DNA of 64,000 nt from Candidatus Omnitrophota bacterium (GTDB lineage: Bacteria > Omnitrophota > Omnitrophia > Omnitrophales > JACQLI01). Numbering within the stretch: position 1 is the first letter of the stretch; each line of letters opens with the position of its first letter. Below, in pieces: positions 1 through 64,000 of the stretch. The notes beneath the pieces were generated by a model, which was not told the DNA's origin, searched no databases, and was given only the letters and a program-made list of their open reading frames with translations. The position numbers and the translations under genes were made by a program. The stretch is from positions 9,084 to 73,083 of the forward strand of contig JACPCP010000009.1 of assembly GCA_016179745.1 (NCBI GenBank), given 5' to 3'.

Positions 1-15587: not shown

Positions 15588-16174
15588 ATCAAAACAGAGT
15601 CATTCTGATTACGGGCGGGAGCCGGTCCGGAAAAAGCCGCCTCGCCCTCGAAAAAATGGCCGCTTACCCCCGCAAATTATTTTTGGCGACGGCGGTCGCC
15701 ACGGACGAAGAAATGAAAGAACGGATCGCCCAACACCAGAAAGACCGGGGCGCCGGCTTTGTGACGGTGGAGGAGCCGATTCATCTCGCCGACACCCTCC
15801 GCCGTGAGGCCGCTCGGGCGGATGCGATTTTGGTGGATTGCCTGACCTTTTGGCTGAACAATTTGTTTTATGCATCGGGAGCAGGAGTGCCCCGTCTTTC
15901 ATCGGCATCCTTGAGGGAAATTGAAGATTTCCTCACGGTTTTGGAAGAAAGGCCCGTCTCCTTGATTTTGGTCACCAATGAAATCAATATGGGGGTCGTT
16001 CCCTCGGAGGGGCTTACCCGCCGTTTCGTGGACGAACAGGGACGGCTCAATCAGGAGGTTGCCCGCCGTGCGGACGAAGTCATTTTAATGGTGGCAGGAA
16101 TCCCGCAGACGTTGAAGCGAAGCCGATTGGCCCCTTCCGTTCCCGCCATGACAGGAGGCCTTGTCTCACCTTGA
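15584..16174 (+). CDS. cobU: Adenosylcobinamide kinase / adenosylcobinamide-phosphate guanylyltransferase
   Basis: P-loop ILITGGSRSGKS, HQKDRG and LVDCLTFWLNN motifs. 4-nt overlap with cobC. Confidence 0.9.
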   Translation: MNQNRVILITGGSRSGKSRLALEKMAAYPRKLFLATAVATDEEMKERIAQHQKDRGAGFVTVEEPIHLADTLRREAARADAILVDCLTFWLNNLFYASGAGVPRLSSASLREIEDFLTVLEERPVSLILVTNEINMGVVPSEGLTRRFVDEQGRLNQEVARRADEVILMVAGIPQTLKRSRLAPSVPAMTGGLVSP

Positions 16175-17250
16175 CGAAACAAGATTGGCAAACCCGGGCG
16201 CTCGCAATTTCGCCTCTGGATCCCGTTTGGCGGGAGAAGGCGCGTCAAAGATTAAAAGAACAGACACGGCCCGAAAAAAGTCTGGGCCGGCTTGAGACCT
16301 ATTTGGAGCGCTTGGTGGCCATCCAAAAAAAAGACCGGCCCGGCGCTTCAAAAAAACGGGTGGTGGTTTTTGCGAGTGACCACGGGGTCGAGGTTGAGGG
16401 CGTAAGCCTTTTTCCCCGTGAGGTCACACCGGCCATGGTCACCAATTTTCTTGCAGGCGGCGCCACGATCAATGCCTTTGCCCGCTCTGTCGGCTGTGAA
16501 GTCCAAGTGGTGGATGTGGGCGTGGACCACGATTTCGGGAATTCGCCCGGGCTCCTTTCCAGAAAGGTCCGCCGGGGAACTTCCAATCTCAAGACCGGAC
16601 AGGCGATGACTGAACCGGAATTGATTCAGGCCCTGGAGGCGGGCTGGGAGATGGCGCTTCGGGCGAAGCAGGACGGGGTTGAATTGGCGGGCGTCGGGGA
16701 AATGGGAATTGCGAATACGACAGCGGCAAGCGCTGTCATTGCGGCCCTGACGAAGGCTGAGCCCGGCCGGGTGACGGGCCGGGGGACGGGGCTCGATGAT
16801 GCCATGCTGGAACACAAGATTCGGGTCATTGAAGAGGCCCTTCAAGTGAACCGTTCCTTTCTTGCCGATCCCTTTTCGATTTTGCAAAGTTTGGGCGGGT
16901 TCGAGATTGCCGCCATCGCCGGTTTCGTGATGGGGGCGGCCAGCGAAAGAATTCCGTGCATCGTGGACGGCTGGATTGCCTCGGCCGGCGCCCTCGTTCC
17001 CATTCATCTGAATCCGGCGATCCTGGATTATCTTTTTTTTGCCCACGAGTCCGAGGAAAGAGGGCACCGGCTTGTTCTCGAAGAGCTTGATGTTCAGCCC
17101 CTCCTGAAACTTTCAATGCGGCTCGGGGAGGGGACCGGGGCCTGTCTCGCCATGGGGATTCTGGATGCCGCCGTCCGGGCCTACCAGGAAGTGGCAACGT
17201 TTGAGGAGGCCAAAGTCGCCGGTCAAAAGGGAGAGCATGTCCAATCTTAA
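16171..17250 (+). CDS. cobT: Nicotinate-nucleotide--dimethylbenzimidazole phosphoribosyltransferase
   Basis: KSLGRLE..., VFASDHGV and GEMGIANTTAASAV motifs of CobT. TTG start coupled to the cobU stop. Confidence 0.9.
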   Translation: MTKQDWQTRALAISPLDPVWREKARQRLKEQTRPEKSLGRLETYLERLVAIQKKDRPGASKKRVVVFASDHGVEVEGVSLFPREVTPAMVTNFLAGGATINAFARSVGCEVQVVDVGVDHDFGNSPGLLSRKVRRGTSNLKTGQAMTEPELIQALEAGWEMALRAKQDGVELAGVGEMGIANTTAASAVIAALTKAEPGRVTGRGTGLDDAMLEHKIRVIEEALQVNRSFLADPFSILQSLGGFEIAAIAGFVMGAASERIPCIVDGWIASAGALVPIHLNPAILDYLFFAHESEERGHRLVLEELDVQPLLKLSMRLGEGTGACLAMGILDAAVRAYQEVATFEEAKVAGQKGEHVQS

Positions 17251-18643
17251 AGCCGCTGTGATTGCCGGGACCCATTCGGGAGTTGGAAAGACCACGTGGT
17301 CGCTGGCCCTCATGAGTTACTTCAAAAGGAAAGCGCTCGCCGTTCAGCCCTTCAAAATCGGCCCGGATTACATTGACCCCGGGTTTCACCACCTTGCCTG
17401 CGGCCCCCGCCGGTCGAGAAATTTGGACCGGTTTTTTCTTTCAGAGGATTATTTAAAACAGGGCTTTGAACAAAATTCAGCCGGTGCCGACCTCGCCCTG
17501 GTCGAAGGCGTGATGGGCCTTTTTGACGGGCAGAGTCCGCATTCGGAGGAGGGGAGCACGGCCCAAATGGCGAAGCTCCTCAGCCTTCCGGTTTTTCTCG
17601 TGATCGACGGTTCCGGCCTGTCAAGGAGCGCAGCGGCCCTTGTGAAGGGTTATCAAGGCTTTGATCCCGAGCTCCCTTTAAGGGGAATTCTGATCAACCG
17701 GGTTTCAAGCGAAGGACACTTTCGATGGCTGAAGGACCCCATCGAGAAAGAAACCGGAGTTCCGGTTTTGGGCTGGCTTCCGCCGGAGGCTCAAATTTCC
17801 ATTCCGGAGCGGCACCTCGGGCTCCGGACCGCCGCTGAAGAAGGACCCCTCCATCAAAAACTGAATTTGCTTGCGGAAATGTTGGAAAAGAATTTCAACT
17901 CAAAACTTTTTCTTGATCTTTCATTCTCATTCGACCGTCCGGGGGTCCGTCGGCCGGCCGTCATGGGGGGTCCGGAGGGGGAATCCAGAGAAAATTTCCC
18001 CGGGCCTCTCCGGTGCCGAATCGGCGTGGCGTTCGACAAGGCCTTTTCCTTTTATTATGAAGACAACCTAGACCTCCTCCGAAAGGCGGGCGCCGAGCTG
18101 GTCTTTTTCTCGCCCCTGAAAGATTCCGAGCTGCCACCCGATCTCCAGCTTCTTTACCTTGGGGGCGGGTTCCCGGAGCTTTACGCCCGGGACCTCAGTG
18201 AGAACCGGGCCCTGTGGGAGGCGGTCCGTCGGTTCCACGCCGATGAAGGCTTGATCTATGCCGAATGCGGGGGCCTGATGGTCCTGGCGGAATCCTTGGA
18301 GGACCCGGACGGAAAACGATTCCCGATGGCGGGGTTTGTCCCGGGCACGATTCGAATGACCCACCGGCTTCAAAATTTTGGCTACAAAGAGTTAGAATGC
18401 CGCCGGGCCACCTTCCTTTTCCCGGAGGGAAAGAAATTGCGCTCGCACGAATTTCATTATTCGACGTGGGAACGGGAGGAGGAGGGGAGGAATTTTGAGG
18501 CGCCTTATCAGGTCCGGGACCGGCGTGACGGATTTTATGACGGCCGTCTTTTGGCGTCGTATCAGCATCTGCATTTCGGTCAGGACCGGGATTTAGCGGG
18601 GCGGCTTGTGCGGTCAGCGCTTGTCGGGGGCCTGGCGGCGTGA
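17237..18643 (+). CDS. cbiA: Cobyrinate a,c-diamide synthase
   Basis: AGTHSGVGKTT P-loop, PFKIGPDYIDPGFH, and a C-terminal glutamine amidotransferase domain (YAECGGLM). ATG 17237 has RBS GGGAGAG and overlaps the cobT end. Confidence 0.9.
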   Translation: MSNLKAAVIAGTHSGVGKTTWSLALMSYFKRKALAVQPFKIGPDYIDPGFHHLACGPRRSRNLDRFFLSEDYLKQGFEQNSAGADLALVEGVMGLFDGQSPHSEEGSTAQMAKLLSLPVFLVIDGSGLSRSAAALVKGYQGFDPELPLRGILINRVSSEGHFRWLKDPIEKETGVPVLGWLPPEAQISIPERHLGLRTAAEEGPLHQKLNLLAEMLEKNFNSKLFLDLSFSFDRPGVRRPAVMGGPEGESRENFPGPLRCRIGVAFDKAFSFYYEDNLDLLRKAGAELVFFSPLKDSELPPDLQLLYLGGGFPELYARDLSENRALWEAVRRFHADEGLIYAECGGLMVLAESLEDPDGKRFPMAGFVPGTIRMTHRLQNFGYKELECRRATFLFPEGKKLRSHEFHYSTWEREEEGRNFEAPYQVRDRRDGFYDGRLLASYQHLHFGQDRDLAGRLVRSALVGGLAA

Positions 18644-19377
18644 AAATTGTTTCGCTGAGCCCCTCCCTGACCGAGATTTTGGTTTATCTCGGGGCCTTGG
18701 CTGATTTGGCCGGAGCGACCGATCTTTGTGAAGCCAATGGCTCTCTAGAGCGGGTCGGATCACCGAAGGCCCTGGAAATATCCAAGATTCAGCGTCTGGA
18801 ACCGGACTGGATCTTGGCGGACACCCGGGACAACCGGCCGGAAGAGATCCAAGTCCTTCAGAAAAGGGGAAGGGTCAAAGTGTTTGACGTGAGTCAATTG
18901 TCCGAGGTCCGGGACGGGATCAGCGAACTCGGCCGTCTCACGGAAAAACAGGAGGGGGCCCGGCGTTTAAACCAAGGCATTCTTGAAGAGATTGCGAAGA
19001 GCGAGGCCGCCTTTCGAGACCGGCCCCGGCGCCGGACGCTTTTGCTTCTGTGGGACAAGCCTTTCCTGACCGTCAATTTTGACAGCTACCCGTCCCGATT
19101 GATCGAGTCTTCAGGCGGTGAAAATGTTTTTCGCCAGGAACCGCTCAGGGAGTTTCCCGTAGAAATCGAGGACATGATCGAAAAAAATCCGGAGACCCTC
19201 CTTCTTGCGACCGCCCCGTTTCCCTTCGAACGAAGGCACGTGGCCCGGCTCCGCCAGTTCCGGGTCCTTTCCCGGATCCCGATTCATCTGACAGAAGGAA
19301 AATTTTTCTGCCGTTACGGCGTCCAGACGGTCCATGCTCTCAAAGCCCTGCGGAAAATTTTTGAGGCCCTCCCGTGA
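18640..19377 (+). CDS. BtuF-like (class III) cobalamin/siderophore-type binding-domain protein with no signal peptide
   Basis: The MKIVSLSPSLTEILVYLGA...DWILAD pattern matches the Peripla_BP_2/BtuF family. The N-terminus starts directly in the first beta-strand. Confidence 0.6.
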   Translation: MKIVSLSPSLTEILVYLGALADLAGATDLCEANGSLERVGSPKALEISKIQRLEPDWILADTRDNRPEEIQVLQKRGRVKVFDVSQLSEVRDGISELGRLTEKQEGARRLNQGILEEIAKSEAAFRDRPRRRTLLLLWDKPFLTVNFDSYPSRLIESSGGENVFRQEPLREFPVEIEDMIEKNPETLLLATAPFPFERRHVARLRQFRVLSRIPIHLTEGKFFCRYGVQTVHALKALRKIFEALP

Positions 19378-20108
19378 TGGAGGACCTGAAACAGGCGCTT
19401 TCATTTTTGACGATCATTCCCCTTCCGGGTATCCGAAAAGGAAATCTGAAGCGAGCGATGATTTTTTTCCCTCTCGTGGGGTTTCTGATCGGGGCCGTTT
19501 CCCTCATGATCCTTTTGGGACTTTCGACGTCTCTTCTCCCACGGCTCGAGGCGCTCATCCTGGTCACCCTTCCGATTCTTTTGACCGGGGGGCTGCACCT
19601 GGACGGCTTTGCCGATTTCTGTGATGGGTTCGGAGGAAAAAATAAAGAGGAGATTCTCCGGATCATGCGGGACTCCCGTGTCGGGGTTTGGGGAGCGGCC
19701 GGCGTTGTCCTTCTTCTGATATGGAAAATGGAACTTCTGGCGGCGCTCCCCAGCCGAGGGGGGGCCTTTTTATTGTCCCTCACGGCCTCCCGGTGGGCGC
19801 AGGTGGTTTTGTCCTATTTTCTTCCTTACGCCAATCCCGAGGGCGGGCTGGGGGAGAGTGTGGCAAAAAAGGTGAAGGTCCGTGAGTTGGCGGGCGCCAC
19901 CGGGTTTTTGGCCGTTTTGATTTTCTTTTTGGGCGCACCGGGGCTCGTGACTTTCCTGGCCCTGCTTCCTTTTCTTGCCCTGGCCGGGTTTCTCTTCTTT
20001 AAACGGGTCGGCGGAGTCACGGGCGACCTCTTGGGGGCGGCGAGTGAAGCCACGGAAGTTTACGTGCTGCTCATTTTTTTTCTCATTGAAACGGGAGGCC
20101 TCTCGTGA
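19374..20108 (+). CDS. cobS: Adenosylcobinamide-GDP ribazoletransferase (cobalamin synthase)
   Basis: LSFLTIIPLP and HLDGFADFCDG motifs. Polytopic membrane protein. Confidence 0.9.
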   Translation: MMEDLKQALSFLTIIPLPGIRKGNLKRAMIFFPLVGFLIGAVSLMILLGLSTSLLPRLEALILVTLPILLTGGLHLDGFADFCDGFGGKNKEEILRIMRDSRVGVWGAAGVVLLLIWKMELLAALPSRGGAFLLSLTASRWAQVVLSYFLPYANPEGGLGESVAKKVKVRELAGATGFLAVLIFFLGAPGLVTFLALLPFLALAGFLFFKRVGGVTGDLLGAASEATEVYVLLIFFLIETGGLS

Positions 20109-21193
20109 GCCTGAGGCACGGCGGCGAGCTCCGGAACTTCTCGGAACATTTCGGCATTCCCGAGTCGGAGATCCTCGATTTTTCAAGCAACATCAATCCG
20201 CTCGGACCGCCGGAATCCGTGAAGGCCCTTTTCGAGGAAAGCGCCGGGGAGCTTCAGGTTTATCCCGATTCCGAAGCGCTCGAATTCCGCCGGGAGGTGG
20301 CCCGGCATTTTCCCCTCTGGCCGGAGAATGTCATTGCCGGAAACGGATCGGCCGAGCTCCTCGACCTCGCCGTCCGGTTTCTTCGTCCCAAACGGGCGCT
20401 CGTGGTGGAGCCGAGTTTTCTTGAATATCGAAGACTCTTGAAACGGGAAGGGGCGGAGATACGAAGCCTCTTCCTGAAGGACCGGGAGGACTTCAATTTT
20501 TCCCTGCCGGAATTGGTGAATGCGCTGAGAGGCAACGACCTTCTGATATTGGGACACCCCAACAATCCCACCGGGACCCATCTCGCCAAAGAGGCGCTCC
20601 CGGCCCTTCTGGCCGAAGCCAAACGAAGAAACGTTTTCGTTGTTTTGGATGAAGCCTTCGCCGATTGGGTTCCCGAAGTCTCACTGGCCCGTGAGGTCCG
20701 GGACGATTCCTATTTCTTTGTCGTGCGTTCCCTCACCAAGTTTTTTACCCTGCCGGGGATCCGGATTGCCTACGGCCTGGGCTCCCGCAAGCTGATTGAA
20801 AAATTGACGGCCCATCAGACGATTTGGTCGGTCAATCGCCTTGCGCAAAAACTGGGCACGGCGGCACTCCGGGACGAGGAGTTTACGGCCGGGTCGAGGC
20901 GCTGGCTTCAGGAGGAAAGAAATTGGCTGGTCTCCCGTTTGGCGGCCCTTCCGGGATTTAAGGTTTTTGCGAGCACGACGAATTTTCTATTAGTCCGTCA
21001 TGCCCCCCGTCCCGACCGGGAACCCCTTTTCGAAGGGATGGGGCGGCAGAAGATTTATGTAAGGGACCTCTCAGAATTGCCCGGCCTCGGCCCGACTTAT
21101 TTCCGGGTCTCGGTGAAAAGGCGGGAGGACAATTTAAAATTAATGGAGGCGCTTGAGGTTGTGACGGCCCCGCTTGCCGGAAGGACACTATGA
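20105..21193 (+). CDS. cobD: L-threonine-O-3-phosphate decarboxylase (class I/II aminotransferase fold)
   Basis: HGGE...ILDFSSNINPLGPP, GHPNNPTG and a SLTKFF PLP-lysine region. Located in the cob cluster. Confidence 0.8.
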   Translation: MSLRHGGELRNFSEHFGIPESEILDFSSNINPLGPPESVKALFEESAGELQVYPDSEALEFRREVARHFPLWPENVIAGNGSAELLDLAVRFLRPKRALVVEPSFLEYRRLLKREGAEIRSLFLKDREDFNFSLPELVNALRGNDLLILGHPNNPTGTHLAKEALPALLAEAKRRNVFVVLDEAFADWVPEVSLAREVRDDSYFFVVRSLTKFFTLPGIRIAYGLGSRKLIEKLTAHQTIWSVNRLAQKLGTAALRDEEFTAGSRRWLQEERNWLVSRLAALPGFKVFASTTNFLLVRHAPRPDREPLFEGMGRQKIYVRDLSELPGLGPTYFRVSVKRREDNLKLMEALEVVTAPLAGRTL

Positions 21194-22725
21194 AACCCCC
21201 ACGAGCAAAGGCAATCATGGTCCTGGGCACCGGTTCGGGTGTCGGGAAATCCTTTGTGACCGCCGGGCTCTGCCGGATCTTGAGTGATGCCGGCGTGAAG
21301 GTGGCCCCTTTCAAGGCGCAAAACATGTCGAACAACTCCTACGTGACCCGGGACGGGGGAGAAATGGGGCGGGCGCAGGTGGTGCAGGCCGAGTGCGCCC
21401 GGGTCGAGCCGAGCGTCCACATGAACCCGGTCCTCCTGAAGCCGGCCTCAGACAACGGTTCTCAGGTGGTCGTTCACGGGAAACCCGTGGGAACGATGCG
21501 GGCCGACGAATACTATTCGCTTCGGGAAAAAATGCTGGCGGCCATTCAGGAGTCTTACGAAGAGCTTTCCCGGGACTACGAGGCGCTGGTGATCGAGGGC
21601 GCCGGGAGCCCGGCGGAAATCAATTTGAAGGCGCTGGATATCGTCAACTTTCGAGTCGCTGAGATGGCGGATGCCCGCTGCCTCCTCGTGGGCGATATCG
21701 ACCGGGGCGGTGTCTTTGCCTGGATTTTGGGGACGCTGGCCCTTCTGGACGACTCGGAACGGGAACGGATCGCAGGCCTTGTGATCAACAAATTTCGTGG
21801 CGATCTCAGCCTTTTGGAGCCGGGCCTTCGGATGCTCGAAAACCTTTCCGGCAAAAAGGTGCTGGGGGTCCTGCCTTACCAGATGGACCTCTGGATCGAA
21901 GAAGAGGATTCCGTGGTCCTTGAGGAAAAGAGGGGCCCGGCCGGGGAAAATCATTTGGACATCGCCGTCCTTCTTCTGCCCCGAATTTCGAATGCCACAG
22001 ACTTTCAAATTCTTTCCGAGGAGCCCGGGGTTTCGGTGCGAATGATCAAGCGGCTTGAAGAATTCGGTTCGCCCGACCTCCTCATCCTTCCCGGGACCAA
22101 GGCCACAATGGCTGACCTCGAGTACTTGAAGACAAACGGTTTTGACCGGAAGATTCAGGATTATTTTCGCTCGGGGGGGAGGATTCTCGGGATCTGCGGC
22201 GGATTGCAGATGCTGGGGGATCGGATTGAGGACCCTGAGGCCTTTGAATCTTCCCAGCGTTCCCAGTCCGGGCTTTCGCTCGTTCCGATCCGAACCCGGT
22301 TTTTTTCCGAAAAGACGCTTCGAAGGGCGGCGGGGCGCATCCAAACCGAAATTTTTTCATTTCCCGTGCAGGGCACGCTCCTCGGCTACGAGATTCATAT
22401 GGGGCAGACGGAGGTTGGCGAAGGAGTGAGGCCTCTTTTGGAAATTTCGCCCTGGGGCTTGCAGGGAGAATGGAAACCGGAAGGGGTCCTGGACGCCACG
22501 GGCCGGGTGTTGGGGACCTATCTCCACGGCTTTTTTGACGAAGCGGGTTTTCGGGCATCGTTTCTGGAGGCGCTCTGGCGAAGCACGGGTAAAAAAAGGC
22601 CCGTCTGCCCGAATCCCGTTTCTTCCCGGGAGGTTGTGAAAGAAAAAAATTATGACCGTCTGGCCTCTTTGCTTCGGGAACACCTGGATTTGAGCTTTCT
22701 CCCGAAGGGGTCGGTCAAGGTTTAA
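21190..22725 (+). CDS. cobQ: Cobyric acid synthase
   Basis: MVLGTGSGVGKS...PFKAQNMSNNS...EGAGSPAEINL, plus a GATase domain ICGGLQMLG. Confidence 0.95.
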   Translation: MKPPRAKAIMVLGTGSGVGKSFVTAGLCRILSDAGVKVAPFKAQNMSNNSYVTRDGGEMGRAQVVQAECARVEPSVHMNPVLLKPASDNGSQVVVHGKPVGTMRADEYYSLREKMLAAIQESYEELSRDYEALVIEGAGSPAEINLKALDIVNFRVAEMADARCLLVGDIDRGGVFAWILGTLALLDDSERERIAGLVINKFRGDLSLLEPGLRMLENLSGKKVLGVLPYQMDLWIEEEDSVVLEEKRGPAGENHLDIAVLLLPRISNATDFQILSEEPGVSVRMIKRLEEFGSPDLLILPGTKATMADLEYLKTNGFDRKIQDYFRSGGRILGICGGLQMLGDRIEDPEAFESSQRSQSGLSLVPIRTRFFSEKTLRRAAGRIQTEIFSFPVQGTLLGYEIHMGQTEVGEGVRPLLEISPWGLQGEWKPEGVLDATGRVLGTYLHGFFDEAGFRASFLEALWRSTGKKRPVCPNPVSSREVVKEKNYDRLASLLREHLDLSFLPKGSVKV

Positions 22726-22737
22726 GGAGCCGCTTTT

Positions 22738-23703
22738 ATGTTTGAGCTTCTCGCTGCCTTTGTGCTGGACCGGATTTTCGGGGACCCCGTTTACGGTTGG
22801 CACCCGGTCCGTCTCATCGGCGGCTGGATCACGAAGACTGAGAAATGGCTGCGGTCCCTTTTCCCCCGGGAACGGACGGCGGGCTTGATCCAGGCGGTCT
22901 TGATCCCGCTGGCGACGTGGGTCTTTGTCAGTTTTCTCTGCGAGGCTGCGTTTCAAATTCATCCGGCCTTGAAATTTTCCCTCACGGTTTATTTCCTTTA
23001 CAGTGCGATTGCCGTCAAAGATTTAAAGGACGAAGCCCGCCGGGTTTATGCGGCAATCACCAAGCGCAAATTGGAGGCGGCGAGAAAAAACTTGTCCCGC
23101 CTGGTGGGACGGGACACGGTGAATCTGGATGAAGAGGAAGTGATTCGGGGGACCGTCGAGGCCGTGGCCGAGAGTTTTGTGGATGGGGTGTGGTCGCCTC
23201 TTTTTTATGCGGCCCTCGGAGGGGCGCCCTTGGCGATGGCTTACAAGGCAGTCAACACGCTGGATTCAATGGTCGGTCTCCGGACCCCCAAATACCGTGA
23301 GTTCGGCAGGGCGGCGGCGAAGCTGGACGAGATTGCCAATTGGATCCCGGCCCGCCTCTCCTGGTTTTTGATCGGGCTCGGCACGCTGTTGGTCAATGGC
23401 CGCATCCGGGAAGCCTGGCGGGTTGGTTTGGAACATGGTTCCGGCACGGGCCTTTCAAACTCGGCGGTGCCGGAGGCGGCTTTTGCGGGCGCCCTTGGGG
23501 TTCAGCTGGGCGGCACCAATTTTTATCAAGGTGAAAAAGTGGAGACGCCAAAATTGGGATACCCGATGAGAACCCTCGAAAGCGGGCACATTCGGGAGGC
23601 GTATCAGTTGATGTCGGCAAGCGCTTGGTTTGCCCTCGGAATAGCCGTCCTCCTTAGAGCCGCTTTTTTATTTTTCACGGCAAGAATTACCCAGCCCCTG
23701 TGA
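22738..23703 (+). CDS. cbiB: Adenosylcobinamide-phosphate synthase
   Basis: DRIFGDPVYGWHPVRLIG..., NLSRLVGRDT and SPNSAVPEAAFAGALGVQLGG-like motifs. Membrane protein. Confidence 0.9.
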   Translation: MFELLAAFVLDRIFGDPVYGWHPVRLIGGWITKTEKWLRSLFPRERTAGLIQAVLIPLATWVFVSFLCEAAFQIHPALKFSLTVYFLYSAIAVKDLKDEARRVYAAITKRKLEAARKNLSRLVGRDTVNLDEEEVIRGTVEAVAESFVDGVWSPLFYAALGGAPLAMAYKAVNTLDSMVGLRTPKYREFGRAAAKLDEIANWIPARLSWFLIGLGTLLVNGRIREAWRVGLEHGSGTGLSNSAVPEAAFAGALGVQLGGTNFYQGEKVETPKLGYPMRTLESGHIREAYQLMSASAWFALGIAVLLRAAFLFFTARITQPL

Positions 23704-24029
23704 AGAAACGAAGCCGGGCCGCCTGCCTTTTAATCGACGAAGGGGTTCGGAGCGTGAAAAAGCGGCATGCCTTCCAAAGGGCTGTCAAAGATTGTGTCGA
23801 TCGAGGCGCCCAGGAGGTCTTTCTCTTTTCTCCGGCGGTGCTTCCCGCCCGGGCAGCCAAAGATGATCTTCCCGAGGAGATCCGGCAGGCCAAGCGCCGT
23901 TACCCGGCTCTGGATTTTCACTTTGCCGGCAGGCCGAGAAGGAGAATTGACTCGGCCTTTTTGTCCGCTATAATGGTTCAAATTCAACAAGATTTCCCAA
24001 TCAAAAGGGGGAATGATCATGGCCAATGA
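23700..24029 (+). CDS. Small hypothetical protein, possibly a degenerate CbiX-like fold
   Basis: The GTG start is coupled to the cbiB stop (GTGA). The pattern ACLLIDEG...EVFLFSPAVLPARAAKDDLPEEI resembles a CbiX half-domain, but the expected His residues are absent. Confidence 0.35.
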   Translation: MKKRSRAACLLIDEGVRSVKKRHAFQRAVKDCVDRGAQEVFLFSPAVLPARAAKDDLPEEIRQAKRRYPALDFHFAGRPRRRIDSAFLSAIMVQIQQDFPIKRGNDHGQ

Positions 24030-24369
24030 GCCCTTCGGGGCTGGGTCCCAAGCCCGGCAGGATCCTGAAATCCAGGAAGGCAAGTTTTTTGCGGCAGTGG
24101 GTTACCTCTCGGTTCTTTGTTTTGTCCCGCTGATCTTGAAGAAGGGAAACCGCTTTGCCCAGTTTCACGGCAGGCAGGGGCTGGTGCTTTTCATTCTGGA
24201 GCTGGCGGCCAGCATTTTGAAGGCCGTCCCGGCGCTCGGGGAAATTGTGTTCACGCTGGGTTTTGTGGTGCTGGGGATCCTCTCCCTGGTGGGGATCGTG
24301 AAAGTGCTGATGGGAGAATACTGGGAGATGCCGGTGATCCAGGAAGTGGCAAGCAAGATCAGCCTTTAG
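24013..24369 (+). CDS. Small membrane protein (DUF4870-like)
   Basis: Two or three hydrophobic helices. The FAAVGYLSVLCFVPLILKKGNRFAQFHGRQGLVLF pattern is typical of the DUF4870 family. Confidence 0.55.
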   Translation: MIMANEPFGAGSQARQDPEIQEGKFFAAVGYLSVLCFVPLILKKGNRFAQFHGRQGLVLFILELAASILKAVPALGEIVFTLGFVVLGILSLVGIVKVLMGEYWEMPVIQEVASKISL

Positions 24370-24398
24370 AATCGCTTCACTCCTCCCAAATTTTTGTC

Positions 24399-25829
24399 AT
24401 GCGATTTCGAACTCCGAAAATTCACTCCGAGGAAAGAAACTGGTCGGTGATCTTGAACCCGCTGCGCAGCGAGTTTGACAAAAAGCGGGTGGCCGACAAA
24501 ATTTCCAGTCTCTTTCATCTTTCCTTTGAAGAGGCCCGGGAGCTGGTGGAGAGCACACCGGTCATTCTTCTGGACGAACTCACCCGCCCGCTCGCCCTGC
24601 AGGCGCAGGGTGTTTTTCAGGAAGTCCGTGCCGAAATTTCACTGACCAACGATGCGCTCGTGAAGCGGCGGTGTTACCGTGCGGTTTGGCCGGAACCGCC
24701 CAGCCTTTCCTTCCTGGAAACAGCCGTTTTGTCCGGGGAGTCCCAGGAAAAATCTGCGGAAGAAACCCCCATTGGAACCGTTGTGGAGGCAGAACCGCCT
24801 TCCCTCGGGCCTGAGCCTTTTCAGCCCCGCCCTCCCGAACCCCTGTCAGAGCTTGAGAGAAGGTGCCGGGAGTTGGAGGAGCTTTGCAAGGAACGGGACC
24901 GGGAGGTGGAGGAATTGAGACGGCATCAGGACTCAGAAAAGGAAATCCCCTGGGAAGAGCGTTACTCCAATTTGAAGGAAGAATATCAGGAGGCAAAGGC
25001 CCTCTTAGAGGAAAAAATCCTGGCCCGGGAGAAGGAATTCGAGGACCTGAGGGCTCAACTGAAAGAGATCGCCGTTTGGCAGGAAAAGGCCGGTTATCTT
25101 GAAAGGCAGGCGGGGGAGTTCCTGAAAAAGACAAAGGAGCTGGAATCTGCCAAAGACCTCTTGGGGCAGGCCGCCCGGGAGCGCTCTGAAGAGTTGGCCG
25201 TCTGGCGGGAAAAATATCACACGCTGGCCCAAAAATCGGAACGCTTTGAGAGTCTCTATGAGGAGGAAAAAAAGCGGCGGGAGAAAACGGAAGAAGACGC
25301 CCGCAGGACTCAGGAGACGGCTGAACGCACAAGCCGTGAACTCGAAATTCAAAAGCTTGAAACAGAAAGGCTCAATAAAAGGTCCCAGGACCTCGAGGAA
25401 AATCACAAGCGCCTGGAAAGGGACTTTTCTGCCCTGAACGATTCCCAGGTGGGCGAATTGAAAAGGCTGCGGGATGAGAACCGGGACCTCGGGGTCCAGT
25501 TGGATTCAGCCCAGCGTCAGGTGCGGGAATTCATGCTGCGGGTGGAGCAGCAGGAGCTGATCGAGAAGCGGACACGCCTGGCCAACGACTTGGCCGCCCT
25601 GGAGGCCCGGCTGCGGGAACTGATCCTGGACGGAGACCGTCTGCGCCAGGAGATTCAGGACCGGGAACTTCAAGCCCAGACCCTTTCCGCCGAACAGGGC
25701 AATCTCGAGCGCCAAATTTTGGAAGTGAAACAGGCCCAGCGGCACCTCCTGGAGCAGAGCAAGATGAAGGAAAAGCCGGCCCGCCTCCGTCGTCCCGGCC
25801 CGGAGACCGAGTCTCTTCCGGGGGGGTGA
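24399..25829 (+). CDS. Coiled-coil protein with an N-terminal ribosomal L7/L12 C-terminal-domain-like module
   Basis: ATG 24399; the upstream part of track ORF 24117 overlaps the previous gene in another frame. SVIL...KKRVADKISSLFHLSFEEARELVESTPVILLDELTRPLALQAQGVFQEVRAEISL parallels the L12 CTD. It is followed by about 380 aa of E/R/K/L-rich heptad-like sequence. Confidence 0.7.
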   Translation: MRFRTPKIHSEERNWSVILNPLRSEFDKKRVADKISSLFHLSFEEARELVESTPVILLDELTRPLALQAQGVFQEVRAEISLTNDALVKRRCYRAVWPEPPSLSFLETAVLSGESQEKSAEETPIGTVVEAEPPSLGPEPFQPRPPEPLSELERRCRELEELCKERDREVEELRRHQDSEKEIPWEERYSNLKEEYQEAKALLEEKILAREKEFEDLRAQLKEIAVWQEKAGYLERQAGEFLKKTKELESAKDLLGQAARERSEELAVWREKYHTLAQKSERFESLYEEEKKRREKTEEDARRTQETAERTSRELEIQKLETERLNKRSQDLEENHKRLERDFSALNDSQVGELKRLRDENRDLGVQLDSAQRQVREFMLRVEQQELIEKRTRLANDLAALEARLRELILDGDRLRQEIQDRELQAQTLSAEQGNLERQILEVKQAQRHLLEQSKMKEKPARLRRPGPETESLPGG

Positions 25830-26233
25830 CCATGGTCGAAATGATCCTCTCTAAAATCAAGATCGACGAATCCCGCAATGACCAGGTCATCGTTTTAAAA
25901 GAAAAAGAGGGGAGCCGGCTCCTTCCGGTCGTGATCGGGATTGCCGAAGTCAATGCCATCAAGCTCAAATTGAGCGGCATCAAACCGCCCCGCCCCCTGA
26001 CGCACGATCTGGTGCTCAGCATTTTGGAAAGCCTCAACACGAAACTTCAAAAAATCGTTATCGACAAACTCCAGAGCAACACCTTTTACGCCAAACTCTG
26101 TCTGGCGGCGAACGGGAAAGAAATTGCGATCGACGCCCGGCCCTCCGACAGCGTGGCCCTCGCATTACGGGCAGGCGCCCCCGTTTATGTCGATGAAAAA
26201 GTCCTGGGGGAGGCCGGCGTCACCGAGTTTTAA
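25826..26233 (+). CDS. Bifunctional nuclease family protein (DUF151/BFN)
   Basis: The start overlaps the upstream stop (GTGA); ATG 25832 is an alternative start. LLPVVIGIAEVNAI...RPLTHDL...DARPSDSVALALR matches BFN-domain motifs. Confidence 0.8.
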   Translation: MTMVEMILSKIKIDESRNDQVIVLKEKEGSRLLPVVIGIAEVNAIKLKLSGIKPPRPLTHDLVLSILESLNTKLQKIVIDKLQSNTFYAKLCLAANGKEIAIDARPSDSVALALRAGAPVYVDEKVLGEAGVTEF

Positions 26234-27166
26234 ATGGGAATCCCTCCCGCTTCAAAAGACGTCCTCATCATCGGGGGCGGCGGCGCCGGGCTCACGGCGG
26301 CCCTCTACACGTCCCGGGCAAAACTTTCCACCCTCCTGCTTGAAAAACTGACTCCCGGCGGCCAAATTGCCCTGACCGACTTGGTTGAAAATTACCCGGG
26401 TTTTCCGGAAGGGGTGACGGGGACCGACATCTCCCAGCGCATGGAAGAACAAGCCAAGCGGTATGGGACCGAAGTGGTCTATGAAGAGGCGGCGGGGATT
26501 GAGAAGAAAAACGGAATTTTCCAGGTGAAGGCCCTGGATAAAACTTTTCAGGCCCGGGCCGTGATCGTGGCGAGCGGTGCCTCCTACCGGAACCTGGGAG
26601 TCCCCAAGGAAAGGGAACTGACCGGCCGGGGCGTTTCTTACTGTGCGACCTGCGACGGGGCTTTTTTTAAAGGGAAGGAGCTTGTCGTCGTGGGTGGGGG
26701 AGATTCTGCCATGCAGGAGGGCCTTTTTTTGACCCGCTTTGCGACAAAAATTACGGTCGTTCACCGGCGGGACAAACTCCGTGCCAGCCCCCTCCTCCAG
26801 GAACGGGCGCTTCATCATCCGCAGATGAAGTTTATTTGGGACACGGTGGTGACGGAGGTTTTGGGAGAGAAGAAAGTCGAGGGGGTCCGCTTGAAGCACG
26901 TGAAAAACGGGAAGGCCCAGGACTTCAAAACGGACGGTGTCTTTGTTTTTGTCGGACATGACCCCAACACGGGTTTCTTGAAAGGCCTCGTGGAGCTTGA
27001 CGGAAAAGGCTACGTGAAAACTTCTGAGGGCCTCAAGACGAACGTTCCCGGAATTTTTGCCTGCGGGGAGGTGCGCTCGGGCGCCGTCAAGCAGCTTGTG
27101 GCCTGCTGCGGGGAGGGCTGCGAGGCAGCTTTGGCCGCCCAAGCCTATCTGGAGAATCAGGAATGA
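26234..27166 (+). CDS. trxB: Thioredoxin-disulfide reductase
   Basis: FAD site IIGGGGAGLTAA, redox-active CATCDG, and NADPH site VVGGGDSAMQEG. Confidence 0.95.
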   Translation: MGIPPASKDVLIIGGGGAGLTAALYTSRAKLSTLLLEKLTPGGQIALTDLVENYPGFPEGVTGTDISQRMEEQAKRYGTEVVYEEAAGIEKKNGIFQVKALDKTFQARAVIVASGASYRNLGVPKERELTGRGVSYCATCDGAFFKGKELVVVGGGDSAMQEGLFLTRFATKITVVHRRDKLRASPLLQERALHHPQMKFIWDTVVTEVLGEKKVEGVRLKHVKNGKAQDFKTDGVFVFVGHDPNTGFLKGLVELDGKGYVKTSEGLKTNVPGIFACGEVRSGAVKQLVACCGEGCEAALAAQAYLENQE

Positions 27167-27675
27167 AAATTTTCAGGCCGACGGCTATTTTGCTTCTGCT
27201 GATTTTTCAGGCCAGCTGTGATTTTTCACCAGCCGGCAGCGGGTGTCGGGCCCCTTTCACGGCTTCTTCAGGCCCCTTCCTGGGCTCCGAGGCGCCCAAC
27301 TTCACTCTTCCCGATCTAAGCGGTGAACCCGTCGAATTGGCCCGGCTTTTCAACGAGAAGCCCGTCTTGATTATTTTTTGGGCCACCTGGTGCCCCACCT
27401 GCCGGGAAGAAATTCCGGTTTTGAACGAATGGATTAAAAAATACCCCCATCTTCAGATCTTGGCCGTGAATGTTCAGGAGCCGGCCGAGCGGGTGAGGGC
27501 CTTTGCTGAAAAAGAGGGCATCCGCTATCCGGTCGTTTTGGATCAGGAGGCTGAGGTCGCCGTTCAATACGGCCTGGTGGGCGTCCCGGCCTCGATCTTG
27601 ATCGCCCGGGGAGGGCGGATCCTTTATTACGGCTTTGCCCTTCCGAGGCATGTCGACCGGTTAATTCAGGAATAA
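27163..27675 (+). CDS. Exported TlpA/ResA-like thiol-disulfide oxidoreductase
   Basis: Signal/lipobox LLLIFQASC. Thioredoxin fold with WATWCPTCREE. Confidence 0.85.
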   Translation: MKIFRPTAILLLLIFQASCDFSPAGSGCRAPFTASSGPFLGSEAPNFTLPDLSGEPVELARLFNEKPVLIIFWATWCPTCREEIPVLNEWIKKYPHLQILAVNVQEPAERVRAFAEKEGIRYPVVLDQEAEVAVQYGLVGVPASILIARGGRILYYGFALPRHVDRLIQE

Positions 27676-27683
27676 CGACGCCC

Positions 27684-28484
27684 CTGATCCCGAAACTGCT
27701 TCTTTTTATTTTCCTTTTCCTTCCTTGTTTTGAATCCCAGGCGGAAACTTCTTCGTCCTTTGATCATTCTGACTGGGACCAATTTTTGAAAAAAGCGGTC
27801 AACGAAACAGGGGAAGTCGACTACTTAAAGGCCAAAGAGGAATCGGCGCTCCTCCAGGTTTATTTCAGGAAACTGAGAAAAATTCCGGCCCAGCCTTCCT
27901 GGGGTTGGCCCCGGGAGGAAAAGATCGCCGTCCTCATCAACGGATACAATGCCGGAGTCATCAAGCTGATTCTGGACCATGGCCCTGTGAAATCGGTCAA
28001 CAACATTGCCGGATTTTGGGACTTTCCCATTGTTCCGGTCGGCCGAAACTCCTACAGTTTGAACCAGGTTCAAGACGACTTGCTTCTCAGGCAGTTTCGC
28101 GAGGAAAAGGTTATTTTCGCCCTCACTTCCGGGACCCGGAGCTCTCCGGCGCTGAGACGGGAGGCTTACACGGGCCCCAAGTTGGAGGGGCAGCTTTATC
28201 TCGCTGTCCGGGACTTTGTGAACGCCCGGCCGGAAAATCAGATTGAGTTGGGCGGGAAAAAGGTCACTCTCTCCCGTCTCTTCAAGTGGCAGGCCCGGCA
28301 CTTCTTGATGAACTGGGGTGATTCTCCCGGGGAGGGCTCGTGGGACCCCCTCGAACGGGCGACGCTGAGCTTTATCGCCCATTTCCTCGAGGACCCAAAG
28401 AAGGTGGAATACCTTCGGGAAGGGGGCTACCGGGTGAAATACACCCCTTACGACTGGCAGCTTAACAAAACCTCAAAAACTTGA
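27684..28484 (+). CDS. DUF547 domain protein with a signal peptide (start codon unresolved)
   Basis: FDHSDWDQFLKKAV..GEVDY and INGYNAGVIKLIL match DUF547. The conserved N-terminus and a signal peptide (PKLLLFIFLFLPCFESQA) lie upstream of the first canonical start, TTG 27786. CTG 27684 and ATC 27687 are candidate starts. Confidence 0.65.
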   Translation: MIPKLLLFIFLFLPCFESQAETSSSFDHSDWDQFLKKAVNETGEVDYLKAKEESALLQVYFRKLRKIPAQPSWGWPREEKIAVLINGYNAGVIKLILDHGPVKSVNNIAGFWDFPIVPVGRNSYSLNQVQDDLLLRQFREEKVIFALTSGTRSSPALRREAYTGPKLEGQLYLAVRDFVNARPENQIELGGKKVTLSRLFKWQARHFLMNWGDSPGEGSWDPLERATLSFIAHFLEDPKKVEYLREGGYRVKYTPYDWQLNKTSKT

Positions 28485-28509
28485 CAGTTGGCCCCAATCC
28501 ACATAAAAT
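28481..28509 (+). promoter_or_regulatory. Sigma70-like promoter of the rplU-rpmA-obg operon
   Basis: TTGACA (28481-28486), a 17-nt spacer and TAAAAT (28504-28509). Confidence 0.5.
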
Positions 28510-28533
28510 ACGGCCCACTTTCGAGTTATAAAA

Positions 28534-28863
28534 ATGAGCCCCTTCGCGATTGTCCAAGCCGGCGGTAAACAGCTTCGGGTGGAGCCCAACCAAGTCATTG
28601 ATATAGAAAGACTTAAGCTGGGCGATCACCAGAAGGAAGTCCTCTTGAATAAGGTTCTTCTCCTCAGACGAGGGGAGTCTTACGAGGTTGGGAACCCCTA
28701 CGTCAAAGGGGCTTTGGTGGTCTGCGAGTCCCTGGACGAAATCCGCGGGCCGAAAAAAGTTTCCTTTAAAATGAGGCGACGCAAGAACTCCCGCCAGAAG
28801 AAGGGCCATCGGCAGACTTACTCCCGTCTTCGCGTCAAAGAAATCCGCCACTCCGAGGATTGA
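28534..28863 (+). CDS. rplU: 50S ribosomal protein L21
   Basis: FAIVQAGGKQLRVEPNQVIDIERL...RRRKNSRQKKGHRQ matches L21. Confidence 0.95.
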   Translation: MSPFAIVQAGGKQLRVEPNQVIDIERLKLGDHQKEVLLNKVLLLRRGESYEVGNPYVKGALVVCESLDEIRGPKKVSFKMRRRKNSRQKKGHRQTYSRLRVKEIRHSED

Positions 28864-28866
28864 TTC

Positions 28867-29124
28867 ATGGCCCACGTTAAAGGACAGGGCAGCACCCAAA
28901 ACGGGCGGGATTCAAACGCCAAGCGTCTCGGCATCAAACGGTTTGACGGCCAGCGGGTTCAAGCCGGTGAAATCCTTGTCCGACAGCGGGGCACCCGCTT
29001 CAAGCCGGGCTTTTTTGTCGGGCAGGGCAATGATTACACCTTGTTTGCCCTCCGGCCGGGAACGGTCAAGTTTCGCCCGAATCGAACCGTCCACATCAAC
29101 CCCGTTAACCCGATCAAGAAATAA
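28867..29124 (+). CDS. rpmA: 50S ribosomal protein L27
   Basis: [29 protein letters not shown]...[11 protein letters not shown] matches L27. Confidence 0.95.
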
Positions 29125-29202
29125 ACCAATCCCAAATCTCCGTCATCTTTTGGGCTTTCGGGAGAAAGTCTGACGGAAGATTTGGGATTTTTATTTTCAA
29201 CG

Positions 29203-30198
29203 ATGGAACGAACCCTGGACGAAGTCAAAATTTTTGTCAAAGCCGGTGATGGGGGCCGGGGGTGTGACAGCCGCCTCCGGATTTCAGAAAAAAAGTTTTT
29301 GAACACCGGCGGTGAAGGCGGCTCGGGCGGGAGCGTGATCGTCCGGGCGGACCGTAATGTTACGAACCTGAGGGAGTTTCTTTACCACCCGCACTTCCGG
29401 GCCGGGTCGGGCGGGCTCGGCGGCAGCAATCACAAGCGGGGGAAAAAGGGCCGGGACGTTGTGATTTCCGTCCCTTCGGGCACGGTGGTCTACCGGAAGG
29501 ACAAAAGTTTTCTCATCCGGGACCTGGTTGAGGCCGGCGACGAAGTCATCGTCCTTGAGGGAGGCCGGGGCGGCGCCGGCAATGCGGGAGGAAGGTTTGC
29601 CCAGCCCGGGGAAGCGGGAGGGTCGCTCGAGATCGTCCTCATTTTCAAGATCCCGGCCGACGTTTTTTTGATCGGTCTTCCCAATACGGGAAAATCCAAA
29701 CTCTTGAACCGCCTTACGCACGCCCACGCCCGGGAAGAAAGTTTCCCTTTTTCAACCCGGCACCCCGAGCTGGGGACCCACGAGACCCCGGACTACCGGC
29801 AGGTCCTGCTCTGCGAACTTCCGGCGCTCTACCGGGAATCCCATGCCGGACGCGGTCTGGGGGTGGACTACCTCAAGCACCTGGACCGGGGAAAAATCAT
29901 TCTTTTTGTTTTGGACCCCTTGAATGCTTTTGCCGGGACGCTGGGAGAAGGCTACGATATCCTGCTTGAAACACTGGGACGGTATCGGCCGAGTTTGCTT
30001 GAAATTTCCCGGGGGGTGGTCGTCAATAAGATGGATCTCGAAGAGGTCCGTGAGCGGGTGGGGGCGGAAAAATTTCGTCCGCCGGACCCGCTGTTTCTGA
30101 TTTCAGCCGAGACCGGAGAAGGGGTGGAGGAGCTCATGCATTTCGTGACAGCCCATTTGAGAAAAATGGAGACTCCCAAGGAGCTTTCCCATGGCTGA
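29203..30198 (+). CDS. obg: GTPase Obg/CgtA
   Basis: Obg-fold N-domain VKIFVKAGDGGRGC...GGEGGSGGSV...GGRGGAGN. G-domain GLPNTGKSKLLN...NKMD. ATG 29203 aligns with typical Obg N-termini. Confidence 0.9.
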   Translation: MERTLDEVKIFVKAGDGGRGCDSRLRISEKKFLNTGGEGGSGGSVIVRADRNVTNLREFLYHPHFRAGSGGLGGSNHKRGKKGRDVVISVPSGTVVYRKDKSFLIRDLVEAGDEVIVLEGGRGGAGNAGGRFAQPGEAGGSLEIVLIFKIPADVFLIGLPNTGKSKLLNRLTHAHAREESFPFSTRHPELGTHETPDYRQVLLCELPALYRESHAGRGLGVDYLKHLDRGKIILFVLDPLNAFAGTLGEGYDILLETLGRYRPSLLEISRGVVVNKMDLEEVRERVGAEKFRPPDPLFLISAETGEGVEELMHFVTAHLRKMETPKELSHG

Positions 30199-31060
30199 AG
30201 GCGGAATTCGGCGTCTGCGGGACAAGCTTCGGAAGGCCCGGCGTGTGGTTTTGAAGGCCGGGACCAGCATGCTTACGTCCCCGACGGGAAATTTTTCGAA
30301 GCCGGCCTTTGACCGGCTCGGGGAGGAGGTCTTCTCGCTCCTTCGCCAGAAGCGGCAAGTGGTGCTCGTTACCAGCGGGGCCATTGCTTTTGGAATGGAG
30401 ACGCTCCATCTCAAAAACCGACCGACCGATTTGAAGCGGTTGCAAGCCTGTGCGGCGGTGGGGCAGGGCAAGCTGATGCGGGCCTATGAGGAATATTTTT
30501 CAAAACGGGGGGTTCACACGGCCCAAGTCCTTCTGACCCGGGACATCCTGGAGTCCCGGCACCGGTTTTTAAATACCCAGCACACCTTCCGTGAGCTTTT
30601 TCGGATGAAGGCGCTTCCCATCGTCAATGAGAATGACACGGTGGCGACCGAGGAAATCGCCTTTGGCGACAATGACCTCCTTTCGGTCTGGGTGGCCGGC
30701 CTGCTCGGGGCGGACCTTCTTGTCCTCCTTTCCGATGTGGACGGTTTTTATTTGAAAGACGGCTCCCGGATCCGGGCGGTGGAGAGGCTCGATCAGATTC
30801 AAAGAAATCTGATGCCTCATTTGGCGGATCAGAAGAAAGAGAGGTCCGTGGGCGGGATGAGGGCGAAACTCGAGGCCGCCAAACTGGCGATGCAATCCGG
30901 GATCCCGCTCTGGCTTGTCAACGGCCATCAGGAAAAGATCCTCGAAAAGGTGTTTGAAGGCGCTGACGTCGGCACCCTCTTCGTGGCCGGAGGAAGGCGG
31001 CGGATGAGTCATGAAAACTGGATGATCCTGGCGGGGGGCCGCTCTCGATGGGCTCCTTAA
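30191..31060 (+). CDS. proB: Glutamate 5-kinase
   Basis: VVLKAGTS.LT..., VLVTSGAIAFG, IVNENDTVATEEI.FGDNDLLS and GGMRAKLEAA motifs. Confidence 0.9.
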   Translation: MAEGGIRRLRDKLRKARRVVLKAGTSMLTSPTGNFSKPAFDRLGEEVFSLLRQKRQVVLVTSGAIAFGMETLHLKNRPTDLKRLQACAAVGQGKLMRAYEEYFSKRGVHTAQVLLTRDILESRHRFLNTQHTFRELFRMKALPIVNENDTVATEEIAFGDNDLLSVWVAGLLGADLLVLLSDVDGFYLKDGSRIRAVERLDQIQRNLMPHLADQKKERSVGGMRAKLEAAKLAMQSGIPLWLVNGHQEKILEKVFEGADVGTLFVAGGRRRMSHENWMILAGGRSRWAP

Positions 31061-32307
31061 ATTCCTACGTTTCAGACGTTGCCCGGAAGGCCAAGGCGGC
31101 TTCCCTGATTTCGGCCACTCTCTCCAGCCGGGAGAAAAACCGTGTTCTTTTGGAAGTCGTGCGTCTTCTCGAATTGGGAAAAAAGTCGATCCGGCAGCAG
31201 AATGAACGGGATTTGCGTCGGGCCGAAGAAAGAAAGTTAAGCCCGGCCCTGATCGACCGGCTCACGCTGACCCCCCAACGGATCGAGGAAATTTCAGGCG
31301 GGGTCCAGGCCGTGGCCCGTCTCGACGACCCGATCGGAAAAGTGCTGGCCCGATGGAAACGTCCGAATGGTCTTTCGATTTCAAAAGTGACCGTGCCGCT
31401 CGGTGTCATTCTCATCATCTACGAATCGCGTCCCAATGTCACCTCCGAATGCGCCTCGCTCTGCCTGAAGAGCGGGAATGCCGTGATCCTTCGGGGCGGC
31501 AGCGAAGCGTTTCACTCCAATCAGGCCCTGGTCCACGTTTACCACCAGGCCCTGCAGAAATTTAGCCTGCCGCTCGCCTGCGTCAGTTTTGTGACGGTGA
31601 CAGATCATCGTGCGGTGGATCTTTTTCTCAAACTTGAGGACCAGATCAATCTTGTGATCCCCCGGGGCGGGGAGGCCCTGATCCGGAGGGTGGCGCACGG
31701 CTCCCGGATCCCTGTGATTAAACACTATCAAGGTGTCTGCCATATTTATATTGATGAGAAGGCGGATCTTCCGCAGGCCCTGAGGATTGCCCTGAACGCC
31801 AAGTGCCAGCGTCCCGCGACGTGCAATGCAATGGAAACTTTACTGGTTCACGAAAAAATCGCTTCCCGGTTCCTGCCGGTGCTGGGGCGGGGACTTCGCA
31901 AGGCCGGATGCGAAGTCCGGGGCGATCGGGAGACGTGTCGGATCCTTCCCTGGGCGAAACCGGCCCGTTCCCAAGATTGGGGGAGAGAGTTTCTGGACAA
32001 GATCCTTGCGATCCGGACCGTGCCGGATCTCGATGCCGCCATCTCGCATATTCAGACTTACGGGTCGGCGCACACGGACGGTATCGTCACCCGGGACCGT
32101 CTCCGGGCGCGCCGCTTTGTGGAGAGGGTGGACTCTTCTTCGGTGATGGTGAATGCCTCCACCCGGTTTTCGGACGGGTTTCAGTACGGTTTCGGCGCAG
32201 AGATCGGCATCTCAACGGACAAGATCCACGCCCGGGGTCCCATGGGTCTGGACGGGCTGGCTTCTTACAAATACGTGGTAGAAGGACACGGACAAATACG
32301 GGAATAA
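31048..32307 (+). CDS. proA: Glutamate-5-semialdehyde dehydrogenase
   Basis: IYESRPNVT...AVILRGGSEA...PATCNAMETLLVH...SAHTDGIVT...NASTRFSDGFQYG matches ProA. Confidence 0.95.
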   Translation: MGSLNSYVSDVARKAKAASLISATLSSREKNRVLLEVVRLLELGKKSIRQQNERDLRRAEERKLSPALIDRLTLTPQRIEEISGGVQAVARLDDPIGKVLARWKRPNGLSISKVTVPLGVILIIYESRPNVTSECASLCLKSGNAVILRGGSEAFHSNQALVHVYHQALQKFSLPLACVSFVTVTDHRAVDLFLKLEDQINLVIPRGGEALIRRVAHGSRIPVIKHYQGVCHIYIDEKADLPQALRIALNAKCQRPATCNAMETLLVHEKIASRFLPVLGRGLRKAGCEVRGDRETCRILPWAKPARSQDWGREFLDKILAIRTVPDLDAAISHIQTYGSAHTDGIVTRDRLRARRFVERVDSSSVMVNASTRFSDGFQYGFGAEIGISTDKIHARGPMGLDGLASYKYVVEGHGQIRE

Positions 32308-32313
32308 CCACTC

Positions 32314-32901
32314 ATGAAAATCGGGATTCTCGGGGGAAGTTTCGACCCCGTTCATGCGGGACATCTCTCCTTGGCCCGGGAATCCGAAGCGCAGTTTAAA
32401 CTCGATAAAATCCTTTTCATCCCGGCCCGAATCCCTCCGCACAAGCAGGAAGACCCCTCTCTGGCCCCTGCGTCCCACCGGGCCCGAATGGTGGAACTGG
32501 CCATCTCCGGGGCTCCCCGCTGGGAACTTTCCGATCTCGAGTTGCGCCGGCCCGGCGTTTCCTACACGGTGGAGACGCTCTTGGAACTCCGGAAAATTTA
32601 TCCGGAGCCTCACCAGATTTTTTTTATCGTTGGGGCAGATTCCCTGGCGGACCTCAAAAAATGGAAGGATCCCGAGGAAATTCTCAGGCTTTCCGAATGG
32701 ATCGTGGCGCCGAGGCCTGCCTTCCCGCTTCCCGGGAAACTTCCTCCCCGAATGCATTGGCTTAAGATGGCGCCCTTGTCTCTCTCGGCATCTGAACTTC
32801 GGGAGAAGATTCAGCGCGGGGATGATGTTTCTCAGTGGGTTCCTCAAAAAGTGACGGATTACATCCGGCGCACGGGGCTTTATCGAAGGGAGGGGGCATG
32901 A
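32314..32901 (+). CDS. nadD: Nicotinate-nucleotide adenylyltransferase
   Basis: GILGGSFDPVHAGHL and the ISASELREKI (ISSTxxR-like) motif. Confidence 0.9.
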   Translation: MKIGILGGSFDPVHAGHLSLARESEAQFKLDKILFIPARIPPHKQEDPSLAPASHRARMVELAISGAPRWELSDLELRRPGVSYTVETLLELRKIYPEPHQIFFIVGADSLADLKKWKDPEEILRLSEWIVAPRPAFPLPGKLPPRMHWLKMAPLSLSASELREKIQRGDDVSQWVPQKVTDYIRRTGLYRREGA

Positions 32902-34130
32902 CAGAGGGGGTCCCCTTCCTTCTTCTTGCGGCCCTCTTTCTCTTGGCCGCCTTTTTTGCGGGCTCAGAGACCGCACTCTTTTCCCTGACCCGGATTGAAC
33001 GGCGCCGGCTTGTGGAGCGTTACCCGCGCCTGGGGGGTCTTGTGAATGACCTTTTGGCGCACCCCCGGCGGGTCCTGGTGACCCTCCTCATTGGAAACAA
33101 CCTGACCCATATTTTGGCAGCGGTCCTTGTGACGCTCGTCGGCCTCCGCTGGGTGGGTCCGGGCAGGGTAAGTCTCGTGGTCGCAATTTTTACCGTGGCG
33201 CTGATTTTTTTCGGCGAGGTGCTTCCCAAGGTCGTTGCTGTCCGAAAAAATGAGTCCCTCGCCATTTTGGCGGCTCCCCTTTTGGAATTTTTGTCCGGCC
33301 TCCTGTTTCCCTTGAGACGGCTCGTGCAGTTCCTCAGTGATGGGGTCCTCAGTTTTCTCCTGCGGGACAAAAAGGAATCCTCGGATTTGATTTCGGCCCA
33401 GGAGCTCAAGCTCCTCGTTAAGATCGGGGAGGAAGAGGGAATCTTGGACCGTCAGGAACGCCGCATGATCCAAAAGCTTTTTGAGCTGGGGGAACGGCCG
33501 GTCCGTTCCATTATGACGCACCGGACGGACCTGGTGGCCCTCCGGCTCGGGGATCCCTGGGAGAAGCAGGAGGAAGTGATGAAGCGTTTCCATTATTCTC
33601 ACTTTCCGGTTTATCAGGATTCGCTGGACCAAATTACCGGGGTTGTCACGACCCAGGAAGTGATCCTGAGCGGCCAACGGGACCTGACCAAATTTTTAAA
33701 GCCTGCTTTTTATGTGCCCGCTTTGAAACGGATTGACGAACTCCTGCGGGATTTCCAAAAGACGGGGGCCCATTTTGCCGTGTGCGTGGATGAATTCGGG
33801 GGCACGGCCGGCGTGGTGACGCTCGAAGACATCCTGGAGGAAATTTTCGGAGAATTTTACGACGAATACGCCAAGCCCGAGCAGGCCATTCGGGAGGGGG
33901 AGGGCGGAGAGTACCTCGTCGACGGAAAAATTTCACTGGGAGAGTTCAACGAATTCTTTCACGGGAACCTTCGCTCCAAAGAGGCCGCAACCCTGAGCGG
34001 GTTTGTCCTCGAAAAGATGGGCCGGGTCCCGAAAAAAGGCGATCTCCTGGAAATCCCCCATTTCCGCCTCCGCATCCACGACATGGCCCGTCAGCGGATC
34101 CTCAAAATTGGGGTGAGGCCCCAGCGATGA
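32898..34130 (+). CDS. CNNM/CorC-family transporter (DUF21 + CBS pair + CorC_HlyC)
   Basis: ATG 32898 overlaps the nadD stop (ATGA). GSETALFSL of DUF21, a CBS region, and a C-terminal transporter-associated domain. Confidence 0.85.
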   Translation: MTEGVPFLLLAALFLLAAFFAGSETALFSLTRIERRRLVERYPRLGGLVNDLLAHPRRVLVTLLIGNNLTHILAAVLVTLVGLRWVGPGRVSLVVAIFTVALIFFGEVLPKVVAVRKNESLAILAAPLLEFLSGLLFPLRRLVQFLSDGVLSFLLRDKKESSDLISAQELKLLVKIGEEEGILDRQERRMIQKLFELGERPVRSIMTHRTDLVALRLGDPWEKQEEVMKRFHYSHFPVYQDSLDQITGVVTTQEVILSGQRDLTKFLKPAFYVPALKRIDELLRDFQKTGAHFAVCVDEFGGTAGVVTLEDILEEIFGEFYDEYAKPEQAIREGEGGEYLVDGKISLGEFNEFFHGNLRSKEAATLSGFVLEKMGRVPKKGDLLEIPHFRLRIHDMARQRILKIGVRPQR

Positions 34131-35068
34131 CCCTCCTCCTCGGGCTGGCCGTCTGCCTTTTTTTCTCAGCCTTCTTCTCGGCCTCGGAGATGGCCTTTCT
34201 TTCGACCGACCGGGTCAAGCTCCGGGAGCTTTCCGAGCAGGGCATTGTCCGGGCCCGGTGGCTCCTGGATCTTTTTACGAATTCCCGGGAGTTTCTCACG
34301 GCCATGCTGATCGGTAACAACCTGGTCAATGTGTCAGCCGCCGTGCTCTTGACCGTTTTCCTTGAGACCCGGTTCGGGATCGAGAATGAGTGGGTGGCGA
34401 CGGCCCTTCTGGCCCCCGTCCTTATTGTTTTCGCCGAGACCGTGCCGAAGGGTTACGGCCGCTTCCGGGGCCGGGGTTTTTTGCTGGACCACACCAGCCT
34501 TGTTCTTTTCTTCTGGAAACTTTTTGCCTGGCCGGCCCGGCTGCTTCTCGGGGCCTCCGGGGTTTTTCTGGGGACCGGGCAGGGGAGCGGCCAGAGAAAT
34601 ATTCTTGTCAATGAAGACGAGTTCCGGTTTCTCATTGAAGAGAGTGTGCGCTCGGGTGTCCTGGAGGAACACGAAAAGAAATTTGTGGAGCGGATCCTGG
34701 ATTTTGAGCGGATTCCGGTCGAGCGGGTGCTGGTCCCTGTGGCGACCGTTCCCCGGGTGGAGCTTTCTGAGAAGGTGAAGGATGCCAAGGGGCGGGCCCG
34801 GCAGACGGGTTCCAAGGTGATTTTAGTTTATGAGGAAATTCCCAATATCGTCATCGGAATGATCTACACCTTTGATTTGCTTTTTGAAGAAGACGGCGAA
34901 AAGCCGCTTCGTTCTTTCCTCCGTTCGCCCATCTTTCTTCCCAAAGAGACCTCTCTCGAAAAGGCCTTCCTGACGCTGCAGGAAAGGCGGCAGTCCTTTG
35001 CCCTCGTGACAGACGCCCAGCTTGAAGTGGTCGGGCTCGTCAATATCGAAAACCTGCTCGCCCTTTAG
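34127..35068 (+). CDS. CNNM-family protein (DUF21 + CBS pair, no CorC_HlyC tail)
   Basis: ASEMAFLS and MLIGNNLVNV of DUF21, followed by a CBS-like region. Coupled to the upstream gene. Confidence 0.8.
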   Translation: MTLLLGLAVCLFFSAFFSASEMAFLSTDRVKLRELSEQGIVRARWLLDLFTNSREFLTAMLIGNNLVNVSAAVLLTVFLETRFGIENEWVATALLAPVLIVFAETVPKGYGRFRGRGFLLDHTSLVLFFWKLFAWPARLLLGASGVFLGTGQGSGQRNILVNEDEFRFLIEESVRSGVLEEHEKKFVERILDFERIPVERVLVPVATVPRVELSEKVKDAKGRARQTGSKVILVYEEIPNIVIGMIYTFDLLFEEDGEKPLRSFLRSPIFLPKETSLEKAFLTLQERRQSFALVTDAQLEVVGLVNIENLLAL

Positions 35069-35103
35069 CCCCGCCCGCAGTCAATCACAGGCCCAAAAAA
35101 AGT

Positions 35104-35132
35104 TTGACACCCGGCCCAGCCTTCCCTATACT
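35104..35132 (+). promoter_or_regulatory. Strong sigma70-like promoter of the iron-uptake operon
   Basis: TTGACA (35104-35109), a 17-nt spacer and TATACT (35127-35132). The -10 element ends only 8 nt before ATG 35141. Confidence 0.6.
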
Positions 35133-35140
35133 TCCTGCAA

Positions 35141-35590
35141 ATGAGATTCATTCTCAAAATCACAGTTCTGGGATTGGGGCTGGGGCTTGGAGCCGCTTCC
35201 CCGCAGAAGGGAGGGCCCTCGGCGTGGGCCTCGGAATCCAAAGCGCCTGCGGCCGTCGAGACCCACGAAGAGAAACCGCTCCACGGGGGCCATTTCGGGG
35301 ACGCCGGGAACCTTTATCATTATGAAGTCGTGCTTGAGCCGAACCGTGCGGTTCGGCTTTATCTTTACGATGAAACGGCGCAGCCGATGAAGGTGACCGG
35401 GATTCCGGCCCGCTGGACCCTCTCTCCCGACGATCCAAATCCCGTGCGGGGGGAATTTCAGGCGGGGGAACAGGGGGAATTTTACCGGGCCGAGGTCCCC
35501 CGGCCGGCGGGCCCCGTCCTTCATCTGAAGGTAGAAGCCCGGAGAAAAGGGGAATGGGTCCCCATGGAATTTTTTATCCCGCTTCAATGA
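35141..35590 (+). CDS. Secreted hypothetical protein, possible metal-binding accessory of FTR1
   Basis: Signal peptide MRFILKITVLGLGLGLGAAS. The mature part has an HGGHFGD...YHYEV His-rich motif. The stop overlaps the FTR1 start (ATGA). Confidence 0.55.
   Translation: MRFILKITVLGLGLGLGAASPQKGGPSAWASESKAPAAVETHEEKPLHGGHFGDAGNLYHYEVVLEPNRAVRLYLYDETAQPMKVTGIPARWTLSPDDPNPVRGEFQAGEQGEFYRAEVPRPAGPVLHLKVEARRKGEWVPMEFFIPLQ
35142..35156. promoter_or_regulatory. Fur-box-like 7-1-7 palindrome (site 1)
   Basis: TGAGATTCATTCTCA, compared with the Fur 7-1-7 consensus TGATAATnATTATCA. It overlaps the start codon and the predicted transcription start. Confidence 0.55.
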
Positions 35591-36417
35591 ATCCTTTAAT
35601 CGTATCCACCTTCGTCATTGTTTTTCGTGAGACCCTCGAAGCGGCTTTAATTGTCGGAATCATTCTTGCCTTTCTGGCCCGGACCCACGCCCAGCCCTTT
35701 ATGAGGCAGGTCCTCTCGGGAACGGTCTCGGCCCTCTTGGCGAGCGGGGTCATTGCCTTTCTCTTTGAGCGGACGGTGGGAAGTTTTGAGGGCCGGGCCG
35801 CTCAAATTTTCGAAGGCCTCGTGGCGCTCGTGGCGTCCGGTGTTCTCACCTACATGATTTTTTGGATGCACCGTCAAGCCTCCCGAATCCGTACCCATAT
35901 GGAAGCGGAACTCGTGGCCGTCGTGAACCGCAAAGATCTTTGGGCCCTGTGGGGGATGGCCTTTTTCGCCGTTTTAAGGGAAGGCGCTGAGACGATTCTC
36001 TTTTTGAAGGCCTCTGCCCTCCAGGCCGGCGGGGCCGTTTCAACCCTTGGAGGGGTTTCGGGTTTTTTCCTGGCGGCCCTTCTGGTGTTTGTCGTTTTTT
36101 GGCTCGGGAGGAAAATTCCCTTGAAACCCTTTTTCCACGGCACCGGCTTTCTTCTGACGCTGATGGCCGCCGGGCTCTTGGGCTACGGCGTCCACGAACT
36201 GGGAGAGGCGGGGTGGCTCCCGGTCTTGATCGAACACGCCTGGGACGTGAACGGTGTCCTGAATGAAAAAGAGGGGATGGGTTCTTTCTTGAAAGCCATT
36301 TTTGGCTACAACGGCAACCCCTCGCTCCTCGAGGCCGTTTCTTACTACACCTACCTTCTGGGCATCCTCACCCTTCTCGAGTGCCGCAAGGCCTCGGAAG
36401 CCCAAGCGCCCGCTTAA
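35587..36417 (+). CDS. FTR1/EfeU-family high-affinity iron permease
   Basis: Two REXXE motifs (FRETLEAA and LREGAETI) in a 7-TM protein. Confidence 0.85.
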   Translation: MNPLIVSTFVIVFRETLEAALIVGIILAFLARTHAQPFMRQVLSGTVSALLASGVIAFLFERTVGSFEGRAAQIFEGLVALVASGVLTYMIFWMHRQASRIRTHMEAELVAVVNRKDLWALWGMAFFAVLREGAETILFLKASALQAGGAVSTLGGVSGFFLAALLVFVVFWLGRKIPLKPFFHGTGFLLTLMAAGLLGYGVHELGEAGWLPVLIEHAWDVNGVLNEKEGMGSFLKAIFGYNGNPSLLEAVSYYTYLLGILTLLECRKASEAQAPA

Positions 36418-36463
36418 AGAAAATCATGAAGAACTCTGAACGGGAAAATTTTGGGTTGAAGGA

Positions 36464-36478
36464 TGAGAATGATTCTCA
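36464..36478. promoter_or_regulatory. Fur box (site 2), perfect 7-1-7 palindrome
   Basis: TGAGAATGATTCTCA. The extended GAGAATGATTCTCATTATC matches 16 of 19 positions of the classical GATAATGATAATCATTATC. It overlaps a possible promoter, TTGAAG-17-TTATCA. Confidence 0.75.
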
Positions 36479-36603
36479 TTATCAACCCCGGGGCCGGCCG
36501 GCCTTCCTCCTCCCCCCTGAGCGGCCGGCCCGCTGCTTTTATCCTCAGGTATTTGGAAACTCAAAATTTCAAATCTCAACAACCCAAAAAAGGAGAATTT
36601 AAG

Positions 36604-37950
36604 GTGAAGAATAAATTTCAAAAGATGGCCGCTTTGACACTCAGTTTATTTTTAGCCCTGCCGGTTTCACCGGGCCGTGCCGCCGGTGAGGAAGATTTGG
36701 TGAAGCGGGTTTCGGAGCTTGAGAAAAAGGTCAAGCGGGTGGAGGAGCTTGAGAACGAAGTGACGGCGCTGAAGAAGCAGCTTGAAATCACTCAGACGGG
36801 AGAGAGTGCGGACCGGGGCGCCGATTACATTCCGAAGAAGGCGGGCGAATTCACCGATAAGAAACTTTCGCCCAGCTTCGGCGGGGTCTACACAAAGCCC
36901 TTCCTTAAGCGCTACGGCCGGAACACCTACGTGGGCGGCTACATGGATATGGAGTATATCGATGACCAGGATTCCAATGCCCGCTTCCGCCAGCACCGCC
37001 TCATTCCCTTTATTTACTCCGACATCTCGGACCGGGTGAAGTTCGCCACCGAAATTGAATTTGAGGACGGGGGGCCGCAGAACAACCGGGCGGACGGCGA
37101 AGTGAAAATCGAGTTTGCGACGATCGACTACCTCCTCAATGAAAAGGTCAACTTCCGGACCGGAATCCTCCTGTCACCGCTCGGCAAGCTGAACCTGGTC
37201 CACGACTCTCCGATTCAGGATCTGGTGAACCGTCCGCTCGTCGATACTAATATTATTCCGACGACCCTCTCGGAGGCAGGCGCCGGTTTTTACGGCACGT
37301 TTTACCCCAGCGAGCTTTCCAAGCTCGATTATGAGATTTATCTTGTCAATGGCTTTGAGGGGATCGCCTCCAACGGAACAGCCCGCTTTACCCGCACGAG
37401 CGGACTTCGGGGAGGCCGGGGCTCTGAGAAAACGGACGTTAACGATGATCCGGCGATGGTGGGCCGGATTGCCTTCAGCCCGTTCCTCGGCCTCGAGACC
37501 GGCTTCTCAACGCACGTCGGCGATTACGACGCCACGGGAAAAAATCTGCTGGCGATTTATGCCTGGGACACGACGCTTCAAAAGGGCCCCTTCGAGCTTT
37601 TGTTCGAGGCCGCTTACGCCGATATTCATCGAAATGCCTTTGCCAAATCCAGGAACGTCCCCGGAAATCTCTGGGGCTACTACGTGCAGGGAAACTATCA
37701 CTTCCTGCCGGGTTTTCTCAAAAAGGGGCTCCCGGCCTTTTTTACCGACGAATCCAAATTCACGCTTTCGGCCCGCTGGGACCAGATGGATTTGGACGGG
37801 TCTGAGTCAAGCCGGTTCACCGCCGGCATCAACTTCCGTCCCACGGAGGACACGGTCTTTAAACTCGCCCATGAGTGGAATATTGAAAGCGGTGATTTGG
37901 CCGATGCCGGAAACAATGAACTTCAACTCTCTGCCGCCACTTACTTTTAA
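36604..37950 (+). CDS. Outer-membrane beta-barrel porin with an N-terminal coiled coil
   Basis: AAGGAGA RBS before GTG 36604. Signal peptide KNKFQKMAALTLSLFLALPVSPGRAAG. Heptad segment LVKRVSELEKKVKRVEELENEVTALKKQLE. Alternating beta-strand pattern. C-terminal ...LSAATYF (terminal Phe). Confidence 0.7.
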   Translation: MKNKFQKMAALTLSLFLALPVSPGRAAGEEDLVKRVSELEKKVKRVEELENEVTALKKQLEITQTGESADRGADYIPKKAGEFTDKKLSPSFGGVYTKPFLKRYGRNTYVGGYMDMEYIDDQDSNARFRQHRLIPFIYSDISDRVKFATEIEFEDGGPQNNRADGEVKIEFATIDYLLNEKVNFRTGILLSPLGKLNLVHDSPIQDLVNRPLVDTNIIPTTLSEAGAGFYGTFYPSELSKLDYEIYLVNGFEGIASNGTARFTRTSGLRGGRGSEKTDVNDDPAMVGRIAFSPFLGLETGFSTHVGDYDATGKNLLAIYAWDTTLQKGPFELLFEAAYADIHRNAFAKSRNVPGNLWGYYVQGNYHFLPGFLKKGLPAFFTDESKFTLSARWDQMDLDGSESSRFTAGINFRPTEDTVFKLAHEWNIESGDLADAGNNELQLSAATYF

Positions 37951-38401
37951 AAGGTGTTTGGTTTTGCTGGCGTTTGTCCTGGCGTCCAGTGGCTGTGCCT
38001 CGTTCCGGGACGGAGCGGTTGCCTCGCCCGATTATCGTGCAAAGTTCGCCGCCCCGCCGGAAAAGGTGTGGGAAGTTTTAGTGGACGTCCTGAAAGACCT
38101 TCCGATCAAGGAAGCGGACGCCGTCCGGCGACGGGTTGAAACGGAATGGATGGAGGGGTGGAGCGAACGGACCCTCGGGGCCTTCGGCGGCGGTCTGATG
38201 GGGAATCAATGGAAGAAGCGAGTCGGGCTCGTGGCCCGGCTTTTACCGGCGCCGGGCGGAGGGACCGAGCTTCGACTCGTCAGCCGGGTCCAGGAAAAAA
38301 CGCCGGGCGGGACACGGGCCTTCCGCTGGCAGCCCGTGCCCTCGGACGGAAAGATGGAAAGGGAAATCATTCAAAGGGTTCATTCGAGGCTTGAGACATG
38401 A
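37916..38401 (+). CDS. Lipoprotein, function unknown
   Basis: Lipobox VLASSGC. Only the 3' third of track ORF 37331..38401 is real; the 5' part overlaps the porin out of frame. Confidence 0.6.
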   Translation: MNFNSLPPLTFKRCLVLLAFVLASSGCASFRDGAVASPDYRAKFAAPPEKVWEVLVDVLKDLPIKEADAVRRRVETEWMEGWSERTLGAFGGGLMGNQWKKRVGLVARLLPAPGGGTELRLVSRVQEKTPGGTRAFRWQPVPSDGKMEREIIQRVHSRLET

Positions 38402-38919
38402 AGGATTTTTCCAAATCGGCCTACAACTTTTCCACGATCTCCGCCGGTCAGAAACTCACCTATTCGAGTTTTCTCGTTTTGATGCTGGCGGGCTGGCTCA
38501 CAATGATCGCATTTTACTTCAAGGAAACCGGTTTCAGCGTCCCGAGCCTCGTTGACTATTATCGGGGCAGCGAAGAGAGAATGTTGTTTCCCAAGACCTT
38601 CTACGCTCTCTGGGAAGTCACGCATTATCATCTTTTCACGATCCCCGTCGTCTTTCTCATCCTCATCCACCTTTTTATGCTGGCCCGGGCGGATTTCGTC
38701 TGGAAGCTGGGGCTCCTCGCAGCGAGCTTCACGGGCATGGTGTTGGACATTGGGACGCCGTGGCTCATTGTTTATTCCCATCCGGTCTGGGCGTGGGGAA
38801 AATTCCTCGGGCGCCTTCTCCTGAACGGGAGCTTTTTGATCTTGATCGGGTGGCCACTTTGGGAGATGTGGGCTTGGCGCCGCCCGAAGCCTTCGAGACA
38901 CCCGAGACCCGCCGCCTGA
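38398..38919 (+). CDS. Integral membrane protein, function unknown
   Basis: Four hydrophobic helices. Conserved-looking YYRGSEE...EVTHYHLF motif. ATGA overlap with the upstream gene. Confidence 0.6.
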   Translation: MKDFSKSAYNFSTISAGQKLTYSSFLVLMLAGWLTMIAFYFKETGFSVPSLVDYYRGSEERMLFPKTFYALWEVTHYHLFTIPVVFLILIHLFMLARADFVWKLGLLAASFTGMVLDIGTPWLIVYSHPVWAWGKFLGRLLLNGSFLILIGWPLWEMWAWRRPKPSRHPRPAA

Positions 38920-38991
38920 GACGGCGATTTCGCTCTTGGAGAAAGGGCTTGAACTCTTCTATAATAGCTCCCACACGACACCTCCAAACCC

Positions 38992-39456
38992 ATGGCGAAA
39001 CACTCGGCCGGCGAATTCCAAGAGCGGTTTCACGAGAAAAACCTGAAGCTCACGCACCCCCGCCAGGCGATCACCCAGAAGATCCTGTCGACCCGGGCGG
39101 GTGAGCATTTCTCGGCCGATGAGCTTTGGGAGCGGCTCCGGCGGAAGGGCGAGCGGATTTCCAAGGCCACGGTTTACCGCACGCTCCACCTCCTGGTCGA
39201 AGAAAAGGCGGTCGAAGAGCATGATTTCGGAAAAGGGCAGAAATATTACGAACGGATGGTCGAGCGGCCCCACCACGACCACCTCATTTGCATCCACTGC
39301 GGACGCATCCTTGAATTCGAAAATTCAAACATCGAACGCCTCCAGGGCGAAGTGGCCCGGCGGGAAGGTTTTATCATCCGCTACCACAGCCACAAACTTT
39401 TCGGGACCTGTTCCAGCTGCCGCCGGAAGGCCCCGCCGCCCGCCCGCCTTCGCTGA
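38992..39456 (+). CDS. fur: Fur-family transcriptional regulator
   Basis: Winged helix ...ISKATVYRTLHLL.... Metal sites HHDHLIC.HCG and C-terminal CSSC. Confidence 0.9.
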   Translation: MAKHSAGEFQERFHEKNLKLTHPRQAITQKILSTRAGEHFSADELWERLRRKGERISKATVYRTLHLLVEEKAVEEHDFGKGQKYYERMVERPHHDHLICIHCGRILEFENSNIERLQGEVARREGFIIRYHSHKLFGTCSSCRRKAPPPARLR

Positions 39457-39469
39457 TTTTTTCAAGAAA

Positions 39470-40087
39470 CTGCTGACAACCTCTCTTTGGTCCCCGCTCC
39501 TGATTTTTCTTCTATGGACGGCTGCCTTCTCAAACGTCTTGCCGGCCGCCGAGGCCTCCGAGGCTGAGAGAGAGCCCGAAGGGAACGCCCGAAATGAAAT
39601 TTATCTGACGCCGGAGGAGGCCCTGGAAAAGGCGTTTGCCGGAGCGGATCGAATCGAGAAAGAGGTGATCCGTCTCAGTCCTGAAGCGGAGGCAAGGGTG
39701 GCCCGGGCCGTCGGCCACCCGCTCTACGAACGGGAGTTTGTCCTTTACCGGGGAATCAAGGCCGGAAACCTTTTGGGGACTGCGATGATGGGGGAGGAGC
39801 TGGGGAAATTCCGCCCCATCACTTCGATGACGGTTGTCGGGCCGGACGGGAAGGTCCAGGACGTGAAGGTCCTGGTTTACCGGGAAAGCCACGGCAGCGA
39901 TGTCCGGAGAAAACGGTTTCTTTATCAATATTTCGGGAAAGGCCGTGACGACCCGATTCAGATCAACCAGGACATCACTTCGATTTCAGGCGCCACGATC
40001 TCGGTCCGGTCGATGAATGCCCAGGTCCGGAAGGCGCTGAACGTGATCTACGAGGCTTCTTTCAAAAAGTCCGGGGAGAAAGATTAA
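39470..40087 (+). CDS. Exported FMN-binding-domain protein (start unresolved)
   Basis: FMN_bind domain with the flavinylation-type motif ITSISGATISVRS. The N-terminal hydrophobic segment KKLLTTSLWSPLLIFLLWTAAF lies upstream of the first in-frame TTG. The 5' part of track ORF 39101 overlaps fur. Confidence 0.7.
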   Translation: MLTTSLWSPLLIFLLWTAAFSNVLPAAEASEAEREPEGNARNEIYLTPEEALEKAFAGADRIEKEVIRLSPEAEARVARAVGHPLYEREFVLYRGIKAGNLLGTAMMGEELGKFRPITSMTVVGPDGKVQDVKVLVYRESHGSDVRRKRFLYQYFGKGRDDPIQINQDITSISGATISVRSMNAQVRKALNVIYEASFKKSGEKD

Positions 40088-40090
40088 AAA

Positions 40091-41077
40091 ATGCGCCCGC
40101 TTTTCCGTTTCCTGATTCTCGGCCTGGCCCTTTGGGCCGGCTGTTCCCCCCGGCCCGCCTCACGCCGTCAAGAAGTCGTGATGGGGGTTTTCAATGAGGT
40201 GGTCGTCCTCGGTAAAGAGAAGCGGGACCGGGAACGGATTTTGGACCGGGCCTTTAAGCTCCTTCGTGAAATCGACGCCCGGATGAGCCACTACCAGGAG
40301 ACGAGTGAAATTTCCAGAGTCAATCGCCTGGGTTATGAGTCGCCCCAGGAGGTTTCCCCCGAGACCTTCGAGGTGATCGAGGCCTCCGTCAAATTTTACG
40401 AAAAGTCGGGCGGGGTCTTTGACATCACGGTTCTGCCGCTTGTGAAACTTTGGGGATTTTTTGACGGAAAGCCTCACCTGCCTCGGCCGGAGGAAATCCA
40501 GAACCTGCTGCCTCGGATTGGTGCCCATCAGCTGATTCTCGAGCCCGAAACAAGGAAAGTCGGTTTTCGGGTCCCCGGGATGGAGATTGATTTGGGAGGC
40601 ATTGCCAAGGGTTACGCCTGCGACCGGGTGGTCGGGCTTTTGAAATCGGAGGGGATCGAAAATGCGCTGGTGAATATCGGGGGGACGATCTTCGGCCTGG
40701 GAAGGTCCGGGGACGGAAAGCCCTGGCGGGTGGGCCTCCAGCATCCGAGGGACCCCACCCGGACCCTTCGGGTGATTACACTTTCCAACGAAGCCGTGTC
40801 CACGAGCGGGGATTACGAGCAATTTTTTGTCGTGGACGGCCGCCGCTATTCGCATATTCTCAACCCCCGCACCGGTTTCCCGGCGGACCGTTCCATTGCG
40901 GCGTCGGTCATGGCGCCCTCGGCGCTTCTCACGGATCTGCTCTCAACCAGCCTCTTCGTCCTTGGCCCCGAAAAGGCCTCTCTTCTGGCCGATCAGTTTC
41001 CGGAGGCCCGCTGGACCCTTACCTATTTTTCGGACGACGGCCGTTTTAAGACGCTCTCCTCAGAATCCGTCGCTTGA
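40091..41077 (+). CDS. apbE: FAD:protein FMN transferase (ApbE), lipoprotein
   Basis: Lipobox LALWAGC. ApbE motifs GVFDITV, DLGGIAKGYA, VSTSGDYE and SHILNPRTG. Confidence 0.9.
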   Translation: MRPLFRFLILGLALWAGCSPRPASRRQEVVMGVFNEVVVLGKEKRDRERILDRAFKLLREIDARMSHYQETSEISRVNRLGYESPQEVSPETFEVIEASVKFYEKSGGVFDITVLPLVKLWGFFDGKPHLPRPEEIQNLLPRIGAHQLILEPETRKVGFRVPGMEIDLGGIAKGYACDRVVGLLKSEGIENALVNIGGTIFGLGRSGDGKPWRVGLQHPRDPTRTLRVITLSNEAVSTSGDYEQFFVVDGRRYSHILNPRTGFPADRSIAASVMAPSALLTDLLSTSLFVLGPEKASLLADQFPEARWTLTYFSDDGRFKTLSSESVA

Positions 41078-41149
41078 ACTTTCCACGCTCTCAATAGAAG
41101 TCACCCGCCGGCCGATACTTTAAAGCCTGTCGTGGCGGTCTAAATCCTT

Positions 41150-42253
41150 ATGATGAGGATGATTGCCATTGCGAATCAAAAAGGCGGGTGTGGTAAGACC
41201 ACGACGGCGATTAACTTGGGCGCCTGCCTGGCTCGGCTGAACCGGAAAGTGCTTTTGGTGGACCTGGACCCCCAGGCCCACACGACCGTGGGTCTGGGGA
41301 TTTTTCCGGAAAAACTTGAGCGGACCCTTTGCGACCTGCTCGCCCCGGGGGAGGAGAAAAAGACCTCCTGGGAAGAGGTCACGCTCCGTCTCAATCCCCA
41401 CCTCTATCTTCTGCCGGGCGACCTCCGGCTCCAGCGCTTCGAAGAGATCTTTCCCGGCCACCCTCAAAGGGAGAAACAGCTCAAATACCTTCTGCTTTTT
41501 TCGATTCCCCGCACGGAATCGTTTGATTTTGTCCTGATCGACTGCCCTCCCAACCTGGGTCTCCTGACCCTGAATGCCCTGGAAGTGGCGGAGGAGGTCT
41601 TGATTCCGATTGAGCCCTCCTTTTTTTCGCTTCACGGCCTCGCCAAAATGTCCGAGACCCTCCAGCGGGTCACGGAAAAAAGAAGCCGCCCTTTTCAAAC
41701 CCATGCCCTCCTCACGCTCTTTGAGCGGCGCAGCACCTTTTCCCAGGAGGTCTACGAAGAGGTGCGGAAGCATTTCGGGGAGCGATTGTTTCACACGGTC
41801 ATTCACGACAACGTGGCCTTACGGGAAGCCGCTGGGGCCGGCCTCAGCATTGTGGATTTTGACCCCGAGTCGATCGGCTACCGGGATTACATGGGCCTCG
41901 CCACCGAAATCCTGGAGCGGGGATGGAAATGGGAAACGCCCGAGGAAACTCCGGTTTCAGAAAAAGATTCGTGGAAACGGCCGGCCGGAACCCGAAAAGT
42001 TTGCGGAGGCGTCCTCTTCCAATACTACGCCCCGGAGGCGAAGGAGGTCCTCGTGGCCGGTGATTTCAATCAGTGGCTGGCGGAGCCCTTGTTACGGCGA
42101 AACGGAAACGGCCTCTGGCAGAAAGTGGTCCTGATTCTGGAGGGGAGTCACCGCTACAAGTTTTTGGTGGATGGGGAATGGAAGGCGGACCCCGGCGCCC
42201 GGGAGGAGAAGGAGAACACCTTCGGGACCCGGGATTCCTACCTGGTCCTTTAA
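41150..42253 (+). CDS. ParA/Soj-type ATPase fused to a C-terminal CBM48/AMPK-beta glycogen-binding-like domain
   Basis: Deviant Walker A IANQKGGCGKTTTAINL, LVDLDPQ and VLIDCPP. The C-terminal segment VLFQYYAPEAKEVLVAGDFNQW...GLWQKVVLILEGSHRYKFLVDGEWKADP carries the FNxW / YKFxVDGxW hallmarks. Confidence 0.85.
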   Translation: MMRMIAIANQKGGCGKTTTAINLGACLARLNRKVLLVDLDPQAHTTVGLGIFPEKLERTLCDLLAPGEEKKTSWEEVTLRLNPHLYLLPGDLRLQRFEEIFPGHPQREKQLKYLLLFSIPRTESFDFVLIDCPPNLGLLTLNALEVAEEVLIPIEPSFFSLHGLAKMSETLQRVTEKRSRPFQTHALLTLFERRSTFSQEVYEEVRKHFGERLFHTVIHDNVALREAAGAGLSIVDFDPESIGYRDYMGLATEILERGWKWETPEETPVSEKDSWKRPAGTRKVCGGVLFQYYAPEAKEVLVAGDFNQWLAEPLLRRNGNGLWQKVVLILEGSHRYKFLVDGEWKADPGAREEKENTFGTRDSYLVL

Positions 42254-42267
42254 GGAGACAGATTGAG

Positions 42268-43185
42268 ATGGAAAATCATCCCGTTCAAAATGGGGTGGCG
42301 GCACCGGCGGCCGGCGCCAAAAAACTGAGGCGGGGTCTTGAGGACCTCTCGCCGCTCTTTCGCCACACGGAAGTCCAGCCGGTCCCCCTGGCCGTTCCTT
42401 TCAGGCCCGCCTTCGACGTTCAATTTTTGGCGGTCTCGGTCCCGGACCACGAGGGAGATTCCTTCCTTGCCAATGCCTACCTTGCCTCCCAGTTGGTGCG
42501 GCAGACGGACCTTTTTGCGTCGCTCGTGTCCATTGCCCCCGGCTTCAACGGGACGGCCGGGAAGACCGCCCAAGACCCCTTTCCCTCTTTGGAACTTTTG
42601 AATCCGAAAATCTCCCGGCTGGTGCTTTCTCATCAGGCGCTTTGGTCTTTGACACAGGCGAACCCTCTTCGCCGGGAAGGGGAGGCCCCCTCCTCAGAAA
42701 CGACGGTGACAAATCCCGTGATTGTCCTGCTGGACTTCGAGCCGGCCCATTTCCGCTCCCTCGCCCGGATTGCGCAGCTCCTGGACCGGGTGGTCCTTTA
42801 CGTTCAGCCTGAAGGCGACAGCCTTCGGGAGGCCTACCGGACCATGAAGACGCTTTGGAATTTGAACCGGGAAATTGATTTTTTTCTCCTCTTTCGGGAC
42901 GGACTCGGTTCACGGGATCAGGGGGAGTTTCTGTTTGAAAGGTTTTCTTTGATCACCTCCCGGTTCCTCGGCATTTCGACCGTGTGGCTCGGCGGTCTGG
43001 CCTTCCCGGAGAAAAAAGACCCGGTCTGGGTCCCGACCGACGAAATCCTGGGTTTTCATTCAGGGGCCATTTTGTCGGGGGAGGGGCTCCGCCGCCCGCT
43101 TTCACCGGAGAAGACCCGGTTTTGGCGCTGGTTTCAAAAAATGCTTCAATCGCGCACTTTGGAAGGGGCAAAGGCGGCTCCCTAA
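42268..43185 (+). CDS. MinD/ParA-fold paralog lacking the Walker A lysines (pseudo-ATPase)
   Basis: AAGGAGA RBS. FLAVSVPDHEGDSFLANAYLASQL occupies the position of xKGGxGKS. VIVLLDFEP...LDRVVLYVQPEGDSLREAYRTMKTL resembles the Walker B/switch region of MinD-like proteins. Confidence 0.55.
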   Translation: MENHPVQNGVAAPAAGAKKLRRGLEDLSPLFRHTEVQPVPLAVPFRPAFDVQFLAVSVPDHEGDSFLANAYLASQLVRQTDLFASLVSIAPGFNGTAGKTAQDPFPSLELLNPKISRLVLSHQALWSLTQANPLRREGEAPSSETTVTNPVIVLLDFEPAHFRSLARIAQLLDRVVLYVQPEGDSLREAYRTMKTLWNLNREIDFFLLFRDGLGSRDQGEFLFERFSLITSRFLGISTVWLGGLAFPEKKDPVWVPTDEILGFHSGAILSGEGLRRPLSPEKTRFWRWFQKMLQSRTLEGAKAAP

Positions 43186-43186
43186 A

Positions 43187-43780
43187 ATGCCCAGGATCTT
43201 CCTCTCACGGTCAGATTCAAACTGCAAATTTCCCGAGGCCCTGGCCTATTTTCAGGAAGCGGCGCTCCGTCTCTTTCCGGATGCCCGGCCGGCGGAGTTT
43301 CCGGACCCGAGCTTGAAATCTTCCCATTCGTTTGTCTTCCGTCAGGGGGAAAACCTGTTTTGGTTTGAGGTGGCCTCCGAGACCTTCACCCGGGACGAGA
43401 TCCCTGATTTTTTGGGGAAGGCCCGCCGGCTGGAGGCCGCCTTTCCCGGAAAAGCGGACGTGCTTCTCGCAGCGCCCCGTTATGAAGAGGGGGTGCGTGA
43501 ACTTCTGGGTTTTGTCCGGGTCCCGGTTCGAATCTTCCGCTTCGGGTTCGGGGAGTCGGACTCTGAAACCGCCCTCTGGTTGGAAGAATTGACGCCGGCG
43601 TCCATTCTTCCGTCGTCTTCTCTCGGAAGACCTCACCCGGGCGAGGGGGCCCTGCCGGCAGTTTCGGCGGAGCCGCCCTCCGGCGCCTCCGTGGCCCAGG
43701 AGCTTTTATGGAATCGTTTGAGCCGGGAAGAACTGCGTGAGTTCATTCAGCTTGAGATTGAGGCCGCTTCCTATAAATAG
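43187..43780 (+). CDS. Hypothetical protein, third gene of the ParA-CBM48 module
   Basis: ATG 1 nt after the upstream stop. No recognisable motif. The stop codon TAG 43778-43780 lies in the target-site duplication of the IS. Confidence 0.5.
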   Translation: MPRIFLSRSDSNCKFPEALAYFQEAALRLFPDARPAEFPDPSLKSSHSFVFRQGENLFWFEVASETFTRDEIPDFLGKARRLEAAFPGKADVLLAAPRYEEGVRELLGFVRVPVRIFRFGFGESDSETALWLEELTPASILPSSSLGRPHPGEGALPAVSAEPPSGASVAQELLWNRLSREELREFIQLEIEAASYK

Positions 43781-43845
43781 GTAGTGGGTCAGTTTGAAAG
43801 GCCCAAAGCCTAGACAGTCCTTTTCTAACGTGCTAATATGGAGGC

Positions 43846-44091
43846 ATGCTTGAGCGGAAAAGCAGTAAAAAGTCCACAGATTTGAATCAAATAGCCTTTG
43901 GGATAGTCCAGAAGGCCACCTCTGTAACTCCCCCCAAAGCACCCGCCAAAAACCCCTATGCAGTAGCCCTAGGACGTCTTGGAGGGCTTAAGGGTGGCAA
44001 AGCTAGGGCGGAAAAATTGTCAGAAAAAAGAAGGAAGCAGATTGCTAGAAAAGCGGCTCAATCAAGATGGAGTAGAAGAAAAAGCGCATAG
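43846..44091 (+). CDS. Small basic protein (KGG / ...IARKAAQSRW tail), IS passenger
   Basis: GRLGGLKGGKARAEKLSEKRRKQIARKAAQSRW is a motif common in small phage/plasmid-borne proteins. Confidence 0.5.
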   Translation: MLERKSSKKSTDLNQIAFGIVQKATSVTPPKAPAKNPYAVALGRLGGLKGGKARAEKLSEKRRKQIARKAAQSRWSRRKSA

Positions 44092-44100
44092 GCGAAACGG

Positions 44101-44502
44101 TTATTTGTTCTTGTACCATTCAGGCAAGCCCCATTTTTTATTTACCTTAACAAAATTCTTGCCGTCCCTCGCGTCTCTATTCAGAATCACATAGAGAGAC
44201 TTTTCTGTAAGTTGTAGCCCGCCCTTTACTAACGCGTGATAGATTTCTTTCGTGGCTCTTGGTGTTTTGACCATTGACAAATACTTCTTAGAAGCTTCAT
44301 TGATATTCAAGCCAAAGAACGAATCCTCTGTAATCTCTCCTGTTGCCTGTATCACGGTAGACGGCAATGTAATTCCACTAGCACTTACGGTAAGGACTTT
44401 CAGCTGTTCAAGCTGTGCAATCATTGAGTCAATAGCGTCTCGTTTTGATTTTAAATCTTCGATTGCGGCGTCATAAGGACTTCCGCTGTTTTCTCCGTTC
44501 AT
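44101..44502 (-). CDS. Hypothetical protein with a coiled-coil N-terminus and a HARE-HTH-like winged-helix C-terminus, IS passenger
   Basis: The GGAGG RBS precedes ATG at 44502, so the ORF is shorter than in the track. The C-terminal ...TPRATKEIYHALVKGGL...SLYVILNRDARDGKNFVKVNKKWGLPEWY resembles HARE-HTH. Confidence 0.45.
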   Translation of the reverse strand: MNGENSGSPYDAAIEDLKSKRDAIDSMIAQLEQLKVLTVSASGITLPSTVIQATGEITEDSFFGLNINEASKKYLSMVKTPRATKEIYHALVKGGLQLTEKSLYVILNRDARDGKNFVKVNKKWGLPEWYKNK

Positions 44503-44813
44503 GTTACCTCCTTGCTTGTCGTTACTAGATATGTTATACATTCCTTGGTCGATTACCCCTCTTTCGAGGGGCATTGGCTTATATTATCATGTACCACCTC
44601 CTGTGCCGACTGGCACGGTTCCGGCGGTTCTAAGGAAAGCGGGCAAGCTAGCTCCTTAGAACCGCGTTTTTCAATCCACCCCCAGAGTAACAGATAATCC
44701 AGAAAACACAACAACTTTTTTCAGAATTAAACGGAGAGTTGTGTTTATGATTTTATCGTTTAATTATTAAAATAGTTGTTGACAATGCCTGACCGCTCAA
44801 GCATAATATCAAC

Positions 44814-45638
44814 ATGAATAAGCTAACTACTGAAAAACGGGTTCAAGTGGTTGCCTCCCTTGTGGAGGGCAATTCCATCCGGGCCACCGTCCGTATGACG
44901 GGGGTTGCCAAGAATACGGTCGTGAATCTATTGGCCAATCTTGGGAAGGCTTGCTCGGAATATCAAGATAAGACCCTCCGAAACCTGAAATGTCGACGGA
45001 TTCAATGCGACGAGATTTGGTCATTCTGTTATGCCAAAGAGAAGAATGTCCCCAAAAAGAAAAAGGGGAGGTTTGGTTATGGTGACGTTTGGACTTGGAC
45101 GGCGATTGACGCTGACACCAAACTTGTTCCTTCATGGCTTGTGGCTGATCGCGGCTTGGATTCTGCGAAAGAATTTATAGAGGACTTGGCTTCAAGGCTT
45201 TCAAATCGCGTTCAGTTAACGACCGACGGACACCGGGCCTATTTTGAAGCCATTGAAAGTGCCTTCGGCTCAAATATCGATTATGCCCAACTGATAAAGC
45301 TTTACGGAGAAAGCGGAGAAGGGCAGAAGCGTTACAGCCCGGCTCAATGCGTAGGGACAATAAAAAACAAGGTCAATGGGAACCCTGAATCAGGAGGTGT
45401 TTCCACAAGCTTTGCCGAGAGGCAAAATCTGACAATGCGTATGAGCATGAGGCGTTTTACCCGCCTTACAAACGGCTTCTCTAAAAAAGTCGAGAATTTA
45501 GCCCATGCCGTAAGCCTTCACTTCATGTATTATAACTTCTGTCGCATTCATCAATCTTTGAGGGTTACTCCCGCAATGGAAGCGCAAGTAACTGACCATC
45601 TTTGGAGTTTGGAAGAAATTATTAACCTTTTAAATTAG
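44814..45638 (+). CDS. IS1-family DDE transposase (single-ORF type)
   Basis: N-terminal HTH. IQCDEIWSF, WTWTAIDADTK, LTTDGHRAY and SFAERQNLTMRMSMRRFTRLTNGFSKK...YNFCRIHQSL. Promoter TTGACA-17/18-CATAAT at about 44779-44808. Confidence 0.9.
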   Translation: MNKLTTEKRVQVVASLVEGNSIRATVRMTGVAKNTVVNLLANLGKACSEYQDKTLRNLKCRRIQCDEIWSFCYAKEKNVPKKKKGRFGYGDVWTWTAIDADTKLVPSWLVADRGLDSAKEFIEDLASRLSNRVQLTTDGHRAYFEAIESAFGSNIDYAQLIKLYGESGEGQKRYSPAQCVGTIKNKVNGNPESGGVSTSFAERQNLTMRMSMRRFTRLTNGFSKKVENLAHAVSLHFMYYNFCRIHQSLRVTPAMEAQVTDHLWSLEEIINLLN

Positions 45639-45786
45639 GAGGCAAAAATGTGGTATGAGACTATATTATTCGGTGTGTTTTGCTCAATTGCTTATGGTGT
45701 TTTCATCATTGAGCGGGAAATAAAACAAATAAGGGTAATGCTCCAAAAAAAGTTAAGTTCAAACTGACCCACTACCTATAAATAGC

Positions 45787-45815
45787 TTGCCGTTCATTTG
45801 CCCCTTCGTTACAAT
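45787..45815 (+). promoter_or_regulatory. Sigma70-like promoter
   Basis: TTGCCG, a 17-nt spacer and TACAAT, just right of the IS and 12 nt before ATG 45827. Confidence 0.45.
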
Positions 45816-45826
45816 CGGGCTCCACC

Positions 45827-46543
45827 ATGGCGACCTTGAACATCCCCGAGAGCCTTGAAACCTTAAAAAAGGCCCAGGACCTTGACCGTGAGATTTACAC
45901 CGCCCGTCAGGAACTCGCCTTCTTCCCGGAAAAGATCCATCAGCTCACCCTCGATTTGGAAGCCGAGAAATCCAGGATGCTGGATCTGGAAAAGCAGCTC
46001 AAGGACATTCAGGTCCGGCAGCGGGCGAAGGAAGGCGAGCTCGCCGAAAAGGAGGGGCTCATTCGAAAATACGACGCCCAGCTCGCCCAGGTCAAAACAA
46101 ACAAGGAATACGCCTCCCTCCAAAAAGAAATCGATTCCCTGAAGGCCGATTGTTCGATGGTGGAGGATTCCATTCTGGCCATTCTGGAGGAGGGCGACCA
46201 GCTCCAGCGCGCTGTCCGGGAAGAACGGAACCGGTTGGCCGAAGTGGAAAAAGAGTTTGAGGCCAGGAAAAGGGAGTTTGACGCCCGGGGCGAGGTTCTA
46301 AAGGCCCACCTTGACGAACTGACCGGGAAACGTTCCGGCGTCATTTCGCAGGTCCCTGAGGAGGCCCGCCGGCTTTACGAAAAGATCCTCGACAAGAAAG
46401 AAGGCTTGGCCCTCGTGCCCCTGGTGGGCGAGGCCTGCGGCGCCTGCCGGATCGACATCCGCCCCCAGCTCCTGAATGAACTCAAGCTGAAAGAGGCCCT
46501 CGTCGTCTGCGAGCATTGTTCCCGCATTCTCTATACGGATTAA
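45827..46543 (+). CDS. Coiled-coil zinc-ribbon protein (COG1579/DUF164-like)
   Basis: Long heptad region followed by a C4 zinc ribbon, CGACRIDI...CEHCSRIL. Confidence 0.8.
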   Translation: MATLNIPESLETLKKAQDLDREIYTARQELAFFPEKIHQLTLDLEAEKSRMLDLEKQLKDIQVRQRAKEGELAEKEGLIRKYDAQLAQVKTNKEYASLQKEIDSLKADCSMVEDSILAILEEGDQLQRAVREERNRLAEVEKEFEARKREFDARGEVLKAHLDELTGKRSGVISQVPEEARRLYEKILDKKEGLALVPLVGEACGACRIDIRPQLLNELKLKEALVVCEHCSRILYTD

Positions 46544-46650
46544 GCCCCTCCATTCCCTGTTTCGGGCCTAAATTCTAGGCTCGGACACTCCTCTAAAAAC
46601 ACCCCTCACACAGGCTCAGTCTGTGCTTGGGCACGGCCACAAATTCCCTG

Positions 46651-46679
46651 TTGACACTCTTCTTTAGCCTCCTTATACT
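46651..46679 (+). promoter_or_regulatory. dcw (mraZ) promoter
   Basis: TTGACA (46651-46656), a 17-nt spacer and TATACT (46674-46679). Confidence 0.55.
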
Positions 46680-46695
46680 GCCGCCGATGTATAAA

Positions 46696-46720
46696 GTGGT
46701 GAAAAGTGGGGGATTGTGGT
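46696..46720 (+). promoter_or_regulatory. Probable MraZ operator: three direct GTGG(G/T) repeats at 10-nt spacing
   Basis: GTGGT at 46696, GTGGG at 46706 and GTGGT at 46716, between the promoter and the mraZ ATG. This mirrors the known MraZ-box architecture. Confidence 0.55.
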
Positions 46721-46728
46721 AATCAAAA

Positions 46729-47178
46729 ATGTTCTACGGCGAATACTCTCATTCACTGGACAGTAAGGGGCGGGTGATCATTCCCGCCAAGTTTCGCGAA
46801 GTGGTGAAGGAACACTTTGCGGACAAGTTTTACATTACCCGCGGACTGGACCGCTGCCTTTTCATTTTCACGGAAGAGGCGTGGAAAAGTCAGGAGCGGA
46901 AATTCCGCGAGCTTTCCTTCACCAAGAGCGAGGCCCGGAAATTCAACCGGCTTTATTTTTCCGGCGCCTGCGATTCGGTCTGCGACAAGCAGGGGAGAAT
47001 TTTAATTCCCGATTACCTGAAACAGTATGCCGAGATCCAGGAAGAGGTGGTGATTATCGGCGTCTCAGACCGTATCGAGATCTGGGCGAAGGAGAAGTGG
47101 AAGGAATTTTTTAAAGACCATCAGGGAAGTTTTGAAGAGCTGGCGGAAAAATTAATGACGGACAAAGAGAAAGAATAG
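46729..47178 (+). CDS. mraZ: Transcriptional regulator MraZ
   Basis: MFYGEYSHSLDSKGRVIIPAKFR...DKQGRILIP shows a duplicated SpoVT/AbrB-like MraZ motif. Confidence 0.95.
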   Translation: MFYGEYSHSLDSKGRVIIPAKFREVVKEHFADKFYITRGLDRCLFIFTEEAWKSQERKFRELSFTKSEARKFNRLYFSGACDSVCDKQGRILIPDYLKQYAEIQEEVVIIGVSDRIEIWAKEKWKEFFKDHQGSFEELAEKLMTDKEKE

Positions 47179-47189
47179 GGGAGGTAAAA

Positions 47190-47486
47190 ATGGGGACCCG
47201 TTTGAAGACCGAAGATTCGGTGGATGTGCTGCACTTTCCCGGCACGCTGGACGCTTTTCAGATGCTCCGCCTCCGGCCGCGCTTGACACGGCTTTTGAAC
47301 CGGCATCCGAGACTGCTTGTTTTGGACCTCGCCGAGACCCGCGAGGTGAAACTGGCGGGACTGGGAATGCTCGTGGACCGGCTCCGGCGGTCCAGCAATG
47401 GAACCGGGTTTCGAATTGAGAATGCCTCGCCCCGGGTTTTCCAGACCCTTGCCCGCGCCGGGGTGAATGGTTTCCTCGCGTCCTAA
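47190..47486 (+). CDS. STAS-domain protein (anti-sigma-antagonist-like, non-phosphorylatable variant)
   Basis: The pattern VLHFPGTLD...LVLDLAETREVKLAGLGMLV...VFQTLARAGV matches the STAS fold. The usual DSSG serine position reads KLAG. Confidence 0.65.
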   Translation: MGTRLKTEDSVDVLHFPGTLDAFQMLRLRPRLTRLLNRHPRLLVLDLAETREVKLAGLGMLVDRLRRSSNGTGFRIENASPRVFQTLARAGVNGFLAS

Positions 47487-48387
47487 AAAAAAATCGCACG
47501 AACCGGTCCTTCGGGAGGAAGTGTTAAAGTTCCTCGATCCGAAACCGGGGGACGTGGTGGTCGACGCCACGGTGGGGAGCGCAGGGCACGCGGCAGCAAT
47601 TCTGAAGTGTCTGGGAAGGCGGGGCCGGCTGGTGGGGATCGATCAGGATCCGGAGGCGGTCCGCCGGGCCCAACGGAAGCTGAAGGGATTCAAGGGGGCC
47701 GAGGTGGTCCAAAGCAATTTTAATCACATCGATGAAATTTTAGAGCGCCTCAATCTTGACGCCGTGGATGCCGTATTACTAGACGTCGGGCTCTCGACGG
47801 AGCAGCTCGAAGCCGCCGGGCGCGGATTCAGCTTTTTGAAAGAGGGGCCGCTTGACATGAGAATGAATCCCGAAGGCCCTTTGAGGGCCCGGGACCTGGT
47901 GAATGATCTTTCTCAGGGCGAGCTGGAAAAACTTTTGAGGGCCCACGGAGAGGGGCGCTGGGCCGGGCGAATTGCCCGGGCGATTTTGAGAAGGCGGGCC
48001 CGGCAGCCGATCGAGACCACCCGTGAGCTTCGTGAGGTGATTGAAGAAGCAGTGCCCCGCCGGTTCCATTTTGGCCGCCTCCACCCGGCCACCCGGACGT
48101 TTCAGGCTTTGAGGATCCGGGTGAATGATGAGCTGGGGGCGCTCGAGGAGACGCTTCCGAAGGCGCTTCGGGTTTTACGGCCGGGCGGGAGAATCGCGGT
48201 GATCAGTTTTCATTCGTTGGAAGACCGGATCGTGAAGCAGGCCTTTCGAGAAGGGGCCCGGCAGGGAATTCTGGAGATTTTGACGAAGAAGCCGGTCGAG
48301 GCAGGGCCGGGGGAAGTGGAACGGAACCCCCGTTCGCGGAGCGCAAAGCTCCGGGCAGCGAGAAAAGCGGCTCTGCCCGGAGAATAG
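47467..48387 (+). CDS. rsmH: 16S rRNA (cytosine1402-N4)-methyltransferase
   Basis: HEPVLREEV, VDATVGSAGH, LLDVGLS, GPLDMRM and SFHSLEDRIVK motifs. Confidence 0.95.
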   Translation: MVSSRPKKKSHEPVLREEVLKFLDPKPGDVVVDATVGSAGHAAAILKCLGRRGRLVGIDQDPEAVRRAQRKLKGFKGAEVVQSNFNHIDEILERLNLDAVDAVLLDVGLSTEQLEAAGRGFSFLKEGPLDMRMNPEGPLRARDLVNDLSQGELEKLLRAHGEGRWAGRIARAILRRRARQPIETTRELREVIEEAVPRRFHFGRLHPATRTFQALRIRVNDELGALEETLPKALRVLRPGGRIAVISFHSLEDRIVKQAFREGARQGILEILTKKPVEAGPGEVERNPRSRSAKLRAARKAALPGE

Positions 48388-48397
48388 GGAGGCAGGA

Positions 48398-48778
48398 ATG
48401 AAAGGGTTGGGCAAGGTCTTATTGGGTTTTACAATTTTGACCGGCGCCCTCCTCGTCTACGTTCACGAGCGGATCGAAATGCTTCGGGTCTCCTACCAAA
48501 TCCACGAGAAGTCCTCGGTCCTAGCCCAAAGGTCTGAAGAATACCGGCGGCTCAATTTCGAGGTGGCCCAGCTGCGTTCTCCCCAAAAGCTTGAAAAGCG
48601 TCTCCAGGACCTCTCTCTTCCGCTGGCGCTCCCCAAGGAAATCCAGGTGCTTCGGGTCCCGCTGGCCCTCGAGACCAAACCCTTTGAAGGCCTCCCCCTC
48701 GAACCTCCCACTCGCAGTGTCTTTAAATTTCTAGGGCAGTGGATTCAAGTCGCTCAGGCTCGCACGGACCAATCATAA
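48398..48778 (+). CDS. ftsL: FtsL-like cell-division membrane protein
   Basis: Single N-terminal TM helix followed by a short coiled coil. Canonical position between rsmH and ftsI. Confidence 0.55.
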   Translation: MKGLGKVLLGFTILTGALLVYVHERIEMLRVSYQIHEKSSVLAQRSEEYRRLNFEVAQLRSPQKLEKRLQDLSLPLALPKEIQVLRVPLALETKPFEGLPLEPPTRSVFKFLGQWIQVAQARTDQS

Positions 48779-50466
48779 AGACCACCCGGATTTCCCCGGA
48801 GCGTTTTTGGCTGGTTGAATTTTTTCTCCTGCTCGTTTTTCTCGCGATCCTCTTTCAAATTTTCCAGCTTTCCCTGTTTCACCACACGGCCTTTCTCAAC
48901 CTGGCGAAAAAACAGCACCGGCTCGTGGTCGACATTCCCGCTTTACGGGGGACAATCCTGGACCGAAGGGGTCACGCCTTTGCGACGAGCCTCAAGACCC
49001 CTTCCATTTATGCCGTCCCGCGCCTGATTCCGGAGAAGGAGAAAGACCCGCTGGCCGGGAAGCTTTCGGACCTCCTTTCGATTTCCCGCCTACGGGTCCG
49101 CGAACTCCTCGGCCGTGACAAGTCTTTTGTCTGGATCAAACGCCGGGTCTCCTCCGAGGAAGCGAAGAAAATTGAGGCGCTTAAAACATCGGCCCTCGGG
49201 ATCGACTACGAATACAAACGTTTTTACCCCGACGGCCGGCTTTTGGCCAATGTCCTCGGCTTCACCAATGTCGACACGCAGGGGATTGAGGGGATTGAGC
49301 GGACACTCAATGAAGAGCTCGCCGGGAAGCCCGGGAAGCGCTACACCCGGCGGGACGCCCTCGGCCGGGAAATCAAGGCCTTTGAGGAGCGGATGACCCC
49401 CGCCCTGGACGGCCACCGGGTGATCCTCGCCATCGATCGTTATCTTCAATACGTGACGGAGCGGGCGCTCGACCGGTCCTACCGGCAATATCACGCCAAG
49501 GGCGCCACGGCCGTTTTGATGAATCCCCGGACCGGTGAAGTCCTCGCGATGGCAAGCCGGCCCACGTTTGATCCCAATTCGCCGGGGGAGGATCCCTTCG
49601 AGAATTACCGGAACCGGACGATTACGGACATGTTCGAGCCGGGCTCGGTCTTCAAGATTGTTACGGCGACGGGGCTTTTGTCGGAACGCAAGGTCACGAT
49701 GACCGAGAAAATATTTTGCGAAAACGGCGAGTGGCAATACGGCAAAAAGGCGCTCCACGACGTGCACCCTTACGGACTTTTGTCCTTTCCCGAGGTCATC
49801 ATCAAATCCAGCAACATTGGAACGGCCAAGCTGGCCTCCCGGCTCGGAAATGACGGACTTCACCGATACGTAAAGCTTTTGGGGTTTGGGGAAAGGACGG
49901 GGGTTGATTTGGAGGGTGAGGCGCCGGGATTTATTCGGCCTCCCAGGCAGTGGTCAAAGACTTCGCCGGTGGCCATTCCGATCGGTCAGGAAGTGATGGT
50001 GACGGCGCTCCAGTTGGTGCGGGCCATTTCTTTCATTGCCAATGGCGGAACCCTCGTGAAGCCGCACGTGATTGAAAGGGTGGAGGACGTTCATGGCGTC
50101 ACGCTTCGAAAATACACGGCGGAGCAGGAATATGTGGGCCTCGAGCCCGGGGTCGTCGAGGTCCTCAAGGAAACGCTCTGGCGGGCGACCGAGCAGGGGA
50201 CCGGAAAAAGCGCCCGGGTCAAAGGGGTGCCGGTCGCCGGAAAAACGGGGACGGCGCAGAAGATTCTTCCGAACGGCCGGGGCTACTCGCACTCCAGTTT
50301 TATGGGCTCTTTCATCGGCTTTGCCCCGGCTGACCACCCGCTTTTAGCGATGGTCGTTGTGCTCGACGATCCGAGGGGGGCCTATTACGGAGGGACGGTG
50401 GCGGCGCCGGTCTTTGCAGAAGTGATGGAGCCTGCCTTAATCCACGTGGGGTATGCACCCAACTAG
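48739..50466 (+). CDS. ftsI: Peptidoglycan D,D-transpeptidase (class B PBP, FtsI-type)
   Basis: TM anchor, PBP dimerisation domain, and transpeptidase motifs (EPGSVFK = SxxK, SSN, KTGT). Confidence 0.9.
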   Translation: MDSSRSGSHGPIIKTTRISPERFWLVEFFLLLVFLAILFQIFQLSLFHHTAFLNLAKKQHRLVVDIPALRGTILDRRGHAFATSLKTPSIYAVPRLIPEKEKDPLAGKLSDLLSISRLRVRELLGRDKSFVWIKRRVSSEEAKKIEALKTSALGIDYEYKRFYPDGRLLANVLGFTNVDTQGIEGIERTLNEELAGKPGKRYTRRDALGREIKAFEERMTPALDGHRVILAIDRYLQYVTERALDRSYRQYHAKGATAVLMNPRTGEVLAMASRPTFDPNSPGEDPFENYRNRTITDMFEPGSVFKIVTATGLLSERKVTMTEKIFCENGEWQYGKKALHDVHPYGLLSFPEVIIKSSNIGTAKLASRLGNDGLHRYVKLLGFGERTGVDLEGEAPGFIRPPRQWSKTSPVAIPIGQEVMVTALQLVRAISFIANGGTLVKPHVIERVEDVHGVTLRKYTAEQEYVGLEPGVVEVLKETLWRATEQGTGKSARVKGVPVAGKTGTAQKILPNGRGYSHSSFMGSFIGFAPADHPLLAMVVVLDDPRGAYYGGTVAAPVFAEVMEPALIHVGYAPN

Positions 50467-50484
50467 ATTTGGTCGTAAAAACAC

Positions 50485-50549
50485 GTTTACCGCGTTTACC
50501 GGACGGCGTCCGGTGGGACGCCGTCCGGTGGGGACGGGTTAGCGGTAAC
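50485..50549. repeat. Nested palindromic element (copy 2) / bidirectional terminator between convergent ftsI and gshB
   Basis: CCGGACGGCGTCCGG (50499-50513), then TG, then GGACGCCGTCCGG (50516-50528). These are flanked by GTTTACCGC ... GCGGTAAC. The core 15-mer is identical to that at 12166-12180. Confidence 0.7.
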
Positions 50550-50554
50550 GCCCC

Positions 50555-51487
50555 CTACAGCTTTTCGAGATCCAGAATCATTTTTTTTGCAGGCTCTTTC
50601 CCGTAAAGCCGGTCGAGCTCCACGAGGCCGGCCGGGCTCGTGACGTTGACTTCAATCAATTTTTCGCCGCGCACGTCGATCCCGACAAAATGAAGCCCCT
50701 CCCGTAAAAGCGCCGGCTTTAAATCTCGCACCAGAGCCTTTTCAGACTTCGTGATTCCACAAGCCGAGAAACGTCCTCCGAGACTCAGATTGGACCGGAA
50801 TTCACCGGCCCGGGGAATCCGCTCGAAGGCGCCCAGGATATTTCCCTTCCAGAGAAGAATTCGTTTGTCGCCGTCCCCTTTCGGGACCGGGATAAATTTC
50901 TGCGCCACGACCGGATCTTTCCCTCCACGGGTGGCCTGAATCAGGAAACGACGAGCTCCCTTTCTGTTTCGAGGCAAAAGAAAGACACCCTTTCCGCCTT
51001 TTTCGTAGAGAGGCTTAATCACAAGATCGGAGCGGATCTTTCTTTGGAAACTCAGGATTTCATCAGCGTCAGAGGAGACGAGGGTGGCGGGCGTCCACCG
51101 GCCGAAGCGGAGCCCGAAAAGCTTCTCGTTCGCATTTCGGATTCCCTGCGGGTGATTGATGACAACGGTTTCTTTGACCAGAGGTCCGAGGAGATAAGTC
51201 AAAGCCAGATAACTTTGATCGAAAGGGGGATCTTTTCGAATGAAGACGGCGTCGAAACCGGCCAAATCAAATGCTTTCTCCGGGCCGTGGCGGTCGCCAA
51301 TTTCTCCGCGCGGAGAAATTTGACGTCCCCGTCCCCGGACCTTGCCCCCTTCAAGAGAAAGAGAGGCGGGAAGAAAGAGATAGGTTTCGTGTCCACGGGC
51401 GTGAAGCTTTCGAAGGAGGCAGAGCGAGGTGTCCCAGGGAAGATCGAGCTTTTCCAGGGGGTCCATCACGAAGGCAAATCGTTTCAT
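50555..51487 (-). CDS. gshB: Glutathione synthetase (ATP-grasp)
   Basis: MKRFAFVMDPLEKLD...DTSL...IRKDPPFD...NANEKL...KPLYEKGGKGVF matches GshB. Confidence 0.9.
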   Translation of the reverse strand: MKRFAFVMDPLEKLDLPWDTSLCLLRKLHARGHETYLFLPASLSLEGGKVRGRGRQISPRGEIGDRHGPEKAFDLAGFDAVFIRKDPPFDQSYLALTYLLGPLVKETVVINHPQGIRNANEKLFGLRFGRWTPATLVSSDADEILSFQRKIRSDLVIKPLYEKGGKGVFLLPRNRKGARRFLIQATRGGKDPVVAQKFIPVPKGDGDKRILLWKGNILGAFERIPRAGEFRSNLSLGGRFSACGITKSEKALVRDLKPALLREGLHFVGIDVRGEKLIEVNVTSPAGLVELDRLYGKEPAKKMILDLEKL

Positions 51488-51523
51488 TTTGTGCTCCCGT
51501 GGGCTGTGTTAGCATATTAAACC

Positions 51524-52885
51524 ATGAGCACGCTTCCAGGAGAACAGGAATCTCGGATTCTCGCCTCAGAGGAGGAGCTCTACGGCTACTTCCAGAAGTT
51601 TTCGAAGCCGGCCGCCCGTCAACGAGTGGGGATCGAATGCGAATTTTTCGGCGTCGAACGGGCGACCGGGAAGGCCCTCCTTTATTTAGGGCCCCGGGGA
51701 ATCGAGGCGGTCCTCTCTCGGCTGGCCGCCACTTTTCATTACGAGCCGATCCTTGAGGAGGGCCACGTCATTGCGCTCAGGAAGGGTGAGAACTGGATTA
51801 CCCTCGAACCGGGAGGCCAGGTGGAGCTCAGTGCCCCGCCGGTTTCAACCATCTTCGAAGTGGAAAAACAGATTCAAAGCTTTGCCGCCGAACTTCGTGA
51901 AGTGGAAAACTATTTTCCGGGGATTGCCTGGCTCTCGGTGGGGCTTCACCCCTTCAGCTCCCTCGAAGACACACCGTGGGTGCCGAAGCGCCGATACGAG
52001 ATTATGAAGGCGTATTTGGGCGGGCGGGGGAGACTGGCCCACGAAATGATGAAGCTCACTGCCACCAATCAAGCCAATTTCGATTACCCGGACGAGGCGA
52101 CGGCGCTGGCCCAATTCCGGGTGATTCACGGGATCACCTCGTTTGTCTCGGCGGCGTTCGGTCATTCCGCCTTTTCTGCCGGGAAACCGAATGGTTATTT
52201 GGGGCGCCGCCTGGCCATTTGGAATGAAACCGATCCTGACCGGTGCGGCCTTTTGGCGGAATTCATCGAGGAGGGAAAAACATTCCGGGATTACATCGAA
52301 TACGTTCTTCGGATGCCTTTGATGTTCATTGTTCGGGAGGGGAAATGGGTTCCTATGGAAGGGGTCTCCTTTCGGGAATTTGTGAGAAAGGGACGGGGAG
52401 AATTCCGTGCGACGCGGAGCGACTTTGAACTCCACTTGAGCACCGTTTTCCCCGAGGCCCGCTTCAAGCAATACATTGAAGTGCGGGGGGTGGATGCCCA
52501 ACGGCTCCCGCTCATTCCCGCCGTGGCCGCCTTCTGGAAAGGGATTCTTTACGATCCTGAAGTCCGGGAGAAGATCTGGAGTTTAGTCCGGGATTTTCGG
52601 CCGAAGGAGTGTCTGGCTTTACACCGTGCCGTTCCGAAGGAAGGACTGAAAGCGAGAATCGGTTCGGTTTCGGTGTGTGAAATTACCCAGGAACTTTTCC
52701 ACCTCTCCTGCAGGGGGTTGGGGAGACAGGCCCGGGAAGGGGAAGAGAGCGAATGTCTTTATCTCGATCGAATCGAAGAGGAAATTATCCGGCCCTGCCG
52801 TTCCCCCGCCGAAACTCTGCTTGAGAAGTGGGAGGGCGATTTCAACCAGGATCCTCAAAGGCTGATTCGCCATCTAGAGATTTAA
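51524..52885 (+). CDS. gshA: Glutamate--cysteine ligase (GCS2/plant-cyanobacterial type)
   Basis: VGIECEFFGV..., TLEPGGQVELSAPP and EVRGVDAQ motifs. Divergent from gshB. Confidence 0.8.
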   Translation: MSTLPGEQESRILASEEELYGYFQKFSKPAARQRVGIECEFFGVERATGKALLYLGPRGIEAVLSRLAATFHYEPILEEGHVIALRKGENWITLEPGGQVELSAPPVSTIFEVEKQIQSFAAELREVENYFPGIAWLSVGLHPFSSLEDTPWVPKRRYEIMKAYLGGRGRLAHEMMKLTATNQANFDYPDEATALAQFRVIHGITSFVSAAFGHSAFSAGKPNGYLGRRLAIWNETDPDRCGLLAEFIEEGKTFRDYIEYVLRMPLMFIVREGKWVPMEGVSFREFVRKGRGEFRATRSDFELHLSTVFPEARFKQYIEVRGVDAQRLPLIPAVAAFWKGILYDPEVREKIWSLVRDFRPKECLALHRAVPKEGLKARIGSVSVCEITQELFHLSCRGLGRQAREGEESECLYLDRIEEEIIRPCRSPAETLLEKWEGDFNQDPQRLIRHLEI

Positions 52886-52955
52886 CCCCTCTCATGTTAC
52901 AATCCTCGCCGTCCCATTCTTAATTTTTAATTCTTCATTCTGCATTGCTTTTAAT

Positions 52956-53033
<78 letters not shown>

Positions 53034-53085
53034 TTTTTCGCTTCGCTCAAAATTGATCGGGCTACCTTAAAATAACAGTGGCAGT

Positions 53086-53433
53086 GTGATCATGAAAATC
53101 ATCGAAGAAAAGCTGACCTTTGAGGAATTGAAGCAAATGGCCGCGCGGACGTTTGGGGACTTTATGAAGGCGGTCGTCGACATTGACCGGGAGCTCATCG
53201 CCGTGGACGCCGGGCTTCACTCGGATTTAGAGGCACTGTTGCTTGAAAAGGGGTCAAAACAGGAGAACCTTTGGGGAATTAATCTTTATCCGAGGGAGAC
53301 AGGAGAAGGGTTCATCGAATTTGATTCCATGATCAATATGCGTCCTGCCCGGGGCAACCGCAGCCGTGGCGTAGAGGACCCAGAGGTTCGCCGGAAAATT
53401 ACAGCGGTCATTGCAAAAAGGATTTCCCAATGA
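53086..53433 (+). CDS. DUF5674-like small protein
   Basis: The pattern FGDFMKAVVDIDRELIAVDAGLHSDLEALLLEKGSKQENLWGINLYP is recalled as DUF5674. ATG 53092 is an alternative start. Confidence 0.55.
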   Translation: MIMKIIEEKLTFEELKQMAARTFGDFMKAVVDIDRELIAVDAGLHSDLEALLLEKGSKQENLWGINLYPRETGEGFIEFDSMINMRPARGNRSRGVEDPEVRRKITAVIAKRISQ

Positions 53434-53762
53434 GCTATCAGAGTGCCGGTCTTGCGGCAGGGCGCTGGCGGCAATTGACTTTTCTGGAGCAGATGGCCCA
53501 TATCGGAAGCGAAGTGGAACGGGCGCTCAACTGGCGGGCGAAGAAAAACGAGGTTTACTCACAAGGAGCTTTTGAGCGGGCGCTGGAGTTGATGGATTTG
53601 ACCCTGGCGGCGCACCGGGATTTTCCCCGCTTGAAAGAGGTGGCCCGCACGAGGGAGGCGTGGGTCGACTTTTTTTCCGGGACCAACGAGTATGGTTCTA
53701 CAGAGGTGTCCTGGAAGAAATACTTTTTAGCTTTCACCTTTGCCGCCCGCCGGGATCGTTAA
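53430..53762 (+). CDS. Hypothetical helical protein coupled to the DUF5674 gene
   Basis: ATGA overlap with the upstream gene. Predicted all-helical. No assignable motif. Confidence 0.5.
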   Translation: MSYQSAGLAAGRWRQLTFLEQMAHIGSEVERALNWRAKKNEVYSQGAFERALELMDLTLAAHRDFPRLKEVARTREAWVDFFSGTNEYGSTEVSWKKYFLAFTFAARRDR

Positions 53763-53784
53763 GGATTGGATTCAAAGCATACCG

Positions 53785-54486
53785 ATGACGACAACCCATG
53801 ACGCTTTAGGGAAGATCTGGTATCTGAAAAAGGTCAATCTCTTCCAAGGGCTTTCCAAAGAGGAGATGGCCCAGCTGGCCCAATTGACGCAGATGAAAAG
53901 TTTTAAACGGGGCGAGGCGATTTACCTTTCCGGCCAGCCGGGCCGTCAGGTCTACTTTTTGAAACAAGGAGTGGTCAAAATCTCGAAACTGAGCGGCGAG
54001 GGGCATGAGCTGACGCTGGCGCTCCTCAATCCCGGTGAAATTTTTGGGGAGCTGGAGGCGGTGGAGGAAAGCGCCCGCAACGCCCAAGCCGTAGCCCACA
54101 GTGATGTCTTGATCTGCGTCTTAAACCGGCAGGACCTTCTCAGGATGATGGAGTCAAAGCCGGACGTGGGAATCCGGTTGACCAAATTGATTGGTTTCAG
54201 GCGGCGGGTGATTGAGAACCGTCTCGGCAATCTCATCTTCCGGAGCATTCCCCAGAGACTCGCCGCTTTGCTCCTGGAATTAAGGGAGCCCTTCGGTAAA
54301 AAGACCGGCGGTGGGACCCGGCTCGACGTCCCGCTTACGCACGAAGACCTTGCGAATCTGATCGGAACGGCCCGGGCGACTTTGACCGAGGCCCTCAACG
54401 ACTTTAAAAAGGAAGGCCTCGTCGAAACGGAAGGGAAGCGGATCACAATCAAAAAGCCGGAGGCCCTCGAACTCATTGTGCGCTGA
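53785..54486 (+). CDS. Crp/Fnr-family transcriptional regulator
   Basis: cNMP-binding fold (GEIFGELEA), and a C-terminal HTH THEDLANLIGTARATLTEALNDFKKEG. Confidence 0.85.
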   Translation: MTTTHDALGKIWYLKKVNLFQGLSKEEMAQLAQLTQMKSFKRGEAIYLSGQPGRQVYFLKQGVVKISKLSGEGHELTLALLNPGEIFGELEAVEESARNAQAVAHSDVLICVLNRQDLLRMMESKPDVGIRLTKLIGFRRRVIENRLGNLIFRSIPQRLAALLLELREPFGKKTGGGTRLDVPLTHEDLANLIGTARATLTEALNDFKKEGLVETEGKRITIKKPEALELIVR

Positions 54487-56848
54487 TCGCTCCTCCGTGG
54501 TTTCACGGCTAGGCCTCCTTGGCCTTTTCTTTGTCTCGGCAGCCGTCATTCAACTCGAACTCCTTTTAATTCGTGCCACCTCGGTCATTTTGTGGAATCA
54601 CCACACCCCCTTGATTCTCACTCTGGCCCTTTTCGGGTTCGGTGCGAGCGGGGTTTTATGGGCGTCATCCCGCGCGGAGTTTCGGGACGATGCATCAAAA
54701 AGATCTCTTTCTTTTATTCTCGCCCTTCTTTTCTCTGCTGCCGTCATCTTCGTTTTTTTTATTTTCACAAGGATGCCGCTACTTGTAATGGGAGAAAAGC
54801 TTCCGGGGCTCAGGACGCTCTATTGGGTTTTGACCTTGATTGCCTTGATTTTCCCTTTCTTTTTCGGGGGGACCTTGATCGGGCTTTGGATCATTTTTGC
54901 AGGTGAAACTTCGGGAAAGGTTTATGGAATAAACCTGATCGGATCGGGCATCGGAAGTTTGAGTTATCTTTTTACCATTTCATCCCTCGGCGCCTCAGGT
55001 TCGGTTTTCTTTGTGATCTTTCTCCTGCTTGCGGGTGCCGTCTGTTTTTCCATGAGAAAAGAGGCCTTGTGGCAGGCAACGCTCAGCCTTGTTCTGCTTC
55101 TTGCGAGTATGGGAGCAATCTTTTTTGGAGAGTCGCTTATGCCGGTAGAAGCGCCGGTTGGAAAGCGGGTTTCCAAAGCTCCTCGTGAAGCGATTCTTTA
55201 CACCGGCTGGAATACCCTCTCCCGCGTAGACGTGATGCCGCCCGGCTTTGAAGGCACAACCAATCTCACCGTCTTGATCGATGGGGGGGCCGCCACGACT
55301 TACATTCCGCGGATTGAAGGAGGTCTTGATCGGGAAAATCCGGATCGCGTGCGGTCAGGGAACCCCTTAATCCATCGAATCAAAGAGGGGGAAGGGGAGG
55401 GGCCCTCGATCCTTGTCGTCGGGTCCGGAGGCGGTATCGATGTCCGTGATTTTCTCGTGAATGGGGCGAGCCGGGTTACCGCCGTCGAGATTAACCCCCT
55501 CATGAATGAACTCGTCCGGAAACGATTTCGGCGGGAGGCGGGGAATCTCTATCAGGATCCACGGGTGCGGGTCATCACAGGTGACGTGCGGAGTTTTCTT
55601 TCAAAAACCGATGAGAGATTCGATATCATCCATCTTGGCCTCCCCATCACCAACGCCGCCCTCGCCTCGGGCGCTGTCAATCTCTCGGAAAACACCCTTC
55701 TTACGGAGGAAGCCCTGGGAGTCTATTTCTCACATCTGGTCCCCGGGGGAATCTTTTATCTTTATCACAACGAACTTTCAGCGCTCAGGACGGTTGTCAC
55801 TGCAGCGCGTTTTTTTCGAGAAAAGGAATTCACTCCCTTATCTGAATCGGTGGTCGCTCTCCTCGCTGCGAGCAATCCCGAAGAGCGCCCGATCACGGGG
55901 GTTAGAGCCGAACTTTTGATTAAAAAGGGGGCCTTCAGTTTTGAAGAGCTGAAGAAGGTGCGTGATGTTGCGAAAAGATACGGGTTTACGACTCGTTACC
56001 TCCCGGGCGAAAAGGGGGAGAGCTATTTTCATCGTTTTTTTGACGCGACCCTTGGAGAAAAGGAGTTGAAACCTTTCCCCGATCTGTTGCGGCCCCCTAC
56101 CGATGAACGCCCTTACTTTTTTCATCTGGTGACGTGGCGGGAATTCTTCCGGCGGATCTTCGATAAAAATATTGCGGCGGGAGAAGGGAGCCTTCTCTTG
56201 TCTCTGGCGCTCGTTCTAGTTTTAATTTTCCCGTTCATTCTTTTCAGCCTGCCAAGGCTGGCAAAAAGCCCACGCCGTGATCCCGGCTGGCTTTATCTCT
56301 TTGCAGGGACCAGTTCAGGATTCGGCTTCATGCTTCTCGAGTTTGTCTTGTTAAGCTGGCTTCGGATCCTTTGGGGGAATCCGGAGACCGCCGCCATGAT
56401 AATTCTTTCGGTCTTCCTGGTCAGCGCCGGCCTGGGAAGCCTTTCGGTGCGGTTTCTGGCGGGAAAGATTCCGGGATTTATTCTGATGCTCGGCGGAACC
56501 CTCTTCCTTTTTTGCTTTGGAGCGGCCCGAGGGATGCCGGAGCTGATCCGCACTCTTTGGGCTGCGTCAGAAAGCGCAAAAATTTTTGGAACGCTTGTCG
56601 TTCTCACTCCCTTTGGCTTTGTCATCGGAATGCCTTTTGCCTGGCTTCTGGAGAGGCTCTCAAGGATTTCTCATCTCTGGTCGGGATGGGCGTGGGTCTA
56701 TAATATTTTCAGCTCTTCTCTTGGATCGATCCTCGGTTTTATGGTGGCCATGGATTACGGCTACTCCATGGTTTTTGGAATAGCGGCATTCTCTTATGCG
56801 GTCTTCTTGATCCTGATTTGTTTTTCCAGAGGATGGGGGCCGCGTTAG
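54476..56848 (+). CDS. Polytopic membrane protein with an embedded spermidine-synthase-like methyltransferase-fold domain
   Basis: About 7 N-terminal TM helices. Central ILVVGSGGGIDVRDFL...VTAVEINP...DPRVRVITGDVRSFL...FDIIHLG. Additional TM helices at the C-terminus. Confidence 0.75.
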   Translation: MCADRSSVVSRLGLLGLFFVSAAVIQLELLLIRATSVILWNHHTPLILTLALFGFGASGVLWASSRAEFRDDASKRSLSFILALLFSAAVIFVFFIFTRMPLLVMGEKLPGLRTLYWVLTLIALIFPFFFGGTLIGLWIIFAGETSGKVYGINLIGSGIGSLSYLFTISSLGASGSVFFVIFLLLAGAVCFSMRKEALWQATLSLVLLLASMGAIFFGESLMPVEAPVGKRVSKAPREAILYTGWNTLSRVDVMPPGFEGTTNLTVLIDGGAATTYIPRIEGGLDRENPDRVRSGNPLIHRIKEGEGEGPSILVVGSGGGIDVRDFLVNGASRVTAVEINPLMNELVRKRFRREAGNLYQDPRVRVITGDVRSFLSKTDERFDIIHLGLPITNAALASGAVNLSENTLLTEEALGVYFSHLVPGGIFYLYHNELSALRTVVTAARFFREKEFTPLSESVVALLAASNPEERPITGVRAELLIKKGAFSFEELKKVRDVAKRYGFTTRYLPGEKGESYFHRFFDATLGEKELKPFPDLLRPPTDERPYFFHLVTWREFFRRIFDKNIAAGEGSLLLSLALVLVLIFPFILFSLPRLAKSPRRDPGWLYLFAGTSSGFGFMLLEFVLLSWLRILWGNPETAAMIILSVFLVSAGLGSLSVRFLAGKIPGFILMLGGTLFLFCFGAARGMPELIRTLWAASESAKIFGTLVVLTPFGFVIGMPFAWLLERLSRISHLWSGWAWVYNIFSSSLGSILGFMVAMDYGYSMVFGIAAFSYAVFLILICFSRGWGPR

Positions 56849-56906
56849 CTCCAAAAGGGTAAACCATGGATAAAATAAAGGGAAAACCTGATATAAAATT
56901 TTCCTC

Positions 56907-56938
56907 TTGACTCTAGAGTATACTCCAGGATGTATGGT
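56907..56938 (+). promoter_or_regulatory. MerR-type promoter/operator P1
   Basis: TTGACT, a 20-nt spacer containing the dyad CTAGAGTATACTCCAG, then TATGGT. The over-long spacer is typical of MerR-activated promoters. Confidence 0.6.
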
Positions 56939-57005
56939 TAAAATGCGGAAGTAATCGGCGGTTTTTCATGCCGCCACTTCTCGCAAAACGGAGGCGGGAA
57001 AAGCG

Positions 57006-57572
57006 ATGTTGGTAAAGACATTATGGACCGTTGGAATCGTTGCGCTTGTCTTCCTTAACGCAATTTCTTTCGGTCAGGCCGAGATTGAAGAAGTTAAACT
57101 CGAGGTCGATGGTCTTGCCTGCCCTTTTTGTGCTTATGGGCTTGAGAAGAAACTGAAGAAAGTGCCGGGCACATCCGCTTACGAGATCGATATGAAAAGA
57201 GGAGAGGCGTTTGTGCGCTCCGAGAAGAAAACAGCGCTTAATTTCGCGAGCTTTGAAAATGCCGTCAGAGAAGCCGGATTTACCCTAAGGGGGATCACCG
57301 TCAAGGCCGTAGGGAAAATTGTGGATTTAGAAGAGGGTTTTGCTTTTGAAGTCCGAGAGTCAGGACAGAGGTTTCTTTTGTTTGAGGGTACGCAGAGTCA
57401 TGAGAAGTACCACGCGGGAGAAAAAATCAAGCCGCTTTCAAAAAAGCTTGAGAACGAGCTTTCAGCCTTTAAGGATAAGGGAATCCCCCTTCGAATTGAA
57501 GGGACGATTCATCCCCACGAAGGTCTCGCTCCAGGATTGCTTATCAAACGTTACGAGGAAGTAAAAGCGTGA
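57006..57572 (+). CDS. Exported heavy-metal-associated (HMA) domain protein with a C-terminal extension
   Basis: Signal peptide. HMA fold with VDGLACPFCAYGLEKKL (CxxC). Extra domain of about 90 aa. Confidence 0.75.
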   Translation: MLVKTLWTVGIVALVFLNAISFGQAEIEEVKLEVDGLACPFCAYGLEKKLKKVPGTSAYEIDMKRGEAFVRSEKKTALNFASFENAVREAGFTLRGITVKAVGKIVDLEEGFAFEVRESGQRFLLFEGTQSHEKYHAGEKIKPLSKKLENELSAFKDKGIPLRIEGTIHPHEGLAPGLLIKRYEEVKA

Positions 57573-57949
57573 GCAAAGAAAAGATCGTTCATTTCCTTGC
57601 TTTATTTGGTTCGACAAGTACGCTTCTCTGCTGTGCGCTCCCTGCTTTGCTTGCGACGGTTGCAGGAGGAGTTGTCCTAAGCGCCTTAATCTCTGCTTTC
57701 CCTTGGCTGATTCCTCTTTCCCGTAATAAGGATTGGATCTTTATCATTGCGGGAGTACTCATTCTAATAAGCGGAATCCTCACCTTCGGGCCGAAGGGGA
57801 AAATAGCCTGCGCGCTTACGGGCGGAAAAGGATGTGAGGTTGCTGGTGGCTTTACTCGCATCCTCTTTTTTGTTTCCTTGGCGATTTATCTTATGGGCGG
57901 ATTCGTTGCCTATGCCTTGGTCCCTCTGTTGCGATTCTTCGAAGCATGA
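57569..57949 (+). CDS. MerT/MerC-like metal-transport membrane protein
   Basis: TM1 carries the vicinal cysteines LLCCALP. A second Cys pair is present (CALTGGKGC). Four TM helices. GTGA coupling to the upstream gene. Confidence 0.6.
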   Translation: MSKEKIVHFLALFGSTSTLLCCALPALLATVAGGVVLSALISAFPWLIPLSRNKDWIFIIAGVLILISGILTFGPKGKIACALTGGKGCEVAGGFTRILFFVSLAIYLMGGFVAYALVPLLRFFEA

Positions 57950-58872
57950 GTAGGGCGAAAACCGGAAAGTCAAAAAGATGCCTTTTGATTTTAGGGGGCT
58001 TCATGCTCCTTATTATCCCTTCCGACTCCTTCGCCATTCCCATCAACAATGATTCAGCTCTCACAGCCCATAAAGGGGAGGTCATTTTCAGGGAGCAGAT
58101 CCGTTACACAAGAAAGGCAGATGATCCTTCAGATTTGGACCGAACCTTGGACGTCATTTCCATTCCCAATGTGTTGGTTTATGGCGTGACCGAGAAGTTT
58201 AATGTCATCAGCACATACCCCGTTATTTACAAAGATTTTGATACGAATACCTCAACCGGACGGGCAAGTCGGGATGCTGAGGGTTTTGGGGATTTAACCC
58301 TTCTTGCCAAATACCTTTTTTGGAAGAGGGATCGCCCCCTCGAAACTCTGCGTGCCGATCTTGTAGGCGGCCTTGAATTTCCAACGGGGAATACGAATGA
58401 AGAGGACGGCCTTGGGAAACTCCCTCGCGACCTCCAAGTGGGGAAGGGCTCCTGGAACCCGATCGTTGGGACCGTCTTCACCTGGCAAACTCTGAGACAG
58501 CAAATCGATCTTGCCTTGACTTATCAGTTCAATATCGAAGGCCACGGTTTTGAATTTGGCGATCTTTTCAGGCACGACCTTTCCTACCAGTTCCGAGTCT
58601 GGCCTTGGGAATTGCCAGAAAAAAGAGGTGTCCCCGCCTATCTGAATCTTGTAGGGGAGGCTAATGGCGTGTGGGAGCAAAAGGCCCAATCCAATCGTTC
58701 GCGGATCGATGCTTCCGGCGGCTACACACTTTTTCTTTCCCCCGGCATTCAACTTGTGACGAAACGGTTGATTGCCGAAATTTCCGTCCAGCTTCCTGCA
58801 ATCCAGTTTCTCAACGGGGAGCAGCCGGAGACCGAGTTCATTCTGATAGGGGGCGTTCGATTACAATTCTAA
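57946..58872 (+). CDS. Outer-membrane beta-barrel channel (MetA-pathway/transporter-like OMP)
   Basis: Signal peptide. Alternating amphipathic strands. C-terminal ...GGVRLQF. ATGA coupling to the upstream gene. Confidence 0.6.
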   Translation: MSRAKTGKSKRCLLILGGFMLLIIPSDSFAIPINNDSALTAHKGEVIFREQIRYTRKADDPSDLDRTLDVISIPNVLVYGVTEKFNVISTYPVIYKDFDTNTSTGRASRDAEGFGDLTLLAKYLFWKRDRPLETLRADLVGGLEFPTGNTNEEDGLGKLPRDLQVGKGSWNPIVGTVFTWQTLRQQIDLALTYQFNIEGHGFEFGDLFRHDLSYQFRVWPWELPEKRGVPAYLNLVGEANGVWEQKAQSNRSRIDASGGYTLFLSPGIQLVTKRLIAEISVQLPAIQFLNGEQPETEFILIGGVRLQF

Positions 58873-58886
58873 ACTAATTTTTCCCC

Positions 58887-58918
58887 TTGACTCTGGAGTA
58901 TACTCTAGAGTGTAGACT
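58887..58918 (+). promoter_or_regulatory. MerR-type promoter/operator P2
   Basis: TTGACT, a 20-nt spacer containing the dyad CTGGAGTATACTCTAG, then TAGACT. Nearly identical to P1. Confidence 0.6.
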
Positions 58919-58934
58919 TCCGTGGAGGTTGAAA

Positions 58935-59402
58935 ATGGAAGGGGAACAACAGGGCTTTCAAATCGGCGTGGTTTCGAGGGAGACGACATTCTCCATCGAC
59001 ACGATCCGCTATTACGAGAAGCTTGGGCTCGTGGAAAAGCCCCGCCGGAGCGAAGGGGGATTCAGGCTTTACCCCCAAGAGGCCGTCGAAAAGCTCCGTT
59101 TCATCAAGAGAGCCCAGGCGCTGGGCCTGACCTTGAAGGAGATCAAGGGGATCATGCAGTGCAGCAAGGAGGGCCTCAAGCCCTGCTGTGACCTCGTGCG
59201 AAAGCTTTTCACAAACAAGATTAAGGAGTTCACATCGAAAATCAGGGAATTACAAACGACGAAAAGAGGTCTGGAGGCGCTTCTTTCAGAATGGGTCAGT
59301 CCCAAAGAAGCGAGAAAACGATCCTTTGCGGTCTGCCCCCAGATTGAAAGAGAACCAAAAAGGAACAGGAGGGAAAGACAATGGAACCGATCAGGAAAGT
59401 AA
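58935..59402 (+). CDS. MerR-family metal-responsive transcriptional regulator
   Basis: GGAGG RBS. HTH FQIGVVSRETTFSIDTIRYYEKLGL...GFRLY. Cysteines MQC, KPCC and AVCP flank the dimerisation helix. Confidence 0.85.
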   Translation: MEGEQQGFQIGVVSRETTFSIDTIRYYEKLGLVEKPRRSEGGFRLYPQEAVEKLRFIKRAQALGLTLKEIKGIMQCSKEGLKPCCDLVRKLFTNKIKEFTSKIRELQTTKRGLEALLSEWVSPKEARKRSFAVCPQIEREPKRNRRERQWNRSGK

Positions 59403-59554
59403 CGCTTTGCCCTGCGTGCGGGGCCTGCCCTGAGATTGCGCTCTTTGAGGAAGAAGTTCACATTGGCGAAAAAGGCAATCTCGTCCGGCTCAAGAAGCAG
59501 GAGTGGAATGACCTGGTTCAGAAGATCCGTTCGGGTGAATTGAAGGAGGTCTGA
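59381..59554 (+). CDS. Small cysteine-rich protein (57 aa, below the track cutoff)
   Basis: GGAGGG RBS 8 nt upstream. Translation MEPIRKVTLCPACGACPEIALFEEEVHIGEKGNLVRLKKQEWNDLVQKIRSGELKEV. It overlaps the regulator's end and stops 3 nt before merTP. Confidence 0.4.
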   Translation: MEPIRKVTLCPACGACPEIALFEEEVHIGEKGNLVRLKKQEWNDLVQKIRSGELKEV

Positions 59555-59557
59555 ACC

Positions 59558-60133
59558 GTGAAAGCTAAAGGCCTCGGGATTTTGTCGGCCCTGACGGCGT
59601 CGGTCTGCTGCCTGGGGCCTTTGCTTTTAATCGTCCTTGGTTTGGGAGGCCTGGGTTTGGGGGCGGTCCTTGGAAGGTCTCACTGGTATTTCATCCTTGG
59701 AGCCGCCTTTCTTCTCGCCTTTGCCTGGCGCCGCTACTTCAGGGAAAAGAACTCGTGTGAATCAGCGCACTGTGAAATGGAAGGAAAGAAAATGACACGC
59801 AATGTGCTTTTCTTCGCCACAGCGGTTGTCTTGACCTTTGCCGGCCTCAACCTTTACACCTTTGCGAAAGGGAACGCCGGGGAAAATCTTGTCAAATCAG
59901 GGGCGCAAGTCTCAATCCCCGTCGAGGGGATGAGCTGCTTCACCTGTGAGCTGGCCGTCGAGTCGGCGGTCAAAAAGCTTCCCGGGATTCATCAAGCGAA
60001 GGCCAGCGCTAAAGACAAAATAGCCTGGGTTAACTACAATCCTCAAGAGACATCGCTTGACCAAATTGTGGAAGCCATCAATCAGACAGGCTATCAGGCG
60101 GCCGAGCCCACGCCTCAAGGGGAGCGCCAATGA
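59558..60133 (+). CDS. merTP: MerT-MerP fusion-type mercuric/heavy-metal transport protein
   Basis: N-terminal TM with SVCCLGPLLL. Cys-rich loop CESAHC. C-terminal HMA domain VEGMSCFTCE. Confidence 0.8.
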   Translation: MKAKGLGILSALTASVCCLGPLLLIVLGLGGLGLGAVLGRSHWYFILGAAFLLAFAWRRYFREKNSCESAHCEMEGKKMTRNVLFFATAVVLTFAGLNLYTFAKGNAGENLVKSGAQVSIPVEGMSCFTCELAVESAVKKLPGIHQAKASAKDKIAWVNYNPQETSLDQIVEAINQTGYQAAEPTPQGERQ

Positions 60134-60618
60134 CCGAGTGCTGTGAGCCGAAACGAGGGGCCGGGAAGATTTGCCCTGAGTGCGGCAAGCCGGGAAAGCC
60201 TGTCCAGTGGATGACCCTTGAGAATCTTCTCAACGAGCCTTCCAAGATCGCCGGCGGACCCTACCGGTTTTGCGCCACGGCGGACTGCCCGGTTGTGTAT
60301 TTCAGGGGACAGGTCCTGGCCGAAGAAGGCGAAGGACCTGACCCCTGTCCTTTTCATAAAGACGACCTCAAAGTTCGGGTCGGAATCAAGGAGAAAGAGG
60401 ACCCGGTCCCGCTTTGCTACTGCTTTGGCTGGGACCGCCTCAAGATTTGGGGCGAAATCAAGCGCACGGGCAAATCAACCGCTGTCGAATCGATTACGAA
60501 GAAGGTCAAGGCAGGGGAGTGCTTTTGCGAGCGCTCCAATCCCCAAGGGACCTGCTGCCTCGGCAATATCTCAAAGGCAGTCAAAGAGGCGGTCGAGCGC
60601 TTGGGTAAAGGGAGTTAA
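60130..60618 (+). CDS. Cys-rich putative metallochaperone (CopZ-N-terminal-like zinc-ribbon/[2Fe-2S]-type family)
   Basis: CPECGKPGKPV, YRFCATADCPVVYF, LCYCFGW and GECFCERSNPQGTCCLGN motifs. Confidence 0.6.
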   Translation: MTECCEPKRGAGKICPECGKPGKPVQWMTLENLLNEPSKIAGGPYRFCATADCPVVYFRGQVLAEEGEGPDPCPFHKDDLKVRVGIKEKEDPVPLCYCFGWDRLKIWGEIKRTGKSTAVESITKKVKAGECFCERSNPQGTCCLGNISKAVKEAVERLGKGS

Positions 60619-60715
60619 TCAACCACCCTCATTTTCTTTCCGCTTTTGTCACCCTGCTGACAGTTTTCCAGGCCGGTTCCGGTTAAGCTTCCTTTAGAAA
60701 AAGGAGGAACCGGGA

Positions 60716-61771
60716 TTGAAGACACTGGAACTTTTTACCCACGCAGGATGTCCCTCGAGGAAGAACGGGATTCGATTGATCCGTGAGGCGCTTAAGGGTC
60801 TCGAGGGGGAGGTGTTGTTTCGAGAGGTTGATTTGGGCCGAAGCCCCGAAAGGGCAGAGGCGCTCGGGGTGCGGATGTCTCCTACCATAGTCTTGGACGG
60901 CAAGATCATTTCCGTGGGTCTGCCGACGGCAAAAGGGCTGAAAAGAATTCTTGGAGAAAAGGGGACAGGCAAAAATGGATTGGGCAATTTTGCCTGTCCC
61001 CTTTTTTTGCTTGCTCTGCTTCAGATGAATCCCGTGACGGCAGACGCCGCCGATTTTACCTTTGACGCCTGGAGGCAGGTGTTGGAACAGCACGTGACCG
61101 ACGGAAAGGTCGATTACGCCGCCATCAAAAAATCGCCGGCCGGGCTCGATCAATTCGTGGACAAGGTCCAAGCGGTCTCAGCCAGAGATTATGAAGCGTG
61201 GGACCGGGATCAAAAGATGGCCTTCTGGATCAATGCCTACAACGCCTCAGCCGTAAAACTGGTCGTGGATCATTATCCTTTGAAAAGGCGGATCGGCTTA
61301 AAGGCCCTTGCCTTTCCCTCTGAAAGTATTCAGCAGATCCCCCATGTCTGGAGCCGCAAAGTGATCGAGGCAGCGGGCCGGCGGCTCAGTCTGGATGATA
61401 TCGAAAATAAAATCCTGCGCCGGGACTTCGGAGATCCGAGAATCCATTTTGCCCTGGTCTGCGCTTCCCTGGGATGCCCCGTCTTGCGGAGCGAAGCTTA
61501 CGAGGCGGGGCGGCTTGGTTCCCAACTGGAAGACCAGGCGGAGAAGTTCCTGAGCGATCCAAACAAGTTCCGTTATGAAAAAAAGAGTGATAAGATTCAC
61601 CTCTCACCGATCTTTAAATGGTTTAAGGAAGATTTCAAACAGAGGGGCGGCGTGACGGCATTCATTAAAAATTACCTGCCAAAAGAAATTGCCGGCGCCC
61701 TTTCTTTCCGCACCACTGTCGAATGGCTCGACTACGACTGGCGCCTCAATCAAAAGGAGACCCACCCATGA
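60716..61771 (+). CDS. Thioredoxin-fold domain and DUF547 domain in one reading frame
   Basis: The N-terminal ~80 aa are glutaredoxin/Thioredoxin_3-like with a single Cys (HAGCPSR). A signal-peptide-like stretch follows (FACPLFLLALLQMNPVTADA). Then DUF547 (FDAWRQVL..GKVDY, WINAYNASAVKLVV). Confidence 0.6.
   Translation: MKTLELFTHAGCPSRKNGIRLIREALKGLEGEVLFREVDLGRSPERAEALGVRMSPTIVLDGKIISVGLPTAKGLKRILGEKGTGKNGLGNFACPLFLLALLQMNPVTADAADFTFDAWRQVLEQHVTDGKVDYAAIKKSPAGLDQFVDKVQAVSARDYEAWDRDQKMAFWINAYNASAVKLVVDHYPLKRRIGLKALAFPSESIQQIPHVWSRKVIEAAGRRLSLDDIENKILRRDFGDPRIHFALVCASLGCPVLRSEAYEAGRLGSQLEDQAEKFLSDPNKFRYEKKSDKIHLSPIFKWFKEDFKQRGGVTAFIKNYLPKEIAGALSFRTTVEWLDYDWRLNQKETHP
60961..61008 (+). terminator. 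Canonical intrinsic-terminator structure located inside the 60716-61771 reading frame
   Basis: GGGGACAGGCAAAA (60961-60974), a 13-nt loop, TTTTGCCTGTCCCC (60988-61001), then T7 (61002-61008). Confidence 0.5.
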
Positions 61772-62010
61772 CCTGCAAAGAAGCGGCGGAACTGATCTAC
61801 GCCTTTGCTGAAACCAAACCCTCCACCCGGGCCCAGAAAGAATTCCAGGACCATGTCCGGAAATGCCGTCCCTGCGTTCAGTTTATCCGGAAACTGGGAA
61901 AGCAGACCCAGGCCGGCTTTGACGTCGGCTGCGGGGAAATCCCGGACACCCTGCTTGAGGAATTTTCACAGCTCATGCGAAGCAATTTGGGAGGAATGGA
62001 GGCGACATGA
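61768..62010 (+). CDS. zf-HC2-type (anti-sigma-like) small zinc-finger protein
   Basis: ATGA coupling to the upstream gene. MTCKEAAELIYAF...HVRKCRPC matches the putative zinc-finger of anti-sigma factors. Confidence 0.5.
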   Translation: MTCKEAAELIYAFAETKPSTRAQKEFQDHVRKCRPCVQFIRKLGKQTQAGFDVGCGEIPDTLLEEFSQLMRSNLGGMEAT

Positions 62011-62336
62011 AGGAGGGCGGGGCGATGAAAAAGATAAAACTTTCCACCTGTTTTTGCCGTATTCCCTTTGAAAAACTTTCCGAGCTGGTGCATTTGCGTT
62101 TTATAGTCGGGATGGAGACCGAAGAGATCATGAAACAGCTTCCGTCACGGGAAGACCGGGAACGCCTGGCGGCCGTGGCGCTGCTGGATGTTGACCCGGC
62201 CAATCTTGAAGCGGCGATTGAGACCGAGGATCCTATGCTGGCCAAACATCTTTTTGGGTGCCGGGAAAAGGCGTTGAAGATCTTGAAAGAGCACGGGATT
62301 GAACTTAGGGGATCGAGGAGGGGAGCTGATGGATAA
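62007..62336 (+). CDS. Hypothetical protein, possible sigma-70 region-4-like HTH
   Basis: ATGA coupling to the upstream gene. IPFEKLSELVHLRFIVGMETEEIMKQL resembles a region-4/LuxR-type HTH. Confidence 0.35.
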   Translation: MKEGGAMKKIKLSTCFCRIPFEKLSELVHLRFIVGMETEEIMKQLPSREDRERLAAVALLDVDPANLEAAIETEDPMLAKHLFGCREKALKILKEHGIELRGSRRGADG

Positions 62337-63009
62337 GAAGATAAAATTTGCCGTTCTCGTCGTTGGGCTTGCCGCAGTTTTTGCGATTTTCCGCTGGTCG
62401 CCGGCGGCGGAGTGGCTCACGAAGGAGAACATTCTGGGGTTCCTCGGTATCATTCGAGGCGAGTGGTGGGGCCCGGCTGTTTTTATTTTAATCTACGCCG
62501 TCGGCTGCGTCGTGGCGCTTCCGGGGTCGATCCTGACTTTGGCCGGCGGGGCGGTCTTCGGCACGGCGTGGGGGACCGTCTACAACGTGGTTGCCTCCAA
62601 CCTCGGCGCCACGCTGGCATTTCTCGCAGCCCGCACCCTCGGACGGGATTTCGTCAAGGGGTTCCTCAAAGGAGGGAGGCTGGCCGAGTTTGACGAGGCG
62701 ATCGGCCGCTCCGGTTTCAAAACCATTTTCCGGCTTCGATTGATTCCCGTTGTTCCCTTTAACGGCCTCAATTTCGGGGCCGGTTTTTCAGCCGTTCGGT
62801 ATCGGGATTATCTGACGGGTTCCTTTCTCGGAATGCTCCCGGCGACTTTCATCTACACCTATTTTGCTGACGCCCTTCTTGAGGGTGTCACCGGAGCCGG
62901 TCAAAAGGCCTTTTTGAATCTGGCCCTGGCCGGCGCCCTTCTGGTTCTTGTCTCTTTTCTTCCTTCAATTTACAAAACAATCAAGGAGCGGACGAATGGA
63001 AAAGTTTGA
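62329..63009 (+). CDS. TVP38/TMEM64 (DedA/SNARE-associated) family membrane protein
   Basis: GAGGAGGGG RBS. PGSILTLAGGAVFG...LRLIPVVPFNGLNFGAG motif. Confidence 0.85.
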   Translation: MDKKIKFAVLVVGLAAVFAIFRWSPAAEWLTKENILGFLGIIRGEWWGPAVFILIYAVGCVVALPGSILTLAGGAVFGTAWGTVYNVVASNLGATLAFLAARTLGRDFVKGFLKGGRLAEFDEAIGRSGFKTIFRLRLIPVVPFNGLNFGAGFSAVRYRDYLTGSFLGMLPATFIYTYFADALLEGVTGAGQKAFLNLALAGALLVLVSFLPSIYKTIKERTNGKV

Positions 63010-64000
63010 TCTGGTCATTGTCGGAGGCGGTGTGGCGGGGCTGGTGACAGCGAGCGGCTCGGCCCAGTTTGGGGCGAAGGTGGCTTTGGTGGAAAAGGAG
63101 TCCCTCGGCGGCGACTGCCTTCACTGGGGCTGCGTGCCGACGAAGACGCTGGTCCATTCAGCGAAAGTTGCCTCACTCGTCCGGCGTTCGGAAGAATTTG
63201 GAATCGAAACCTCCGGCGCCCAGGTCAACTTCGAGAAGGTGACAAGCCGAATGCGTTCCGTTCAAGAGAGGATCGGAAGGAACGACGACCCGGAGCGGTT
63301 CCGGAAAATGGGCGTGGAAGTGATCTTCGGGGAAGGGCACTTCCTCGACCCCCGCACCTTTGAAGTCAACGGACGGCAGCTTCGGGCCAAAAAGTTTCTG
63401 ATCGCCACCGGCTCCCGGCCTGTCGTCATCCCAATCCCGGGGCTCAAAGAGTCGGGAGTGTTGACCAACATCACGGCCCTTAAATTGGATTATCTCCCCC
63501 GGTCAATGGCCATTCTCGGCGCTGGGCCGATCGGCCTCGAATTCGCCCAGGTCTTCGCCCGGCTCGGGACCAAAGTCACGGTCATTGAAAAGATGGGACA
63601 GATTCTTCCCCGGGAAGACAAAGAGGCGGCGGACGTCCTCGAAGTGATTCTGAAAGAAGAGGGAATCGAGATTGTCACCTGCATGGAAGTCAAGGAAGTC
63701 AAAAGGGAGGCCGGCGGAAAAAGACTCCTCGCCGCCCAGTGCGAAATCCACGGGAACCTCAATCTGGAAGTGGATGAGGTGATGATTGCAATCGGCCGGG
63801 CGCCGAACGTGGAAGGGCTCAATTTGAATATCGCCGGGGTTGAATTTGACAAAAAAGGAATCAAGGTGGATTCGACTTTGCGGACCACTCAGAAGCATAT
63901 CTTTGCCGCCGGCGACGTCACCGGGCTATACGCTTTTACCCACGTGGCGGAATATCAAGCAGGCATCGTTGTCTCAAACGCCCTTTTTCCTTTGATGAAT
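62996..64000 (+). CDS. Class I pyridine nucleotide-disulfide oxidoreductase, MerA/dihydrolipoamide-dehydrogenase-like (3'-truncated by the window end; not in the ORF track)
   Basis: AAGGAG RBS. My own translation gives MEKFDLVIVGGGVAGLV...GGDCLHWGCVPTK (redox CxxxxC)...ILGAGPIGLEFAQ...IFAAGDVTG. The frame is open to nt 64000. Confidence 0.85.
   Translation, partial: MEKFDLVIVGGGVAGLVTASGSAQFGAKVALVEKESLGGDCLHWGCVPTKTLVHSAKVASLVRRSEEFGIETSGAQVNFEKVTSRMRSVQERIGRNDDPERFRKMGVEVIFGEGHFLDPRTFEVNGRQLRAKKFLIATGSRPVVIPIPGLKESGVLTNITALKLDYLPRSMAILGAGPIGLEFAQVFARLGTKVTVIEKMGQILPREDKEAADVLEVILKEEGIEIVTCMEVKEVKREAGGKRLLAAQCEIHGNLNLEVDEVMIAIGRAPNVEGLNLNIAGVEFDKKGIKVDSTLRTTQKHIFAAGDVTGLYAFTHVAEYQAGIVVSNALFPLMN

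Follow-up and report, generated by a model that had tools for sequence, protein, structure and literature searches.

A probably iron-repressible locus of an uncultured Omnitrophota bacterium encoding an FTR1 permease and a conserved flavoprotein module

Described systems and gene content of the locus

Classically, the partners of FTR1 permeases are ferroxidases, not reductases (Fet3-Ftr1, EfeUOB, FtrABCD). Flavinylated systems have repeatedly been linked to the reduction and assimilation of iron (PMC8238504), and assistance of FTR1-type iron uptake by a flavinylated protein has already been published for P19-FTR1-FMN_bind clusters, in which a redox role of the flavoprotein was proposed (Méheust et al., 2021, eLife, PMC8238504). 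These published clusters stem mostly from Gram-positive bacteria and contain no porin. Small histidine-bearing membrane proteins of apbE clusters turned out to be heme b cytochromes, including the homodimeric FezC, a precedent for heme sites built by homodimerisation (PMC11334425).

The 64-kb stretch of Candidatus Omnitrophota DNA that was analysed (the window) contains a region that is most likely an iron-acquisition locus of two modules, repressed by Fur. Module A (35141-36417) encodes a secreted His-motif protein and FTR1. Module B (36604-41077), in which fur is inserted, encodes a coiled-coil porin, a BamC-like lipoprotein, a four-transmembrane-helix protein (4-TM, Aq_1264_TM), an FMN_bind protein, and ApbE. 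The features of the region are:

35104..35132, + strand: promoter P1 (TTGACA, 17-nt spacer, TATACT; 11/12 consensus positions matched)
35141..35590, + strand: secreted His-motif protein, 149 aa (HGGHFGD…YHYEV)
35142..35156, no strand assigned: predicted Fur box 1, TGAGATTCATTCTCA, one mismatch to a perfect dyad
35587..36417, + strand: FTR1/EfeU-type iron permease, 276 aa (PF03239, E = 1.9e-46)
36464..36478, no strand assigned: predicted Fur box 2, TGAGAATGATTCTCA, perfect 7-1-7 palindrome
36491..36539, + strand: conserved GC-rich stem (36491-36500 pairs with 36522-36531) and, after it, a U-run, within the leader of the porin gene
36604..37950, + strand: outer-membrane porin, distantly related to the OprO/P family, with a coiled coil at its N-terminus
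37916..38401, + strand: lipoprotein, 161 aa, distantly DUF3576/NlpB(BamC)-like, with lipobox-like ASSGC
38398..38919, + strand: 4-TM inner-membrane protein (Pfam PF27139 Aq_1264_TM; YYRG…THxHLF)
38937..38965, + strand: promoter-like element preceding fur (TGGAGA, 17-nt spacer, TATAAT), kept in L013 and L027
38992..39456, + strand: Fur-family repressor (PF01475, E = 1.3e-33; HHDH motif, two CxxC pairs)
39470..40087, + strand: RnfG/NqrC-like FMN_bind protein (PF04205, E = 3.2e-9; SGAT at residue 173; start codon uncertain)
40091..41077, + strand: ApbE FAD:protein FMN transferase, predicted lipoprotein (PF02424, E = 2.5e-86)

Domain searches bore out the identities given in a preliminary description of this DNA for FTR1 (two REXXE motifs, RETLE and REGAE), Fur, FMN_bind (SGAT), and ApbE. 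The best PDB relatives of Fur were true Fur proteins from Magnetospirillum (4RAZ, 1.9e-27) and Campylobacter (4ETS). ApbE, named FAD:protein FMN transferase by NCBI, carries a lipobox-like LWAGC at its N-terminus. A canonical start codon was absent upstream of the signal sequence of FMN_bind: position 39470 is a CTG, and the NCBI record begins at a TTG (39539) and hence is without the signal peptide.

The start of FTR1 is most likely position 35587, in an ATGA overlap with the stop codon of the upstream gene. This start yields 276 aa, as called in loci L013 and L027 (L numbers designate the loci compared); an alternative ATG is located at 35554. The His-motif protein would be translationally coupled to FTR1, with which it would form the inner-membrane iron-import step, and the operon of module A is probably leaderless. 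Sequence searches of Pfam, NCBIfam, and the PDB with the His-motif protein yielded no matches, and homologues were found in only four clusters, always adjoining or near FTR1 in the loci examined. Its motif, conserved, is rich in His and Glu, and its AlphaFold2 model showed a beta-sandwich (residues 57-149) with weak fold matches to CrdA, FetP, and FtrA (E about 0.03 for the latter two); the protein may bind metal in the periplasm as a partner of FTR1.

Like EfeUOB, FetMP, cFtr1-P19, and FtrABCD, the locus combines a two-REXXE FTR1 with a co-translated periplasmic beta-sandwich partner and, as predicted here, Fur control. Unlike these systems, the cluster lacks genes for EfeO, EfeB, P19, a cupredoxin, and a polyferredoxin, and its FTR1 scored 215.6 bits against NCBIfam EfeU, under the equivalog cutoff of 255. 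In place of a ferroxidase, the redox partner would here be a reductase-type flavoprotein. As in the P19-FTR1-FMN_bind clusters, FTR1 is encoded alongside ApbE and an extracytosolic FMN_bind protein; in contrast to those clusters, P19 (PF10634) is absent, a sequence-unrelated His-motif beta-sandwich protein takes its place, and the flavoprotein is tied to the 4-TM protein and the porin rather than to FTR1.

Predicted Fur boxes, promoters and the porin operon

Both palindromes that had been proposed as Fur boxes were confirmed at the coordinates and in the form given, box 1 with a single mismatch and box 2 as a perfect 7-1-7 dyad. Box 1 overlaps the start codon at 35141 and the predicted transcription start; its counterpart in L027 (TGAGAATCATTCTCA) is a perfect palindrome. 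Box 2 is flanked by TTGAAG (36456-36461) and TATCAA (36480-36485), and the 19-mer at 36465-36483 matched the classical Fur box GATAATGATAATCATTATC at 16/19 positions on the + strand, the value originally reported, and at 17/19 on the - strand. Boxes 1 and 2 were the only sites in the 64-kb window with at least 14/19 matches, while shuffled controls gave 0.68 sites at this threshold and none at 16/19 or more. When up to two mismatches to the Fur-box pattern were allowed, five strand-matches were found versus 0.45 expected, a number reached in 0 of 100 shuffles.

Both boxes overlap promoter-like sequence and are kept in two related lineages, L013 and L027, though some flanking sequence diverges; the -35 and -10 hexamers of P1 are kept in the same lineages. 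In L006, whose proteins are approximately 50% identical, both the porin gene (TTGAGAATGAGTCTCAA) and fur are preceded by variant 7-1-7 palindromes, as is fur in L010 and L011. Binding of the encoded Fur to boxes 1 and 2 is predicted from these operator-like sequences. Regulation of the entire module by Fur, as initially proposed, was borne out only in part: box 2 lies immediately before the porin operon, but FMN_bind and apbE are located behind fur, whose own promoter-like element contains no Fur box, so that iron control of these two genes is not directly indicated by a box. The operon model is further complicated by the conserved terminator-like hairpin that separates the start codon of the porin gene from box 2 and whose stem was identical across three lineages, with zero covariation and a fold z-score of -0.28.

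The porin, whose N-terminus is heptad-rich, matched Porin_O_P weakly; it resembles OprO/OprP-type porins also in the size of its beta-barrel and, with its periplasmic coiled coil at the N-terminus, may be similar to the coiled-coil DcaP-like trimeric porins. Unlike OprO/OprP-type porins, it remained under the Pfam cutoff (16.5 versus 20.9 bits) and had no sequence relative in the PDB; its orthologue in L015 scored 30.9 bits. Many members of this large porin family, for example in Brocadia, are unlinked to the module. The lipoprotein gene (start at 37916) overlaps the porin 3' end by 35 nt. A Scalindua homologue of the lipoprotein matched DUF3576 at 3.9e-8, syntenic copies were found by tblastn in L006, L008, L010, L013, and L019, and L027 contains a called gene of matching size and position.

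Synteny and properties of the 4-TM protein

In all 14 loci sampled, which represented several phyla, the 4-TM gene adjoined FMN_bind and/or apbE; FMN_bind and ApbE are tied most tightly to this protein, not to FTR1. In four representative protein clusters, moreover, the 4-TM domain is fused in-frame to ApbE; the two fusions inspected (P0065, P0091) have an extra hydrophobic segment that would put ApbE outside the membrane. Porin, lipoprotein, 4-TM, FMN_bind, and ApbE occurred together in L006, L008, L010, L013, and L027, and porin, FMN_bind, and 4-TM in L015 (Latescibacterota) and L016 (an uncultured-bacterium MAG), so that the porin gene was co-located with FMN_bind and 4-TM in each of these loci. 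In L014 (Gemmatimonadetes), FMN_bind adjoined the 4-TM gene at the contig end. The 4-TM proteins of L014, L015, and L016 are only 33-35% identical to that of the window. The porin and BamC-like lipoprotein usually accompany 4-TM, FMN_bind, and ApbE, and genes adjoining 4-TM family members include Fur, FTR1, hemP, FeoB, and ZIP; one member is itself a fusion with DtxR_C and FeoA domains. These results support the interpretation of porin, lipoprotein, 4-TM, FMN_bind, and ApbE as one conserved functional unit that recurs by iron transporters.

The transporter itself varies: FTR1 in the window, FeoB in L015, ZIP in L021, and none in L006, which has the full module and Fur, yet no FTR1, FeoB, or ZIP within 7-10 kb. 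The preliminary description had suggested comparing FTR1-FMN_bind-ApbE neighbourhoods and listed the 4-TM protein as an uncharacterised component; in the loci compared, FTR1 was replaceable or absent, and the 4-TM protein, a member of family PF27139, was the invariant partner of FMN_bind and ApbE.

The structural model of the 4-TM protein was confident (pLDDT 95.7), but comparison with solved structures gave no match and Pfam contained no related family. Among 94 diverse members, G57, H76, and H78 were invariant and H91 was 86% conserved. The three conserved histidines share one helix, H78 lying 13 and H76 15 residues from H91, so a bis-His heme would require a dimer or a Met/Tyr partner. The 4-TM protein contains no Cys and CxxCH was absent from all eight proteins of the locus, which leaves FMN and the 4-TM histidines as the only redox-cofactor candidates. 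Domain and motif searches of the clusters turned up neither respiratory enzymes nor cytochromes c or Fe-S proteins. The self-contained nature given to the module in the preliminary description is conjectural: in the locus, an electron input to the flavoprotein is identified only if the 4-TM protein supplies one.

In the PepSY-like/DUF2271 and DUF4405/FezC cytochrome systems, too, a small histidine-bearing membrane protein accompanies apbE and the gene of a flavinylation substrate, in the same iron-related, Fur-linked context (PMC8238504; PMC11334425). However, the 4-TM protein resembled PepSY-like, MsrQ-like, DUF4405, or CybB-type cytochromes neither in sequence nor in fold, and heme binding by it is hypothetical. 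The PepSY-like/DUF4405 type has four histidines over a 6-TM core, in contrast to three conserved histidines on one helix of a 4-TM protein.

Proposed iron reduction and alternative explanations

In our best reading, held with middling confidence, the locus encodes an envelope-spanning, Fur-repressed assimilatory ferric reductase that supplies a ferrous transporter. The porin would let Fe(III) species into the periplasm, and ApbE would covalently load FMN onto the Thr of the FMN_bind SGAT motif. The transmembrane histidines of 4-TM (H76/H78 near the periplasmic and H91 near the cytoplasmic side) and M157 would hold a redox cofactor, through which the flavoprotein would receive electrons of the membrane or the cytoplasm. 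Its reduced flavin would turn Fe(III) into Fe(II), for uptake by whichever ferrous transporter is co-encoded, here FTR1 with its His-motif partner and elsewhere FeoB or ZIP. Counted against this reading were the classical ferroxidase pairing of FTR1, the dissimilarity of 4-TM to the cytochromes named above, the location of its three conserved histidines on a single helix, the start-codon problem of FMN_bind, the box-free fur promoter before FMN_bind and apbE, the many unlinked porin relatives, and the leader hairpin.

The part of the 4-TM protein is the most conjectural: it may conduct electrons, as in this reading, export flavin, or form a metal channel. Export or delivery of flavin (FAD) to periplasmic ApbE, with electrons reaching the flavoprotein from components encoded elsewhere, is improbable. 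It would fit the fusion of the 4-TM domain to the maturation enzyme ApbE rather than to FMN_bind. Genes for flavin-trafficking transporter subunits reportedly sit within the Listeria flavinylation locus. Extracytosolic flavinylation and electron transfer in Listeria need such dedicated subunits (PMC9973259), and many flavinylation clusters have no membrane electron-transfer component (PMC8238504). However, the 4-TM protein has only four helices and about 170 aa, and the fusions may simply mirror gene adjacency, as FMN_bind::ApbE fusions also occur. Moreover, a spacing of 13-15 residues between transmembrane histidines, here including the invariant pair, is typical of cofactor or metal ligation and not of known flavin transporters.

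A similarly doubtful alternative is a divalent-metal (Fe2+) channel or permease, in which the HxH, Glu, and Met residues line the path and the flavoprotein reduces Fe(III) via an unlinked donor. E73, H76, H78, H91, and M157 do resemble metal ligands, the DtxR_C/FeoA fusion would be in keeping with such a role, and the module of L006 has no FTR1, FeoB, or ZIP gene within 7-10 kb. Against this role, a separate inner-membrane metal transporter was encoded beside the module in 7/8 loci with informative flanks, and similarity of 4-TM to known transporter families was not detected. It is also unlikely, if less so, that modules A and B are independent neighbours sharing only Fur control or location, with the His-motif protein and FTR1 importing iron alone and the porin and flavoprotein performing another periplasmic redox task (e.g., extracellular electron transfer or repair). 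L011, where the His-motif protein and FTR1 adjoin a TonB-dependent receptor and the flavin module is absent, is consistent with such independence, as are modules without FTR1 (L006, L015, L021) and the box-free FMN_bind/apbE promoter. The position of box 2 directly 5' of the porin operon, the clusters devoid of respiratory components, and the presence of Fur or an iron/metal transporter beside nearly every locus with sufficient flanks, across phyla, argue instead for a link to iron.

Of the preliminary interpretation, iron uptake as the function of the locus, the credibility of its Fur operators, the SGAT motif, and an extracytoplasmic ApbE were retained, while FTR1-FMN_bind did not prove to be the conserved partnership. 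This uncultured Omnitrophota bacterium carries a predicted iron-repressible locus in which an FTR1 permease is joined by a conserved, previously undescribed flavoprotein module, probably for flavin-based iron reduction and uptake, and the new point from comparative genomics is the 4-TM protein as the closest partner of FMN_bind and ApbE.

Fur boxes and promoters of the locus

Sequence scanning, based on either the 19-bp consensus GATAATGATAATCATTATC or a 7-1-7 inverted repeat, and consensus scoring agreed on two Fur boxes, including the perfect palindrome and the 16/19 match reported in the preliminary description. These sites and the associated control elements were as follows:

35104-35132: P1, promoter TTGACA-17-TATACT, matching 11 of 12 consensus positions in a consensus scan
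35142-35156: Fur box 1, TGAGATTCATTCTCA, one dyad mismatch, 14/19 against the classical box
36464-36478: Fur box 2, TGAGAATGATTCTCA, a perfect 7-1-7 palindrome
36491-36539: conserved GC-rich stem (10-11 bp, C/U-rich loop of ~20 nt) with U-run, between Fur box 2 and the porin start
38937-38965: promoter-like element 5' of fur with an invariant TATAAT, kept in comparison loci L013 and L027

When aligned to the classical 19-bp box, Fur box 2 (36465-36483) matched at 16/19 positions on the + strand and 17/19 on the - strand. Within the 64 kb, only Fur boxes 1 and 2 reached 14/19 or better; block shuffles yielded 0.68 sites at this threshold and none at 16/19 or better. A degenerate pattern with up to two mismatches gave five strand-matches in the window (0.45 expected), a number reached by no shuffle. 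One such match (47858-47872, two mismatches), judged to be due to chance, lies within a long ORF (47467-48387) close to mraZ, for which location and N-terminal sequence suggest an rsmH-type methyltransferase. Fur box 1 begins 9 nt past the P1 -10 hexamer identified in the consensus scan and overlaps the start codon at 35141, and Fur box 2 occupies the spacer between TTGAAG (36456-36461) and TATCAA (36480-36485). Both boxes overlap the predicted promoter of an iron-related gene. In L013 and L027, whose proteins are ~78-91% identical to those of the window, both boxes and the P1 hexamers were kept and part of the flanks had diverged. Variant palindromes occurred in L006 (proteins ~50% identical), with TTGAGAATGAGTCTCAA 5' of the porin gene and TTGAGACTCAGTATCAA 5' of fur, and L010 and L011 carried palindromes of the type TTAAGAC-N3-GTCTTAA 5' of fur.

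At P1, the ATG (35141) comes 8 nt after the end of the -10 hexamer, and 35127-35143 contains no Shine-Dalgarno sequence. The mRNA of the first gene, encoding a His-motif protein (35141-35590), is therefore probably leaderless. Placement of its start codon within Fur box 1 was retained in L013 and L027. An Rfam scan of the window returned tRNAs only. The stem 5' of the porin gene, for which three sequences showed no covariation and the fold z-score was not significant, could terminate transcription of the FTR1 operon or act as an attenuator in the leader. Directly 5' of P1 (32835-35068), two tandem CNNM(DUF21)-CBS paralogues (CorC/HlyC-type) were found, as in the same place in L001 and L027; no sign was found that this pair belongs to the Fur-controlled unit.

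The regulator encoded in the locus matched the Fur domain (Pfam, E = 1.3e-33), and its nearest relatives in the PDB were true Fur proteins (Magnetospirillum 4RAZ, 1.9e-27; Campylobacter 4ETS), with PerR and Zur scoring lower. No Fur-box-like palindrome was found at its own promoter element (38937-38965), so that autoregulation is not evident. Moreover, since fur, FMN_bind and ApbE all lie downstream of this conserved promoter without a Fur box, FMN_bind and ApbE may be expressed independently of iron.

Two modules within the locus

FTR1 matched PF03239 (E = 1.9e-46) and carries the two REXXE motifs previously ascribed to it, as RETLE and REGAE. Its NCBIfam EfeU score (215.6 bits) was below the 255-bit equivalog cutoff, and its start is probably at 35587, in an ATGA overlap with the preceding stop codon. 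Among the cluster proteins, no Pfam match to EfeO (cupredoxin/M75) or EfeB (DyP peroxidase) was obtained, and P19 (PF10634) was not found with Pfam or NCBIfam. The His-motif protein was itself rejected as a P19 member on sequence, as neither Pfam or NCBIfam nor the PDB, searched with the single sequence or a profile, gave a match. Its AF2 model consisted of ~55 disordered N-terminal residues, which include the conserved E40, H42 and HGG(H/Y)FGD, followed by a beta-sandwich (pLDDT 80-90). The best fold matches were marginal and lay among generic Ig-like domains; they included metal-binding proteins of the periplasm, namely H. pylori CrdA (1e-3) and two known partners of FTR1, FetP (0.03) and FtrA (0.035), with a TM-score of about 0.4 for FetP and FtrA. 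The protein would fill the same functional slot as P19/FetP, yet by sequence it stands outside that family. Only four homologue clusters were found, and their distribution tracked that of FTR1. L011 (3594-9490) encodes fur, hemP, the His-motif protein, a TonB-dependent receptor, ExbB, ExbD, TonB and FTR1 without flavin genes. FTR1 can thus have an energised outer-membrane receptor as its partner in place of the porin and flavin genes.

Domain matches of FMN_bind (Pfam, 3.2e-9; SGAT at residue 173; weak RnfG similarity) and ApbE (Pfam, 2.5e-86; lipobox-like signal) bore out the earlier assignment of an SGAT-bearing protein and a flavin transferase. The [S/T]GA[S/T] motif of ApbE substrates in the FMN_bind domain is defined in PMC8238504, and the presence of ApbE together with a substrate bearing it predicts a flavinylation system. 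In the window, no ATG, GTG or TTG precedes the conserved, in-frame FMN_bind signal sequence (39455-39541), and CTG at 39470 or 39473 are the sole candidate starts. In L006 and L010, the orthologous genes begin with ATG and encode clear signal peptides. For MBI2166917.1, the NCBI record places the start at TTG 39539, past the signal peptide. Public annotation of MBI2166911 to MBI2166918 names only an FMN-binding protein, ApbE and a 'transcriptional repressor'; the His-motif protein and the four-transmembrane (4-TM) protein at 38398-38919 are listed as hypothetical.

Gene neighbourhoods were compared over every retrievable locus with a member of the 4-TM family; a search with an alignment of close homologues contributed three loci from genomes and three short loci from metagenomes, while alignments of diverse members contained no segment sufficiently conserved to serve as a query.

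Gene arrangement at loci encoding a 4-TM family member
Window, L013, L027: common arrangement, as in the window
L006: fur, porin, lipoprotein, FMN_bind, 4-TM, ApbE
L008: FTR1 fragment, hemP, porin, lipoprotein, 4-TM, FMN_bind::ApbE fusion
L010: porin, lipoprotein, 4-TM, FMN_bind, ApbE, fur, hemP, FTR1
L015 (Latescibacterota), L016: porin, FMN_bind, 4-TM; FeoB divergent upstream in L015
L014 (Gemmatimonadetes): FMN_bind, 4-TM
L021: ApbE, 4-TM, ZIP
L022-L026: short contigs, FMN_bind and/or ApbE adjoining 4-TM

In all 14 loci examined, the 4-TM gene directly adjoined FMN_bind and/or ApbE. The inner-membrane transporter beside these genes was FTR1 in five loci, FeoB in one and ZIP in one, and one locus had none. 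Because the His-motif protein tracked FTR1 and the flavin genes were conserved separately, the locus divides into two modules, of which the one with the flavin genes is conserved more widely and has an interchangeable transporter beside it. The iron locus with Fur boxes described in the preliminary description for 35104-41077 was confirmed. Its interpretation was supported in part and became sharper when centred on the module of 4-TM protein, FMN_bind, ApbE and porin.

Several neighbouring genes were also recorded. Candidatus Scalindua (L019, 8001-16002) encodes a porin homologue with 49% identity and, 4.4 kb further 3', a homologue of the lipoprotein together with an FMN_bind::ApbE fusion. 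Response-regulator genes separate the two parts, and no 4-TM gene was detected; this anammox bacterium seems to have a less tightly organised form of the module. A secreted protein of ~300 aa without Pfam match follows the 4-TM gene in two distant loci, L015 (8559-9476) and L016 (2037-2930); the copies are 70% identical and may represent a lineage-specific accessory. Directly 3' of ApbE, 41150-42253 encodes a ParA/MinD-type ATPase with a C-terminal CBM48/AMPK glycogen-binding domain, an unusual pairing that recurs 3' of ApbE in L013 (96% identical).

The 4-TM protein and its envelope partners

The 4-TM protein ("YYRG…THxHLF") was assigned to PF27139 (Aq_1264_TM) through the precomputed label of 11/11 close homologues. 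No literature mention of aq_1264 or PF27139, and no functional annotation of PF27139, was found. In the preliminary description it was listed as an uncharacterised component; by gene neighbourhood, it is the invariant partner of FMN_bind and ApbE.

A profile search returned 767 representative clusters, defined at 50% identity. Among 94 diverse members, the invariant residues were G57, H76 and H78, and H91 was 86% conserved; in a subset at 33-55% identity, Y55, W122 and M157 were invariant as well. The protein contains no Cys. An AF2 model (pLDDT 95.7) showed four long helices, with a short helix and a hairpin bearing YYRG in the TM1-TM2 loop. From the charge distribution, both termini would be cytoplasmic; the periplasmic side of TM2 would then carry H76 and H78, and H91 and M157 would lie nearer the cytoplasm. 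The His spacings of 13 and 15 residues recall those in di-heme transmembrane helices. With three His on a single helix, such a site would require a dimer, as proposed for FezC (PMC11334425), or ligation by Met or Tyr.

Foldseek found no relative of solved structure in the PDB (best E = 2), and no Pfam family recurred across the 94 members, all matches being at noise level. Kinship to known cytochromes or transporters was therefore unsupported. Like the known flavinylation-associated membrane cytochromes, the 4-TM protein has highly conserved transmembrane His residues and is co-located with apbE, but it lacks sequence or fold homology to them.

In-frame 4-TM::ApbE fusions occurred in four representative clusters. 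The two inspected (P0065, P0091) contain an extra hydrophobic, lipobox-like segment that would set ApbE on the outward-facing side of the membrane. In P0150 (417 aa), the Aq_1264_TM domain is joined to an iron-dependent repressor C-terminal domain (DtxR_C) and FeoA, which points to an iron-sensing or FeoB-coupling variant, or possibly to a gene-calling artefact.

The porin scored 16.5 bits against Porin_O_P (PF07396; cutoff 20.9), the Latescibacterota orthologue in L015 scored 30.9 bits, and several homologues carry this label. The family comprises at least 1510 homologues, many of them in Planctomycetes/anammox bacteria and Omnitrophota. The lipoprotein (start at 37916) had no domain match; its Scalindua homologue matched DUF3576 (3.9e-8) and, weakly, NlpB/BamC. 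The 4-TM reading frame begins within a 4-nt overlap with the lipoprotein stop, and the end-to-end overlap of the porin, lipoprotein and 4-TM genes suggests translational coupling. A porin-cytochrome conduit of the MtrAB/Pcc type was rejected, as CxxCH was absent from all eight proteins.

A candidate flavin-based ferric reductase

The most economical model comprises four steps. Fur would repress expression of the locus; an Fe(III) species would enter via the porin; the ApbE-flavinylated periplasmic protein would reduce it, with electrons presumably passing through the 4-TM protein; and FTR1 with its His-motif partner would import Fe(II). Weak points are the promoter of FMN_bind and ApbE without a Fur box, the leader stem 5' of the porin, the CTG-only start of the FMN_bind signal peptide and the classical coupling of FTR1 systems to a ferroxidase.

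On the conserved His residues and gene neighbourhoods, we tentatively propose that Aq_1264_TM represents an unrecognised class of flavinylation-associated transmembrane electron carriers, at the core of an envelope-spanning assimilatory ferric reductase of diderms. Under this proposal, the four-helix protein, probably a dimer, would hold a cofactor on H76/H78/H91; its reductase partners would be the coiled-coil porin, the BamC-like lipoprotein and the RnfG-like flavoprotein; and the system would be modular toward the ferrous transporter fed (FTR1, FeoB or ZIP). The 4-TM protein could instead export FAD or act as a metal channel; we regard the former as improbable and the latter as equally so. 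If the electron-carrier proposal is correct, the system would be additional to the ten flavinylated systems catalogued in 2021 and to the DUF4405/FezC class of 2024.

Méheust et al. (PMC8238504) report 260 P19-FTR1 clusters with an FMN_bind gene, propose a redox role in iron uptake, and tie PepSY-like/DUF2271 flavinylated systems to Fur and iron. Huang et al. (PMC11334425) describe heme b proteins associated with flavinylation and iron, namely DUF4405 and FezC, and state that about half of the ApbE-encoding genomes lack a characterised system. In view of the FTR1-FMN_bind and heme b precedents, the locus falls within a known theme rather than being a separate kind of system. Porins are not mentioned in the main text of either paper, and the flavin module was not found in the accessible text of PMC8238504, PMC11334425 or a 2025 ApbE review.

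Research on flavinylated extracytosolic electron transfer is recent, and the locus suggests a module that is compact and occurs widely, with 767 clusters for its 4-TM protein. As all parts are small and expressible in E. coli, the hypothesis is directly testable, and PF27139 gains a testable role. The module would explain how some diderms, among them uncultured Omnitrophota, Latescibacterota and Gemmatimonadetes, could reduce iron and take it up with neither cytochromes c nor siderophore machinery.

Follow-up and report, generated by a model that had tools for sequence, protein, structure and literature searches.

Does the thiol-rich gene set that closes this 64,000-nt stretch of a Candidatus Omnitrophota genome (the window) form a single heavy-metal island? 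The initial annotation read the interval in this way, as one non-canonical mer-like island. Every ORF it listed is present, all on the + strand like the other features described below, and nearly all of its domain calls were reproduced, as was the core of a thiophilic-metal module that combines an outer-membrane channel and several Cys-rich proteins with a MerR regulator read in the same direction. The single island itself gave way to two adjacent units. The best explanation, with a probability of roughly 0.62, is a composite of a MerR-controlled uptake cassette (unit A, 56.9-60.6 kb) and the start of an arsenosugar-type operon (unit B, 60.65 kb to past the window end).

The boundary between the units

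Two co-directional operons had been proposed. Their common direction is confirmed, but the second is split, between a CopZ-N-terminal-like gene and a thioredoxin-DUF547 gene, by a conserved Crp/Fnr-type palindrome, TGTCACCCTGCTGACA (60647-60662), which lies 69 nt start to start, with a 53-nt gap, before the first gene of unit B. This motif occurs once in the window (0.03 expected by chance), and 7 of 8 related loci have a counterpart 52-105 nt before unit B, measured start to start. The stretch between the two genes has no predicted terminator, so that read-through from one unit into the other is possible; the presence of separate operators for units A and B argues for separate regulation. The claimed shift to AT-rich DNA from 56.85 kb holds for operon 1 (57006-58872; GC 0.47-0.50, GC3 0.48-0.55, against a background of 54 ORFs with GC 0.562 +/- 0.033 and GC3 0.650 +/- 0.058) but not from 58.9 to 64 kb, where a GC content of 0.52-0.58 is normal.

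A Crp/Fnr-family regulator gene is found further upstream (53740-54486; Pfam cNMP_binding and HTH_Crp_2), with orthologues of 60-74% identity upstream of unit B in six relatives (L008, L029, L105, L107, L109 and L110). It is followed by a gene for a polytopic membrane protein (790 aa) that contains a spermidine-synthase-like methyltransferase domain (54476-56848; weak Pfam and NCBIfam matches), which gave no tblastn match in L007, L008, L029, L105 or L107-L110 and is missing from this position in all relatives.

A probable MerR-controlled uptake cassette

Unit A comprises seven genes (57006-60618) in a MerR regulon of its own. The two promoters postulated earlier, P1 ahead of operon 1 (56907-56938; TTGACT, dyad CTAGAGTATACTCCAG, 20-bp spacer, TATGGT) and P2 ahead of merR (58887-58918; TTGACT, dyad CTGGAGTATACTCTAG, TAGACT), bear one and the same MerR-type operator within a 39-nt repeat of 85% identity. 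They are the only sites fitting the promoter-operator pattern, with 0 expected by chance, and a P2-type element also precedes merR homologues in L083, L084, L087, L093 and L105. A merR start at TTG 58887 was rejected, this TTG being part of the -35 hexamer of the gene's own promoter; the start is ATG 58935.

The regulator (58935-59402, 155 aa, identified by family match) is encoded co-directionally, as annotated. Its Cys84, Cys85 and Cys134 are invariant; Cys85 aligns with C82 of MerR and C77 of CadR, and Cys134 with C126 of MerR. Among solved structures it is closest to MerR proteins (69.7 and 57.7 bits), and the C-x7-C loop typical of CueR is absent. Published work on the family associates Cys instead of Ser at the MerR C82/CadR C77 position with sensors of divalent ions, not of Cu(I). 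As a single activator with an invariant CC + C thiolate site, it is predicted to act on both P1 and P2, whose promoter-operators are near-identical and share the 20-bp spacer length.

Operon 1 begins with an exported HMA-domain protein (57006-57572, 188 aa) whose CPFC motif and signal peptide are visible, the Pfam score of 23.6 bits falling slightly below the cut-off of 24.8. Some 95 aa at its C-terminus form an additional domain without a family match, and the cassettes of L084, L086 and L093 come with homologues of 40-43% identity. The 126-aa inner-membrane protein that follows (57569-57949) had been called MerT/C-like; the ORF is sound, but the protein is MerT-like by motif only (CC pair in TM1, C-x7-C loop) and has no family match. 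In an hhalign comparison both Cys pairs lined up with those of MerTP, at a probability of 5%, and a homologue in L093 is 63-64% identical. The outer-membrane beta-barrel (57946-58872) belongs to the Phenol_MetA_deg transporter family (PF13557, 36.9 bits, cut-off 22), and a 72% identical homologue adjoins the cassette in L084.

Downstream of merR, the 57-aa CPACGACP protein (59381-59554) had no match in family searches, yet is a real gene, 73-88% identical in eight independent contigs (L083-L088, L105, L108). The annotated MerTP fusion (59558-60133) was recovered as an inner-membrane MerT-HMA transporter (Pfam MerT 55.2 bits, cut-off 32.9; HMA 48.9 bits; NF033556 104.9 bits, under the cut-off of 180), with an HMA domain nearer to the metal-binding domains of Cu-ATPases than to MerP. 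The last gene (60130-60618) encodes a cytosolic CopZ_Nterm_CC protein with 10 invariant Cys, a putative 2Fe-2S/Zn metallochaperone (NF047645, 119.7 bits, cut-off 100). It is homologous to the Cys-rich N-terminal domain of Archaeoglobus fulgidus CopZ (PDB 2hu9; residues 15-147, E 8.4e-14), but unlike that protein stands alone without a C-terminal HMA domain, has additional vicinal Cys pairs at both termini, and is the product of a gene immediately 3' of that for a MerT-type transporter.

These genes would form a relay from the outer-membrane channel to the periplasmic HMA protein, on to two inner-membrane proteins with the MerT-type CC motif, and finally to Cys-rich acceptors in the cytosol, namely the CopZ-N-terminal protein of 2Fe-2S/Zn type and the 57-aa protein with its CxxCxxC motif. 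Unit A encodes neither a reductase nor an efflux pump, and probably serves the uptake of a soft metal or metalloid that is handed to cytosolic thiols; as noted before, metal specificity is not readable from the sequence. With the canonical mer operon of Tn501/Tn21, merRTPA(D), it shares a MerR-family activator at a -35/dyad/-10 promoter with an over-long spacer, the MerT-type CC motif in TM1 with a cytosolic Cys pair, MerP-like HMA domains and the logic of import. Unlike that operon, it lacks MerA, MerB and MerD (the absence of merB and merD had been recognized), has a co-directional regulator apparently autoregulated from the same promoter type and a CC + C sensor site in place of C82/C117/C126, and adds the outer-membrane channel, the CopZ-N-terminal protein and the 57-aa protein.

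An arsenosugar-type operon and its possible link to the cassette

Unit B was followed past the window on contig L001, which is 100% identical to window positions 59604-64000, and, by way of a 30-nt in-frame overlap with the end of L001, on L100 from the same sample; the longest NCBI contig (81,970 nt) is the same for ArsS (P0135) as for the oxidoreductase (P0001). The genes run in the order Trx-DUF547, zf-HC2, a 109-aa protein, DedA, FAD oxidoreductase, GH1, TIGR04282, ArsM-like methyltransferase, PiT, ArsS, methyltransferase, TIGR04283 and a transglutaminase-core protein. TIGR04282 (204.7 bits, cut-off 134), TIGR04167 (438.2, 300) and TIGR04283 (223.3, 182) all score above curated cut-offs. 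The ArsM-like protein matches CmArsM (E 1e-36) with conserved Cys residues, and is under every ArsM cut-off (343/500, 213/263 and 140/400 bits). ArsM enzymes methylate As(III) and ArsS enzymes add a 5'-deoxyadenosyl group, functions established at the family level and only predicted for these particular proteins. Family membership is the basis of the arsenosugar label. Trx-DUF547, DedA, the oxidoreductase and the genes between them make up the 5' end of this conserved operon and lie outside the metal island.

The first gene is, as annotated, a Thioredoxin_3 + DUF547 fusion (60716-61771), its domains encoded by two separate genes in L008, L029, L109 and L110. At the junction of the two domains, inside the ORF, lies a terminator-like 21-bp hairpin with a U7 run (60954-61008; -35.6 kcal/mol, z -5.5). 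The zf-HC2 anti-sigma-like protein (61768-62010, 80 aa) scores 23.8 bits (cut-off 22.2) and has homologues of 61-63% identity in L007 and L029. The next ORF (62007-62336), conserved in the operon with 43-76% identity (L007, L008, L029, L105, L108, L110), is confirmed as a gene, but its earlier label as a region-4 HTH protein is not: the 109-aa helical product has no family match, and its AF2 model (pLDDT 59.8) is unusable. The DedA call was reproduced (62329-63009, 226 aa, VTT domain, PF09335 96.3 bits). The arsenosugar-type pathway most likely draws NAD(P)H-driven dithiol reducing power from the oxidoreductase together with the Trx domain. For DedA the most likely role is in handling an intermediate that is lipid-linked or amphipathic.

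The closest known counterparts are the arsenosugar biosynthesis genes arsM-arsS of Synechocystis and the NCBIfam families TIGR04167, TIGR04282 and TIGR04283; ArsS, TIGR04282 and TIGR04283 are shared, and the ArsM-like gene is co-oriented with them. The window operon differs in belonging to an Omnitrophota MAG of an anaerobic lineage and in its additional Trx-DUF547, zf-HC2, DedA, FAD oxidoreductase, GH1, PiT and transglutaminase-core genes, none of which was found in the literature as a component of arsenosugar pathways.

The operon is conserved in related Omnitrophota, and occurs without unit A in L007, L008, L029, L107 and L110. The gene order of unit A is unchanged in metagenome contigs L083-L088. 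In L105 the cassette is placed between crp and Trx-DUF547, in L108 (a contig that begins within the 57-aa gene) it immediately precedes Trx-DUF547, and in L109 a MerT-only protein and CopZ-Nt are encoded at the operon's 3' end. Because MerT and CopZ-Nt pairs adjoin the operon in these two independent arrangements, 5' and 3', unit A probably serves the arsenosugar-type pathway, for example by As(III) delivery; this functional link, at which the arrangements hint, is the least certain step of the proposed scheme. It could also reflect coincidence, or shared ancestry in one lineage, since unit A sits apart from unit B elsewhere and its HMA domain is Cu-ATPase-like. In L083 it follows a copper-type P-type ATPase gene (TIGR01511, 640.9 bits) together with a gene fragment that is probably CusA-type, as judged by eye from its N-terminal sequence, and on a Peribacillus plasmid a merR and CopZ-Nt pair precedes a multicopper oxidase gene. 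Together with the CopZ homology, the separate operators and the filling of the crp-Trx slot in L008 by unrelated genes (a TetR regulator and a hydrolase), this would fit a functionally unlinked Cu/Ag (or Cd/Pb/Hg) homeostasis cassette inserted at a permissive site between crp and the promoter that Crp targets. We consider this doubtful, given the two positions of MerT and CopZ-Nt by the operon and a regulator with Cys at the divalent-ion position and without the CueR-type loop.

The FAD oxidoreductase

The window holds the N-terminal 335 of 477 aa of a FAD-dependent pyridine-nucleotide-disulfide oxidoreductase (62996-64000, Pyr_redox_2), and the full protein was recovered from L001, identical over the shared part. 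Its description as a MerA/Lpd-like flavoprotein stands as to the flavoprotein, but not as to the identity. The full-length protein lacks both the C-terminal vicinal Cys pair and the NmerA domain that the initial annotation had named as checks, which largely refutes the MerA-like reading; the pair, demanded by the field's criteria for MerA (PMC8261052), is absent from its whole clade, and the TIGR02053 score of 403.6 bits is under the cut-off of 454.45. Lpd is ruled out by the missing His-Glu dyad (HVYPTLSQ where Lpd has HPHPTLSE). The best subfamily score is to NF004991 (520.8 bits), and a signature common to all homologues of at least 39% identity places the protein in a separate, widespread clade, neither MerA nor Lpd.

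The enzyme may still reduce metals: a MerA is its closest solved relative (287.7 bits against 249 for Lpd), a Tyr aligned with a MerA Tyr is kept, and reduction of Hg(II) and U(VI) is reported for a MerA-like enzyme of a cyanobacterium, Synechocystis (PMC4307280). Synechocystis Slr1849 is annotated as mercuric reductase, as are cyanobacterial members of the window clade, but this likeness is one of annotation only and the reported activity is not transferable. One Hg-resistance island, in which Hg(II) imported by the outer-membrane, HMA and MerT proteins is reduced to Hg(0) by the DedA-associated flavoprotein, could draw on these points, on the MerR and MerT matches and on possible read-through, but is very improbable, as unit B has its own Crp-type operator, cassettes on other metagenome contigs lack any reductase (with no DUF547, DedA or oxidoreductase near those having HMA, outer-membrane and CC-membrane homologues in L084, L086 and L093), and the oxidoreductase is kept with DedA and DUF547 in ArsM/ArsS operons of cassette-less genomes.

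DedA proteins of COG0398 (TVP38) are reported to be fused most often to pyridine-nucleotide-disulfide oxidoreductases (PMC10127716); no function for the pairing was found in the literature consulted. The window DedA (assigned by PF09335, a candidate COG0398 member) likewise adjoins and overlaps a PF07992/PF02852 oxidoreductase; unlike in the fusions, the genes are separate and the pair lies inside an organoarsenical operon. The two genes adjoin each other in at least 11 related loci.

Gene content of the region and the family of its flavoprotein

All of the forward-strand ORFs listed in the initial annotation between 57.0 and 64.0 kb are present, and nearly all of its domain assignments were reproduced. 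Operon 1 (57006-58872) encodes an exported HMA protein (23.6 bits, marginally below the Pfam cut-off of 24.8), a 126-aa protein with an LLCCALP motif, and an outer-membrane barrel protein (OMP, PF13557). It is followed by genes for a regulator with Pfam MerR_1 and MerR-DNA-bind domains, a 57-aa CxxCxxC protein, a MerT-HMA fusion (MerTP; MerT 55.2 bits against a cut-off of 32.9, HMA 48.9 bits), a full-length CopZ_Nterm_CC protein (CopZ-Nt; NF047645, 119.7 bits against a cut-off of 100), a protein combining Thioredoxin_3 and DUF547 domains (Trx-DUF547, 60716-61771), a zf-HC2 protein, a 109-aa protein, a DedA/VTT protein (PF09335, 96.3 bits against a cut-off of 33.9), and a flavoprotein with a Pyr_redox_2 domain that starts at 62996 and continues past the window edge. 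The 57-aa, 126-aa and 109-aa proteins and the C-terminal domain of the HMA protein had no Pfam match at E <= 1. The AlphaFold2 single-sequence model of the 109-aa protein (pLDDT 59.8) was too poor for a fold search, and profile-profile comparison of the 126-aa protein with MerTP was not significant (probability 5%, E 0.007), the register of the motifs alone being in agreement. No Rfam match was obtained for 53-64 kb, and a scan for promoters and terminators, with 1 promoter-like and 12 terminator-like sites against 3.1 and 12.9 expected, gave no useful information. Elsewhere in the window, two consecutive very large ORFs of 817 and 1661 aa (3443-10884) had no Pfam match at E <= 1e-5.

The sequence had been described as AT-rich from about 56.85 kb onward. 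This holds for operon 1 (GC 0.47-0.50, GC3 0.48-0.55, against a background of 54 ORFs with GC 0.562 +/- 0.033 and GC3 0.650 +/- 0.058), but from 58.9 kb onward all values lie within the background range. A second low-GC patch (GC 0.435-0.454) is found at 44000-46000; one of its ORFs (44101-44574, reverse strand) had no match, and another (44814-45638) gave a marginal match to a DDE transposase (PF13610, 27.3 bits).

The complete flavoprotein (P0001) was read from Logan contig L001, which is 100% identical to window positions 59604-64000 and extends 3.5 kb further. It comprises 477 aa and has a Cys-free C-terminus (...KRASDQYYRQKLFTGWFPKIARRLIRLG / ...YYRQKLFTGWFPKIARRLIRLG). Assignment to MerA demands a C-terminal vicinal Cys pair, at positions 628/629 in Bacillus RC607 numbering (PMC8261052). 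The protein had been termed MerA-like in the initial annotation, which proposed looking for this pair and for an NmerA domain once the full sequence was available; neither was found, and no member of the clade described below has a vicinal C-terminal Cys pair. The redox-active CxxxxC of the FAD domain (GGDCLHWGCVPTK) is present. This motif is common to all group-1 flavoprotein disulfide reductases and therefore does not discriminate in favour of MerA. The segment HVYPTLSQ aligns with APYLTMAE of the Lysinibacillus MerA 5x1y, Tyr on Tyr, and its distance to the C-terminus suggests that the Tyr of YPT corresponds to bacterial MerA Tyr 605 (Y605). In residue-level alignment, HVYPTLSQ stands where Lpd reads HPHPTLSE, with His replaced by Tyr and Glu by Gln, so that the catalytic His-Glu dyad of disulfide reductases (HPTxSE in Lpd) is also missing. 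The defining residues of both MerA and Lpd are absent from this oxidoreductase, and it is not a MerA. Among family profiles, it scored highest with NF004991, 'FAD-containing oxidoreductase' (520.8 bits); it fell below the cut-off of the MerA equivalog TIGR02053 (403.6 against 454.45 bits) and just above that of the Lpd profile TIGR01350 (415.5 against 408.8 bits).

Homologues of at least 39% identity all share GGDCLxxGCVP(S/T)K, (V/I/P)YPT and a basic-aromatic C-terminal tail without vicinal CC, and those of 36% identity or less are mostly ordinary Lpd-type proteins (HxHPT). The clade is found in Omnitrophota, Thermodesulfobacteriota, Cyanobacteria, Acidobacteriota and one alphaproteobacterium; the Synechocystis protein Slr1849 was not among the best 120 matches of a Crocosphaera query. 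In public records the names 'mercuric reductase' and 'dihydrolipoyl dehydrogenase' are used interchangeably for these proteins, and mercury-resistance potential would be overestimated if they were counted as merA.

An arsenosugar-type operon

Past the window edge, the order on L001 is GH1, a TIGR04282 protein (204.7 bits against a cut-off of 134), an ArsM-like methyltransferase and the first 25 residues of a PiT/PHO4 transporter, with overlapping starts and stops among the genes 3' of the oxidoreductase. The ArsM-like protein scores below every ArsM cut-off; in the PDB its best match is CmArsM (E 1e-36), to which the cysteines of the YGCG, NCV and C-x-GA motifs align. Contig L100, from the same sample as L001, overlaps the ends of L001 by 30 nt and of contig L098 by 32 nt, in frame, and continuity between the window and arsS is bridged through L001 and its 30-nt overlap with L100. 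On L100 follow PiT (PHO4, 204 bits), ArsS (P0135, L100:1086-2045; TIGR04167, 438.2 bits against a cut-off of 300), a 200-aa methyltransferase, a TIGR04283 protein (223.3 bits against a cut-off of 182) and a transglutaminase-core protein. Both ArsS and the oxidoreductase correspond to NCBI proteins of a Candidatus Omnitrophica MAG and share one longest contig of 81,970 nt. ArsS acts on the methylarsenite that ArsM produces and adenosylates the arsenic, which is the first step committed to arsenosugar synthesis. Contigs L001 and L098, from two samples, break at the same point of the PiT gene (codons 1-25, conserved YANGANDNFKG motif), which suggests strain variation or a repeated k-mer.

The arrangement is conserved in related Omnitrophota loci, in which the oxidoreductase is 75-95% identical. 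In most of these the order is crp, Trx, DUF547, (zf-HC2), 109-aa protein, DedA and oxidoreductase, and then TIGR04282, ArsM-like, PiT, ArsS, TIGR04283 and fatty-acid hydroxylase, with HPr, GH1, a 470-aa protein, DsrE and a transglutaminase-core protein as optional members. Two loci (L107, L109) are exceptions, with TIGR04282 placed after ArsS and without a homologue of the 109-aa protein. In two Acidobacteriota contigs (L014, L025) the oxidoreductase adjoins TIGR04282 and TIGR04283, and L025 additionally has ArsS and an ArsM-like gene. Three Thermodesulfobacteriota contigs feature, 6-8 kb from an oxidoreductase-DedA pair, single ORFs of about 620-690 aa matching both the ArsM-like and ArsS profiles (L010:2130-4187, L011:2010-3941 and, on the reverse strand, L012:3054-4928); these may be ArsM-ArsS fusions, or the double match may arise from a shared Cys-rich domain. 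In L107, DUF547 and DedA are also separated by a 40-aa zf-CDGSH gene (L107:9204-9326), and a DsrE-like gene follows ArsS in both exceptional loci (L107:16924-17379, L109:16873-17328), which fits a thiol or persulfide theme.

The operon is preceded by a TGTCA-N6-TGACA palindrome at 60647-60662, 69 nt before the start of the Trx-DUF547 gene (start to start) and the sole copy in the 64-kb window (0.03 expected by chance). Of 8 relatives, 7 also have the palindrome 52-105 nt ahead of the operon's first gene, five exactly and two with one mismatch. Together with the conserved adjacent gene of the Crp family, it marks the operon as a separate transcription unit, which is probably under Crp control, as judged from the predicted binding site. 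Within the Trx-DUF547 ORF, a hairpin with a 21-bp perfect stem followed by U7 (60954-61008; -35.6 kcal/mol, z -5.5) sits exactly where the relatives have two separate genes, Trx and DUF547; it could be an attenuator, a terminator or a relic of gene fusion.

We know of no described step of arsenosugar biosynthesis after ArsS, nor of a cultured model in the phylum Omnitrophota. The literature on TIGR04282, TIGR04283, DUF547 and arsenosugar operons yielded no description of accessory genes of such operons and, as far as this search reached, these genes and their recurring association with the upstream metal cassette are undescribed. The conserved operon provides candidates for the steps following ArsS, namely GH1, the two glycosyltransferase-like proteins (TIGR04282 and TIGR04283), DedA, the dithiol flavoprotein and Trx-DUF547.

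The metal cassette and its regulator

The genes upstream of the Crp-type palindrome (57006-60618) form a second unit. A 39-nt element occurs there in two copies, 85% identical and detected by repeat search, before operon 1 (56896-56934) and before merR (58876-58914). Each copy has TTGACT, the dyad CTnGAGTATACTCnAG and a TAnnnT hexamer 20 bp after the -35, a pattern restricted in the window to these two sites (0 expected by chance) and conserved before merR homologues on five contigs (L083, L084, L087, L093, L105). Such an over-long layout of -35, dyad and -10 is the architecture of MerR-family activated promoters, as in Tn501 merOP and zntA. Since both promoters carry a MerR-type operator, one regulator probably drives operon 1 as well as its own operon. 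A TTG at 58887 was rejected as the start of merR, this TTG being that of the -35 hexamer; the gene begins at 58935.

The best solved relatives of the regulator are MerR proteins, followed by CadR, the MerR-family regulator 5gpe and CueR. It has the HTH, the dimerisation helix, and Cys ligands where that helix begins and in the C-terminal loop, as is characteristic of MerR-family metal sensors. Cys84, Cys85 and Cys134 are invariant across 5 homologues; Cys85 aligns with MerR C82 and CadR C77, and Cys134 with MerR C126. The alignment shows no Cys at the position of MerR C117, so the C82/C117/C126 triad is incomplete. The score with TIGR02051 (Hg(II)-responsive MerR) is below the cut-off (90.6 against 150.85 bits), and family profiles place the regulator at equal distance from ZntR, CueR and CadR.

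MerTP features a MerT domain with a CC pair in TM1, a cytosolic Cys pair and a fused HMA domain, the CC and C-x4-C motifs being invariant; its score with the MerTP fusion equivalog NF033556 is 104.9 bits, below the cut-off of 180. A metagenome scan with CopZ-Nt recovered the order merR, 57-aa gene, MerTP, CopZ-Nt at 59-84% identity. All four genes are present on L083, L084, L086 and L087, and L085 and L088 begin within the 57-aa gene. Additional neighbours are the HMA protein and a 72%-identical OMP on L084, the HMA protein on L086, and the HMA protein and CC-membrane protein on L093. DUF547, DedA and the oxidoreductase are absent from all of these contigs (L083-L088 and L093). The seven genes therefore make up one recurring functional set, and this set contains no reductase and no pump. 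The CopZ-Nt proteins of the window (60094-60404) and of its closest syntenic relative, contig L105 (3847-4189), are only 49% identical, against 72-89% for the flanking genes, and the window copy is 65% identical to that on the unrelated contig L083, which suggests that part of the gene was replaced by recombination. About 4 kb upstream of the cassette lies a GCS2 gene (glutamate-cysteine ligase family 2, 51524-52885); a link to thiol supply for the cassette is speculative.

Association of the two units and history of the locus

The locus thus comprises a metal cassette and an arsenosugar-type operon. It had been taken for one mer-like island with a MerA-like component; the MerR/MerT-type cassette was borne out, but the MerA identity was not. 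The two units could be neighbours without a common function: each has its own operator, five related arsenosugar-type operons lack the cassette, the cassette of L083 adjoins a P-type ATPase of the copper type and what was read by eye as a probable CusA-type fragment, and a MerR and CopZ-Nt pair on a Peribacillus plasmid adjoins a multicopper oxidase. On the other hand, the four-gene cassette of L105 (89%) sits between crp and the Crp box with Trx-DUF547, and that of L108 (87%), a contig beginning within the 57-aa gene, lies directly upstream of Crp box and Trx-DUF547. In L109 (80%), a MerT-only protein (66% identity) and CopZ-Nt (63%) instead follow TIGR04283 directly, at the opposite, 3' end. 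The existence of two different arrangements suggests that proximity has been selected for, and a functional tie between cassette and operon is therefore favoured on the basis of this comparative evidence.

Vicinal-Cys S3 sites serve to bind As(III) in ArsD and in several ArsR proteins. Delivery of As(III) to the pathway would be the chemically most economical version of a functional tie, with Cu, Hg, Cd and Pb as possible ligands too. On a joint reading of the locus, to which we give a probability of slightly under one in five, the regulator with its vicinal-Cys S3 site would be an As(III)/Sb(III) sensor, the relay of OMP, HMA, MerT and CopZ-Nt would import the metalloid and hand it to ArsM and ArsS, and Trx-DUF547, the flavoprotein clade with Tyr in place of His, and DedA would provide the redox and membrane steps still missing from the biosynthesis of arsenosugars or arsenolipids.

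Taking the observed gene content, gene order, family memberships, operators and operator conservation as a framework, the cassette may be pictured as an inducible uptake relay, from the OMP through HMA and the MerT-type CC sites to cytosolic Cys-rich acceptors. In the operon, ArsM and ArsS would make an adenosyl arsenical, the sugar of which may be remodelled by GH1, TIGR04282 and TIGR04283. The flavoprotein and Trx domain could supply NAD(P)H-driven dithiol reduction, and DedA would handle a lipidic intermediate. In COG0398 DedA proteins, the commonest domain fusion is with the pyridine-nucleotide-disulfide oxidoreductase class (PMC10127716). The recurring MerT/CopZ-Nt pair and the compact MerR regulon with identifiable operators make metalloid 'import in order to transform' testable.

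Neither the 790-aa gene nor operon 1 is present in L105 and L108. AT-rich operon 1 and this gene, extra to the genome of the window, look like the most recent addition, which brought an operator copy with it. Around 54.5-60.6 kb, neither an integrase or transposase nor direct repeats on the flanks were found. A tRNA-Pro (CGG) gene at 52956-53032 lies about 700 nt upstream of crp and about 1.4 kb upstream of the start of the extra genes (54476); it was rejected as integration boundary of the cassette because L105 is collinear with the window from the 3' end of the tRNA (53004) onward. In L105 the crp-merR intergenic region (2385-2500) is filled by a long, nearly perfect palindrome, absent from the window, of the form GAAGCGGTTTCATAAG...CTTATGAAACCGCTTC.
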